Below are positions 1 through 64,000 of a DNA stretch of 64,000 nucleotides, piece after piece. The stretch spans positions 71,300,001-71,364,000 of the forward strand of contig NC_086374.1 in NCBI RefSeq assembly GCF_036588685.1. The letters are read 5' to 3'. Position 1 is the first letter of the stretch, and each line of letters opens with the position of its first letter. Source of the stretch: Mytilus trossulus. Taxonomy: Eukaryota. Under the pieces are notes generated by a model that worked only from the letters and a program-made list of their open reading frames with translations, did not search any database and was not told the origin of the DNA. The position numbers and the translations under genes were made by a program.

Positions 1-1387
1 AAATTTTGACCTTCTAAAATCTTGAAATTTCGACTTTTTTTTAACTCGAAATTTCGACTTCTTTTAAAATCAAAATTTCGACTTTTTCTAAACTCGAAAT
101 TTCGACTTCTTTTAAACCCAAAATTTCGACTTTTTTAAAACTTAAAATTTCGACTTTTCCTCAGTATTTATACGTTTGCGATTACCACATTCAAAGTCAT
201 TTATATCAGCGAGGCGGAGAGCCATTTACATCATAAACTTCATAAGCATATTTTAATAAACTAAACCATTTTAAAGAGATTATTTTAGATAGAAAATCTT
301 GTTCTTGCCAAAGAATAAACAAAATATGTTTCAGGTTCAAATACATATTTCAAGTCTGGACTTCAGATATGTGTACCAAGACAACCCCGCTATTCCGACA
401 CACCTATATTACGACATTCTTTTACTCAACAGTCTAATATATAAAGACAAGGGTTAATAGTTGTGTTATAAGAATACAAACTTCCAAAACTAGAAAAAAA
501 ACCTGAGCAGCTCATTGTTCGTTCTGAATATGCATGGCATTTTTGGCTACTTGATTTACCATTGTTTAAACAAGGCAAAGTCAGTGACTTGCTATTGGTA
601 TACCAAACAGGCCTTTGAAACTGTGATGCTAAATGTTCTCAGACCTAATGATCCTATGACAGTGTCGTGGAAACTAAAACATGGAATATGGGGGGGGGGG
701 GGGGGGATTTCTTCAATATTAAATGCTAATCCATATCTTAATTTAAGTACAAAACCAGTTTCTGGATATAAATTGCCAAAATGTGTGGATGACGCTTAAA
801 TAATTTGCGTCCATGTCTACTCCTTCTAAAATTGTAATAACTGTGTTTGAATACTAAAATTTTTCGAGATTTCAACAGTGGAAATTTTGAAATCAAAGTC
901 GAAATTACGATTTAAGAAAAAAGTCGAAATTTTTAGTTTACAAAAAGTCGAAATTTTGAGTTTAAAATAAGTCGAAATTTCGAGTTTTAAATAAGTTGAA
1001 ATTTTGAGTTTAAAATAAGTTGAAATTTCGAGTTTTAAATAAGTCGAAATTTCGAGTTTAAAAATAGGTCGAAATTTCGAGTTTTAAATAAGTTGAAATT
1101 TTGAGTTTAGAATAAGTTGAAATTTCGAGTTTTTAAAAGGTCGAAATTTCAAGATTCTAGAAAGTCAAAATTTCAAGATTTTGGAAAGTCAAAATTTCAA
1201 GTTGTAGTCAAAATTTCGGGATTTGAAAAGTCAAAATTTCAAGTTGTTGTCAAAATTTCAGGATTTGAAAAGTCAAAATTTCAAGTTGTAGTCAAAATTT
1301 TAGTGATTTGAAATGTCAAAATTTCGACTTTGAAAAAAAAGTTCACTGCCAATTTTATTTTTTCTATGTCCCTAATACGCTTCCGTA
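1..1387. mobile_element. Foldback-type non-autonomous element built from ~21-22 bp subrepeats (left arm runs off the window)
   Basis: 1-160 is an array of AAATTTCGACTT-type units. About 880-1330 is the reverse-complement array (AAGTCGAAATTT). The probable right terminus is ...CCCTAATACGCTTCCGTA at 1387. Confidence 0.7.
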
Positions 1388-1514
1388 CGAAACACGTATT
1401 ATATTGTCTGTGTATATGTGTTCCTCCCCCCAAAAAATCCTGTGGAAAAATAATTCTATATATTTTAAGTGAAAGAAATTTCAATTTACAAATGTATATG
1501 TATCAATACAGCAC

Positions 1515-1720
1515 TTATGTATCACTACCATGGGCACCTGAAGGGAACCGAAATAGAGGAAGGACAAAAACGACATGGAGAAGAGCAACAGAGAGAGAAA
1601 GGAACCAACAAGGATAGACAAGTTGGAACGTGGCCAGAACAGCGACAAAAGATAGAAAAGGGTGGAAAAGCAGCGTGGAGGCCATTTGCGACTTCTGTTG
1701 CGGAGAGAATTAAGGTTAAG
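1515..1720 (+). pseudogene. 3' end remnant of an RTE-like non-LTR retrotransposon ORF
   Basis: Translates to WAPEGNRNRGRTKTTWRR...SWNVARTATKDRKGWK, matching the W.P.G.R.RGRP..TW...W.....A.DR..W C-terminal pattern of RTE-type LINEs. Contains an in-frame stop. Confidence 0.65.
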
Positions 1721-1793
1721 CAATACAAATTAAACAACAGAAATCAAAAATGGGAGTCCTGGCCCAATGCACCATGTCCTCAAAAAACTTTTA

Positions 1794-1948
1794 CAGGGGC
1801 GGATCCAGTGGGGCGGGGTGTTCCGGGGGTTGGGACCCCCCATTTTTTGGGACGATCGATGCATTTGAATCGGGACATGTAGTTGGACGCCCTCCCCCTT
1901 TTGTCCTGGGTTAGGACCCCCCTTTTAAAATGGCTGGATCTGCCCCTG
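1794..1948. mobile_element. 155-bp GC-rich MITE
   Basis: Terminal inverted repeats CAGGGGCGGATCCAG / CTGGATCTGCCCCTG (1 mismatch). No clean TSD. Confidence 0.8.
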
Positions 1949-3095
1949 TTTTATGTCAACAGTTATTTTAGTTAGATGGATTTATCATGCATTGCATATG
2001 GATCGATAGGTCAGATTTGAGGACGACTTCTGTTGTGAAACAGATCAATTGTAGCACATTTACTGCTGGTACAATATAATTGTTTATTGAAAAAAATACA
2101 CTATTAAAAATGTAAATTTTGAAACAATTTTAGTCAATTAACAACATCTCTTTATTGTCATTTACAAAGACTTTAATTAAAAGCCAAAAAATCATCTGCA
2201 TTTATATTAACACGGTTGGTGTCACTAGTGAAGCATAACGAGGTTTAAATCCTCGGACTTAACTTATGTGTAAATGTTTGATAATGTGGCATGAAATTAT
2301 GTGTCAATCAATCAATAATTAAAACACGTTTTATGGTATGAACATGTTCATGGTACGGGTAGATGTTCCCTGGTGATGAAAATATTTACGTGAAGACAAG
2401 GAAAAAGATTAGATAAAAACGCCGAATAAGTGAGTACATCTTTATTTAATAACAATCCTTAGTAACTATACCTTTTAGATATTTTGAAGAATCCGAAGCG
2501 TAAGGAAGTATTGACCTCGAAGTCTGTGTTTATACTTAAAATACAAACGCCCTTACTTGTGCCGGCCCACTGCAATACAAAGCTCGACTAGTCCGGTCTT
2601 TTTTTCAACCCTTCAATTTTTTAACATTCACAATATTCACACAATTTTATTTGATACGCTCTAATTAGTAAAGCAGTTTAAACACACATGATTTTATATC
2701 GTACGTATAATATTTAGTTTCATTCTTTTGTCCATGTTAATCAAAAAAACAAAACAATTATTTCTTTTTACTTGAAGGGAACATTTTTAGAGGCAGATTT
2801 ATAGACGTTTGGGGTTGGACAGAGAGGCAGAAAGCCCCGTAAAACGCAGACTTATTTCGTGTCCCTCTTCAAACTTTACTGGTTTGACCGCCCCCTCCCT
2901 TTTTCAAAATCCTGGATCAATATCCTGATCTTATACATGTTTTCCATATTTTATTTACCACAGAACTGGTACGAGAAAATGCACATCAAAATCCAGGAAC
3001 TTATTTATTTTCGTAAACACTTCATAAAATGCCTTTGAATGTTATTTTTAAATGTTCATCCATGCCTTCAAGATTACTCCTGTAGTACAACTATA

Positions 3096-3941
3096 CTAGT
3101 CAACAAAAGAAACGACACACGAAAAAAATATTCAATATAAAACAAAATGAAATACAGTTTTTTAAAAGCTTTCGTTTACCTGTATGCACATTATGATAAA
3201 TGAAAATCAAAACCTGTCGAAAAGTAACTAAATTCTGTGAAAACGATCATAGGGTGCAAATTACTTTTGCGGAAAGTTGGATAGAAAATCGACACACGAT
3301 TTTCTAAGTCACGTGACTAAATGAGTTTTCAAATTTGCTTAATATTATCCAATATGCTAATCAAGTTAAGGTTATGTTGTAACTAATGGCTTGAAATATT
3401 GTTTTTTTATTTTTTTTGGTAAAAAAAAGTGTTTTTTTGAAATTCCAAATAATGCAAAAAAAATTGTTTTCTACGTCTTAAATCAATGCTTTGGATATGG
3501 AAACAACACTCTGTAAATTTGGAACCTTTCGGATAAGTTTTAAGATGGTTACCGGTTTTCTAAATTCCCTTTACATATACTGTCTATGGCAAATCAACAT
3601 TTTAACGATTTTTTGTGGGGCCGAACTTTGCTTTAGAAATAAACGAAGAAACTGTGTTATTTTTAAAAAAGAATTGATGGCAAACATGATGGTCTTTACC
3701 TTTAAATGAGAGGTTGGCATCATTAGTTGGAACTTCTGTTTTTAAAATTGTCGTTTTGTGTAAATTTTGTCAAACAAGTTAAATTTCGGCAAATGACGTC
3801 ATGAAAGCAAAAAAAAATATTTTTAAACATTTATTTTTCCATGGTCATTAAGTATTACTACCTTCAATATTAGTCCTATAAACGGAAAACTTTATCTTTA
3901 ATTTGAAAAAAAAGTCGTGTATCGTTTCTTTTGTTGACTAG
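3096..3941. mobile_element. Tc1/mariner-type non-autonomous DNA transposon
   Basis: TIRs CTAGTCAACAAAAGAAACGA(C/T)ACACGA at both ends. TA on the left flank; right flank degenerate (TC). Confidence 0.75.
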
Positions 3942-5199
3942 TCAGTTCACAACGAGTACATCTATTTCAATTTAATTTCTGTGTGTTTCATTAAAAAACA
4001 ATTCGAATATTGGACACCGTATGCAGAGACTAAGTTGGCAAGTATTTACACTTAGTCCCAAATACACATTTTTTTCTTATTTCATAAAACATGCACTTCA
4101 ATATTTTTGTTTGATTATTTCCTAAAATCATAATGTTTTATATTACTATTCTCCTTAGGGTGTCCCTGTGCCAGGAAACCAAGGGAGATGAGAGTTGTAC
4201 AGTTAAGGTGAGTAATTGATCCAGGATGGGGCGTAAAGGGTGTACGCCACTCCATATTTGATCGCACCAAAAATGATGGTATGTTTTTACACGTTTCATT
4301 TTTATCATAAAATCGTCCAAAATCTTTTCGGTATATAATCCGTTTTATTGAACTGCGCCTCTTTCTAAGATCCTGGATTTGCTACTGCTGAAATACATGT
4401 ATCTATTCCAAATAATCAGAATTGTTTACATCAAACATTTTAGATATGAATTGGTTTTGGATTTACTCATTGTAGAAGGCAGTTCTTTACTTCTTTTTCC
4501 TTTGATCTCAAATTTCTTATTTCTGAATCCTTAATATTATTTCAATTGTATAATATAATTGTTTAATGTTGATTTATCTGAATAAATATTGTTTAAACTA
4601 TTGGAGAATTTGGAGCTTTTGACCGAATATAAAAACATATAAATAACATAAAAACAGTGCATTTTGATATATAAAACAACCAGTAATACAAAGTTGAAAT
4701 CTCACATACATAGCATGCAAATAAAAATAAGCAACAAATTTCGAATGAAGTAACAACATGCTGTTAAAGAGAGGCGAAAGATACAAGAGTGACCTTCGTC
4801 AAGGTATTTGACTTTGATAAAGATGAGAAGGAGTTGTGGAATGATTGCCAATAAGACAACTATTCAACCAGTCGAGAGATATCAATGACGTTGATTTGAG
4901 TATAATCACTATGTATATATCACTGTACGGACTTCAACAATGAATAAAATCCATACCGTGTAGAAAGCTATTAGATTCCCCGACATGAGGATATGTAAAC
5001 ACAATTCAAACGACAAAACAAACATGACCAGACTTTAACCTAGCTGCGGAACCGTAGTTCTTCGGTCGTTTTGATATTTTTGACTTTTTGCAAAACAAAA
5101 AGCTACGGTTTTTTCTCTTATATTTTATTCATATTTAATTTTTATCTAAATGTTTTTCCTCTATATTATAAGTGCTCGTAAATAATTAAATACATATTA

Positions 5200-6159
5200 A
5201 TGTTTATCTTAATATTTTACAACAGGAAATTCAAAGGTTTCCGAAGAGTGTTTGTTATTGTCATTATATGTTTGGTTGCCTTGGCTACCATGCGTAAATT
5301 TTCTACAAGAAATATAACAGTTCAGAAAAATCCGGTACCATATGGCAGGAACGAAAGGAAAATCACAGTAGGGTTCCATGGGAGAGCAGGTAATCAGATG
5401 TTCCAATACGCTTCACTTATAGGGATTGCTAAAATGAATAACATGACCCCGGTCTTACTGGAGATAACAGAACTATGGAATATGTTTGACTTGCCTATAA
5501 GTACTGCATATATGGATAAATCAGGGAAATATACAGAGGTAAAGGAGGAACATACGGCCGTGTATGCTCCAAAATTCGAAAATATTAAAAGTACCACTGA
5601 TGTATATCTTAATAGGTATTTACAATCTTGGAAGTATTTTGAAAATGTCAAGATGGACTTGAAACAGCGACATTACAAAATAAAAAATGCACTTTTAGAA
5701 GAGGCATCGCCTTACGTTCAAGACATAAAGAGAAAAGTTTCTAAAGAGGCAGTTTTCGTTGGTGTCCATGTAAGACGTGGAGATATAGTGCACGAAAGAA
5801 AACCAGTAGGTCATATTCCTGCGCCAATACCCTATTTTTATAGGGCGATGAATTATTTCCGGAAACGATATTCTAACGTTGTTTTTGTCATGATTTCTAA
5901 TAGTATGATGTGGTGTCAAGATCATTTAGACGATTCTTCAAATGTATACCATGTTGAGACTGGCGACCCTTACATAGATTTTGCTATTTTACATAAAATG
6001 GACCACCTTATACTTTCGGTGGGAACATTTGGCTGGTGGGCAGGATATTTGTCCCCTGGTACCGTCATTTTCTATAAAGGGTACCCTAAAGCAAATACCA
6101 CAATGAGCATCGAGATGAAACAAACAGACTTTATCCCACGTCACTGGGTCGGGCTTTGA
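5200..6159 (+). CDS. Galactoside alpha-1,2-fucosyltransferase (GT11, FUT1/FUT2-like), type II membrane protein
   Basis: GT11 motifs GRAGNQMFQYA, VGVHVRRGD and HLILSVGTFGWWAGYL, plus N-terminal TM anchor VFVIVIICLVALA. A likely splice acceptor (ttttacaacag, AG at 5224-5225) means the true start codon may lie in an upstream exon. Confidence 0.92.
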   Translation: MFILIFYNRKFKGFRRVFVIVIICLVALATMRKFSTRNITVQKNPVPYGRNERKITVGFHGRAGNQMFQYASLIGIAKMNNMTPVLLEITELWNMFDLPISTAYMDKSGKYTEVKEEHTAVYAPKFENIKSTTDVYLNRYLQSWKYFENVKMDLKQRHYKIKNALLEEASPYVQDIKRKVSKEAVFVGVHVRRGDIVHERKPVGHIPAPIPYFYRAMNYFRKRYSNVVFVMISNSMMWCQDHLDDSSNVYHVETGDPYIDFAILHKMDHLILSVGTFGWWAGYLSPGTVIFYKGYPKANTTMSIEMKQTDFIPRHWVGL

Positions 6160-7280
6160 TAATTTCCAGATATATAGGACAAAGCAAACATATCTTCAAA
6201 ACCACGAAAAGATACACATTCCAAATAACTACTAGTGTGGTTATAATAACTCGGACAACATGACTTGTTCCGTATGTTTGTGCTCAATGTTTTAAGTCGC
6301 GCGATGGAAAGACGATTGTAATAAACGATGTAAAGTGGCAAACATCGAATAGGTTTGCGAGACATCAGACTTGACCAAGGGATGGACGGCTTTGCAAACT
6401 GTGGGTTGAACATTATAATGCATCAAACAATTGGAAGGACATGGTGAGAGACTACAAGAGCAATTCCGTTCAATATTGACCGTCATTCAAAAAAAAATGT
6501 TGTGTTTTGCATTCATAAAAGCGTCTCAATATTTTCCATATACTATAAGTGATAAGGCAGTAATCACGTTAATTTCTTTCATAATATCAGAGGTTATGGA
6601 CAATGTGCACATGCAGAAGAATACTTGATGATTGGTTTCAATATATAATCTGTTATATTTTAAGAATATCCAGAATGATTTAATTGTTCGTTACAGCAAG
6701 TGTGACGAAACACTGAAGTATTTATACTTGGTCAATCCTTGTTCAGACATCAGTGCAACATCCTATGATTTGTAAATACTTGTCTATAAAGATGGATGCG
6801 TAACTTGATAATCATATAGGAAGATGTGGTATGAGTGCCAATGAGATTAGGCCTGTTTCTCAGATACCACAAGCAGTAGATGAACTATATTTTGTGTTTG
6901 GAATGATTGTAAGGGGTACATGTAGGTCTGCCAGGTTTTCTTCTGACCTTAATCTCATATTCATGGTTCATTGGTCAATGTTACGTTTTTGTGGTTTTGT
7001 CATTTAGGTATTTAAAGCAATTGGTCAATTATATCTGGTGTATGGAAGGATTGTACAATGTACATGTCGGTCTAGCCAATATTAGATGACATTGACCTCA
7101 TTTTCATGGTTAAATAGTCAATGTTGAGATTTCGTTTTTTGTCAAATTTTCAAATCATAATAATAGGTCAGCTATATTTAATTATGGTATAATAATACGT
7201 ATAATAATATGTCTGTCTGACAGGTATCATCCAACCGTGAACTCCTTGTCAATTGCCATAAGCAATAAGTCAACTACATA

Positions 7281-7900
7281 TAAAAAAGAAGATGAGGTAT
7301 GATAGCCAATGAGAAACACTCCACAAGTCTAGAGACCAAATGACACAAAAATTAACAACTAAAGGTCATTGTACGACCTTCAACAATGCCCATATCGCAT
7401 AGTCCGGTAATAAAGGCCCCGAAATGACAAATATAAAACAATCCAAACTATAAAAACTAACGGCATAATTTATGTACAGAAAATGAACGAAAAACAAATA
7501 TGTAACACATCAACAAACGACAACCACTGAATTACAGGCTGCTGACTTTGACAGGCACATACATACAGAATGTGGCGGGGTTAAACATTTTAGTGGGGTT
7601 CCTAAACCTTCCCTAATCTGGGACAGTCGTGTAAGGTAAAACATCAGAACGAACTATGAAAATCAGTTGAAATAGGCTTAACGCATTAGATGGATACAAA
7701 TAGAAATACATCTAATAAAAACAGAGAGTGGACGTGACCGGGTCTTCTATATGCCAACAACAAAAAGACACTAAGTACTGATCTGAGAGTACTCGCAGTT
7801 ACTGTCAGCTAGTTCAAAGCCACATAATGACTCATAAAAAATAAGACTGAATTATCAATCGGTACACAATTAAAATCCAATGGCTTTAATAAATGTGAAG
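7281..7900 (-). repeat. Dispersed repeat resembling the 3' non-coding end of a Penelope-like family
   Basis: Its AAGATGTGGTATGATTGCCAATGAGACAAC-type end recurs at ~4830, ~6820 and ~58760-58797. It shares the GACAGGCAC...GCGGGGTTAAACAT block with the reverse complement of the Naiad 3' UTR. Confidence 0.5.
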
Positions 7901-8399
7901 GCGTAATACTCAGTCAGAGGAAATATACGTACATGCATATTTGGTGTATAGATTAATTGTAGGTGGAATATGTCTATTTGAGAGGATTTATTTGAGCTTG
8001 ACCTCATTGTCATGACTCTTAAAACATTTTAGTGTATGTGATACCTGTTGTAAGACATTCAACATACAATCAATGCCAGTTAAAGCAGGTGAGATATTTC
8101 TAGCGTGTGCACTATTGGTTTCAAACAAAGCGAAGTTTTCAAAACCTTTACCATCAAACTAAACAAATTTTAACATCAAAAGGGTGCACACAAGAATTTA
8201 AATACAAGTATTACGCAAACTCCAAAACATTATCAACGATCGAAAACTAAATGTATAATACTTGCAACAAATAAAAAAGAACATACATTTGGACATATCA
8301 TGCACTTTAGGTGCAGCTTTTTATATGCATTCTTTTGTATATCATTCTATTCTACTTTTGTAATAATAGTGCAGTACAAGTGTAAGGTGGACACTCTCC

Positions 8400-9135
8400 T
8401 GTAAAAAATCAATTATTCTAAAAGATTGGATGTGAGTAGGCATTCAAATTTTCCCGCAAAAACAATCTTCCATACAGAGTTACCGGTCCCAGACGGTAGT
8501 GTCGCAAAACGTTCCTTGAGATGTTCTTAAAGATTTAAGCTATATTTTTTCTTTGGTCTTGGACAATGTTTAACTGTCTGCATATTCTTCGGATTTATCG
8601 AAATACTATCTTAGTTTATAAAAGCTCGACTTTCTTTTTGAATTAGGAAGCATTTTAAGTTTAAGTTTGTAGAACTTTTAAATCTTTAAAGATTTTTTTA
8701 AGCTTTATCCAAAGATCATCATAAATATCTCATAGAACGATGACATCATCCAGATATGCAAAACATTTTTCCATGGAAGTTCTTTCAAAATTAGCTAAAT
8801 GACTCTGCTGAAAGTTGCTGGTGAGTTGTAAAGTCGAAAAGGTAGTTGGACATGTTTGAAAAGTCCATATATTATTACGAAAACTGTCTTATGAGGATTT
8901 TTCTCATCGAATTTAATTTTCCACTCTCCTGCAGCCATATCTTATGCACTCATATATACACTTCCTCTCAATGTATTCATGTAGGACTCATTTTTTGGCA
9001 AAGGGAAGACATCCTTAGTCGTAACTATATGAACGGACAAAAATCCATACAGTATCGCAAACTGCCACCTTTCTTTAAAACTAACACAGGACACCTATCG
9101 GATATAGAAGGTTTATACTTCCTATCAATCATTTG
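8400..9135 (-). pseudogene. Decayed Ty3/Gypsy LTR-retrotransposon reverse transcriptase
   Basis: Minus-strand fragments read KKGGSLRYC, DVFPLPK, LPFRLYNSPATFSRV and CFAYLDDVIV (YLDD at 8745-8756), with frameshifts and stops. A possible LTR end/PBS (TGACA-TAG-TGGCGGCG, minus) lies near 9365-9381. Confidence 0.85.
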
Positions 9136-10006
9136 ATTTGCAATTGATTAGTTTTTTTTCTTCATTTTCAAATTTAACGGAGTTCTACGCATTCGGTGTA
9201 TGATTGCTGCTGCTTCTCCTATATTTATTTGATGTTTTCTTTTTCTTTAAAACAATCCTAGATTCATGAATATTTAACTCATGAAAAGTGTAATTTCCTT
9301 TTTCAAAGGTACTATATGTATTTGATATTCATTGTTATGACTAATTTCCGTTTTTTTTTAAATTCGCCGCCACTATGTCAGTAAACACCGAGTGTCTCGA
9401 TTGTCTTGTTTTGACGTAGATTCGAACCGACTTCTGACACTAATGTTGTACAGTTTTTGAAACGTAAAAGTAAAATCTTCCTCAGTCGGGAATCGTACGT
9501 ACAGCGTTCGAGAATTGTTCGTATAAAGTTCGGCCATCGATCTTACATCGTTGGTAAAGCGTTCGCACAATGTTCGGACAGCGTTCGTACATCATCTTTT
9601 CGTCATCGTTTAGGAATTGGTTGTCGTATGGTAAATTGTATCGTTAAGCGTTTGTTTAGTGTACGGTATGTGAATAATATGTTGAGTTAAGAACTTTAAT
9701 AGATAAAAGATAATTGAATATGAAATAAAGAGGAATAAAATAAAACCACATATTAGATTGGAATGATTTATAATTCTTAACGTATAGAGGCAAATAATTC
9801 AAACATGTTGAAAACAAGAACAAATTTATACTTAAAAGAGGACATCCTGGATGAAGATCAAGAAATTAAGATTGACTGTGACCGGAAATTTAGGATATGT
9901 TGGGGAGAGACAGAAATTTTGCCTAGCCTTGCAACAGACCCCTACCGCGCAAACTAAAGAGTTTTTAAACTGGTTCTTAACGTTGGTTAATGAAATGACG
10001 ATAGAA

Positions 10007-10448
10007 AGAAAGCTATTAAACCAAGAGTTCCAAATGGTGAAGTTGAAATCATCCCTTCGTAAATTTTACGGACGCCATCACGAGTTGGTTAACCGTTATG
10101 GAATAACCGTTCCAAAAATGATATCGGATATGTTCCTTACGTCGTAACTACAATCCCCTTCCCTTTCATGAATTTGACCTACCGAATTAGACTATTTGCC
10201 GGATTTGTTATCACATAAGCCACACGACAGTTGCCAAATGTTGAGCAGGATCTGCTTACCCTTCCGGATCACCTGAGATCACCCCTAGTTTTTGGTGAGG
10301 TTCGTGTTGTTTATTCTTTAGTTTTCTATGTTGTGTCATGTGTAATATTGTTTGTCTTTTCTTCTTTTTTATTTTTAGCCATGGCGTTGTCAGTTTGTTT
10401 TAGAATTATGAGTTTTACTGTCCCTTTGGTATCTTTCGTCCCTCTTTT
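10007..10448 (+). mobile_element. 5'-truncated Penelope-like element (RT C-terminus plus 3' UTR)
   Basis: RKLLNQEFQMVKLKSSLRKFYGRHHELV is homologous to the Naiad RT C-terminus (EKLLHQGFRYHKLVKTFTKFYHRY). Same family as 12170-13208. Ends TTTCGTCCCTCTTTT. Confidence 0.85.
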
Positions 10449-12169
10449 ACAATAAAAACAGTAGGTAAGTCACATAAAAGAGGACATCCGGGATGAAGAT
10501 CAAGAAAATTAGATTGCTGTGACCGGAAATTTAGGATATGTTGGGGAAAGACAGAAATTTTGCCTAGCCTTGCAACAGACCCATGCCGCGCGAATTTAAG
10601 AGTTTTTAAACTGGTTCTTAACGTTGGTTAATGAAATAACGATAGAATGCAAATATCATCTATTAATTCCCTCTATTCGCATTCAAGACTAGATCTTTTT
10701 CCGTCATACAACTTCTGTTTCAGATATGAACGTTCACAGAGGTCTCTCTTGGATCATTTAATACTGCAAAAGGAAGCCGCATCTGGTAGTGGAATGGAGG
10801 TTGTCTGATCTGTAATTTCTAATTTTTAATCAGTGAATTTTTGTTATCTGTTTTCATTTTCATAAATCAAATTTTATCTTTATTATTTTTCATTTATATA
10901 ATCGGCATGTGATACTGATATCAGAAAGTGAAATATTTACAGGGGATATATCAGCATAAATATCATATGATGTCAAATGTGTCATGTATGCAATCTACCT
11001 TGAAGTGCAACTCCGGAATGTCACTCCTTGATTCCATGGCATCAAGCATTTCTCCAACTAACTGTAAGCATTCGTAAACATGATATAAATGCTTAGTTAT
11101 TGTTAATCTTATCTGTTGTATGTTCTTTGTGTTATCGTTTAATGTATACCCCACTTATGCTTTCAAAGCTTTACCTCACTGGATAACTGGTAAGAATACT
11201 GTCCATATGTAAGATAATAGCATGCACCCATCAATTATTCAACCAGTTTCTAAATGATTTTTGGTCCAAGAATCAAAATATGAAAAGAATCAGTGGCCCA
11301 GATTGAACATTTCATTGATTACCACTGACACGGTTCAAAATCTAAAACCAGCTTGTGGGTCAGTGCATGTCGTTGTTTCGTGTCTGTCATATTTGTTCGT
11401 CGTGAATACACGTATTTACACTTTTGGTATTTAGCTGTATTTCGCCTCCGAATGACCAAATATCACCTCCGAATAACCTTTGACGTCAAGCAACAATCAC
11501 TTTTTAGTTGTGACGTCATATGTTTTGAATTATGAAGTCAAAGTTTACGGGAACCTGTTTGATGGTATGTAATGGCGGACAAATTTGCAAACAAGTGTCA
11601 ATACGTCTATTGTTTTATTATAACTTCGCGCGCTAGTTTTGTTAATTGAATTGATTCTCTTTTTTCTTCGAGGTCTTTTATAACCATTATGGACTTTCCG
11701 TATTGATTTTCCTCTGAGTTCAGTATTTTTGTGATTTTACTTTTTTCTAACCGAACATACGGTACGGGGTTTTCATACTGTCAATGTCATACGGTTGCCT
11801 ACAATTGCTACTATATTTGGCCTTTTTTATTACTTTTTTGGATTCGAGCGTCACTGATGAGTCTTTTGTATACATAAAATTTAGTCCTGGTATCTATGAT
11901 GAGTTTATTTACATCCACTCCATTTGAACTTTCAAATTGGTACTTTTTCATTCCAACCAGAATTTTTTATATGACAGTTGTAATCGATATTCAATGACAA
12001 CGTTTTTTTTATGTTTAAATAACGTCATAGCACCAAAATTGCACAAAGTACATACATTACACTTATTTAGCAAAACAAAACATTTGAAGAGACTATACCA
12101 TGACAGAAGTCTCATTATTGGCAGCATCATTTGCTGTCAACTGTATACGACTTTATTGCAGCGTTTGTA

Positions 12170-13208
12170 AAAGAGGGACGAAAGAAACCAGACGGACAGT
12201 CAAACTCAGAAATCCAAAACAAACTGACAACGCTATGGCTAAAAATGAAAATACAAACAGACAAATAATAATTTTATAGTACACAAGACACAACATTGAA
12301 ATACAAACAGACAAATACTAGTAATAACACACGACACAACATTGAAAATACAAACAGACAAATACTAGTAATAGTACACACGACACAACATTGAAACATA
12401 GAGAAGAAGCAACACGAACCCCACAAAAAACTAGGGGTGATCTCAGGTGCTCCGGAGGGGTAAACAGCTCCACATGTGGCACCCGTCGTTTTGCTTATGA
12501 AATAACGAATCCGCTAAATAGTATAATTCGTCACATTAATGAAAGGGAATGCGATTGTAGTTACGACGTAAGGAATATATCCGATATCATTTGTGAACGG
12601 TTATTCCATAACGGTCAACCAACTCGTGACGGCGTCCTTGAAATTTACGAAGGGATGATTTCAACTTCAACATTTGGAACTCTTGGTTTAATAGCTTCCT
12701 TGTGAGCAGCAACCCTCTATCAAGAAAATAATCATGATAGGAAATGCAAGCACGGGAATATCGTATCAATAGAGAGAGATATCCCCGTATGCAGGTGGTG
12801 CTTGAATGTTTCTACTTAGAAATGGAAAGTTCACAATAGGAAAGCCGAAATCGTATCTTTTGTCATAAAGTCTGGTTTTCAACCGACCCTCATTGTTAAT
12901 TTCTAGGTGTAAGTCAAGATATGAGGACGACTTAGCTGTATATGTAATATCCTTTATCTCTAGTTCGATGGGATAGAGGCGTTCCACAGTCACAAAATTT
13001 TGAATTATTTAGTGGAAGAACATCATCTATATAGCGGACATTTGAGTTAAAGGATATCGCTAACTTCTTATCTTTCTTCCTTAGAAGTTCCTGTATGAGG
13101 TCAGCCTCGTGGTAATAAGAAAGAAACCAGTCGGCAAAAAGAGGGGCACAATTTGTTCCCATTGGAATGCCGAAAGTCTGTTAAAAAAACACATCCTCTG
13201 AATGTAAT
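12170..13208 (-). mobile_element. Decayed Penelope-like element (RT half plus 3' UTR); the RT resumes at 18815-18838 beyond the nested LTR
   Basis: GIPMGTNCAPLFAD, RYIDD, YLDLHL, LYDKRYDFGFPIVNFPFL. Removing 13209-18819 restores IDNIFITFRG. Confidence 0.9.
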
Positions 13209-14539
13209 TGTCACGATCCAGATGTATTTTATAGAGTTATTCACATATTTATTTAGTCGAGTTTGTATATAGATAACGATTGTGAAATTGTCGTCATGAT
13301 CAGAGAATTGCACTTGCAGTCTTTGCGCAGGACGCCTATTGTTCACGGTTTATTTTGTACATAGTTTTAACATACGCTTTTATGTATATATGTACGTTTG
13401 GCCTAAGTTTGGTTCACCTGTGTTTAAACGCACACTGATTAGGCTTGGCCTATTTACACACCTGTTGACTATTTTTAAATAGTGGTCAATCGAGTTCTTC
13501 GGACAAGTTTGGCTATTTTTAAACAGTGGTCAGATGATTTCTTTAGACACGTTGTCATTTCATTTCTGCTTGGGATTTTCGTGTGGAAGGATGCCACACT
13601 CGTTAGAGCATTACATATTTGTTAGCTATAATGGTTCTACTGTATATAGTGCATCAATTCCGAGGTAAGTGTTTTATTCTTACATATATTTATATATACT
13701 TTTCTGTATGTTACTTTGTTTATCAAATTTCCGAAACTTTCAGACTTCTGCAGATAATTTTCCATTATGTAAATTGTATAATTTAGAATATTTTGTAAGC
13801 GGATTTAAAGATATGAAAACAGTGTTTTATATTCAGATATTTGCGGTTTTACTAGTGAACAAGAACAAGATTGTTAATTACGGGTACAAATTGAATGTAC
13901 GTGATATTTATGTGTACAAGGTTCCGAATTTCCTTATGTACGTGAAACTATCATGCAAGGTTATGATATTTATTACAGTATGACACATTTTGCTACATAT
14001 AAAATGTATGTGTGTATTTATCTACGTAAATTAATACAATATATATATGTTCATTTTCACTGGAGTAAAGCTGATGACCGTAACTGCATTCACGGTCATC
14101 CCAAGATGTCGGATGAAAAATTAGGTCAGTATTTTTATTGCCTGTTAAGGTGTTTCTACATCATTTTCTTTACAAAGCATACTTTGATACGATGTAAATA
14201 TATAAAAGATTCACACGGAAGTCACAAATCTCTACCGAGGAACGTGTATAAAACGGGAATTTGGATTTGAAAAATTCGCGAGAATGACCGTAAATCGTAA
14301 TCGAGATGACCGTAACAGGATTAGCGATTCATAACAAGGCTGACCGTAATTGGTTAAAAGATGACCGTAAATTGTTAAGGATGACCGTAATTTCTAAAGA
14401 ATGACTAAATTTAAAAGGATGACCATCAATTGAAAGAAATATCTATATTTGTATGCATTGTTTTTTATTGAGTTTGTCGCAATAGGGGCTCGGTTAGTTC
14501 TTTTTAACTATTTGGCTTGTAGTTGGATGCTACATATGA

Positions 14540-17530
14540 CGAACCATGTATTTGAAGCATGTCTTATTTTTGTCTACCTTTAGGATAATGTTGTCTTTGT
14601 TAGACCTTTTTATAACAAATGATGCTCACATAATAAATTACTGTGGAGTCGGGCCACCTTTATTAGACCAAATACGTTTTCACTGTCCTATAATTAGTCT
14701 TTTGAACTTTACAAAATGTCGTCAAAAAACTTTTAAGTGGAAAATTTGGCTATGAGATCGAGGAGACTATGACAGATATCGTAACATTTTATCTGAAAAA
14801 AATTGGGATTCCGTAATTAACTTAAATAACGTTGTACAATTTACAACCGAAATAACAAAACTATCATAGAAGCTGCTGAAAATTGTATTCCAAATAAAAT
14901 AATAACTGTTCGCAAAAATGAACCTCCATGTCTAACAAATGATGTAAAAAAAAAAACAAGAAAAAAAATAGAATCCACAGAAAGGCTTTAAAATATAATA
15001 ACCCATCGGAGTGGTCAAAATTTAAGAAAATACGAAATGAAGTTACTAGTTTAATAAGAAAATCGAAAGATGATTATAAAAACAATTTAATTAAAAATAT
15101 CACGAACAGTAACCCGTCCATTACTAACTGGTGGAGACGGTTAAACAAATATCCGGATTAAAAAACGACGCAAGTGTACCCCCATTAATGGTTAAAGTCA
15201 TAAGAAACGAGTGACCGGTGAAAAATAATGTTCTTCCAATTCTTAAACCAATGCATACAAACATCAAAAACTTAGTCTTCTGTGCTCGAATTTATCATTT
15301 TTTTCGTGTAAATTTCGTATAATCGTCAATTTTTTTTTCAATCGGTCAGTGTTGTTGTGAAAATATGGCAGATAATTAAAGTTCGTGTTTTGAAGCCGAA
15401 GTTTATCGATTGTTACCTGTTTGTCAACAATTGACGAAAAATAAACAAAAAAGCATGGAAATTGAGCACGTGTTTAACATGTAAATTCAGATAATAGTTT
15501 ATTTTAAGGACATCCATGCGTATTGCGGTCACCGGATTTTTACGAGATGGGTCACACTGAGGTCACCTTGCATACGGAAAATATATCGGACTAATTGCTT
15601 GCTGGAAGGAAGCAATTCAAATAAAGTAAACCTCTTCTAAATATGAATAAATTAAAGAATTTTCTTCAGAAAAAAGTATACTACATAAGTTTTACAATGA
15701 AAACTATCCGTTGAGTTATAAAAAACATATGCATTATTTTTTTTTGATTTGAGGTTTCTTATGACTTTAATAACAACTTAACATATAATAAAATCGAAAA
15801 GGCAAATGAATTTAATCGATTTTTTTCTTCCCAGTCAAATATTGATGATTCAAGTGCTGTGTTACCTGAAGAACTTCATAATATTAGTGATGACATTAGT
15901 TATATAGAGCTTACTGTTACTGAAGTTGAAGATATATTGAAAATTCTTAATCCTACAAAAGTTTCTGGCCCAGACCTCATAAGTCCCAAATTTTTAAAAG
16001 AAGCATCTTCTGTTTTAAAGTATCCACTATGTAAACTATTTAACTTATCGTTCAGTACGTCTTCTTTTCCAGATCAATGGAAAAGAGCAAATGTTACCCC
16101 AGTTTATAAAAATAGTAAACCGATTGACGTTAAAAACTGTAGACTTATTTCCTTGTTGAGTGTAATATCAAAGTGTATGGAACGATGTGTATATAAACAT
16201 GTTTACAATCACTTTATGCGCAATAATATTTTAACGAAAAATCAGTCGAGCTTTACACGGGGGGATTCAGTAGTTAATCAATTAATTAACATTTCGAATG
16301 ATTTTGGGAAGGCTTTAGATAGCGGTAAAGAAATAAGGGTAGTATTCTGTGATATAAGTATTAAGCGTTTGATCGAGTCTGGCATAAGGGACTGCTATTT
16401 AAACTTCAACAAGCGGGCATAATGGGTTCTTTACTAAGGTGGTTTGAAAATTATCTTACAAATAGAGTCCAGCGGGTGGTTATTAACGGTTCAAGTTCCG
16501 AATGCTTACCTGTAAATGCAGGCGTCCAACAAGGATCCATTCTAGGCCCTCTCCTTTTTTGATATTTATAAACGATATTGTAGAAGACATTCCAGCTCAA
16601 ATTAAGCTATTCGCAGATGACACTTTATTATATATTATGGTTGACAATCCAACAGAAACAGCTAAAATTTTAAATGACGATCTAGATAAGATTTATAATT
16701 GGTAAAAAAAAAATGGCTTCTTAATTTTAATGTCAAAAAAATTGAAAGTATGATAATTTCAAAATAAATAAATAGACCCTTTCATTCTCCATTAAATATG
16801 AACACCCAAGAGCTACAAACAGTAAGTAAACACAAACATCTAGGTGTCTTTTTTTCTAACAACGGATCCTGGAACGACCATATTGAATATATAGTTTCTA
16901 AATCTTACAAAAGAATAAATATAATGAGAAAAATGAAAAATTTTCTTCATAGATTTTGACTTGAAAAAATTTCGCCCAATTCTTGAATATGCCTGATTCA
17001 GTAGGCAGTGGGCATGATCATAATACAAGACAGAGAAATAATGTTTCACAAGTCAACACACGGACCCGTTTATATTCTGAATATTTCATCCCTGCAACAA
17101 CAAAACTATGGGACACTCTTAACTTAAACATAAGAAAATACGAATCTTTATCATTATTCAAAAAACAAGTAAGTACCCAAAATAGTATGATCCCAGCGTA
17201 TTATTATATAGGACATCGTTTTGGTCAAATTTTTCATGCACGCTTAAGAATGGATTCAAGCTCAATGAATTCTCACCTTTTCCTTCGTTAACTAGTAGAC
17301 TCTCCAATTTGTCGTTGTGGTGATGTAAAAAAAAAATTCTCACTTCCTGTTATCTTGTCCTATATATTCTTATTTAAGAAAAGAACTATTGGATTCTGTT
17401 TCAGTTCTTCCTGTCCAAGTTAACACAAAAACTTTGCTTTTTGGATCAACGGTACTCTCAGATGAGTAAAAATTTTATTTAGTTTGGTGCAGAAATCTAT
17501 TATTAAAAGTTAACGTTTTAACCCTTGATG
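14540..17530 (+). pseudogene. Decayed CR1/L2-group LINE ORF2 (reverse transcriptase)
   Basis: SGPDLIS..FLKE, WKRANVTPVYK, RLISLLS..SKCME, FCDIS, GVQQGSILGP and KLFADD, with many frameshifts. Boundaries approximate. Confidence 0.88.
15196..15766. mobile_element. Kolobok-type MITE nested in the LINE
   Basis: TTAA|AGTCATAAGAAAC ... GTTTCTTATGACT|TTAA: TTAA TSD with RR...YY ends. Confidence 0.85.
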
Positions 17531-18513
17531 TTAATGCTTCATCACTATAGGAACCAAAGCATTTCACATTTTACATTACAATAATTCATGTTTATTTTTT
17601 ATTTTATTTTTCTCATTAAATTTTTTCTTCTTTTTCTTCTTTCACCTTTTTCATATTCATATATTTATTACAGAGCATGCCAGTATTTATATTTATGTAT
17701 TGTTCAATAAGTGTATTATTTTTGTAAAGGAGACAGATTTGTAAAAGCAAATAGCTTGTTTCTGAATCCTGAATATTATTTCCTTTGTATAATATCGTAT
17801 CATGATGAATTATCTGAATAAATATTGTTAAAACAAATGTTGTCTTATAAATACGTCTTTCATCAACACGATTAATAATTTGATACAAAAAAGGTAATAC
17901 AAATACGGATATTTCTTAGAAAGGACGGTTATACTATGAAAGGTACGGTCATCCTTTATAAATTACGGTCATCCTTTTACCAATCACGGTCATCCTTATT
18001 ATATGTTACGGTCATCTTTAAAATATTTTAAAGGTGATTTACGGTCATCTTGGCGAATTTTTCAAATCCAATTTCCCGTTCTATACACGTTCCTCGGTAG
18101 AGATTTGTGACTTCCATGTGAATCTTTTATAAATTTACATCGTACCAATGTATGCTTTGTAAAGAAAATGATGTAGAAACACCTTAACAGACAATAAAAA
18201 TACTGACCTAATTTTTCGTCCGACATCTTGGGATGACCGTGAATGCAGTTACGGTCATCAGCTTTACCCCAGTGATTTTATCAACGTGAGTTTATAGAGT
18301 TCATGTTTATGTTGCATGAACGTGCAAGTAAAAAGCATATCTAAATTGATAATCGTACTAAAGAGTTTGTACAATTATATTATTACCAGGTTCCAGCCTG
18401 CACCAGAGTAATACAATGCTGCGGTGTTAAGGAGTGGTCATACAGATTGAACGCAATCATACATGATAATTCATCAAACAACATATCTACATATTATAGT
18501 GGAACTGTCGTGC

Positions 18514-18599
18514 ACGATACCATAACCGTCATAACGATACCATAACCGTCATAACGATACCATAACCGTCATAACGATACCATAACCGTCATAACGATA
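18514..18599. repeat. 20-bp minisatellite (ACGATACCATAACCGTCATA) x4 inside the solo LTR
   Basis: Four perfect tandem copies read directly. Confidence 0.95.
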
Positions 18600-19241
18600 T
18601 AAAGGGAAGTAATCTGGATATACAATACAAACTACTGAAGCTGTTGGACTATTTATTTGGACTTTAATATTTATAATAATTTGATGTATTTTTCTTCTTA
18701 ATTGTTTATTTTTTTTGTTTGTTTATTAAATAATTTATTTATTCTAATCGTTGATTCTTTTGTCAATATTGTAAAATAGCACTGAAAGACTTCTCCATCC
18801 GTCCGTCTGTGACAGTAATAAATATGTTGTCAATCGAGAGTAAAATCGTATGTACTCTAAAACATCTTTGGTATTTTAAGTATCCACATCTGATTCACGC
18901 CACCTCTAGAATAGGCAGTTTCACAGTAACTTTGATTGCTGATACAATAAGTGTTAATTTTAACTTTAACATTCGACTATATAAATCTATATATAAACGT
19001 GTCTAAATTGAAAACTACGTTCAAACCTATGATTGCGTTGGATAAAAACCGCAATTTTTATACGTATGCATGTAAACAAATTTCGTTGTAGAAGGGTCTA
19101 AAAACAGCACAAACAACGTTTTCCAAAAGACCAAAAGGGTGAAAAGTATGTTAAAACAAAACGCATTTGACTAACAAGTCGAAAAATTGATGTTCTTTAA
19201 CCCTGCTGACTGCCATAAGTCTACTTATATATATATATATA

Positions 19242-19797
19242 CAACTCTTCTAAACATCAACCCAAAAGTACGTCCGAGTCAGTGACAACCCTACAACAGA
19301 TGTATCCATCGGATCGCCATCAATGATGGTGATACATGGCTGTGTACATAATGTATATACAACTCTTCTAAACATCAACCCAACAAAGTTAGATCTGTAA
19401 ATTTGCTTTCGCAAATTTTTGGTTCTTCCCTCGCCGGGATTCGAACCCATGCTACTGTGATATCATGACACCAAATCGCCTGCACTGTAGCCGTCCCGCT
19501 AGACCACACGACCACCTGGGCTCTCAAAAAAGAGCTTTCGCTGGCCATGTGTTACCTTTCCACGTCAGTTTTAATCTAGCGGCGTACTACAGTACATGAT
19601 ATATAAGGCATGAAGATATTATTGTTACAGATCAGCTAAACTATCTATAGTAAAGGATCCTACAAATTAATGTTAGATACAGTCACAGAAAATAAGTATA
19701 GTCATAAGTACGTCTGAGTCAGTGACAACCCTACAACAGATGTATCCATCGGATCGCCATCAATGATGGTGATACATGGCTGTGTACATAATGTATA
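19242..19797 (-). mobile_element. tRNA-containing 440-bp repeat unit in partial tandem, adjacent to (TA)n
   Basis: Minus strand carries Pol III A box TGGTCGTGTGG and B box GGTTCGAATCC. 19266-19357 is repeated at 19706-19797 (period 440). Same family as 51947-52365. Confidence 0.8.
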
Positions 19798-19999
19798 TGT
19801 TACAGAAAATAGGTGAAATTAGGAATTACATGTAATTACTAAAATTTAGGAATTACAGGTAATCCCCGATGCACTTAGTTAATACAAGTAATTCCTGAAA
19901 CATATATATCATTGACGGTGGCCAATAATAGATGGTTACAAACATTTGATTTTGTTGCGAAATTTTATTAATCTTATCTTATTGATTTTATTGTCAAAG

Positions 20000-20385
20000 C
20001 AACAATAACCCGACCATAGCGCAGACAACAGCCGAAGGCAACCAATGGGTCTTCTATGTAGCGAGAAACTTCAGCACCCGGAGACATCCTGCATCTGGCC
20101 CCTTGAAAAATATGTATACTAGTACGGTGATAATGAACATCATACTTAACTCCGAATTATATACAAGGAACTAAAACTAAAAATCCTACAAGACTAACAA
20201 AGGCCAGAGGCTCCTGACTTTGAACAGGCGCAAAATTGCGGCGGGGTTAAACATGTTGATGAGATCTCCCCTTCCCCTATACCTCTAGCCAATGTAAAAA
20301 AGTAAACGCACAACAATACGCACATTAAAATTCAGTTCTAGAGAAGTCCGAGTCCGATGTCAGAAGATGTAACAAAAGAAAATAG
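20000..20385 (-). repeat. Diverged relic of the Naiad 3' UTR
   Basis: Aligns by eye to the reverse complement of ~41975-42355 (e.g. AAGACTAACAAAGGCCAGAGGCTCCTGACTT, GAGAAGTCCGAGTC.GATGTCAGAAGATGTAAC). Confidence 0.85.
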
Positions 20386-20689
20386 ATAAAAAGAAGTTAA
20401 CTGAGCCTTTTCGAGCAAATTTGACATGGGGGTATAATTGTTCAATTGGTCAAGATCTATCAGCCCTCACATTTTTATACAAATCGAACAACCCATTGTT
20501 GGATTGCTGCCACTAAATGGAAATTTACCTTGAATACTACTGAAAATAAAGAAAAACTGTAAATAACAAAAATGTTCAGCAAAGTATGGTAAACAAAATA
20601 TTTATATGAAAAAAATTGTCCCCTTAAGGAGTTGTTGCCCAAAAAGGACAATTTTACACAAGTTGTTTGATTTTTTTTAAAATGAATCT

Positions 20690-21885
20690 AGTATAAATAA
20701 AGGCAACAGTAGTATACCGCTGTTCAAAACTCATAAATCCATGGACAAAAAACAAAATCGGGGCAACAAACCAAAACTGAGGGAAACGCATTAAATATAA
20801 GAGGAGAACAACGACACAACACCGAAACGCAACAGCACACAGAAACGGACCAAGCAACAGACAATACACCACGAGAATAACAAATATAACATCAAAACCA
20901 AATACATGAATATGGGATAGACAAGTACCGTGCCACGTCTTATCTCAAAAATAAGAGAAAACAGAAACGAACAATATTATAACAATGGCCATCTTCCTGA
21001 CTTGGTACAGGACACTTTTAAAGGGGAATAAAAGTGGTGGGTTAAACCTAGTTTTAAGGCATGCCAAACCTCGCACTTTAATGGCACAGTTAAATATAAC
21101 ATTGAAATGAAAACAAAAAAATTACAGGACTACAATACAAATAAAAAGCAGAACATATTAGACAAAGAAAAGCATGATTAATAGATAACAAAAAGCATCA
21201 GGTTTAAAATTCAATACGCCAAAAACGCGTCTAGTCCACACGAGACTCACCAGTGACGAAAAAAATACAAAATTGTACAGCACTGAAGATCAAAAGTTGA
21301 AAAGGTTTTGCCAAATACGGCATTGTTTGTATGCCCAGGATAAGAACATTCATATTATATAAAACAATTCACACTATTGCAAACAGTAAATTTTAACAAA
21401 TGAATATGAAAGAGATATACATAATGAAACTGAAGTAAAAACTAATTACAGAAAACTAAACCCGAATACATAACGCCCAGATATACAAGATCGAAAGTGA
21501 AAAAAAGTACAAAGTTGTACAGCACTGAAGATCAAAAGTTGAAAAGGTTTTGCTAAATACGGCATTGTATTATGCCCAGGATAAGAACACTATTATATAG
21601 AACGATTCATGCTATTGCAAACAGTAAATTTTAACAAATGAATGTGAAAGATATATTCATAATGAAACTAAAGTATTAACTTATTACAGAAAACTAAACC
21701 CGAATACATGATGCCAAGTTCAATACAGCATAGACACACCAGAATCAGTCCAGGCGTTAACGCAATTAAAAAAAATGACGTCACATACGATGGCGAAAAG
21801 GCAAACGTTATGCTACATTTGAATTTATAAAATTTAGAAACAGCATGACGTCACACATGAATCCTGGTACTTTTGATAACTATGA
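20690..21885 (-). repeat. Composite PLE/retrozyme-like repeat with a degenerate hammerhead and an internal ~240-bp tandem duplication
   Basis: Degenerate hammerhead at ~21215-21258. 21260-21480 is duplicated at 21500-21720. Confidence 0.55.
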
Positions 21886-23664
21886 AAAACTATAATTTAA
21901 AAGTGAGCTAGAATCAGGATTGCTTTAAGATTATATTAAAACTAAATACTGATAATTCACTAAAACAAAATGCATATTGCAATACTTATCAATAGCAATT
22001 AACTGTAATATATATATAAATCTTGTACTCCAAGAAACATGGACACTTTGGCTAAAATGGAACATTTGGGTTAAAAGCAAAAATAATCATTGAGGGTTAT
22101 TTATATAGGTTCACCTAAATAAATTGGTTTTATACACACAAAACTATTTTTCACGTGCACCTTATGGTGCCTCATGCATGAAGAGTGAAGTCATATAGCA
22201 CGTCACCTATGCCATTATTAATTTGCAATGGAGTAGTGTGGTCGATTCTTTATAGACTAAACTCAATATCATTTTATTTTCATTCATGATTAACTTTATA
22301 CGCAAAATTCATATTTACTGGACTATCAATATCTTTCAACAATGAGAAGTCGAAAGCGGCCAGCGCGGCATGATCCAAAAGCCCCAATGCATTGGACCAA
22401 AGAACAGTATGTTACCCATTTGAAAAGTAGGGGGATTACAGTAAAATCTACTTGGAGATTAGACATGATTCGACAACTGTATTTTGTCAATCATAAGGAC
22501 GTTGCAAGTTCAACAGAAAGTGGTCAAAATGGTTCTACGGAATCAAGTAATATTGATGAAGTGACAGTTGCTGCCGATGACCAACCTAACATGGACACTG
22601 ACCAACCAGTAAATGAAAACAATACAATGTCACGTACAGCAGACATGCTAAAGGATTCTACTTCCGCGTTAAAGTCGGCAAATGAAGCTATGTCGGCTAT
22701 GTCATCTATGGTTGTAGGACGTCTAGCCAATAAAGATGCTTCATCAAACAGTAGTCTGCAGAATCTAAAGTCAAACTTTGACTTTGCTTCGGCATATCAA
22801 GCAACCTACGGACACGTTAGCCCAATCTCTTCTGTAAATACTGTACAAACCTTCCAAAGACAAGTTGACACTTCGAAAGGGATTGTATTTGCAGAGGACT
22901 TACCAAAACTGGACTACGTGTCTACTTCTTTAAAAAAGCAAATTCTAGAAGGTAAGGATATAAAAACCTTTCTCTTTTACTGTATCCAAAAAAAGGGGTT
23001 TCCCAAACACGCACTGTCTTTTCTGAAGGGCTAACGGTAGTTATCTGCTCCTAAGGATACTCGTCTAGAGAAAACATTGACCCTTGATGAGTTCAATAAG
23101 GCCTTCATGAAGTTCAGGAATATAATCTGTAAAGTATATCCTCAACGGCGAGATGAATTAGATCAATACCAGGCCGATATAAATGACATAGCCTATAACT
23201 GCGGACAAAGATTTTACAAATACCACAAATTGTTTTCGGCTGAGGCCACCACTGCTATCATTGAACATAATATTGCAATTAATTGGGGAAAGGAAGACGA
23301 CCGTCTATTATATCTAGTTATGAATGAGTTACAAAGTAGAGAATGTGAACTATGTGGAGATTACGACCACGCAACGAAATTCTGCCAAAAACAAGTTTAT
23401 CAAGAAACTCCTCCATGCGCCCCACAAGCTGTAGATAAATCAAAAGATAGGCATGGGAGAAATATCATTCAAGTAGAGGGTCATGACCTTTGTAGTAATT
23501 TCAAGACATTTAGAATCAAAACAATTAATTTAGTAAAACTATCATGCTGAAGAAAAACAGTCAAAGTGTGAATAGAAATTTGTACCATACCATCATACCA
23601 TACCATGGTTCCATTCATGCATATCGGTAAAGAGCAATGCTCGCTGTCAAACGTTAAAATAGAT

Positions 23665-26600
23665 GGCATACTGTAAAACATGGTATGGTATGGTGGTATG
23701 GTACGAATACCATCATACCATGGTATGCATGAATGGTACCATGGTATGGTATGATGGTATGGTACAAATTTGTATACCATGGTATAACTTGATGGTATGA
23801 AGCATTATGTAGGGTTTTTCGAAGTAGGAAATTAAGAAAAGTCTTTATGCTTTACGGCTATAAATTTTTTATTCTTAAACAATATTTTATTAATTATCTG
23901 TTTGCTTATCTTTCTTTTTTTACCTATTCCAAAACAAACTCTTTTTTTTCAATAAGAAACAGGAACAAGAGTATTTGTTGAAAAAATAATGTAAACAAAA
24001 TATTCATTGGTTAATTTTTTTCAAGACATTTAGAATCAAAACAATTAATTTAGTAAAACTATCATGCTGAAGAAAAACAGTCAAAGTGTGGTTGGTGATT
24101 AGTTGTAGTTAGTAAGAATATAATCTGCTGTGACTAAAACTTTTGTTCAATTAAAGGACTTTTTTATTGCTATTTTTGTATTGCTGTACGAGTGTACAAG
24201 TGTTATTTTGTCCACTGTAATTAATTTTGTCATATTAACATTTTGGTTATCGTCTGTTAAAGTCATTAAGTCAAATGGCTATCCTGCTATAAGATTAACA
24301 TAGCATGTTCTCTAGGTCACGTAGTAAATACTTTTACATGATTTATATGTTTTATTTTTGTAAACAAAGAGTTAGGGAATATTCGGAGATTATTTAAGTA
24401 AATTGGGGAATATTTGGAGATAGAGGTATATAAGAGCCCTCTGTTTAAGTGTTTTAAAAGGAGAATTGAAGGCTAGAAAAGACCCATACAATATGAAACT
24501 TTAAAAAGGATTTTGTTATTCTGGGCAGATTTTAGCATATCTTGGGAGAACTTGTAGATTTATATAGAAGTTGTGTTACATTACTTTTCAACTGTATTTA
24601 GTTTTGATATTTTTGTCCGCTCAGACTATTGCGTGGTTTTGTCCGCACAGTATTGGACATTGTTGCTTATTTTGATGCGGAATGTAATGAAATCCATTTG
24701 TGATGTGTGTGAAAGTGGTGTACCGACGAATCTTTGAATGTACATTTTGTAAACTGTATATTATGTAAATATTCCTGACAAAGCCATTTTAAACATAAAG
24801 GGGGGGGGGGGGGGGGGGGGGTCCATATATCACAAACAAAAATATCCGTTAGTACTAAATTAAAACTATGAAAAAAATATATATAAAATTAAATTAAATT
24901 CAAACCTTAATTTTCATAAACCATAGATGTAATTACATCTATGCATAAACTTAATGTGCAAGTCTGTATTAGAAATATTCTATCATGGCAGATATAACAT
25001 GTATAGGGACAATATGTATTCATAATATTCGATGGAACATCAGATGATATTAATTTTTTTTTGTCTAGCAAATGATTATAACCCTTTATTAAAGTCTCAA
25101 CTAAGAAATCTCAAACGACAAAATGTCGTTCTTAGATGTTGATGTAATTTTAATGCATCTTAAAATAAACATCTCAAGCTTAATTGCCGAAAAACTAAAA
25201 TAGAATGGTTGGATCCTATGGGATGTGTTGTTGCATGGGTGTTTTATAATAACACAATTTTCTTTGTTGTTGTTTATCCTGAATTTCAAGATATAACTGG
25301 ATGTGATTATATTATTATTATTACATATAGTATACAAAATATTCAAATTTTGCATTTAATAAAAAAAAATGAAATAAAGTTGTTTAATAAAATCTCACAT
25401 AACAAAAAAATTTGTAAGGGTTCCACGGAACCCAGTGTCTCGCCTACTATTGCTGTAAATCACAGGCTCAACAAAAATGAGGAAAAAAATCAATAAGAAT
25501 ATTCCTCTTGATACTATCTTTTGATTGTAAGAAGCTTCGAATTCTGTCCAAGTTTGGTAAAAATCTAGGATAGTTAATGAATCTAATAAATGTTTTGAAA
25601 ACTTTAACTGCAGACTATATGCAATGTTAACTGGAAGAAAATCTAAGTCCAAATTTATTTCTGGATACTATCTTATGATCATAAATAAGCTACTGTCCAA
25701 GTTTGGTACACACCCAGGATAGTTTAAGAAAGTAAACTTTAACCACAGAGTGAATGTAATGTTTCCCCGCAGAAAAAACTAAGTCCATTTAAAAGTAAAT
25801 ACGGAAAAAATGGATTTATTTTTTCACAAAATTTACTTCTGGATACTATCTTATGATCATAAGCAAGCTTCTGTCCAAGTTTGGTACAAACCAAGGATAG
25901 TTTAAGAAAGTTATTAAAATTCTAAAAACTTTAACCAGAGTGAATGTAATGTTTCCCTGCAGAAAAAACTAAGTCCATTTATAAGTAAAATACGGAAAAA
26001 TGGAATTTTATTTTTTCAAAATTTACTTCTGGATACTATCTTATAATCATAAACAAGCTTCTGTCCAAGTTTGGTTGAAATCCAGTATAGTTTAAGAAAG
26101 TAATTAAAGTTTCAAAAACTTTAACCACAGAGTGAATATTTGTGGACGCCGCCGCCGCCGACGACAGAAAGTAGGATCGCTTAGTCTCGCTTTTTCGACT
26201 AAAGTCGAAGGCTCGACAAAAAGACACATTCCTTGGTTGATATTGTGTATATACTTCCTTAATGCACATTATTTTTATATATAAATGAAGAAAACAAAAT
26301 ACTCTCTACAACATGTGCTATCTATCCATGTATCAACCAACATAGTATTATATTTAGTGACAGTTTAATTTGAAAGTATGGTGTTTTTTAATCCACACAG
26401 GAGATGCATTCACCTTTAATTCACATTTTTAGTGGAATTTCTTGGCCATAGATGTAGACAGAATATGCAACTGTTTAAAAGTGTCATATTTCAAAACAAT
26501 ATAAAAGTTGACCATTGACAGAAGATTATGAAAAACTTGGTAATGATAACTAAATTATCTAGATTATAATCATAAGATATGCAGTACTTCCCAAAATTTC

Positions 26601-27090
26601 AAAGAATAATTGACAGCTATTCTACTGCCAGCAAAGCGTCAGAATGGGACATTATATCTATCTATCTTATCTTAACTTAGTAGTTATCTGATATGTTTAA
26701 ATTGAGTTTTTCTTTCTTGTTTTCTGTTCACATCATAAGGTAAGGGATAGTCTAACTGGTTTGTCTACATCTATTTATTTTGTAAAATTTTATTTTCATA
26801 AATAAAACAGATATATGTACATAATGTCAACAAATATAAAAAAAAATCATATTTTAGATTTTTCAAAATTTCCTACTTCAAAAAACCATACCATGCTTCA
26901 TACCATCAAATTATACCATGATATCATAATTTTTACCATGGTATAGTTATTCGTACCATGGTATAGTAATTTGTACCATACCATCATACCCTACCAGGGT
27001 ACCATTCATGCATACCATGGTATGATGATATTCGTACCATACCATACCACATACCATACCATCGTACCATACCATGTTTTACAGTATGCC
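23665..27090. mobile_element. Mutator-like (MULE) non-autonomous element
   Basis: TIRs GGCATACTGTAAAACATGGTATGGTA / TACCATACCATGTTTTACAGTATGCC with ATGGT subrepeats. Perfect 9-bp TSD AAAATAGAT (23656-23664, 27091-27099). Excision restores RT KEQCSLSNVKIDDAI. Confidence 0.88.
25410..26220 (-). mobile_element. Helentron-associated non-autonomous element (HINE/pearl-like) with an internal ~190-bp tandem array
   Basis: End hairpins GGGTTCCACGGAACCC and TTCGACTAAAGTCGAA, GTCTCGC motif near both ends, GCC/GAC microsatellite, about 3 internal repeats, A-rich flanks. Second copy at 54815-55577. Confidence 0.75.
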
Positions 27091-29816
27091 AAAATAGATG
27101 ATGCAATCAACGCATTTAAAGAATTCAGACGATTATCAAAACTAAATAAGGCGAACATTGCCGATGCATTCAAGCAATTAGGGATCAAAAGGGATCAGCA
27201 TCATTTATACTGTATCAAATGGAGAAATTTATATTACTATTATGTGCGTCTTTGTTTTGGCTCACGATCATCACCTATAATATTTGACTTGTCAGTGGCA
27301 ATTTGTTGGATAGCCAAGAACAATTACAATTTTCCAGTTATCCTTCATCTGAATAATGATTTTTTAACTGTTCAAGCATCAGACACTTCAGGAGACAGAA
27401 CTATGGCACTTATCACTTTAATTTTTAATAAATTGAATATACCATTATCTAAGAAAAAGACTGTAGGTCCACATTACACACTAGAGTATCTCGGAATCAT
27501 ATTCATATTAGATACAGATAAGATGGAAGCTAGACTTCCACAAGATAATTAAAGTTGAACGCAGTATTTATTTCATTGGAACATTTCTACGTCGACATTC
27601 TATTAAAAAACGAGAACTTTTACAACTCTTGGGACATTTCAATTTTGCCGCGAGAGATATTATACCTGGACGGACTTTTGTAACTTATCTCATTACCTAT
27701 CGACTAAAGTTAACAATCTCAATTACTATGTTACACTGTCAGCCGAATGTCGAGATGATTTAAAGATGTGGTATATTTTTCTAAAACAGTGGAACTGCGT
27801 CTCCTTTTTCTACGATACTTTCACTACCAATGCAGCGGATTTCGAATTGTATACAGATGCTGCTTCAACACTTGGCTTTGGGGGTACTTCAAGGGACATT
27901 GGTTTTGTAGTTCTTGGCCACCAGAGTTACAAAATATACTTGATTCTGATATGTCTATGGCTTTCCGAGAATTGTATTCAACTGTAGTGGCGGCATTACT
28001 TTGGGGCAAACATTGGACGAGAAAACGAATAGCTTTTCATTGTGATAATGAATCTACTGTTAATATTATAAACAAAGGACGATCAAAGGTGCAAGATATT
28101 ATGAAACTAATGCGTAAACGCACTTGGTTAGCTGCAATTAACATTTTTACATTTTCAAGTAAGCATATCCGTGGTGTTAAAAATGTGATTGCAGATTCAC
28201 TTTCTCGATTTGATTTTCAGACGTTCCGGAAAGAAGCGCCGGAAGCAGATGCACAAGCCATGATTTGTCCTCACTCGTAATGTGGAATTGACTTATAGTA
28301 TAGGTTGTTTACTCAAAACTTCAATAGTTTCCAGAACACGTACGCAGTATGAGTGTGGGTATTCTGCCTATGCAACTTTTTTTACGAATGACTGGAGTGA
28401 TTTGGCTTAATTAAGACATGCCTCCGTTAACTGAAGAATCTCTTATTCATTTCGCTACGCATTGTTTTAAAAACTTGCATTTGAAATGTTCTTCTATTAA
28501 AATGTATATATGTGGGATACGATATAAATACTTAGAGAATGGGAAGACTTCAATATTTAGCGACAGTTCTGATAAACTTTATCGACTCGATGCGTTATAT
28601 AGAGGAATAAAGAAAAATCAAAAAAAATCAAAAAAACCTAGACTTCCAATTACCTTCACGATACTCAAGGACATTTGTCAGTTTTTGAGGAAAGGGTATT
28701 ATACGCCGTATGAATATGATGAAGACATTCTTCTGGAAGCAGCGTGTGTCACGGCATATTTTGGATTTCTTCGATGTGGGGAATTTACAGTATAACATTC
28801 GTTTGATTCAGAATGAAATGTGAGTATCGAAGATATCCGGTTTCTTAAGGATTAAGTGACCTTTCATTTGAAAGCTTCGAAAAAAGACCCATTTCGTGAA
28901 GGTGTTGATATTCATTTATTTGCGTTGGGAGCATCTGTTTGTCCAGTCTAATCTCTGGAACGTTACATGGACTATCGTACTAGGAAATTCAAAGATAGTA
29001 AATCACAAGACGCTTTCTGTGTGATGGAAAATAGAAAAGCTTTAACACGAAACTACTTCAATTCTTCTTTAAAAAATATACTTGCTGTACTTGGATACAA
29101 CTCAGACTTATATAATGGTCACAGCTTTCGCGATCGCATTGGAGCAAGTACCACAGCGGGTTCAAAAATTGAAGATCACCTTATTCAGACACTCGGACGG
29201 TGGAGTTCACAGTGTTATACTCGCTATATCAGAACTTCTTTATCAACGATACAGCAAGCTCAACAAGCATTAGTCGAGTGAAGATTTAGTGTTTATTGTA
29301 CATAGGAATATTTCAATCGCATACGTTTTTATCTTGATTTAATATTGTTAGTACCTTAGAGTATATATAGACTGTTTCATTACCATATGTCAGTTCATCG
29401 TTGTTTATGAGGTCCTCACAAATGACATCAATTACGTTTTTAATCAGTGTTTCAGGGGAATAATAATACCCATTGTTTAATCCGATGTTGGTTTAAAGTG
29501 TGTTTCGATAGTGTTGGGGCATACTAAATCCATATTATGTAAATATATTGAAGTATCATTGTCTTCATATGTCTACATTTATTATGTGCATATTAATTGC
29601 TAAACATGATATACATTTGTTTATAATCGCTATCAGTGACGTACCATTTTCAATGAATGAAACAAGGGTTAAACATTTAAACCAAGTTAGTTCCCGATTT
29701 TGTGTTGATATTTGAACTTACTAATTAACTATGTAGATAAAAGAACATGATAGCATAGCAGATGCTGAGAACATTATGATCAGAGTTCATTGACATGCTA
29801 ATGAAAGTTATGTTAA

Positions 29817-30379
29817 GGAGGCTCGCGGGTATAAAAAAATCGGCAAAAAAATAAACATTTGTTTTTTCAATACAAATTTTATTTAATACATAATTAACTA
29901 TTACTTTATAATATGGTACAAAAATTACCAAGAAAAATCGATTTGGTTTGGTCACAGATGACTTTTAAAATGTTCATATCATTGAAAAAGCTCCAAATTA
30001 TCTCCCTTTGGTGCAAAAATGTAATTTTTTGACGTTTAAATTGAAATATCTTTTTTATCTCATCGGTGACCTATAGTTTTTATTATTGTTTTCAAACAAT
30101 CTGTACATAAACTAAATAATTGTAAAATTTTTGCGATTTCTGTAATTTAGTTCTTTTTTTATTTCGATATTACCAATATTTCTCCTATTAGTTCAACAGA
30201 AAAAAAGGTCATCATTAAAAATGTATGCTTCTTTCAGAGGCAAATTGTGAGCTTAAATGAACGGTGACCCCATATTTTTATTTTATATTTCCATTAGGTA
30301 TAAGATAAAGTTTAATCATAGAAAAACATAGGAAAATCCTATATTAGAAAAAAAAGTTGATTTAGACCCGCGAGCCCCC
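29817..30379. mobile_element. Kolobok-type MITE
   Basis: TTAA|GGAGGCTCGCGGGT ... ACCCGCGAGCCCCC|TTAA. Confidence 0.85.
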
Positions 30380-31824
30380 TTAAGGTCAAGTAGAACATTT
30401 GATTTCATCAAGTCGTAACATTTCTTCTCACGACCCGCTGAGATAGACAGTACTTAATCAGAAAACTTGTGCTTATCACTTAAACTTTTTCCATGTTTTC
30501 CAGCACGCCGGAGTTACATACTAATAAACGACCTTAATAATAGACCTCAACACATTTGGTTGAACATCTGTTTATTTTAACTTTTAATGTGTCACATAAC
30601 AAAAAATGAGGCATATTGGTAACATAAGGTAAATCACATTTTCTTGATTTTGCATGATTCTTAGGTGGAGCCATACTTAATTGTTATTCATCTATTCGCA
30701 TCTGATATTAAGTTCATTTGTAAATCAATTCACATATTCAGATACATTAATATAGAAACAAATCTTTGTTCAACGATACTGTAAATTCAGAATTGATGCG
30801 TGCATTTATCATTACGATTTTAGAAAATCTGTAAAATATAAAGTATCATCTATTAATGCGAAATTTATCATTGCCATACGCACTCAGAAAAAAATGAATT
30901 TACAGTAACCATTTTCATTTGGGATTCAGTTGTCTCCTTTAAATACCAGCCATCAACTGTATTTTGGCATATTTTCGTTATTATCAACTCAATTTCCCCA
31001 AATTTGATGCAGAGTTATTGATGTATGAGTTGCTTGTCACAGTTAATGGGACTTATAGCAGTAATTTGGTTAAATTTTAAATAGACCAGACACGTGCTAG
31101 AATTGCCGGACACTAACTAACAACAAATCCCTGTTCTAAGTCAGTCCTGACGTCATTCCATGCATGGACTTCTATCACTGACGTTTTTGATCTACATGCT
31201 TGTAGTCATAAACAAGAACAGGTCCATCATTAAGTTCAAGCATGAACTTAAAGTAAGTGTCCCATCGTTATCAGAAGTTCATGCATGAACTCAGATCTTT
31301 CGATTGATATGATTCTCAATCACTGTGACAACAACCGAGACGCCAAATGATGTTTATTTTATTGTATGTATATTATCTAGTATGTATCTTAGTTTATTAT
31401 ATCTTAATAAATATATATTCTATGTTTTTTGTGTATAAATGAAAGTTTTAAGCAAGAAAATAACAGGTGAGCGATTCAGGCTCTTGAGAGCCTCTTGTTA
31501 TATATTAGAGCGCCTTATGAGTCTTTTGTTGACGAAACGTGCGTTTTGCGTACAAAATTTAAATTCTGGTATAATGATCAGTTAATCTAAAGAAGGGATC
31601 TGCATCTTCAATTAAAACTTAAGAAATCTATTCGACAATTGTAGGAACGCAATCATGACTTGGGTGACTGTAAAATTATATCTTCGACACATATAGTGCG
31701 TTTACGTTCATCAGTCATAGTCCCCGTCCCGTCATTTTGATTTACAACCATTGTTAATAACTATAACCTTTAGTTCGTTTCGAATTCTAAATAACTTACT
31801 TTTAAATTTGTATTACAGGCAAGA

Positions 31825-33519
31825 ATGACGTCAGCTAGTGGCACATTATGTGGTGTGTGTGCAACTCAGGATGTTTTTAGAGATGCCATTTTCTGGTGCC
31901 CTGAATGCGATGAAGGTCTATGCACAGCATGCGAAATGTACCATAGGGCTTCTAAATCCTCAAAAAAACACGAAGTAACTTCAGTGGATGATTATAAACA
32001 ATTACCGTCATCCATAGCAAATATCAAACAATACTGTTCTGACCATGAGGAAAAATATCAGCACTACTGTTCCCAACATGAGACCCTTTGTTGTCCACTT
32101 TGTCTCACGTCAAATCACATGAAATGTGATTTTTTAGCAATTGTTGAAGTCATCAAAACGTCCAAGATCTCTGCACTTTACGACATTATGGAACAAAGTA
32201 TCAAGGATATGAAAAGCAACCTAGAAAGAATAACAGACGACCGCGAGAAAAATTTGGAAGATATTCATGAACAGCGACAGAGATTCTCGACAGATATAAA
32301 AGAGATACGAGCAAAAATAAACAAACATCTAGATGAACTTGAACAAGAAATAGAACATAATATCCAAGCTGCGGAACAAAAAGCCATATCACAAGTAGAC
32401 ACAGTCCTTTCAAAAATCTCCAGCCATTCTAAAACAATAGATAAGCTACAGAAGAATATATCTGCGACTAAACATGTTGCTACTGACCTTCAGACATTTT
32501 TGGGCGGGAAAATGTTCGAGGCCGAGGTTCAAAAGGAGGAGAAGTTTATGCAGTCTTTAAAAGAAGATGGCGATTTTCAACAAATAAAACTAGAATGCAA
32601 AATTGATGACCATATTTCTGACATACTGTGTATGACACAGATGGGACAGATATCCATCACGGCAAATCCACCCACTATTACCGTGTCAACGAATAGAGAA
32701 AAGCATGCTCAACAAATGATACCGACGATACCAAAAACAATCAATGAAATCAACCTCACATTACTTGCGAGATTTGAGATATCGAAAAGGAAAGGACTTC
32801 AAATCTCGGGTTGCACTATCATGCCTTCCAGAAAAATAGTCTTTGTAGATCAAGTCAATCATAGTCTTGTAATTCACAACGAAAATGGAGTATTTGAAAG
32901 TGAAATTCTTGTATCACAAAGTCCTGTTGATGTTACGGGCATTGATGAAAACACCGTCGCGGTCACCCATAATTCAAGGCCTTATCATACCGAAGTTATT
33001 GACATTGCTAATAAACTGGTTGTAAAAATGATTAAAACGCCCAATATGTGCTACGGTATAACAAAAAGAGAAGGCAGATTGATATTTTATACTTTTGGGA
33101 CAGGTATTCAAACAGTCGATGTGACCGATGAAAGTACTTTCACCACATTAGTTAAAGTTGATTATAAAAATCACTCCAACTATGTAACAGCATCAAAGGA
33201 CGAGACATACCATGCATGCCCAGGCTCAAACACCGTCACATGCTACACAGTCACAGGACAGAAGATTTGGGAATACACACATGAATTAATGTTGCATGGG
33301 ATTCGAGATATAACTGTTGACAACGATTCCAATGTGTACGTGGCATCCTACGGGAATAACAATGTCGTCGTTATTTCACCAGATGGAAATGATGCTCATC
33401 GATTGTTAGGAGAAGAAAATGAGATTAAAAAACCTCATGGTATCCATATAGACAATAAGAAAAATAATTTACTGGTTGTCAACTTCTGTGGAACAGCATT
33501 TTTATATAACATTAAGTGA
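31825..33519 (+). CDS. B-box / coiled-coil / NHL-like beta-propeller protein (RING-less TRIM-like), paralog 1
   Basis: CGVC..WCPECDEGLCTAC..H..H (B-box1), C..H..YC..H..CC..C...H..C (B-box2), long heptad region, propeller repeats (DITVDNDSNVYVA, PHGIHID). Splice acceptor tattacag 6 nt before the ATG. Confidence 0.9.
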   Translation: MTSASGTLCGVCATQDVFRDAIFWCPECDEGLCTACEMYHRASKSSKKHEVTSVDDYKQLPSSIANIKQYCSDHEEKYQHYCSQHETLCCPLCLTSNHMKCDFLAIVEVIKTSKISALYDIMEQSIKDMKSNLERITDDREKNLEDIHEQRQRFSTDIKEIRAKINKHLDELEQEIEHNIQAAEQKAISQVDTVLSKISSHSKTIDKLQKNISATKHVATDLQTFLGGKMFEAEVQKEEKFMQSLKEDGDFQQIKLECKIDDHISDILCMTQMGQISITANPPTITVSTNREKHAQQMIPTIPKTINEINLTLLARFEISKRKGLQISGCTIMPSRKIVFVDQVNHSLVIHNENGVFESEILVSQSPVDVTGIDENTVAVTHNSRPYHTEVIDIANKLVVKMIKTPNMCYGITKREGRLIFYTFGTGIQTVDVTDESTFTTLVKVDYKNHSNYVTASKDETYHACPGSNTVTCYTVTGQKIWEYTHELMLHGIRDITVDNDSNVYVASYGNNNVVVISPDGNDAHRLLGEENEIKKPHGIHIDNKKNNLLVVNFCGTAFLYNIK

Positions 33520-34624
33520 TATTATTTAGCTTTTGTCCTCAGAAAATACAGACAGAAACACGTTAAAACCGCTGATTTGCAACTAAATTATGAATGTAAA
33601 TAGTGTTAGTAGTATTTCAATATTCAGCCCCATTCTACTAATTGGTCAGCCATCAGTCATACCCTGATATACACTATCTTTTTCGGGTAATTAATACTGA
33701 TAGCGTTCGACATTTCAGCCGAACAAATTTATCACTTTTACTTAACTTAATTATTGTATGCTGGTTCATATTCTGGACGCCAATCTTTGCTCCTTTATTA
33801 TGTAATTCACTAACAAAACAATTATGAAACTAAGAAACGGAAAAATACTAAATACTAAACTTGTTCAAAGGGTATCTACACGTCTCAATTTTCAAAATCG
33901 GTTATCTAAAAATACTACCATCGCTAACATTTTTAACAATAAAAATCGTGGTTACCCTTCTATCGATAAGTGTCATGCCAAAAAATGACTTACATGTCCC
34001 CGTCTTTCCACCAACAATACGGTAAGGTCCACGTTTAATGGTCGCACATTTTCTTTAAATTTTGAAACTGATATTACTTGAAAAACAAACAGTATTATTT
34101 ATTTACTCACATGAAACAAACCGGGATGTGGTATTCAGTACGTAGGAGAAACTGGAAGATATTTATCAAAACGCACTCAAGAACATCTGTATCGTTTTAA
34201 AAGACCTAATAAATTCAAAAGTATCATTTACCAACACCTTAAGAAGCACAACCATCCTTTTAAATATTTAGCAGTTCAACCTTTAGAAGTAGTAAATAAG
34301 CAGCCTGGTGAATCGCATTCAAAGTTTGTACGATCACGGAAAATAATTGAATTAAATTGGATTAAAAAATTACAGACAGTTTACCCTCTCGGTCTAAATG
34401 ATAATATCATGGGAAATGTATTTATCAATGTTATATAGAACACGTGTATTTGTTGTGACATTTGTCACATGACTAGATATACCGGTTTGAAGGTATTCTC
34501 TATAGAGTAATGAGTATTTCACGAGCTAATATAAGCGGGAAGAATTGTAACGGTAAATATATGTGTAGTTATTTGTCATTCGACGCTTGCATTTCGGACA
34601 GTTAAGTCTGGTCATTTCTTCAAT

Positions 34625-35377
34625 ATGGCCGAACATACAGAAGAAAGTTTACTTCTACAAGACGACTCGTTACCTGATAAAAGCAGTGATGGTGCTAACA
34701 GATCTTCTTCTGATAGGGACTTACATGACACGTTCTCTCTATTCAAGTTGTACATGGACGGGAAAATGGATAGCCTTGAATCCAAGTTGGTACGTGAACA
34801 AGACGCGATGTCCAAGAAGATAAAAGAGGAAGTCTCTATCAAGTTTAAGCACGAAGGAAACCGAATTCAATTTAAGTTTAATGAAGAAATCGTGAACGAT
34901 CTCAATAAGCTTTACAAGTCAATACCGTCAACAGAGGCACATAGTATTCGTGTTGTTCTGGATTTACTGGATAAAGTTAAAGGCCGTAATAAGCTTATAA
35001 GGATTGCTGATTCTTCCCCGGCAGGATGGTCAACCGTCCGTGAGTACGAGTCCAATGATATTGCTTCTGACAGTGAAGATGAGAAGAAAATTCGCCAGGC
35101 GGAGAGTCGAGCTATGCGCACGATGAAAGACAAGACAAAAGGACGTCCCGCTCCGTATTCTAACAAACCCAGATTGCCACCAGCTGAAACCTATGCTAAT
35201 CCTACCTACAATCAACAGTTTCAGAGGCAGCCCTTTCGTAACAGCGCCGCACGGCGTGAGCCGTGCCAGTCGGACATGTGCTTCTATTGTAAGCAGTTCG
35301 GGCATTGGAGAAAAAATTGCCCCCTCAGATCTGGATCTGTTGGTGCCGGATCGTCTGGACTTGCCAATCAAAAGTAA
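34625..35377 (+). CDS. gag: Gag-like protein with CCHC zinc knuckle
   Basis: CFYCKQFGHWRKNC. RNKLIRIADSSPAGW.TV.EY....ASDSEDEK is typical of DIRS-order gag. Confidence 0.9.
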   Translation: MAEHTEESLLLQDDSLPDKSSDGANRSSSDRDLHDTFSLFKLYMDGKMDSLESKLVREQDAMSKKIKEEVSIKFKHEGNRIQFKFNEEIVNDLNKLYKSIPSTEAHSIRVVLDLLDKVKGRNKLIRIADSSPAGWSTVREYESNDIASDSEDEKKIRQAESRAMRTMKDKTKGRPAPYSNKPRLPPAETYANPTYNQQFQRQPFRNSAARREPCQSDMCFYCKQFGHWRKNCPLRSGSVGAGSSGLANQK

Positions 35378-37427
35378 ATCTGCAGATGCACCCAGAAATG
35401 TAAATGATAAGTATAAAATTACTGATATAGATTGTTTTAAATGTGAATATGAGTCACAGTATGAATTAGATAATTTCTTAACTCAAATTCATTATTTTGA
35501 AGAAATTAGTCATAATTTAATGTCATTTACGGGTGTTAAAGGAAGGTTAGCCAAGCATGTAAAATTTTGGGAAAGTATTGGAGCAAATTCCTTTGTTATT
35601 GACACAATACGTAACGGTTATGTCATTCCATTTATTGACCCGCCGGTAAAAATGTTTATTAAGAATAATAAATCGGCACTGATAAACGAATCTTTTGTCA
35701 ATCAGACTATTTCTGAGTTAGTTACTACAGGTTGTGTTGTTGAAGTACCATTTCAACCTCATGTTGTCAATCCATTAAGCGTAGCGATTCAAAAATCTGG
35801 CAAAAAACGGCTTATTCTTGACTTATCTTCTTTAAATAGATCAATCAAAAAAGATAAAATAAAATTTGAAGATTGGAAGATAGCAGTTCAATATTTTCAG
35901 AGAGATTCGTACATGTATAAATTTGATTTAAGTTCTGGATATTTTCATTTGGACATTTGTCCGCAGCAACAAACCTTTTTAGGTTTCAGATGGAATAATA
36001 GATTTTATTGTTTTACAGTTTTAGTATTTGGTATATGTACGGGCCCATATATATTTACAAAATGTCTGAGACCTATGGTCAAATATTGGCGTGAAAACGG
36101 TATAGATGTTGTTTTGTACCTTGATGATGGTTTTGGTATGTGTACAGATAAATCTAAGTGTATAGAAGATTCAGATTTTGTTAAGAAATCTTTAGAAGAT
36201 GCCGGTTTTCTCATAAATGAAGGAAAGTCCATTTTTTCCCCTGTACAGTCATTAGAATGGCTTGGTATTGTTTGGAATGCTAGCGAATTTAGTCTCGTTA
36301 TCCCAGACAGACGTGTAAATGATTTGCGTGTATCGCTTGTGTCAGTTATTGGAAGATTTCCTAATATAACTGCTAGGACCTTAGCTCAGGTTGTAGGTAA
36401 AATTATTTCCATGGCTCCAGTCATTGGCAATGTAGCTAGAATTATGACAAAATTTTGTTATATGGCAATAGAGTGTAGAACAGAATGGGACAAATGGCTG
36501 TTATTTCCATATCCATACAAAGTCTTATCAGAACTGCATTTTTGGTTAAAAAACATACATAGTTTAAACATTAAGTTGTTGGGTCATTACTCAAAGTCAC
36601 ATGTTGTAATTTACTCTGACGCCAGTGGTAAAGGGGCAGGTGCATATTCAGTAGAACTTGACAAGAAGATTTTTCATGAAACGTGGGATTTTTCTGAAGC
36701 TCAAGAAAGTTCGACATGGAGGGAGTTGAAGGCTATAGAGCTAGCCTTGATATCTTTCAAAAATGTTTTTGAAGGCAAAACGCTTAAATGGTACACAGAT
36801 AATCAGAACTGTGTTAAAATTGTAAAAGCTGGTAGTATGAATGAAAAACTACAATTTTTAGCTTTGTCGATTTTTTCGGTCTGTATTCAAAAATGCATTT
36901 CCATTGACATTCAATGGATTCCTAGATCGCAAAACTCTCAAGCTGATTATATCAGTAGAATAGTTGATTACGAGGACTGGGGCGTATCAAATGAGTTTTT
37001 TCAATTTATGAATGATTTATGGGGTCCTTACACAATAGACCGGTTTGCAAATTCTCAGAATGCAAAAGTGTGTAGATACAATTCTATGTTTTGGAACCCG
37101 TGTGCAATAGCTGTAGATGCTTTTACACAAGATTGGTCAAATGAGAATAATTGGTTGGTACCACCTGTTTATTCGGTTATTCGGTGTATTAAGCACTTGA
37201 TTTACTGTAAGGCCAAAGGGACCTTGATTGTTCCTAAATGGAAATCGGCAGCCTATTGGACTAAGATTTTTGATAAAAACCTAGAATACCAGGTACATGT
37301 TACAGATGTAATTGAATTTATAGATACAGAAGGTATCTTTGTGAGAGGGTCGAACCCAAGTTCTATATTTGCTCAAGAACAATTCATAACACCAGTTTTG
37401 GCGGTTATGTTAGATGCTACTCGGTAG
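35193..37427 (+). CDS. pol: Reverse transcriptase / RNase H / DNA N6-adenine methyltransferase-like polyprotein
   Basis: KKRLILDL, FDLSSGYFH, VLYLDDG. RNase H YSDAS..WRELKA..YTDNQ..N..ADYISR. C-terminal IDRFA...DAF..DW....WLVPP MT-like domain. Overlaps gag in another frame. Confidence 0.93.
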   Translation: MLILPTINSFRGSPFVTAPHGVSRASRTCASIVSSSGIGEKIAPSDLDLLVPDRLDLPIKSKSADAPRNVNDKYKITDIDCFKCEYESQYELDNFLTQIHYFEEISHNLMSFTGVKGRLAKHVKFWESIGANSFVIDTIRNGYVIPFIDPPVKMFIKNNKSALINESFVNQTISELVTTGCVVEVPFQPHVVNPLSVAIQKSGKKRLILDLSSLNRSIKKDKIKFEDWKIAVQYFQRDSYMYKFDLSSGYFHLDICPQQQTFLGFRWNNRFYCFTVLVFGICTGPYIFTKCLRPMVKYWRENGIDVVLYLDDGFGMCTDKSKCIEDSDFVKKSLEDAGFLINEGKSIFSPVQSLEWLGIVWNASEFSLVIPDRRVNDLRVSLVSVIGRFPNITARTLAQVVGKIISMAPVIGNVARIMTKFCYMAIECRTEWDKWLLFPYPYKVLSELHFWLKNIHSLNIKLLGHYSKSHVVIYSDASGKGAGAYSVELDKKIFHETWDFSEAQESSTWRELKAIELALISFKNVFEGKTLKWYTDNQNCVKIVKAGSMNEKLQFLALSIFSVCIQKCISIDIQWIPRSQNSQADYISRIVDYEDWGVSNEFFQFMNDLWGPYTIDRFANSQNAKVCRYNSMFWNPCAIAVDAFTQDWSNENNWLVPPVYSVIRCIKHLIYCKAKGTLIVPKWKSAAYWTKIFDKNLEYQVHVTDVIEFIDTEGIFVRGSNPSSIFAQEQFITPVLAVMLDATR

Positions 37428-37603
37428 CGGTGACACGGTCATATACAAAATAGTTGACATGGTTACGTTTATTAATGATTTACCAATAATGTATTGGTGG
37501 TGACATGGTCAAGAATTATAGTTGACAAGGTCAAATGTATGTGACAAGACTTCTGGTTTAATGTGAAGTATGGTCATGCTAATTTTAAAATATATATTAT
37601 GTT

Positions 37604-38656
37604 TTGAGCTTATTAATTTTTATAACGTTAACACATTTTACAGACATTTTCAATGTTGGGATATGGCAATCATTGTCCAGCGATATTCATCCTAGTATGC
37701 CTGATCATCTTGTACAGAAGCTTCCAGATTATGTTCTATCGTCGAGGGCGGACAGCACCAGAAAGAAGTACACTTACGGATTCAACTCTTGGTGTAAGTG
37801 GTCAAAATTACATTGCATTTCTTCATTACCAGCTTCTACTGCTCATATTGCATTATACTTAGTTCATATATCAGAAACATTCAACTCTACAAGTAAAATA
37901 GATGAGGCTGTATATGCGATTTCTTGGGCACACAAGCTGGCCGGTTTTCCGAACCCTTGCAATTCCGACTTGGTTATTTCTGTTCGTGAAGGGTCATACA
38001 GAAAAATTGGACATAAAATTAATAAAAAGGAACCTATTACAGCTAACATTTTATCAAAAATTGTTCATTTATATGGTCAAGATTGTAATAATCTTAAAGA
38101 TGTACGCATTGCATGCATGTGCTTATTAAGTTATGCAGGATTTTTAAGATTTTCTGAATTAGCTAATTTGAAAAGATCTAATGTAACCTTTTTACCTACT
38201 CATGTTAAGCTATTTTTAGAACAGAGCAAAACTGATGTTTACAGGGAAGGTCGTGATGTAGTTATTTCTAAAACTGGAAATAATACTTGTCCAGTGGCTA
38301 TGTTAGAACATTATATGAAGTTAGCTCAAATAGCAGAAAATTCTGACGAATTTGTATTCAGGTCTTTAAGTTATTGTAGTAAAAGTGGAACTTATAAGTT
38401 AAGGAAAAATTCACCACTTTCATACACTAGAGCTAGAGAAGTTTTGTTGAATGCATTAGAAACCATCGGTTTAGATAAAAAACAGTTCGGTCTTCACAGT
38501 TTACGTTCAGGTGGAGCAACTGCTGCAGCAGCAGCAGGGGTTGAAGATCGTCTATTTAAAAAACATGGGCGATGGAAAAGCGAAAATGCTAAAGATGGTT
38601 ATATAAAAGAAAGTATAGATAATAGATTGTCAGTATCTAAAAAATTGGGTATATAA
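37604..38656 (+). CDS. Tyrosine recombinase (integrase)
   Basis: Catalytic R (GFLRFSE), K (SKTD), HSLRSGGAT, HGRW and Y (DGYIK). Start uncertain: TTG in the track, possible splice acceptor at 37643. Confidence 0.93.
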   Translation: MSLLIFITLTHFTDIFNVGIWQSLSSDIHPSMPDHLVQKLPDYVLSSRADSTRKKYTYGFNSWCKWSKLHCISSLPASTAHIALYLVHISETFNSTSKIDEAVYAISWAHKLAGFPNPCNSDLVISVREGSYRKIGHKINKKEPITANILSKIVHLYGQDCNNLKDVRIACMCLLSYAGFLRFSELANLKRSNVTFLPTHVKLFLEQSKTDVYREGRDVVISKTGNNTCPVAMLEHYMKLAQIAENSDEFVFRSLSYCSKSGTYKLRKNSPLSYTRAREVLLNALETIGLDKKQFGLHSLRSGGATAAAAAGVEDRLFKKHGRWKSENAKDGYIKESIDNRLSVSKKLGI

Positions 38657-41600
38657 GATATATATATTGCTGAAAAATAACTATTATCTGTTCCCTTTCT
38701 TTGTTTTTCATTCGATGCTTAACTGTACTGTCCAGGCGAGCTGATATCCCAAATAGTGTTTGGTTTTTTATTTATAAATATTTTATGTTCGTTTGAGTTG
38801 ACGAACAAGAACATAAATGTATTTATCAATGTTATATAGAACACGTGTATTTGTTGTGACATTTGTCACATGACTAGATATACCGGTTTGAAGGTATTCT
38901 CTATAGAGTAATGAGTATTTCACGAGCTAATATAAGCGGGAAGAATTGTAACGGTAAATATATGTGTAGTTATTTGTCATTCGACGCTTGCATTTCGGAC
39001 AGTTAAGTCTGGTCATTTGACCCCACCCACCCACCCACTTTTATTTTGTCAATATTGAAAATTGATGTATTCATGCTTAAGATTTATGTGGATGTTTTTT
39101 AAGATTATACGTGCTTGAAAAGATTGTTAACAAGATATTTCTTTTGTAGATTGTGTATAATTGGAAAATGATATGTTGAACATGTTGAAGCAGCGGCTAC
39201 GGGCGTGCAGACAAACATTGTAAATAAATGAATAAATATGCTTAACTGTACTGTCCAGGCGAGCTGATATCCCAAATAGTGTTTGGTTTTTTATTTATAA
39301 ATATTTTATGTTCGTTTGAGTTGACGAACAAGAACATAATTGGTAATATATCTAGAACCAATTCCGTTAACATTTTGGATATTGTTTCTAAAACTGTTCG
39401 TAAAAACCGTTCTCACGGTTGTAGAACAAATCGCAATCAAAGAAAATTTCGGGCCAATCATACCAATATTTCGGACCTTATTTCTATTTCAAAAAACAAC
39501 GGCAGACATTATCTGTTAACAAAACTCTGTTCGTTACCGGTTAATAAGTTAAATAAAATTTTGGAGGATTGCAACACAATTTCATATAGCAGTCCTAAGT
39601 ATGAAATTGTTCAAATTATTATGGCATATTGTTATTCTAAATTATTTCCCAAAATTGATCGCCCTGAAGATCATAAAAAACATTTTATTAAAATTAAGTA
39701 TGTCAACAAAGGCTTTGATTTTGTAAATATTGCCGGTATATTTAACGACCATTCTGTTAAAGAACAAATTCCTGGATATTTTGACAATACTGAGCTACCT
39801 CTTATTTGTTATATTTACAAGAAATCTACCCGGAAATTTGTGTTTAATTATAGTCAATTGTGTAAAGATGTTAATATCAGTGAAAATACACCTACTTCAT
39901 GTAATTGCAGTAATTCCGAATATATTTATGGACCCATTTCCCATGTTATAACAGGAGATCTTAACATCGTTCAAGACCGAGAGTTAAAATCATTTCTCAG
40001 TAAAGGACCTAAATATCGTCCCCCGTCAATTATTAATTGGAATGAGTGTCGTAATATCATCCACGACTCACTCCTTACTTACTGTATGAAATGGATAAAA
40101 CGGGAAAAAGCTGACAAAAAATCTTTGGACTCTTTTTTTCATTCAGTAATGAAGATAGTTGATATACGTATTCAACATTTTAAAGAACATTTTACTATTA
40201 ACAATAACCACAATAAACCTATTTCTCGTATCAAACATAAACTAAAAGAACTAGCCAAGGAATTTGTTTTTGTCCCGGCCGATAAAGCTGCTAATAATAT
40301 TATTATTGTTTGACGTAAATTTTACATCGAGGTTCTGAAAAAGGAAATCACCAATTCACCAACATTCCAACTGACTCCATTTTCAGAAAACGAAATCTGT
40401 AACAAACATAAACTTTTAGCCACCGCTTTACAAGCAGAGCCAAATACAATGAAAGTTCCAACTATGTATTGGCTTCCGAAGCTACACAAAACCCCTTACA
40501 AATATAGATTTATTTCGTCTTCAAGCCATTGTTCAACTACTAAATTGTCTATTATTCTTACCAGCACACTTGGTACAATTAAAAACCTTATAATAAATTG
40601 TTCAAATAAGGCCTTCGAAAATAGTGGAATAAATTACTTTTGGAGTGTCAAGAACTCGTTGGAAGTACTTGATAAATTGCATGCTTATATTGGTGATTTT
40701 GAATCTGTTCAAAGTTTTGATTTTTCTACCCTGTATACCACATTGCCTCACATTCTCATTAAGAAAAAATTCACACATCTAATTAAATGGGCATTCAAAA
40801 AATCAGAATGTGAATATATATGTTCAAACTCTTTTAGGTCATTTTTTAGTAGCAATAAACAAAAAAACTATGTTAATTGGACATGCTTTGATACTATATA
40901 TGCCCTTGAATTTTTACTAGATAACATTTTTGTTCGCTTTGGGGATTCCGTATATCGTCAGATTATCGGAATTCCAATGGGGACTAACTGTGCACCACTT
41001 ATTGCGGACCTCTTTTTGTATTGTTACGAGTTACAATTTATGACAAAAATAAGCAAAGACCCATCAAAACAACATCTGATAAACTAATTTAATAATACTT
41101 TTAGATATTTGGATGATATTTTGGCTCTCAATAATGACGACTTCAGTATGTATATTAATGAAATTTATCCTGGTGAACTCACTTTAAATAAAGCTAATAC
41201 TAACAATGACCACTGCCCTTTCCTCGATCTTGATATCTATATCACTAACGGAAAGCTGAATACTAAAATTTATGATAAAAGGGATGATTTTTCATTTCCT
41301 ATCGTTAATTATCCGTTTTTAGATGGTGACGTTCCCTTGTCACCATCTTACGGTGTTTATATATCTCAACTTGTACGATTCGCTCGTGTATGTAACAATG
41401 TTTTAGATTTTAACGAGAGAAATTTATGTATTACTGAAAAATTATTACACCAGGGTTTTCGATATCACAAACTAGTCAAAACATTTACTAAATTTTATCA
41501 TCGGTATAAAGACATCATTCGTAAATATAGCTCAACATGCAGACTTTTTATACGTTCAGGTATTTCACATCCAATTTTTTATGGAAATATTCTTTATAAA

Positions 41601-41806
41601 GCACAAAGGTGTCAGTATTCACCTCATAAACTTACAAAACCTTTGAATAGACTTATTAAGAAGGGATATAATTACGATACTGTTGTCAAGTCATTAAAGA
41701 TTGCATATTTTGGCGTTAATATTGAGTCACTGATAAGGTCTTTGCGTCGGAACTAAACACATTTATTCTAAAAACAGTTGTTGGCATGACACGGGTTATG
41801 TTCTTC

Positions 41807-41873
41807 TCATATATGTTATGATGGTATGATACTAAACCCCTTACGGGAAGGATTGTGCCTGATGTTCATATGA
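41807..41873 (+). promoter_or_regulatory. SECIS element (type II) of Naiad copy 1
   Basis: Identical to 45823-45889. Confidence 0.85.
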
Positions 41874-42763
41874 TGAAATCATAATCTTTCAGTCAGTTTA
41901 ATTGAAGTCTGGAGCTGGCATGTCAGTTAACTGCTAGTAGTCTGTTGTTATTTATGTATTATTGTCATTTTGTTTATTTTCTTTGGTTACATCTTCTGAC
42001 ATCAGACTCGGACTTCTCTTGAACTGAATTTTAATTTGCGTATTGTTATGCTTTTACTTTTCTACACTGGTTAGAGGTATAGGGGGAGGGTTGAGATCTC
42101 ACAAACATGTTTAACCCCGCCGCATTTTTGCGCCTGTCCCAAGTCAGGAGCCTCTGGCCTTTGTTAGTCTTGTATTATTTAAATTTTAGTTTCTTGTGTA
42201 CAATTTGGAAATTAGTATGGCGTTCATTATCACTGAACTAGTATATATTTGTTTAGGGGCCAGCTGAAGGACGCCTCCGGGTGCGGGAATTTCTCGCTAC
42301 ATTGAAGACCTGTTGGTGACCTTCTGCTGTTGTGTTTTTTTATTTTGGTCGGGTAGTTGTCTCTTTGACACATTCCCCATTTCCATTCTCAATTTTATTT
42401 TTTACAAAGTTTGTCTTTAGTGCCGTGTGGAGGCAGTAGAGTGCCTCCCCGTGCTTCAGGTTTATGCTCTTATAATATACTAGATTATGGAGTGTGTGTC
42501 CGAGCGAGAACTTCTCTAGTTCATTACTTTAGGAATGTTTATCAAAAAGTAGTATTTCAATATTCAGCCCCATTCTACTAATTGGTCAGCCATCAGTCAT
42601 ACCCTGATATACACTATCTTTTTCGGGTAATTAATACTGATAGCGTTCGACATTTCAGCCGAACAAATTTATCACTTTTACTTAACTTAATTATTGTATG
42701 CTGGTTCATATTCTGGACGCCAATCTTTGCTCCTTTATTATGTAATTCACTAACAAAACAATT

Positions 42764-45700
42764 ATGAAACTAAGAAACGGAAAAATACTAAATACTAAAC
42801 TTGTTCAAAGGGTATCTACACGTCTCAATTTTCAAAATCGGTTATCTAAAAATACTACCATCGCTAACATTTTTAACAATAAAAATCGTGGTTACCCTTC
42901 TATCGATAAGTGTCATGCCAAAAAATGACTTACATGTCCCCGTCTTTCCACCAACAATACGGTAAGGTCCACGTTTAATGGTCGCACATTTTCTTTAAAT
43001 TTTGAAACTGATATTACTTGAAAAACAAACAGTATTATTTATTTACTCACATGAAACAAACCGGGATGTGGTATTCAGTACGTAGGAGAAACTGTAAGAT
43101 ATTTATCAAAACGCACTCAAGAACATCTGTATCGTTTTAAAAGACCTAATAAATTCAAAAGTATCATTTACCAACACCTTAAGAAGCACAACCATCCTTT
43201 TAAATATTTAGCAGTTCAACCTTTAGAAGTAGTAAATAAGCAGCCTGGTGAATCGCATTCAAAGTTTGTACGATCACGGAAAATAATTGAATTAAATTGG
43301 ATTAAAAAATTACAGACAGTTTACCCTCTCGGTCTAAATGATAATATCATGGGAATTGGTAATATATCTAGAACCAATTCCGTTAACATTTTGGATATTG
43401 TTTCTAAAACTGTTCGTAAAAACCGTTCTCACGGTTGTAGAACAAATCGCAATCAAAGAAAATTTCGGGCCAATCATACCAATATTTCGGACCTTATTTC
43501 TATTTCAAAAAACAACGGCAGACATTATCTGTTAACAAAACTCTGTTCGTTACCGGTTAATAAGTTAAATAAAATTTTGGAGGATTGCAACACAATTTCA
43601 TATAGCAGTCCTAAGTATGAAATTGTTCAAATTATTATGGCATATTGTTATTCTAAATTATTTCCCAAAATTGATCGCCCTGAAGATCATAAAAAACATT
43701 TTATTAAAATTAAGTATGTCAACAAAGGCTTTGATTTTGTAAATATTGCCGGTATATTTAACGACCATTCTGTTAAAGAACAAATTCCTGGATATTTTGA
43801 CAATACTGAGCTACCTCTTATTTGTTATATTTACAAGAAATCTACCCGGAAATTTGTGTTTAATTATAGTCAATTGTGTAAAGATGTTAATATCAGTGAA
43901 AATACACCTACTTCATGTAATTGCAGTAATTCCGAATATATTTATGGACCCATTTCCCATGTTATAACAGGAGATCTTAACATCGTTCAAGACCGAGAGT
44001 TAAAATCATTTCTCAGTAAAGGACCTAAATATCGTCCCCCGTCAATTATTAATTGGAATGAGTGTCGTAATATCATCCACGACTCACTCCTTACTTACTG
44101 TATGAAATGGATAAAACGGGAAAAAGCTGACAAAAAATCTTTGGACTCTTTTTTTAATTCAGTAATGAAGATAGTTGATATACGTATTCAACATTTTAAA
44201 GAACATTTTACTATTAACAATAACCACAATAAACCTATTTCTCGTATCAAACATAAACTAAAAGAACTAGCCAAGGAATTTGTTTTTGTCCCGGCCGATA
44301 AAGCTGCTAATAATATTATTATTGTTTGACGTAAATTTTACATCGAGGTTCTGAAAAAGGAAATCACCAATTCACCAACATTCCAACTGACTCCATTTTC
44401 AGAAAACGAAATCTGTAACAAACATAAACTTTTAGCCACCGCTTTACAAGCAGAGCCAAATACAATGAAAGTTCCAACTATGTATTGGCTTCCGAAGCTA
44501 CACAAAACCCCTTACAAATATAGATTTATTTCGTCTTCAAGCCATTGTTCAACTACTAAATTGTCTATTATTCTTACCAGCACACTTGGTACAATTAAAA
44601 ACCTTATAATAAATTGTTCAAATAAGGCCTTCGAAAATAGTGGAATAAATTACTTTTGGAGTGTCAAGAACTCGTTGGAAGTACTTGATAAATTGCATGC
44701 TTATATTGGTGATTTTGAATCTGTTCAAAGTTTTGATTTTTCTACCCTGTATACCACATTGCCTCACATTCTCATTAAGAAAAAATTCACACATCTAATT
44801 AAATGGGCATTCAAAAAATCAGAATGTGAATATATATGTTCAAACTCTTTTAGGTCATTTTTTAGTAGCAATAAACAAAAAAACTATGTTAATTGGACAT
44901 GCTTTGATACTATATATGCCCTTGAATTTTTACTAGATAACATTTTTGTTCGCTTTGGGGATTCCGTATATCGTCAGATTATCGGAATTCCAATGGGGAC
45001 TAACTGTGCACCACTTATTGCGGACCTCTTTTTGTATTGTTACGAGTTACAATTTATGACAAAAATAAGCAAAGACCCATCAAAACAACATCTGATAAAC
45101 AAATTTAATAATACTTTTAGATATTTGGATGATATTTTGGCTCTCAATAATGACGACTTCAGTATGTATATTAATGAAATTTATCCTGGTGAACTCACTT
45201 TAAATAAAGCTAATACTAACAATGACCACTGCCCTTTCCTCGATCTTGATATCTATATCACTAACGGAAAGCTGAATACTAAAATTTATGATAAAAGGGA
45301 TGATTTTTCATTTCCTATCGTTAATTATCCGTTTTTAGATGGTGACGTTCCCTTGTCACCATCTTACGGTGTTTATATATCTCAACTTGTACGATTCGCT
45401 CGTGTATGTAACAATGTTTTAGATTTTAACGAGAGAAATTTATGTATTACTGAAAAATTATTACACCAGGGTTTTCGATATCACAAACTAGTCAAAACAT
45501 TTACTAAATTTTATCATCGGTATAAAGACATCATTCGTAAATATAGCTCAACATGCAGACTTTTTATACGTTCAGGTATTTCACATCCAATTTTTTATGG
45601 AAATATTCTTTATAAAGCACAAAGGTGTCAGTATTCACCTCATAAACTTACAAAACCTTTGAATAGACTTATTAAGAAGGGATATAATTACGATACTGTT

Positions 45701-45772
45701 GTCAAGTCATTAAAGATTGCATATTTTGGCGTTAATATTGAGTCACTGATAAGGTCTTTGCGTCGGAACTAA
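42764..45772 (+). CDS. 1002-aa GIY-YIG endonuclease - CxC - reverse transcriptase; predicted selenoprotein with 4 Sec (codons 55, 86, 97, 522)
   Basis: One frame from ATG 42764 to TAA 45770-45772, interrupted only by TGA at 42926, 43019, 43052 and 44327. Reads KCHAKK*LTC, DIT*KTNSIIYLLT*NKPGCGIQYVGET, EH..QH, ELNWIKKLQTVYPLGLN, linker SCNCS, DKAANNIIIV*RK, YWLPKLHK, FDFSTLYT, GIPMG, RYLDD. Confidence 0.9.
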
Positions 45773-45822
45773 ACACATTTATTCTAAAAACAGTTGTTGG
45801 CATGACACGGGTTATGTTCTTC

Positions 45823-45889
45823 TCATATATGTTATGATGGTATGATACTAAACCCCTTACGGGAAGGATTGTGCCTGATGTTCATATGA
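45823..45889 (+). promoter_or_regulatory. SECIS element (type II) of Naiad copy 2
   Basis: Helix I TCATAT/ATATGA. Core ATGA (45834-37) with TGAT (45876-79). Helix II GGTATGAT/ATTGTGCC. Unpaired AAA at 45850-52, 12 nt after ATGA. Apical mini-stem CCC/GGG. Confidence 0.87.
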
Positions 45890-48570
45890 TGAAATCATAA
45901 TCTTTCAGTCAGTTTAATTGAAGTCTGGAGCTGGCATGTCAGTTAACTGCTAGTAGTCTGTTGTTATTTATGTATTATTGTCATTTTGTTTATTTTCTTT
46001 GGTTACATCTTCTGACATCAGACTCGGACTTCTCTTGAACTGAATTTTAATTTGCGTATTGTTATGCTTTTACTTTTCTACACTGGTTAGAGGTATAGGG
46101 GGAGGGTTGAGATCTCACAAACATGTTTAACCCCGCCGCATTTTTGCGCCTGTCCCAAGTCAGGAGCCTCTGGCCTTTGTTAGTCTTGTATTATTTAAAT
46201 TTTAGTTTCTTGTGTACAATTTGGAAATTAGTATGGCGTTCATTATCACTGAACTAGTATATATTTGTTTAGGGGCCAGCTGAAGGACGCCTCCGGGTGC
46301 GGGAATTTCTCGCTACATTGAAGACCTGTTGGTGACCTTCTGCTGTTGTGTTTTTTTATTTTGGTCGGGTAGTTGTCTCTTTGACACATTCCCCATTTCC
46401 ATTCTCAATTTTATTCATTGCTACCTTAAATTACTGAACAATAAGCATTGTTGATGTATTGTCATTACGCTGTTTTGAATGTAGTTTCTAAAGTTTCATC
46501 AACTATATTTATACTTGTTACTAGCCTAATGCTTGGTTGTCTGTATATTTGAGAACGCATAAACTATGGTTTAAATTAGACTGTTGAATTTATGGTATAA
46601 CATATAACATTCGAATACGAGATATTCTATTTTTCTGGTTAGGCTAACTTTTATAAATGTCCACGAGACAGAATTCCAACTCCAGCTCTAAAAATCGTCG
46701 TTATTTTTTTTTTCTTTTTATGAGCATCTGGTGTGGTATTTGGGTCATATGAGGTTAATACCATCTCATCAGCCATTAGTTAATACTGTTCAACAGGTGA
46801 TCGGTAGTATGCACTGAGGAAAATGAAATCTTGGTATTGTTTACAGTTTTGTATAATTTCGGTATTTATCTTTTTGAATCGCATTTAATATACATTAGAA
46901 ATAATAGGGAAACCCTTTCTGTTAATTGGTAATTTCTGCAGAAATATTAATTCTATGATCATAGCCGTCACCAATAGATTAATCAAGTAATATTAGCATT
47001 CAATGTTAGTTGTCTGTCATTTAAGTTTGGCATTATGAAATGCGAATATTCGTCTGATTACTTTGATATTTAAAATTCAAGAAACAATATAACAGCCGTT
47101 TTTTACAAAAATTATCATCACCGGAAGAAATGTTTTAAAGTTGGATAATTAGATAATATAATTAAATAGATAGGGAAGTATTTGATTTTGTGAGCTGATC
47201 TGAAATTCGAAAAGCACCACAGAACATAATTTGACATTGTACATCTAATAGGTATACTTGAAAACAGCTTTGTTTAACATATAACGGATGTTATGCAAGG
47301 CTAAATTCTCTTTATTTTAATCTGCAGAAGAGTTCATTGAATACATTTTTACTTCATATTATATAAATATCACAGCTTTATGTTGAAACTTTTTGGCTTT
47401 GAAGATTTTTTTTTAATTTTGATTTCAAAATATACTTTAAATACAAAATAACCAAAAAAGAAAAATGCGTAAGGGTTCGGCGGAACCCAGTGACTCTTGT
47501 GCAAGCTGGACAAAAAAGTGAAAAAAAATATTCAAAATTTACCTATAAATACTGTCTTTTGATTGTAAGACACTTTTGTTCAATTTTGGTAAAAATCCAG
47601 GATGGTTTATTATGAATGTAATAAATGTTTTAAAAAATTTAACAGGTCGAGACCACTACCTTATATGGAAATGCATGAATTAGCATACTTATGTCCTCGC
47701 ACATGTTATTGTTTATTTACGTGTGAAGCAATTTATTTTTACCTGAGTTTTTGACCAATCCACTAAATGAATAACAATGCATGGTGGACTACTACGTGCA
47801 TGTTTACTAGTCTATCAACCAAACACGCGTGTTATTTACTGTAATACAACACTTTTTTTTTGCAATGCGGGCTTAACAATTTCGGTTAGTTTTTAATTTT
47901 TTGTATCCACATTTATAGTTCGTAATATAAAGTATTCGTTCCATGCTCAGATTAACTTAGAGTTGTTTCTAAGCGAAAAAATAAGTGTTTGAATTACCCG
48001 ATATACAGCCATTAATATATTTGATGAAGACACGGAGATTTCAGAAATTCGTCCACTAGACTGCAGCGAAACAACAGTGGAAAACACAAAGACCCACCAA
48101 ACAAACTGGTTTAGAGAAAGTCGTCGATAATAGCCGGTGCTAATATTCATGAGTGCAGCAACTTTTGAATACTGGTAGCTAGTTAAAGAAAAATATATGA
48201 TCCTTGAATTTTGTGTTCGTTAAAAGGCGAAAACTTACAGTTAGTCAAATATCTGATTAGATCACTAAACTTTCTCAAAAATTGAAAACAACACATTTAA
48301 TAATTTCTTGCGTCCGAAGCGCTTTTCTGGATTGACCTTCACCTTCACTCAAAGCAAAACATTTGAAATACGAAGATGTATAAGTACCGAAAACGTTGAA
48401 GAGCTTTCAACGCCGATCGCTGGTGAAAATGTTCCGCTTTGAAATGTATGTTTACATACATTGCATTCAGTCATATTTGCTTATGTGATCTTATTGGGTA
48501 GAACTTTGACTGAGGATCCTTTAAACAAATCAACTATAAGCAGCTCTTACATCTATTTTCTAATTAATTA

Positions 48571-49311
48571 GCATATTTAAAAGTTGGATAACAGCAATCC
48601 ACGTATTAAAGCAATTGAACTCCGATATTAAGGAGTCATCAAATGATGTTTGTCATCAAACATATTTTAAGATCTTGTTTATCTGACCTTTTTTGCAGTG
48701 GACAGATTCTACCTATCTATTATAGTTCGTAAAAACAAATTGCAAAAAACAGGATTTATACAAAATTCGTCGTTTTAAGGGATTACTCCTTACGGAATCG
48801 TCTTCGTATCCATTAGCATGCTAGTGGCTCTTAACGTATTGTTTATTTACTGATTTATAGTTTATTCTTATCTCAGACTATATAGTCTTCGAGATTCAAA
48901 AATTTGCCAGAAATAGTTATTTCGAGATAATTGAAAAAAAAATAATATTTTGTTTCAAATCTCTCGAAAACAATATTTGATATATAGAAACTTCACACCG
49001 TTAAATAGATCATCGATACAAAATCTATATAAAAAACAGGGTCCTAAATAACGATTTCTGGCAAATTTTGAATCTCGAAGACTATATAGTAAGGAGTAAT
49101 CCCTTAAAACGACGAATTTTGTATAATTCCTGTTTTTTGCAATTTGTTTTGACAAACTATAATAGATAGGTAGAATCTGTCCACTGCAAAAAAGGTCAGA
49201 TAAACAAGATCTTAAAATATATTTGTTGAAAAACACCATTTGATGACTCCTTAATATCGGAGTTCGATTGCTTTAATATGTTGATTGCTGTTATCCAACT
49301 TTTAAATATGC
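48571..49311. repeat. Long imperfect inverted repeat (~220-260 bp arms)
   Basis: 48571-48792 pairs with ~49089-49311, and ~48878-48913 with ~49053-49088. Internal TTAAGGAGTCATC / GATGACTCCTTAA resembles Kolobok ends. Confidence 0.85.
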
Positions 49312-51946
49312 CAATGATCGTCATTTAGCAGTTCAAGGTGGCTTCCCGTTATTTCAGCAATAAGAAATTTTTGTAGATGTTGCTTTCTTTATTTACATGT
49401 AAAATTTCTATTCATCTTAAATCATTTGTGAGATCAATGGCAAAATCAGAAAAAAATAATAAAACCTCGTCATGCAGGGCTAACTACTCCTATAAGGAGG
49501 CGTTCTATAATTGTTATTGAAAAAAGAAAGCAAAAAGATCTTCAAATTCTGATATACAATATGAGTACCAATGAGACAAACCTCAATCTAAATAACATTT
49601 TTTTTTAAGTTAACCCTTATAGGTCAAAGTACGGCCTTCATCTCGGGGTTTGACTCACACACAAAAGCATGTAATAAAGGGCACAGATTTTGAGGATATT
49701 TTTCAAAAACGATTTTTAATATCTATCATAGAGTCAATTAATGCATATAAATGTAGAGTCAGTTAAAGCATTCTATTTGTATGTTCTCTTTTGAGTCAAC
49801 GCAGCCATATGTGTTGCGTTACTGGAATGAAATCACAAACGTTATACTAGATACCATACGATTATTTTTTTTATGTAAACCATTATATCTAACACATCAG
49901 CTTTTTTGCAAAGCATGGTCACATCTAGAATGGTAAAAGATGGTATTGAAAATTAACAAATAACGCCTTACAACTGTTTTGTTCTATGACTTATTTACAT
50001 GTTTATAATAACTTTAGGATATATTTGTATGTTTTTGTCGAGTGTTGTTTTATTTTTTCTTCTTCCGTAACTTGTTTCAACTATAGCGGAAGAGCAGTAC
50101 TTAAATAAAGAAAACAACAGTCATACTTTTTTGCATGACGTGCCGGATACTTATACATCCAGGTACATTTAAGGAATTTCTGAACAAAGGAGAGTTGTTT
50201 TGATGGCAGTTATTTTTCTTGATCTTTACATACACATTTATTTAAAGGTAAAAATCGTTTGTTATCTTTTATATTTACAAATCGATGCGTAAGCATAATG
50301 TCTTTTATTTAGGGCGAAGGCAGATCTGGTTAATTCTATACTGGGTAATATTGACACCGTAAAATACACATATATTGGTTTATTCGATTTTATGTGCAAA
50401 TCTATATATGCGAGGGTTTATTTTACATTATTATTCATATTGTTTTACAGCGTTCAAACACAATTGGGATGGACTATCCACATTGTTCATTGAGTACATA
50501 ATTTAAGAAGAAACACGGAATGTAAATGTTACTTTAAACACCCGAGTATATGTATTGACCTTGTGAAAAAAGGAGGATTGCTCTGATATCATTTAGTTGT
50601 CGTGTTATGTTGACATACATATTTAAAGGTAAAAATTGCTTATTATCTTTTATGTTTGGAAATTGATGTGTACGCATGACAAATTTTATTGGTTTCAATG
50701 CATTGTTACTGCTAAGGAAACACCTTGGAATATAAATGTATTAAGTTATAAATAGATTTTGTTTGCATACATATAACACATAAAGATGAAGTTTCTTTCA
50801 TTTACATATATTTTGTATTATTATATGTAGTGATACAACATACCTATGCAGTTGGAAGTAAGCTTTCCTCGAAGGTTCATTGGGTACATTTTAAACATAA
50901 ACACGGAATTATAATACATAAAACTAGAATTCAACAAAGTTATTTACTTTGGAAATCAATGTAAATAAACTCATCCTAGATACCAGGATTAAATGTTTTA
51001 GCACAGACGCGCGTTTCGTCTACAAAAGACTCATACATTGCAACCAACATAAAAAATATATGTTATCATTAATGACATTCTTTCATGTTGAATATGATCG
51101 TTTATTTAAATCGTCACAAAACTATATAAGGTTTATTGATCACGCTCCTGTACCGCGATGGATATTGTAATGGTCTCAATTCCTATGTCTGACCATCTGT
51201 CCAAAACACATCAAAAACCCAGAGACCGTTTGACAGAAGGTTGCATACTTGGTAGAATCAATTGTCATCATATCTTTCAACAATATTTTATCGTAATTTT
51301 GATTGTCCATTTCGTTTAAATAAAATAATTTTTAAATGAATTCTTGTATACATAATAAATGCAACTTCTCAAAACGATATCTTACGTTTGTTTGTCATCC
51401 TGTGTAGTTGACAATGTTGTATCACTATTCTTATCTTACCACTTTTACAGGAGTTATAAACTTTGACAAATTTGGAATACACAGGTATGATGACAGCTCG
51501 TAAAAGCAACTCAGCAGACTCCCTTTGACAGAGAGCTCTCATAATTGTCAAAATTGTTTGCTGCATTGAGTGATTTACCATATTATACTGTCTTTTTAAT
51601 ATGATCATTTCTACAATTGTTATTGGACCTTTTCTATAATAACATTTTGTGCAGGCAACTTCCCAGAGGTCATTCAGCAAAATCGTTTGCCCCAATAAGT
51701 TATTGACCATATATGACGCCAAATTGGTCTGACAAACTTTTATGGGAATATTGAAACTTACAGTAAGGTTTCTACAACACCTTCTGCTAACCATGTGATA
51801 ATTGGTTTTATAGTTTGCAATTTGTAATGAATCAAAGAGGGTGTGTTCTGATTTATCTTATATAGATATAAATGCAGTACCCAAGTATAGCCAATGATAA
51901 AATTGAACTGCACAGGCGACTAAGACTTGTTCTTTTTATATATACA

Positions 51947-52365
51947 TTTTGGTGTCACGATATCACAGTAGCATGGGTTCGAATCCCGGCGAGGGAGGAA
52001 CCAAAAATTTGCGAAAGCAAATTTACAGATCTAACATTGTTGGGTTGATGTTTAGACGATTAAAGCAAATTTACAGATCTAACATTGTTGTGTTGATGTT
52101 TAGACGAGTTGTACATTTATATATATATATATGTAGTACGCCGCTAGATTAAAACTGACGTGGAAAGGTAACATATGGCCACCGAAAGCTCTTTTGTTGA
52201 GAGCCCAGGTGGTCGTGTGGTCTAGCGGGACGGCTGCAGTGCAGGCGATTTGGTGTCACGATATCACAGTAGCATGGGTTCGAATCCCGGCCAGGGAAGA
52301 ACCAAAAATTTGCGAAAGCAAATTTACAGATCTAACATTGTTAGGTTGATGTTTAGACGAGTTGT
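51947..52365 (+). mobile_element. Two 5'-truncated copies of the tRNA-containing repeat within (TA)n
   Basis: A box 52210-52220, B box 52277-52287, hairpin AAATTTGC-GAAA-GCAAATTT 52306-52325. Both copies end GAGTTG followed by TA-rich sequence. No acceptor stem, so not a functional tRNA. Confidence 0.8.
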
Positions 52366-52616
52366 ATATATATATATATATATATGAGAGGCTTGCAGCT
52401 AAAAGATGGTTTCGAAATACTAAAGACTGTCTTCCCCAGGACTAGATTATCGCATCTTTTCTTGATAACATCGACAATTATGCTCAGGTTGTGTTCCATC
52501 AGTCGAAGTCCCCGTCCCGGCCTCTCGATTTACTGTCATCGTTCATAAAAAAATAATAGCCTATAGCTCTTTTTAAATTCAATATGACATACTTATAAAT
52601 ATTATTACAGATAAGA

Positions 52617-54314
52617 ATGACTTCAGCCAGTGGACCATTATGTGATGTATGTGAAACCCAGGATGTGGTTATAAACGCCATTTGCTGGTGCCCTGAATGC
52701 GATGAAGGTCTATGCACATCATGCGAAAAGTACCATCGGGCTTCTAAATCCTCAAAAAATCACGAAGTAACTTCAGTGGGTGATTATCAACAATTACCGT
52801 CATCCATAGCAAATATCAAACAATACTGTTCTGACCATGAGGAAAAATATCAGCACTACTGTTCCCAACATGAGACCCTTTGTTGTCCGCTTTGTCTCAC
52901 GTCAAATCACAGGAAATGTGATTTTTTAGCGATTGGTGAAATCATCAAAACGTCAAAGACCTCCGCACTTTTCGACATTATGGAACAAAATATCAAGGAT
53001 ATGAAAAGCAATCTAGAAAAAATAACAGACGATCGCAGGAAAAATTTGGAAGATATTCATCAACAACGACAGCAGTTCCTGACAGATATAAAAGAGATAC
53101 GAGAAAAAATGAACAAACATCTAGATAAACTTGAACAAGAAGTGGAACAGAATATCCAAACTGCGGAACAAAAAGCCAAATCACAAATAGAAACACTTCT
53201 TTCAAACATCTCCGGCCATTGTAAAACAATAGATAAGCTACAGCAGAATATATCTGCGACTAAACATCTTGCCACTGATCTTCAGACATTTTTGGGCGGA
53301 AAAATGTTTGAAGCTGAGATTCAAAAGGAAGAGAAGGTCATGCAGTCTTTAATAGAAAAGGGAGATTTGCAACAAATAAACCTACAATGCAAAATTGATG
53401 ATAAGTTGTCCAAAATACTGTCCTTGGCAAATATGGCAGAGATATCTATTATAACAAATCAACCCAGTATTACAATGACGACGGTTGGATATAAACAAGC
53501 TCAACAAATTGTACCGAAGATTTCAAAAACAATCAAAGACATCAATCCTACTTTACTAGCGAGATTTGAAATACCTAAACAGGGGAAAGCACCTGCAATC
53601 ACAGGCTGCACTATCATGCCTACACAAAAAATTATCTTTGTAGATCAAGCCAATGATCGTCTTGTAATCCACAATGAAAATAATTCATTTCATAGTGAAA
53701 TACCTGTATCACATTGGCCCATAGATGTAACTTGTATTGATAAAAATACCGTCGCTGTCACTCATAATGCAGAGCCTTATCATATAGAAATCATCAACAT
53801 CGCCGATAGAAAGATTGTTAAAAGGATTAAAACGTCCAATATGTGCTACGGCATTTCACATATACAAGGTAGACTGATATATTATGAAACAGGAAGTGGT
53901 ATTATAACAGCAGATATCACTGATGAAAGTACTGTCACCACAGTAGTTAAAGTCGATGGCGAGCAAACCTGGAACTATATTACAACATCAAAAGACAAGA
54001 TATACCGTACAAACCAAATCAGAAAATCCGTCACATGCTACACAATCACAGGGAAGAAGCTTTGGAAATACAAAGACAAATCAATTCTTAAAGGGATTCA
54101 TGACTTAACTGTTGATAATGATTCTAACGTGTATGTGGCATCCAAAGAGAATAGCAGTGTCGTCGTACTTTCACCAGATGGAAAGCACACTCGTCGATTT
54201 TTAGTAAAAGTAAATGGGATTAAAGACCCACTTGCAATATATTTTGACACAAGGAGAAATATTCTACTTGTTACTAACCTTAGAGGACCAGCATTTTTAT
54301 ACAAAATTAAATGA
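52617..54314 (+). CDS. B-box / coiled-coil / NHL-like beta-propeller protein (RING-less TRIM-like), paralog 2
   Basis: Colinear with 31825-33519 (565 vs 564 aa). Same acceptor context tattacag..aagaATG. Confidence 0.9.
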   Translation: MTSASGPLCDVCETQDVVINAICWCPECDEGLCTSCEKYHRASKSSKNHEVTSVGDYQQLPSSIANIKQYCSDHEEKYQHYCSQHETLCCPLCLTSNHRKCDFLAIGEIIKTSKTSALFDIMEQNIKDMKSNLEKITDDRRKNLEDIHQQRQQFLTDIKEIREKMNKHLDKLEQEVEQNIQTAEQKAKSQIETLLSNISGHCKTIDKLQQNISATKHLATDLQTFLGGKMFEAEIQKEEKVMQSLIEKGDLQQINLQCKIDDKLSKILSLANMAEISIITNQPSITMTTVGYKQAQQIVPKISKTIKDINPTLLARFEIPKQGKAPAITGCTIMPTQKIIFVDQANDRLVIHNENNSFHSEIPVSHWPIDVTCIDKNTVAVTHNAEPYHIEIINIADRKIVKRIKTSNMCYGISHIQGRLIYYETGSGIITADITDESTVTTVVKVDGEQTWNYITTSKDKIYRTNQIRKSVTCYTITGKKLWKYKDKSILKGIHDLTVDNDSNVYVASKENSSVVVLSPDGKHTRRFLVKVNGIKDPLAIYFDTRRNILLVTNLRGPAFLYKIK

Positions 54315-54814
54315 CATATTTTTCTGTTTTTGTTGGTTGGAATATCAACAAAAACACTTAGTATTCTAAACGTGAGAAGGTGACATTACTTGAGAATTTG
54401 AAACGCACCGTGTTTACTCTGTTATTGTCGGTTTTGACGGTAGTATACTCTAACCAATAGCATGAATTGAATTTTGACTTGTTAACGACTTCATGCATGA
54501 CTTTCTGTATATTTGATGTTGCATAAATTTTAACAAGTATGACATAACTTTGAACAGCGGTATACAACTGTTGCCTTTATGGGATCATTAAATATTCTCA
54601 TTTAGACAACTTGTTTATACTTGAAGTAAATAAAAATGAAATCCAACAAATCTATACTAAAAAAAAAACTCGCCAAACTGTCAAATGTTTGTCTTTTCTT
54701 TTTCTATTGTCTGATTTAGAAGTACGGTCATGTCAGCATTATCATAATTGCACTTCGTTTATTTTTCTATTTTGATTAGCTGTTCGTTGATATCCAGTAA
54801 GCCAAAAAAGAAAA

Positions 54815-55577
54815 ATTTGTAAGGGTTCCGCGGAACCCAATGTCTCGCCTATTTTTGCTGTAAATCGCAGGCTCAACAACAATGAGGAAAAAAATCAATA
54901 AAAATATTCCTCTTGTTACTATTTTATGATTGTAAGAAAATATAAGTCCATTTAAAGGTAAATTACAGAAAAAAACGGAGTAATCTTTTTACAAACTTTA
55001 CTTCTGAATACAATCTTATGATCAAAAATAAGCTTCTGTCCAAGTTTGGTACAAACCCAGGATAGTTTAAGAAAGTTATAAAAATTTTAAAAACTTTAAC
55101 CACAGAGTGAATGTAATGGTTCCATGAAGAAAAACTAAGTCCATTTAAAAGTAAAATATGGAAAAAATGGATTTATTTATTTACAAAATTTACTTCTGGA
55201 TACTATCTTATGATCACAAACAAGCTTCTGTCATAGTTTGGTACAAACCCAGGATAGTTTAAGAAAGTTATTAAAATTCTAAAAACTTTAACCACAGAGT
55301 GAATGTTTTGTTTCCCCGCAGAAAAAACTAAGTCCATTTATAGTAAAATACGGAAAAAATAGAATTTAATTTTTACAAAATTTACTTCTGGATACTATCT
55401 TATGATCATAAACAAGCTTCTGTCAAAGTTTGGTAGAAATACAGTATAGTTTAAGAAAGTTATTAAAATTTCAAAAACTTTAACCACAGAGTGAATATTT
55501 GTTGACGCGGCCGACGACGACGGAATGTAGGATTGCTTAGTCTCGCTTTTTCGACTAAAGTCGAAGGCTCAACAAAA
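54815..55577 (-). mobile_element. Helentron-associated non-autonomous element (second copy)
   Basis: Same hairpins and ~190-bp internal repeats as 25410-26220. A short relic also lies at ~47468-47640. Confidence 0.75.
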
Positions 55578-55907
55578 ATCACAACAATACTAAACTCAGA
55601 GGAAAATCTAATCGGAAAGTCCATAAGCACATAGCAAAATCAAATGACAAAACACATGAAAAACGAATGGACAAAAACTGTCATACTCCTGACTAGGTAC
55701 AGGCATTTTTAAATGTAGAAAATTGTGGATTAAACCTGGTTTTATAGTAAATGGAACCGTAAGTTGGCAGGAATTTTCCCATTATCTTAATCACAGCGCT
55801 TATATGTGGTTAGAAGCTATTTAGAAGTAAACACAAGTAAAAATTCAAACCAAACAAACCAAAACTGTTGTATATAGTTATCAAAAGTACCAGGATTATA
55901 ATTTTAT

Positions 55908-55951
55908 ACGCCAGACGCGCGTTTCGTCTACATAAGACTCATCAGTGACGC
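55908..55951 (-). ncRNA. Minimal type I hammerhead ribozyme
   Basis: Minus strand reads GCGTCA-CTGATGA-GTCT tatgt AGAC-GAAAC-GCGC-GTC-TGGCGT: intact core boxes, helix I GCGTCA/TGGCGT, helix II, a very short palindromic helix III and a GUC cleavage triplet. Confidence 0.85.
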
Positions 55952-56055
55952 TCAGATCAAAATTTGTATGTCATTCTTGCCATAGACGTAATTTATTCTT
56001 CCGCAAACAATATATGTCTCCAACAAAACATATTTAACCAAACATAAAATCTCCT

Positions 56056-56178
56056 AATACTTTTGAGTGAAATCATACATTACATCTAAATTTGAGAAAA
56101 GCCATATACAAGAGATTAATACTTTTGAGTGAAATCATACATTACATCTAAATTTGAGAAAAGCCATATACAAGAGAT
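56056..56178. repeat. Perfect ~61-bp tandem duplication
   Basis: TAATACTTTTGAGTGAAATC...CAAGAGAT occurs twice in tandem. Confidence 0.9.
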
Positions 56179-56694
56179 TGATTAGTCACTTGAAAGTTTT
56201 TTCTATGTGCGGTGGACTGTTAAATTGGGGGTCAAACCTCTTATTTCATAATAGAATAAGAAAGATCATAATATCATAAGGAACATGTGAACAAAATACC
56301 AAATTCCAATCCTTGTGTCTACTATGAATTTATTCGCTTACAGTACTTGAAAAACAGACAAAAACACAATAATCTGTTAACACAAAGATATGTCTCTCCT
56401 TTTTGTAATTTTGATAATGCAAATGTTGAAACTAAAATAGAAAAACTTTTAACATGTAAGTTATGCAAATATTCAAAGTCAATGAAACACCACTGAAAGT
56501 ACATGGCTGAACAAACTCAATGGAAATGAAATGTGCCAATGCGAATACAACTGCATACCAAATACAATTTACTTATCTTAAGTTATTCCCTTTAAACAAA
56601 CCTAAACAAAAACATTAACTTGTTATTTATGTAAAAGTTTCAAGGTCAATGAAAAATGATGAGGGTGTGTGGCTTCATAATCTCCATGGGAATA

Positions 56695-56840
56695 CTAAAA
56701 TTGAGAATGGAAATGGGGAATGTGTCAAAGCGACGACAACAACCCGACCATGGAACGTACAACAGCAGAAGGTAACCATGTGGCTTAAATGTAGCAAGAA
56801 ACTCCCGCACCCGGAGGCGTCCTTTAGCAGGCCCCTTAAA
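56695..56840 (-). repeat. Short relic of the Naiad 3' terminus (another at ~60880-60940)
   Basis: TAAAATTGAGAATGGAAATGGGGAATGTGTCAAAG is the reverse complement of the element end at ~46380-46412. Confidence 0.85.
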
Positions 56841-59800
56841 ATATATGGGAATAAGACTTGCAAAGGCCAATAAATTAGCATACCAAATATAATTCACTTA
56901 ACATAAGCAGTTCATCTTAAACTGATTTTATCACATACTAATACATAGAAACTCAGCAAAATGTTTCAAAGTCAATAGCCATTGACTGAGAGGGTGTGGC
57001 CAAATTATCTCCATGGAAATGAGATATGCTAATGGTTATACAACTGCATACCAATTAACATTGCCCTTACACTTATGGTTCTCCTTGAACTGACATAATG
57101 ACAAACTTAAAACATATAAACTTAGCAAAATTTTCAATTCAATAGACCATGACTAAGGGGATGGAGTCAAATAATCTCCATGGAAATAAGATATTCCAAT
57201 GCTAAATTTCTTTATACACTAAATATAGATATGCAATCTGTTTCTCTAATGAATCTACTATTGAAATCAAATAAGCAACATCATTTATTTTTAAAAAACC
57301 TCCTGATTCTTGTAAATACTTCTAAACAACTAGAAAAAAGTTCTCATATTTTCATCAGCTACATAAACTGTAATTTTTTCCTTCATACGGAACACCTCAA
57401 CATGACTTTTATCAAGTTATGAAATTAAATATTAGAATTTAATATAATTCTGATTAACTGATCATGATATGTTTTTGTTGTAGCTATAGTTGTTTATTGT
57501 CTTGTCGGATTGCTCTGTAGAGTAAAAGATTCTACTGTTTCAACCATCATCCCAGTTTTATTTCTAAAAAAAATTAAAAATAAAATGAATAACTAAAGAA
57601 CTTTATCCATATCCATTTATTATGATCATACACATGGATTTAATGTTATTACAAGAATATCAATCTTATTAATATTTTAAACAATATGAAAAACTGTGTC
57701 CTAGCTTGCCCAACATGGAGAAGTATAGCAGGATCAAGTTTGTCTGTTTAAATCCCTTTCATTTTAAAGTCCTCCTCTGCTCTTAAATCATAGAAAGAAA
57801 CTGAAATTATCAAGGATATCGCCAACCAATTAGTCAGAAATTCTGTGTTGAAATGAATCTACACAGATTTTGTCATAATTTAAAATTTAATGTAATACAA
57901 AAGTTTTTTTCTAAACGCTAAGGATTTTCTATCCCAGGAATAGGTTAGTTTAGCTGTATTTGACAAAAATCTTTATTGGTTGCTCTACAACTTAATATTC
58001 AATTTTGCAATTTTAACTTTTCAGAATCACCAATGAGACGAAATGCATGGCTGTCGTAAAAACTTTTATTCAAAATGGCATTAGAATGGCACCTGTAAAT
58101 GCACATGCAATGAAATAAAAGACTTTACATAGACATAGACATTAAGATAAGCATCTACATCTAAAGCCTGTTCAGGATGAAAATATTGGTTGGTCACAGT
58201 GACCTACAATCATTTTATTGCAAGCCCCCCCACTACAATGATGTAAATGTCAATCAACATGATCTACACAGAGCATATGTTCATGGACAGCTGGGGTAAA
58301 GCAAAATGGTAAACTGGACAACTTCTTTAACAATAACATTAATGGCTACTCAGAATCCAGTGGCAAATATTAAATGCATATTCAGATATCGACAATTAAA
58401 TGAAAATGAACAAATTAATAATTAATTTTGAAATACATTACATACAAACCTTCATTTGAATCATATATTAGGTTTAAACTACTGTAGCTGGTCAATGTTG
58501 TAACAATCAACATGCTGGAGATCCAAAACTGTGAAATCTTGAAAGAATACATCCAAAGTATGGCGATACTTTTCTCTGCGCCTTAACCGCACAAGAAACT
58601 TTTTTCCTGAAACAAAACAATCATTTCTGCATTTTTCAAATAGAATGTGCCATTAAAATTTTTTTTCCTTCCTAAGAGCTTGCAGTAAACTATGAACACT
58701 TGAGGAAGTTTTCATTATCGAAGTGAACTTGTTAGGTTCTGTGTCATTGTGGTCTCTTGTGGTAAGTTGTCTCATTGGCAATTATACCACATCTTCATGA
58801 GTGCAACAAAAAGCAATAAGTATTTTAAAATTACTCTTTCTTTCTACCACAATTGGAAAATTAATGCTGATATTTAAGTAAGAAAGTGCTAGGATAATAA
58901 TAAGGTCACATATTGGTTCAGTCAAACCATGGCACAATTTATCATGTGATTAAAAAATGATTGTAAAAATGAAGGAACTATAAAAAAAATCTTATAATTA
59001 ACTTAGGTGCTCTGAAAGGGGAAGAAATTACCGATCCACTATTTGCACTTGCCTTGTTGGCATGAAAAATAAAAATCTGGTTATATATTAAACTTGGATC
59101 ATGTCTTTCTATGTAAGATTTTTTTTCTGTAGGTATTTTCACTTACCTTTCAATGTCTGTATTTTCTTTATAATCAAGACTAGCATGATACTGCTGTACA
59201 AGGTCTTTTCTGAAATGTCCTCTACTCTACAATTCTACTGGTATACTGCAAGTTCCATACAGTCTGTAATGAAACATTTAACATACTATAAATGTTTTAA
59301 ATATAGCTTGTTATAGGTCGGACTCAGAAAATACATTTTTATTCTTTTTTTTATATTTCAAATTATAAATAGAGATTTTTTAAAGGGGAAAGTGTCATGA
59401 GTATTGTAACACATATAAAACTATAAAAAAAATGTATATTTAAGGCAGTATGTCCATGGCTTTTAATTCCCCCCTCTCCAAAACTGCTCAGTTCTTAGTG
59501 TGATTTTGTACTGGTGTGCAAATGGAACAATGATGTATTAAAACATTTGTTTTATCATTCATATCCTTGTAATGAGTATCTATGTATTTGAGATTATAAG
59601 ATTTCTGAAGTAGCTACTAAAATAAATAACAATATGTATTGATGGATAAACAATGTTTCAATCTGACAAAAGGTAGATTTTTATGATAAGGTTTTAGTAA
59701 TGGGTATATTGACAGACTTATAAAAACACTTTTCTTAGAAATTAAGGACCAATAAAAAAGCAAACTTATGTCCTTATAAGTTATGTTGCACAGTCTCAGC

Positions 59801-61984
59801 CTAGTCCTATATGACATTTTGGTCAATCAGAACATTAAAACCACCTTCCCACAATGCAACACAACTTCTAAATCAGTAAGTTTCAACATTTCAGAAGTAG
59901 TAATACTTCATAAATCTAACACATGCTGACATTTGTAAGATATATGTTCTATAATATAAAAATAACATTTACTAAATTATAGTAAACACATACCAACCAG
60001 GTTCTTTTTCTTGTAAACTGTTTTCTTTTTTACTCTAGAAATGGTATTTCATACATTAAATGATCATAAAAATGATACTTCCAGGATTTTCCAAATATCT
60101 TTGAAATCTCATCAAAACAAAACTGTTCTTTGAAACTGTTCTCTTTAACTGCCTACAATTTACATCTTTTCTGATGACTGGTTCAGTTGTCCTTTTTCTG
60201 TTCTGTTAGCTATTCAGATGACAAGGGAGAAAACTTTACCAAAATAATTGGTTACAGCTTTTACACTCTGGATGTTTTTTCTTTGTTCAATATCTTGTCA
60301 ATCTGTTTTTCTGCTTTCTTTCAGGTCTTGATGAGGTCATAATATCAATGAATTTCTTTCTTAAATCTTATTAATAAACAAATTATCCTTCCCCAGCAAC
60401 CATTAGCTGGATGAGGCAAATGAGAACTAAACAAGCTAAAGCTTTCAATACCAAATTTTATTCTGCTATTTGGCCATTTTTTCACACATGCTAAAATTTG
60501 TCTATATTGAGTTGCAGTTCAATAACAAAAAACTCACTGAATGTCCAAACATATTATTTGATGACAATGCTATCAAAAAAGTATTACAGATGATGGAGCA
60601 TATAAAATCATTTGGAAAATAGAAGACATAGAAATTTCAACAAGAACAAGAACCAAGAGTATCAATATTTTTTATTAATGTTTTTTTCTATGAACTTTGT
60701 GATTGGTATTCTTTTTGGTATCTCTAAGGCTAGCAATCAAGGTATCTTAATTACATGGTTCAGAACACATTCAAAACACCACTGGATTTTGCTTCTGAAA
60801 ATCCTGACAAATAAGAGATTATGCAAGATAGTTAATAAAATACCTATCTTATTGTCTTGTTGCAATAAATATATGATAGAATTGAGAATTGAAATGGAGA
60901 TTGTGTCAAAGAGACAATAACCTGAACCACCAAAGAGCAGAAAAGAGTCCCAAGTTTGCTTCATGAGTAATCTCAGTAGAGTTATAATCTGTCTCCAGAA
61001 ACTATAATCATTACAGCTAAGAAACAATGAATAATGAAATAACAGGCTTTGATTTTCGAATAAAAACACATGCGACACAGCCAAAAGGCCATTGCTTTTT
61101 GAAAGCATAATTATATTGTTTATAAGAAATTGTCTAGATCTTTTTGCCATACCTTTTGATGAAAGCATTCACTATAATAGAGCTGAGTATGGCTTCATTT
61201 ACTGTCCTCTCTGTCACAAGAACAATCTTTCAATCTGGCAAAATTGATCATCAAAAGTCAACAAGATTTTATACATCATTTAAGAAATATTAAACAAATT
61301 TGAAGATATTTGTTCACAAACACACTGAACAGTGTCAGTTAAATTAAGGATGAAATACCATAACACCAGCAGAAGAATCCTTCTTTGATCTTGATATAAT
61401 CAAACACCTGATTGTGTATTCAGAAATATTGGTAGTTTACACAATCCTTAAAAACTTCATTTACAAGATGAGCATGATCCTTAGTATTCCCAAAACTAAA
61501 CTGAAATTATTTCCAAAATTATAAATGGCTGATGATACAGGTTTCAACTAACTCAGACAAATTTGACCCTAGTATTTTGCTTTTATTTTTATGTCCCTTT
61601 TGGTAATACGGCTCTTCAACTGATTTGTTGGTTCTTATTCATCCTTGGCTTTCAAATATTCAGCTTTTAGCGTTCCTGATGACCATAAATCTAGAATAGC
61701 ATTTAGCCTTTGGAGGCATGAAATTGATAAAGTGTTGCTTTGATATTTTTTTTTATCTAGTTATACTAAGTTATACTAATACTTATTTTCTATGCAAACA
61801 AATATGCAATTTGACTATCACAAGAAATGACCAATAGATTGATTGAAGACTGCATAGCATCCAGCATTGAGCAGTAAATATTACATGCCTATTCAGGAAA
61901 ACAATTTAGTAGAGAGACAATTTAACCCTTCTTTTTACTAGACCTACACATTCAGTCTCAGATTAAACTCCTAGTTACAATGTA

Positions 61985-62201
61985 CCGTATAGCGGGTTAT
62001 TTTCGCGGGTGTAAAATTTCGCGATTTTCATTGAACAAGGTATACGAAATATTTTGGCGGTTATTATTTTGGCGGATTAAAAACTTGTATTCATACCTTT
62101 GTATGCACACCTTTAATTTGGCGGAACTTATTTTGGCGATTTTGTTGTATCCGCGAAAATAAGCGAAAATTTGCACCCCGCGAAAATAACCCGCTATACG
62201 G
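61985..62201. mobile_element. Tc1/mariner-pogo-type MITE
   Basis: TA|CCGTATAGCGGGTTATTTTCGCGGG ... CCCGCGAAAATAACCCGCTATACGG|TA: perfect TIRs with TA TSD. Confidence 0.92.
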
Positions 62202-64000
62202 TATATACTAGGTCAATAGGTGTCAGCCCTGGTCATTTAGAAGCAACTATCAATTCTAAAGTATATGATTTGATCCATATTGGGATAAACATGCTACCAT
62301 GAGATCAAAGAGAGTTTTCTAGAGAATGAAATATACATTATTAAACATTTAAAGTGTTATAAAATAAACTGATATATTTTGTGAATGGAACTGTTGCATC
62401 ATTACAGTGTAAAAGCCATTTTCTTTACAAAGTCTGATATTTTCTGCTTACAAGCAGCAATTAATTATGATCAATAACAAATCATAATATATCAAAAACA
62501 TTGATATGAGACTAAATCGTTGTATTCACACACACACACACAGGAGGTTTAATATGGTACTTTTACATCTTTCAAAGATGGTTGAGTGCTGGAAAACTTC
62601 CATTGAAATTCCAATCTCCATCTTGTTCTGCCATCAGTCATGTCAGTTGAAATTACATCACAAAAGTCTAACAACTACCGAAGAAATATTTTCCTGCATT
62701 TTTTAGAGAACATACCATTATGTTGTTGTCTGTTGTAAATCTTATATTATTCAACAAATCTGTATTCACAGATTGGAAATATGTATCTATTTAAATGTTA
62801 ATGATCATAGAATAAAATTGTTTTCACACATTATCAGATTAAAGGTATATTCCTCAATCTTTTGATGCAACATATATTTTGCTATACATTAAAAGTTAGA
62901 TGTAATTATTTTTTTCTTTATTCAGTCACTAAAATGCATAACTCTAGGAAAGAAATCCAGTCAATTATGAAAAATAAGAAATCTGGTGTCATCACCCCTC
63001 ACTACTTCTTTCTTAATAGATAATAGAAAAGTATTAAATAGTATTTTCTAGAGAACTAACTGAAATTTTTAATGTTAAAAAAAGATTTCAGGTACCATAT
63101 ACACATGATACACAAATGACACAGACCAACAATATGTCTGTTACGATCTGAATTTCATGGAGAAGAAAAAATATAAGTGACCCAACACCTTGTGTGGTGA
63201 TTGTGTGGTAGGGTAAAAACGAGTTGATACCGCTAGGTATTCACAGTCATCTTGAAAAAAATTAATATGTCGACAATAAAGACAACAACACTCATGTTTT
63301 TTACCGCATAGTGTCTGTTTATTGGGTCTACATGTTACGCCTAGTAGATAGGCATCATCAGGACAATTTTACAAAGAAATATGACAGTGAAGTATGAATT
63401 TTGCCGTTTAGCCGTTTAACCGGAAGTGTAAGTTTCATAATAGTAGTTATGGCGACTGAATTTCATGGTTTGAAAGAGTTCTCTGCCAGAATTCTCTACA
63501 GAACTTATCACAACACATCAAAGTTGAAAGAAAAAAACTAGAAAGTAAAACCACTTCGCATCATAAAGGTCAAGCATCACAAACAGATACTGTTACTTCT
63601 TGCATTTTCAGATTTGAAATCTGAAAGTAATTAGAAATTTTTTTGGCTGAAAAAATACAACAATGAGGAATTATTTGACGATGCTTAAATCCAGTTTTCC
63701 TAATATTTTATTCTTTTAATGAGAAAACTAAGCCCATGAGTATTAAGATCTTCTCTTAAATTACATAGCGCAGTCTCAGCCTTCTCATATTTTCTTAAAT
63801 AGTGTCTACACCAATCAAAATGGGACTTTCTCACACTTGAAAATAATTTCTGACGTGGCACTTAATACTGACAGATCATCTCTTCTTCCTTGAATTTTCT
63901 GAATATTCACAGTCTGGTTTAATCTTCACAGCTTAAAATATGTACATAACTCATTGTCTCATTTAATCCTTTAAGGATAACCTCCAATTCTTTAATATCC

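What the first reader, a model, noticed from the sequence alone, without database searches (positions are those of the whole stretch)
42764..45772. Retrotransposon that appears to encode a four-selenocysteine endonuclease-reverse transcriptase
Seen: the ORF-track pieces (43349-44329, 44465-45772) and the uncalled region upstream are one frame of 1002 codons. Its only internal stops are four TGAs (42926, 43019, 43052, 44327), shared by both tandem copies. The one copy-specific nonsense change is TAA (41085). The TGAs sit in C-x4-U-x2-C (KCHAKKULTC), in ITUKTN before the GIY motif, in U-x4-C between IIY and YVG (first ligand of the PLE CCHH finger), and in DKAANNIIIVU at the RT N-terminus. Known: Penelope-like proteins normally have Cys at these positions. 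N-terminal GIY-YIG plus CxC linker plus RT defines Naiad elements, and Sec-encoding Naiads have been reported in clams and spiders (Craig et al. 2021), so the class is known but rare. Inference: this is a recently active family whose mobility depends on host Sec machinery and selenium supply, with Sec as metal ligand or redox switch in the endonuclease. Standard annotation would call it a pseudogene.
Basis: partly seen in the sequence, partly recalled or inferred. Interest (0 to 1): 0.95.

Follow-up and report, generated by a model that had tools for sequence, protein, structure and literature searches.

The report
Selenocysteine-coding Naiad retrotransposon, young and abundant
This is a full-length copy of a very young, high-copy Penelope-like (Naiad) retrotransposon whose endonuclease-reverse transcriptase gene reads four UGA codons as selenocysteine, using its own SECIS signal. 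Such elements were first described in clams and spiders in 2021; this family has a different set of selenocysteine positions.

Summary
Window 42764-45772 (+) is one frame of 1002 codons ending in TAA. Its only internal stops are TGAs at 42926, 43019, 43052 and 44327.

The reading as a selenocysteine-coding Naiad element is well supported:
- All four TGAs fall on cysteine columns that are Cys in essentially every full-length homologue.
- A SECIS lies 51 nt after the TAA. Its helices covary across related families.
- The same four TGAs persist in a lineage from another organism (dS 0.31, dN/dS 0.10 in every sizeable segment, including after each TGA), and in a family only 63% identical in protein.
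- Among relatives these columns switch only between TGA and TGT/TGC.
- Host ORFs in the window end in TGA, and the genome has tRNA-Sec.

The family is young: at least 38 full-length copies are 99% identical or more, and 26 of 30 fetched copies have no other stop.

Points not in the 2021 description: Sec at the second Cys of CX4UX2C in this marine clade; a second young family in the same genome with a fifth UGA in the CxC motif; and a Leu (TTA) variant at the first site in about 10% of copies.

No expression or protein evidence could be obtained. The scan had already found this family on other DNA of this genome and reached the same reading. This is a new member of a known kind.

The parts
42400..46415 (+). 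Copy 2: one complete 4016-bp unit of the element (5' UTR, ORF, 3' UTR)
   Evidence: The self-comparison gives a period of 4016 bp. In 30 other genomic copies the 3' ends fall at 46413-46420. The 5' ends of solo copies fall at 42385-42544, or the copy continues into a 5'-truncated upstream tandem copy.
42764..45772 (+). ORF of 1002 codons plus TAA encoding GIY-YIG endonuclease, linker and reverse transcriptase, with four in-frame UGAs
   Evidence: homologues; dN/dS
42926..42928 (+). UGA 1 (codon 55): second Cys column of the CX2-5CxxC finger (C50-x4-U55-x2-C58)
   Evidence: Cys in 26 of the 28 homologues aligned at this column. TGA in L044, L045, L046, L048 and L051. In the genome census 87 of 100 listed copies have TGA and 8 have TTA.
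43019..43021 (+). UGA 2 (codon 86): the Cys that precedes the GIY motif
   Evidence: Cys in 32 of the 33 homologues aligned here; the exception is the non-homologous row P0093. TGA in all 30 young copies and in 11 of 12 variant-selected copies that cover it. TGA in L044, L045, L046, L048 and L051.
43052..43054 (+). UGA 3 (codon 97): first Cys of the CCHH finger, between IIY (91-93) and YVG (106-108)
   Evidence: Cys in all homologues that cover it except the non-homologous row P0093. 99 of 100 listed genome copies have TGA. TGA in L044, L045, L046, L048 and L051.
44327..44329 (+). UGA 4 (codon 522): the Cys eight residues after DKA at the RT N-terminus
   Evidence: Cys in all 36 true homologues that cover it; row P0093 is non-homologous. 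99 of 100 listed genome copies have TGA. Among related families the codon is TGA or TGT/TGC.
42911..43345 (+). Endonuclease region: CX4UX2C finger, GIY (IIY), U/CCHH finger, YIG (YVG), and conserved R, H, E and N (GLNDN)
   Evidence: Motif coordinates. Full-length homologues carry Pfam GIY-YIG PF01541 at the N-terminus, up to 33 bits against a cut-off of 22.6. The family profile hits the I-TevI catalytic domain at E 0.007.
43412..44032 (+). Linker: KR-rich stretch (codons 217-235), CxC motif (S-C-N-C-S, 384-388), GPKY (420-423)
   Evidence: The CxC cysteines are nearly invariant in the family alignment.
44330..45769 (+). Reverse transcriptase part (480 aa after UGA 4): motif A FDFSTLY, motif B GIPMGTNCAP, motif C YLDD, with 84 residues between A and B
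   Evidence: 25,986 database representatives match at E<=0.001. The AlphaFold model has pLDDT 86.8. Its 13 best PDB matches are telomerase RTs, at E 4e-9 to 3e-7.
45824..45888 (+). SECIS element in the 3' UTR, 51 nt after the TAA: AUGA core, 10-bp helix II, AAA, a 3-bp apical mini-stem, and UGAU on the 3' side
   Evidence: Rfam SECIS_1 full-length match at 32.8 bits (gathering 35), E 0.0028. The same element is found in L044, L045, L046, L047 and L056. 93% of cells are paired and 6 pairs change on both sides. An own model finds it after the ORF in all diverged families.
33608..34418 (+). Copy 1, 5' part (starts at unit position 149), with UGAs 1-3 at 33986, 34079 and 34112
   Evidence: 99.75% identical to 42548-43358; TGAs confirmed
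39338..42399 (+). Copy 1, 3' part: UGA 4 at 40311, a private nonsense TAA at 41085, and a SECIS at 41808-41872

Best explanation
The window holds two head-to-tail copies of a Naiad-type Penelope-like retrotransposon. Its single 1002-codon gene is a selenoprotein gene. The mRNA carries a SECIS stem-loop 51 nt after the UAA. By the established eukaryotic pathway (SBP2, eEFSec, Sec-tRNA), that element lets ribosomes read the four UGAs as selenocysteine. The result is a full-length protein with an N-terminal GIY-YIG endonuclease, a CxC linker and a telomerase-like reverse transcriptase. Sec replaces Cys at four places: the second ligand of the CX4CX2C finger, the Cys before GIY, the first ligand of the CCHH finger, and the Cys eight residues after DKA. 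The element then copies itself by target-primed reverse transcription, which leaves the tandem or 5'-truncated 'pseudo-LTR' arrangements seen here. What is shown: the frame, the Cys correspondence, the conserved and covarying SECIS, purifying selection across and after every UGA, TGA/TGY switching among relatives, recent amplification, host tRNA-Sec, and standard use of TGA as a stop in host ORFs. What is inferred: that Sec is physically inserted, and what advantage it gives.
For: (1) Frame and stops. (2) In an alignment with 38 full-length homologues, all four columns are Cys wherever a true homologue covers them; the only exception is Ser in P0143 at column 1. These are 4 of about 9 conserved Cys columns of the family, 7 of which are at least 90% Cys. 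Only about 9 of the 462 one-step nonsense paths in the ORF lie in such codons (total), so four random hits there have a chance of about 1e-7. (3) SECIS: Rfam 32.8 bits, full length, same place in both copies. It is present in relatives. Six of 18 pairs show compensatory changes among four sequences, with 93% of cells paired against 29-47% in slid controls. On nine distinct, more diverged sequences, 16 of 18 pairs do (model-fitted alignment). (4) The L045/L046 lineage is absent from this genome, where the best match is 93%. It keeps all four TGAs and no other stop. Against the window it has dS 0.31, dN 0.030 and dN/dS 0.10. By segment: 0.05 before UGA 1, 0 nonsynonymous against 4 synonymous between UGAs 1 and 2, no change in the ten codons between UGAs 2 and 3, 0.097 for codons 98-521, and 0.11 after UGA 4. 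(5) L048/L051 are 62-63% identical in protein, with synonymous sites saturated. They keep the four TGAs and add a fifth at a CxC cysteine. (6) In related families, TGA appears only where others have TGT/TGC, at columns 55, 86, 97, 385, 434 and 522. On the RT tree these families form one clade with 100% support, and all outgroups have Cys. (7) Inside the genome, fixed differences between an older and the young subfamily are 17 synonymous to 7 nonsynonymous, against 21% synonymous expected; P = 2e-7. (8) At least 38 full-length copies are 99% identical or more. All 30 fetched keep the four TGAs, and 26 have no other stop. (9) There are two tRNA-Sec hits at 79.6 and 77 bits. Three host ORFs in the window end in TGA. 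(10) The same design was published for four Naiad families (PMC8557442).
Against: There is no direct evidence of transcription, of ribosomes passing the UGAs, or of selenium in the protein. The Rfam SECIS score is 2 bits below the curated threshold, and the minimum-energy fold of the 3' UTR is not unusually stable (z -1.18). About 8-12% of copies carry TTA (Leu) at site 1, some with otherwise open frames, so Sec at that one position may not be required. Four Sec insertions served by one SECIS imply low yield per mRNA.
Confidence: 0.9

Rival explanations
1. The UGAs are decoded, but not as selenocysteine: either near-cognate read-through (Trp, Cys or Arg) or a local reassignment of UGA. On this view the stem-loop after the ORF is not a working SECIS.
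For: No protein-level evidence exists. The SECIS_1 score is just under Rfam's gathering score. Sites 1 and 4 are followed by C, a context known to be leaky (general knowledge, not tested here).
Against: Three host ORFs in the window end in TGA. The element uses TGT/TGC for its 26 other cysteines. Four successive read-throughs at typical efficiencies would give negligible product. The 3' element has the AUGA, AAA and GA features, a fixed position after the ORF in all families, and compensatory changes. The correspondence is specifically with Cys.
Confidence: 0.04
2. The TGAs are true stops. The copies are non-autonomous or dead, and were spread in trans by a Cys-encoding relative.
For: Standard gene callers split the frame. 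The nearest database proteins start after the fourth UGA column. TTA variants at site 1 also spread.
Against: Purifying selection (dN/dS about 0.1) acts on the sizeable segments before, between and after the TGAs, both between lineages from different organisms and between subfamilies. The TGAs are retained at 63% protein identity, where synonymous sites are saturated. They fall only on conserved Cys columns. The searches run here turned up no close Cys-encoding relative in this genome: the nearest relative with Cys at site 4 (L047) matches at only 77%.
Confidence: 0.03
3. The protein is made in pieces. Termination occurs at the UGAs and translation re-initiates, giving separate endonuclease fragments and a separate RT.
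For: Methionines follow some UGAs; for example, the listed ORFs start at 43349 and 44465.
Against: UGAs 2 and 3 lie 11 codons apart inside the GIY-YIG core, between GIY and YIG, so the fragments would not fold as a nuclease. The residues just after each UGA, before any Met, are conserved in homologues. The SECIS would have no role.
Confidence: 0.02

Closest known systems
[quoted passage not shown] 2021, PMC8557442)
   Same: Same architecture: N-terminal GIY-YIG, CxC linker, RT, and tandem insertions. UGA sits at the Cys before GIY, at the first Cys of CCHH and at the Cys eight residues after DKA. A SECIS lies in the 3' UTR. The setting is marine, bivalve-like.
   Different: This family adds a UGA at the second Cys of CX2-5CxxC, a position reported only for a spider family. 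It lacks the RT6(D) UGA of Naiad_Scon. Its SECIS lies 51 nt after the stop, against 1-21 nt in the paper.
Naiad_Sdum and Naiad_Smim, spider Sec-Naiads (same paper)
   Same: Several UGAs at Cys columns, including the CX2-5CxxC finger, the pre-GIY Cys and the DKA+8 Cys; own SECIS.
   Different: The spider families use the first (and second) Cys of CX2-5CxxC and not the CCHH Cys. The paper infers an independent origin.
Canonical Penelope/Poseidon/Neptune PLEs
   Same: TERT-like RT with a DKG/DKA region, a GIY-YIG endonuclease with a CCHH finger, and pseudo-LTR or tandem copies.
   Different: In those elements the endonuclease is C-terminal, a hammerhead ribozyme is usual, and no Sec is known. Here the endonuclease is N-terminal, and no hammerhead was found at E<=1.
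Selenoprotein P and other multi-Sec selenoproteins
   Same: Several UGA-Sec codons in one mRNA, decoded through a 3' UTR SECIS.
   Different: Unrelated protein. SelenoP uses two SECIS elements and its Sec-rich tail serves transport. Here Sec replaces structural or metal-binding Cys in an enzyme of a mobile element.

Membership tests
Naiad clade of Penelope-like elements | GIY-YIG endonuclease placed N-terminal to the RT in one ORF | tested here: met
   IIY at codons 91-93 and YVG at 106-108; RT motifs at 657-848. Homologues carry Pfam PF01541 at the N-terminus and RVT_1 (weak) at the C-terminus. The profile hits I-TevI.
Naiad clade of Penelope-like elements | CCHH finger with two Cys between GIY and YIG, and an upstream CX2-5CxxC finger (both absent in Chlamys) | tested here: met
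   U97-x4-C102 between GIY and YIG, with His residues at 138-144. C50-x4-U55-x2-C58 lies upstream. Two of these ligand positions are UGA.
Naiad clade of Penelope-like elements | KR-rich stretch, CxC motif and GxKF/Y motif between EN and RT | tested here: met
   Codons 217-235, 384-388 (SCNCS) and 420-423 (GPKY). The CxC cysteines are nearly invariant in the family alignment.
Naiad clade of Penelope-like elements | PLE-type RT, closest to telomerase RT, with an insertion between motifs A and B (IFD) | tested here: met
   The model (pLDDT 86.8) has TERT as its 13 best PDB matches. Motifs A and B are 84 residues apart. The IFD was judged from this spacing and the helices in the model, not from a residue-level alignment.
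Naiad clade of Penelope-like elements | Tandem or partial-tandem insertions (pseudo-LTRs) and variable 5' truncation | tested here: met
   Two head-to-tail units in the window. In 30 other loci, upstream partial copies of variable length are common.
Naiad clade of Penelope-like elements | No canonical hammerhead ribozyme | tested here: met
   No hammerhead family at E<=1 in 33000-47000. Relaxed descriptors were not tried.
Naiad clade of Penelope-like elements | Groups with published Naiads in an RT tree | not testable with these tools
   The published consensus sequences are not held. The tree only places the element among unnamed database homologues with the same architecture.
Eukaryotic selenoprotein gene | In-frame UGA aligned with Cys (or Sec) in homologues | tested here: met
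   All four columns are Cys in homologues. Relatives have TGA or TGY there.
Eukaryotic selenoprotein gene | SECIS element in the 3' UTR | tested here: met
   Rfam SECIS_1 at 32.8 bits, just under the cut-off of 35. Supported by conservation of place and by compensatory changes.
Eukaryotic selenoprotein gene | Coding constraint continues downstream of the UGA | tested here: met
   dN/dS is 0.05-0.11 in the three long segments against L045, with 0 nonsynonymous and 4 synonymous changes between UGAs 1 and 2 and none in the ten codons between UGAs 2 and 3. Subfamily differences are 17 synonymous to 7 nonsynonymous.
Eukaryotic selenoprotein gene | Host has the Sec machinery | tested here: met
   Two tRNA-Sec hits at 79.6 and 77 bits against a cut-off of 47. 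The protein factors were not searched.
Eukaryotic selenoprotein gene | Selenocysteine actually inserted (75Se labelling, mass spectrometry) and the mRNA expressed | not testable with these tools
There are no protein data.

The most novel reading that the evidence does not exclude
Sec use in this marine Naiad clade is evolutionarily fluid. Six Cys columns switch between UGA and UGY, individual families carry four or five Sec, and a Leu variant spreads at one site. On the novel reading this fluidity is adaptive: the number of UGAs ties production of the transposition enzyme to the host's selenium supply or to tissues with high Sec-decoding capacity. As a by-product, thousands of 5'-truncated copies scatter ready-made SECIS elements through the genome, where they could create new host selenoproteins.
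Probability: 0.12. Interest if true: 0.8.

Novelty: new member of a known kind. Interest (0 to 1): 0.55.

Why it matters
Selenoprotein-coding transposons are known from a single 2021 paper describing four families. This locus and its relatives give much stronger comparative support for that idea than in-frame UGAs in a consensus sequence can. The support comprises conservation of the UGAs between organisms with dN/dS of 0.1, Sec/Cys switching, and a covarying SECIS.

The data also extend the list of Sec positions to the CxC motif, to column 434, and to the second CX4CX2C ligand in a clam-like clade. One genome is shown to hold at least two young, abundant Sec-Naiad families.

There are practical consequences. 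Such elements are split or called pseudogenes by standard annotation, and their thousands of SECIS copies will confuse selenoprotein gene finders. They offer a natural system with several Sec residues in zinc-finger ligand positions. They also offer a plausible source of SECIS elements for new host selenoproteins.

Tried and rejected
Searches that gave little or nothing:
- Pfam on the four separate pieces found nothing useful. The pieces are cut inside the GIY-YIG domain, and PLE RTs are too diverged for RVT_1.
- The family profile against PDB sequences gave only weak hits, to I-TevI and a group II maturase. The fold search was needed to see TERT.
- Tandem Repeats Finder saw nothing, because the period (4016 bp) exceeds its limit.
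- The minimum-energy fold of the 3' UTR is not unusually stable, so energy alone does not support the SECIS.

Ideas considered and rejected:
- That UGA 1 arose recently from TTA. The copies first fetched with TTA were the old ones. An unbiased census of the old subfamily then gave 71 TGA to 10 TTA out of 84.
- A reassigned genetic code. Host ORFs end in TGA.

I then stopped varying them.

Other limits:
- The supplements of the 2021 paper are not held, so there was no direct comparison with Naiad_Scon or Naiad_Mmer.
- The host organism could not be named. A search for the contig prefix JACSEI found no paper.
- In scripts the frame was read through with X at each UGA. Subfamily comparisons were made site by site only.
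Full report
OBSERVATION

Window 42764-45772 (+) translates as 1002 codons followed by TAA. The only internal stops are TGA at 42926, 43019, 43052 and 44327. The nearest upstream in-frame stop is TAA at 42743. The window is 33% G+C, so random sequence would meet a stop about every 13 codons. The frame is therefore real coding sequence. The two mechanically listed ORFs, 43349-44329 and 44465-45772, are pieces of it.

ANATOMY OF THE LOCUS

A self-comparison shows 43354-46415 repeated at 39338-42399 (99.9% identity, offset 4016 bp) and 42548-43358 repeated at 33608-34418. In 30 other genomic copies the 3' end falls at 46413-46420. The 5' end falls between 42385 and 42544, or runs into a 5'-truncated upstream copy.

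The unit is therefore 42400-46415 (4016 bp). It comprises a 364-nt leader, the ORF and a 643-nt trailer. The window holds a 5'-truncated copy 1 (33608-34418 plus 39338-42399) joined head-to-tail to a complete copy 2. This is the 'pseudo-LTR' arrangement typical of Penelope-like elements.

Copy 1 is split by a 4.9-kb element (34419-39337) that encodes a zinc-knuckle protein, an RT/RNase H protein with a Dam-like methyltransferase match, and a tyrosine recombinase. That is a DIRS-type retroelement. The two copies differ at four bases. All four TGAs are shared.

WHAT THE PROTEIN IS

The motifs are listed:
- C50-x4-U55-x2-C58, and U86 just before IIY (91-93).
- U97-x4-C102, then YVG (106-108), with His residues at 138-144 and the GLNDN asparagine.
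- A KR-rich stretch (217-235), CxC (385 and 387), GPKY (420-423) and DKA (512-514), with U522 eight residues later.
- RT motifs A (FDFSTLY), B (GIPMGTNCAP) and C (YLDD).

Pfam finds nothing on the separate pieces. The 480-residue RT piece nevertheless has 25,986 database representatives at E<=0.001. Full-length homologues of 900-1100 residues carry Pfam GIY-YIG at the N-terminus, up to 33 bits against a cut-off of 22.6, and a weak RVT_1 at the C-terminus.

A family profile hits the I-TevI nuclease domain. An AlphaFold model of the RT piece (pLDDT 86.8) has telomerase RTs as its 13 best PDB matches (E 4e-9 to 3e-7). No hammerhead ribozyme was found at E<=1. All of this matches the definition of Naiad elements in Craig et al. 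2021 (PMC8557442).

ARE THE TGAs SELENOCYSTEINE CODONS?

Six lines of evidence agree.

First, I aligned the frame, with X at each TGA, to 38 full-length homologues. All four columns are Cys in every homologue that truly covers them; the one exception is a Ser in P0143 at column 1. These are four of about nine conserved Cys columns of the family, seven of which are at least 90% Cys. Of the 462 one-step nonsense paths in the ORF, only about nine lie in such codons. Four random nonsense hits there would have a chance of about 1e-7.

Second, Rfam's SECIS_1 model matches full-length at 45824-45888, 51 nt after the TAA. It matches the equivalent place in copy 1 as well (32.8 bits, gathering 35, E 0.0028). 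The element has AUGA, a 10-bp helix II, AAA, a 3-bp apical stem and UGAU.

Third, marine metagenome contigs hold relatives:
- L044 is 99% identical in protein.
- L045 and L046 are 93% identical. They keep the same four TGAs and have no other stop. This lineage is not in the window's genome, where the best match is 93% at the DNA level, so it comes from another organism.
- Against L045, dS is 0.31, dN is 0.030 and dN/dS is 0.10. The ratio is 0.05 before UGA 1, 0.097 for codons 98-521 and 0.11 after UGA 4. Between UGAs 1 and 2 there are 4 synonymous and no nonsynonymous changes, and the ten codons between UGAs 2 and 3 do not differ.
- L048 and L051 are only 62-63% identical in protein, with synonymous sites saturated. 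They still have TGA at all four sites, plus a fifth at the first CxC cysteine, column 385.

Fourth, in the related families TGA occurs only where other families have TGT or TGC. Column 522 is TGA in the window, L045, L048, L050 and L058. It is TGT or TGC in L047, L052, L053, L055 and L057. Column 434 is TGA in L055, and column 385 is TGA in L048, L051 and L057. On an RT tree these families form one clade with 100% support, and all outgroups have Cys. This was the quick tree; the careful search did not finish.

Fifth, the SECIS is present after the ORF in all these families. Rfam finds it in L044-L047 and L056. A covariance model built from four sequences finds it in L048, L049, L052, L054, L055 and L057, and weakly in L050. 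On the four-sequence MAFFT alignment, 93% of cells pair and six pairs change on both sides, against 29-47% paired and 0-1 such pairs when the partners are slid. On the wider, model-fitted alignment, 16 of 18 pairs show double changes.

Sixth, the host uses the standard code and can decode Sec. Two TRIM-like ORFs and a fucosyltransferase-like ORF in the window end in TGA. The genome has two tRNA-Sec hits at 79.6 and 77 bits.

ACTIVITY AND POPULATION IN THE GENOME

The genome (1.30 Gb, 541 contigs) has at least 38 full-length copies that are 99% identical or more, out of 4,689 first-look candidates. All 30 fetched copies keep the four TGAs, and 26 have no other stop.

Pattern censuses gave the following:
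- Site 1: 353 hits. Of the 100 listed, 87 have TGA, 8 TTA and 5 other codons.
- Site 3: 406 hits. Of the 100 listed, 99 have TGA.
- Site 4: 942 hits. Of the 100 listed, 99 have TGA.

The larger count toward the 3' end fits 5' truncation. An older subfamily differs from the young one at 24 fixed ORF positions, 17 of them synonymous. The neutral expectation is 21% synonymous, giving P = 2e-7.

I first suspected that UGA 1 was a recent gain from TTA, because the TTA copies I had fetched were old. An unbiased census of the old subfamily gave 71 TGA, 10 TTA and 3 others out of 84. TGA is therefore ancestral at site 1, and TTA (Leu) is a persistent minority found in both subfamilies. Two TTA copies have otherwise open frames. 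Why a Leu at a zinc-ligand column spreads is unexplained.

A second family, the L048 type with five UGAs, is also present in this genome. At least 40 copies are 98-100% identical to L048, out of 5,835 first-look candidates.

MECHANISM

The best-supported account is ordinary eukaryotic Sec decoding. The SECIS in the 3' UTR recruits the Sec-specific elongation machinery, and the four UGAs are read as Sec. The full-length endonuclease-RT then mobilises its own RNA by target-primed reverse transcription.

The genetic and comparative steps are shown. Physical insertion of Sec, and its benefit (metal ligand, redox property, or throttling of translation), are inferred.

The rival readings each conflict with several results above. 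They are plain read-through, dead copies moved in trans, and a protein made in pieces. Together I give them about 0.1.

COMPARISON WITH WHAT IS KNOWN

Craig et al. 2021 described four Sec-Naiad families. All four have UGA at the pre-GIY Cys and at the Cys eight residues after DKA. The clam families also have it at the first CCHH Cys. The spider families have it at the first, or first and second, Cys of CX2-5CxxC. Naiad_Scon has one more in RT6(D). Their SECIS elements lie 1-21 nt after the stop or overlap it (Naiad_Mmer) and were graded type I.

The window's family has the clam set plus the second CX2-5CxxC Cys, and no RT6(D) UGA. Its SECIS lies 51 nt after the stop and has an apical mini-stem. 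It is thus a new family of a known kind. The CxC and column-434 UGAs in its relatives are positions not listed in that paper. Two literature searches found no other report of Sec-coding transposons.

The scan itself had already met this family on other DNA of the same genome and reached the same reading (s1-820507 and s1-820123). A note on the SECIS of this window (s1-826705) and one on the DIRS insertion (s1-827218) also exist.

LIMITS

There is no expression or protein evidence. The host could not be named. The flanking TRIM-like gene family and the marine metagenome relatives fit a bivalve, but that is only an impression. In scripts the frame was read through with X only.

Noticed in passing
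window 34419-39337: A 4.9-kb DIRS-type retroelement is inserted in copy 1 of the Naiad. Its ORFs have a zinc knuckle (34625-35377), RT/RNase H with a Dam-like methyltransferase match (35193-37427), and a tyrosine recombinase (37604-38656). They end in TAA, TAG and TAA. Copy 2 shows the empty site at about 43358.
   Followed up: partly
G000 genome; site 1 = window 42926: About 8-12% of copies have TTA (Leu) instead of TGA at the first Sec site, in both the old and the young subfamily. Two of them have otherwise open frames (L032, L033). Sites 3 and 4 show no such propagated variant.
   Followed up: partly
L048:2036-3481 and G000 (e.g. C6:25320622-25323922): A second young Sec-Naiad family in the same genome is 63% identical in protein to the window's family. 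It has five in-frame TGAs, the extra one at the first Cys of the CxC motif. At least 40 copies are 98-100% identical to L048.
   Followed up: partly
L055 (column 434 of the window protein): A related metagenome family has TGA at the conserved Cys of N-W-N-E-C-R (window codon 434) and TGT at site 4, with no other stop in the aligned part. This may be a further Sec position.
   Followed up: no
window 31825-33519 and 52617-54314: Two paralogous intronless ORFs of 564 and 565 aa carry B-box zinc fingers, a coiled coil and a beta-propeller-like C-terminus (TRIM-like). Both end in TGA. The Naiad tandem starts 89 bp after the first one.
   Followed up: no
window 5200-6159: An intronless ORF of 319 aa has a strong glycosyltransferase family 11 (fucosyltransferase) match, E 3e-41.
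   Followed up: no
window 19992-20394 (-), 56696-56846 (-), 60876-60925 (-): Older fragments, 82-86% identical to the 3' trailer of the Naiad unit (downstream of the SECIS). These look like remains of earlier 5'-truncated insertions of related families.
   Followed up: no
G000:C10:63843916-64492367: Long tandem arrays (period about 890-900 bp) of an 81-nt tRNA-like sequence score 45.9 bits with the tRNA-Sec model, just under its cut-off. They are probably a long-arm tRNA (Ser or Leu) gene array rather than tRNA-Sec.
   Followed up: no
window 43095: Copy 2 has a private G-to-T change that turns the Gly after Y-V-G-E-T into Val (codon 111). Copy 1 and 29 other copies have Gly.
   Followed up: yes
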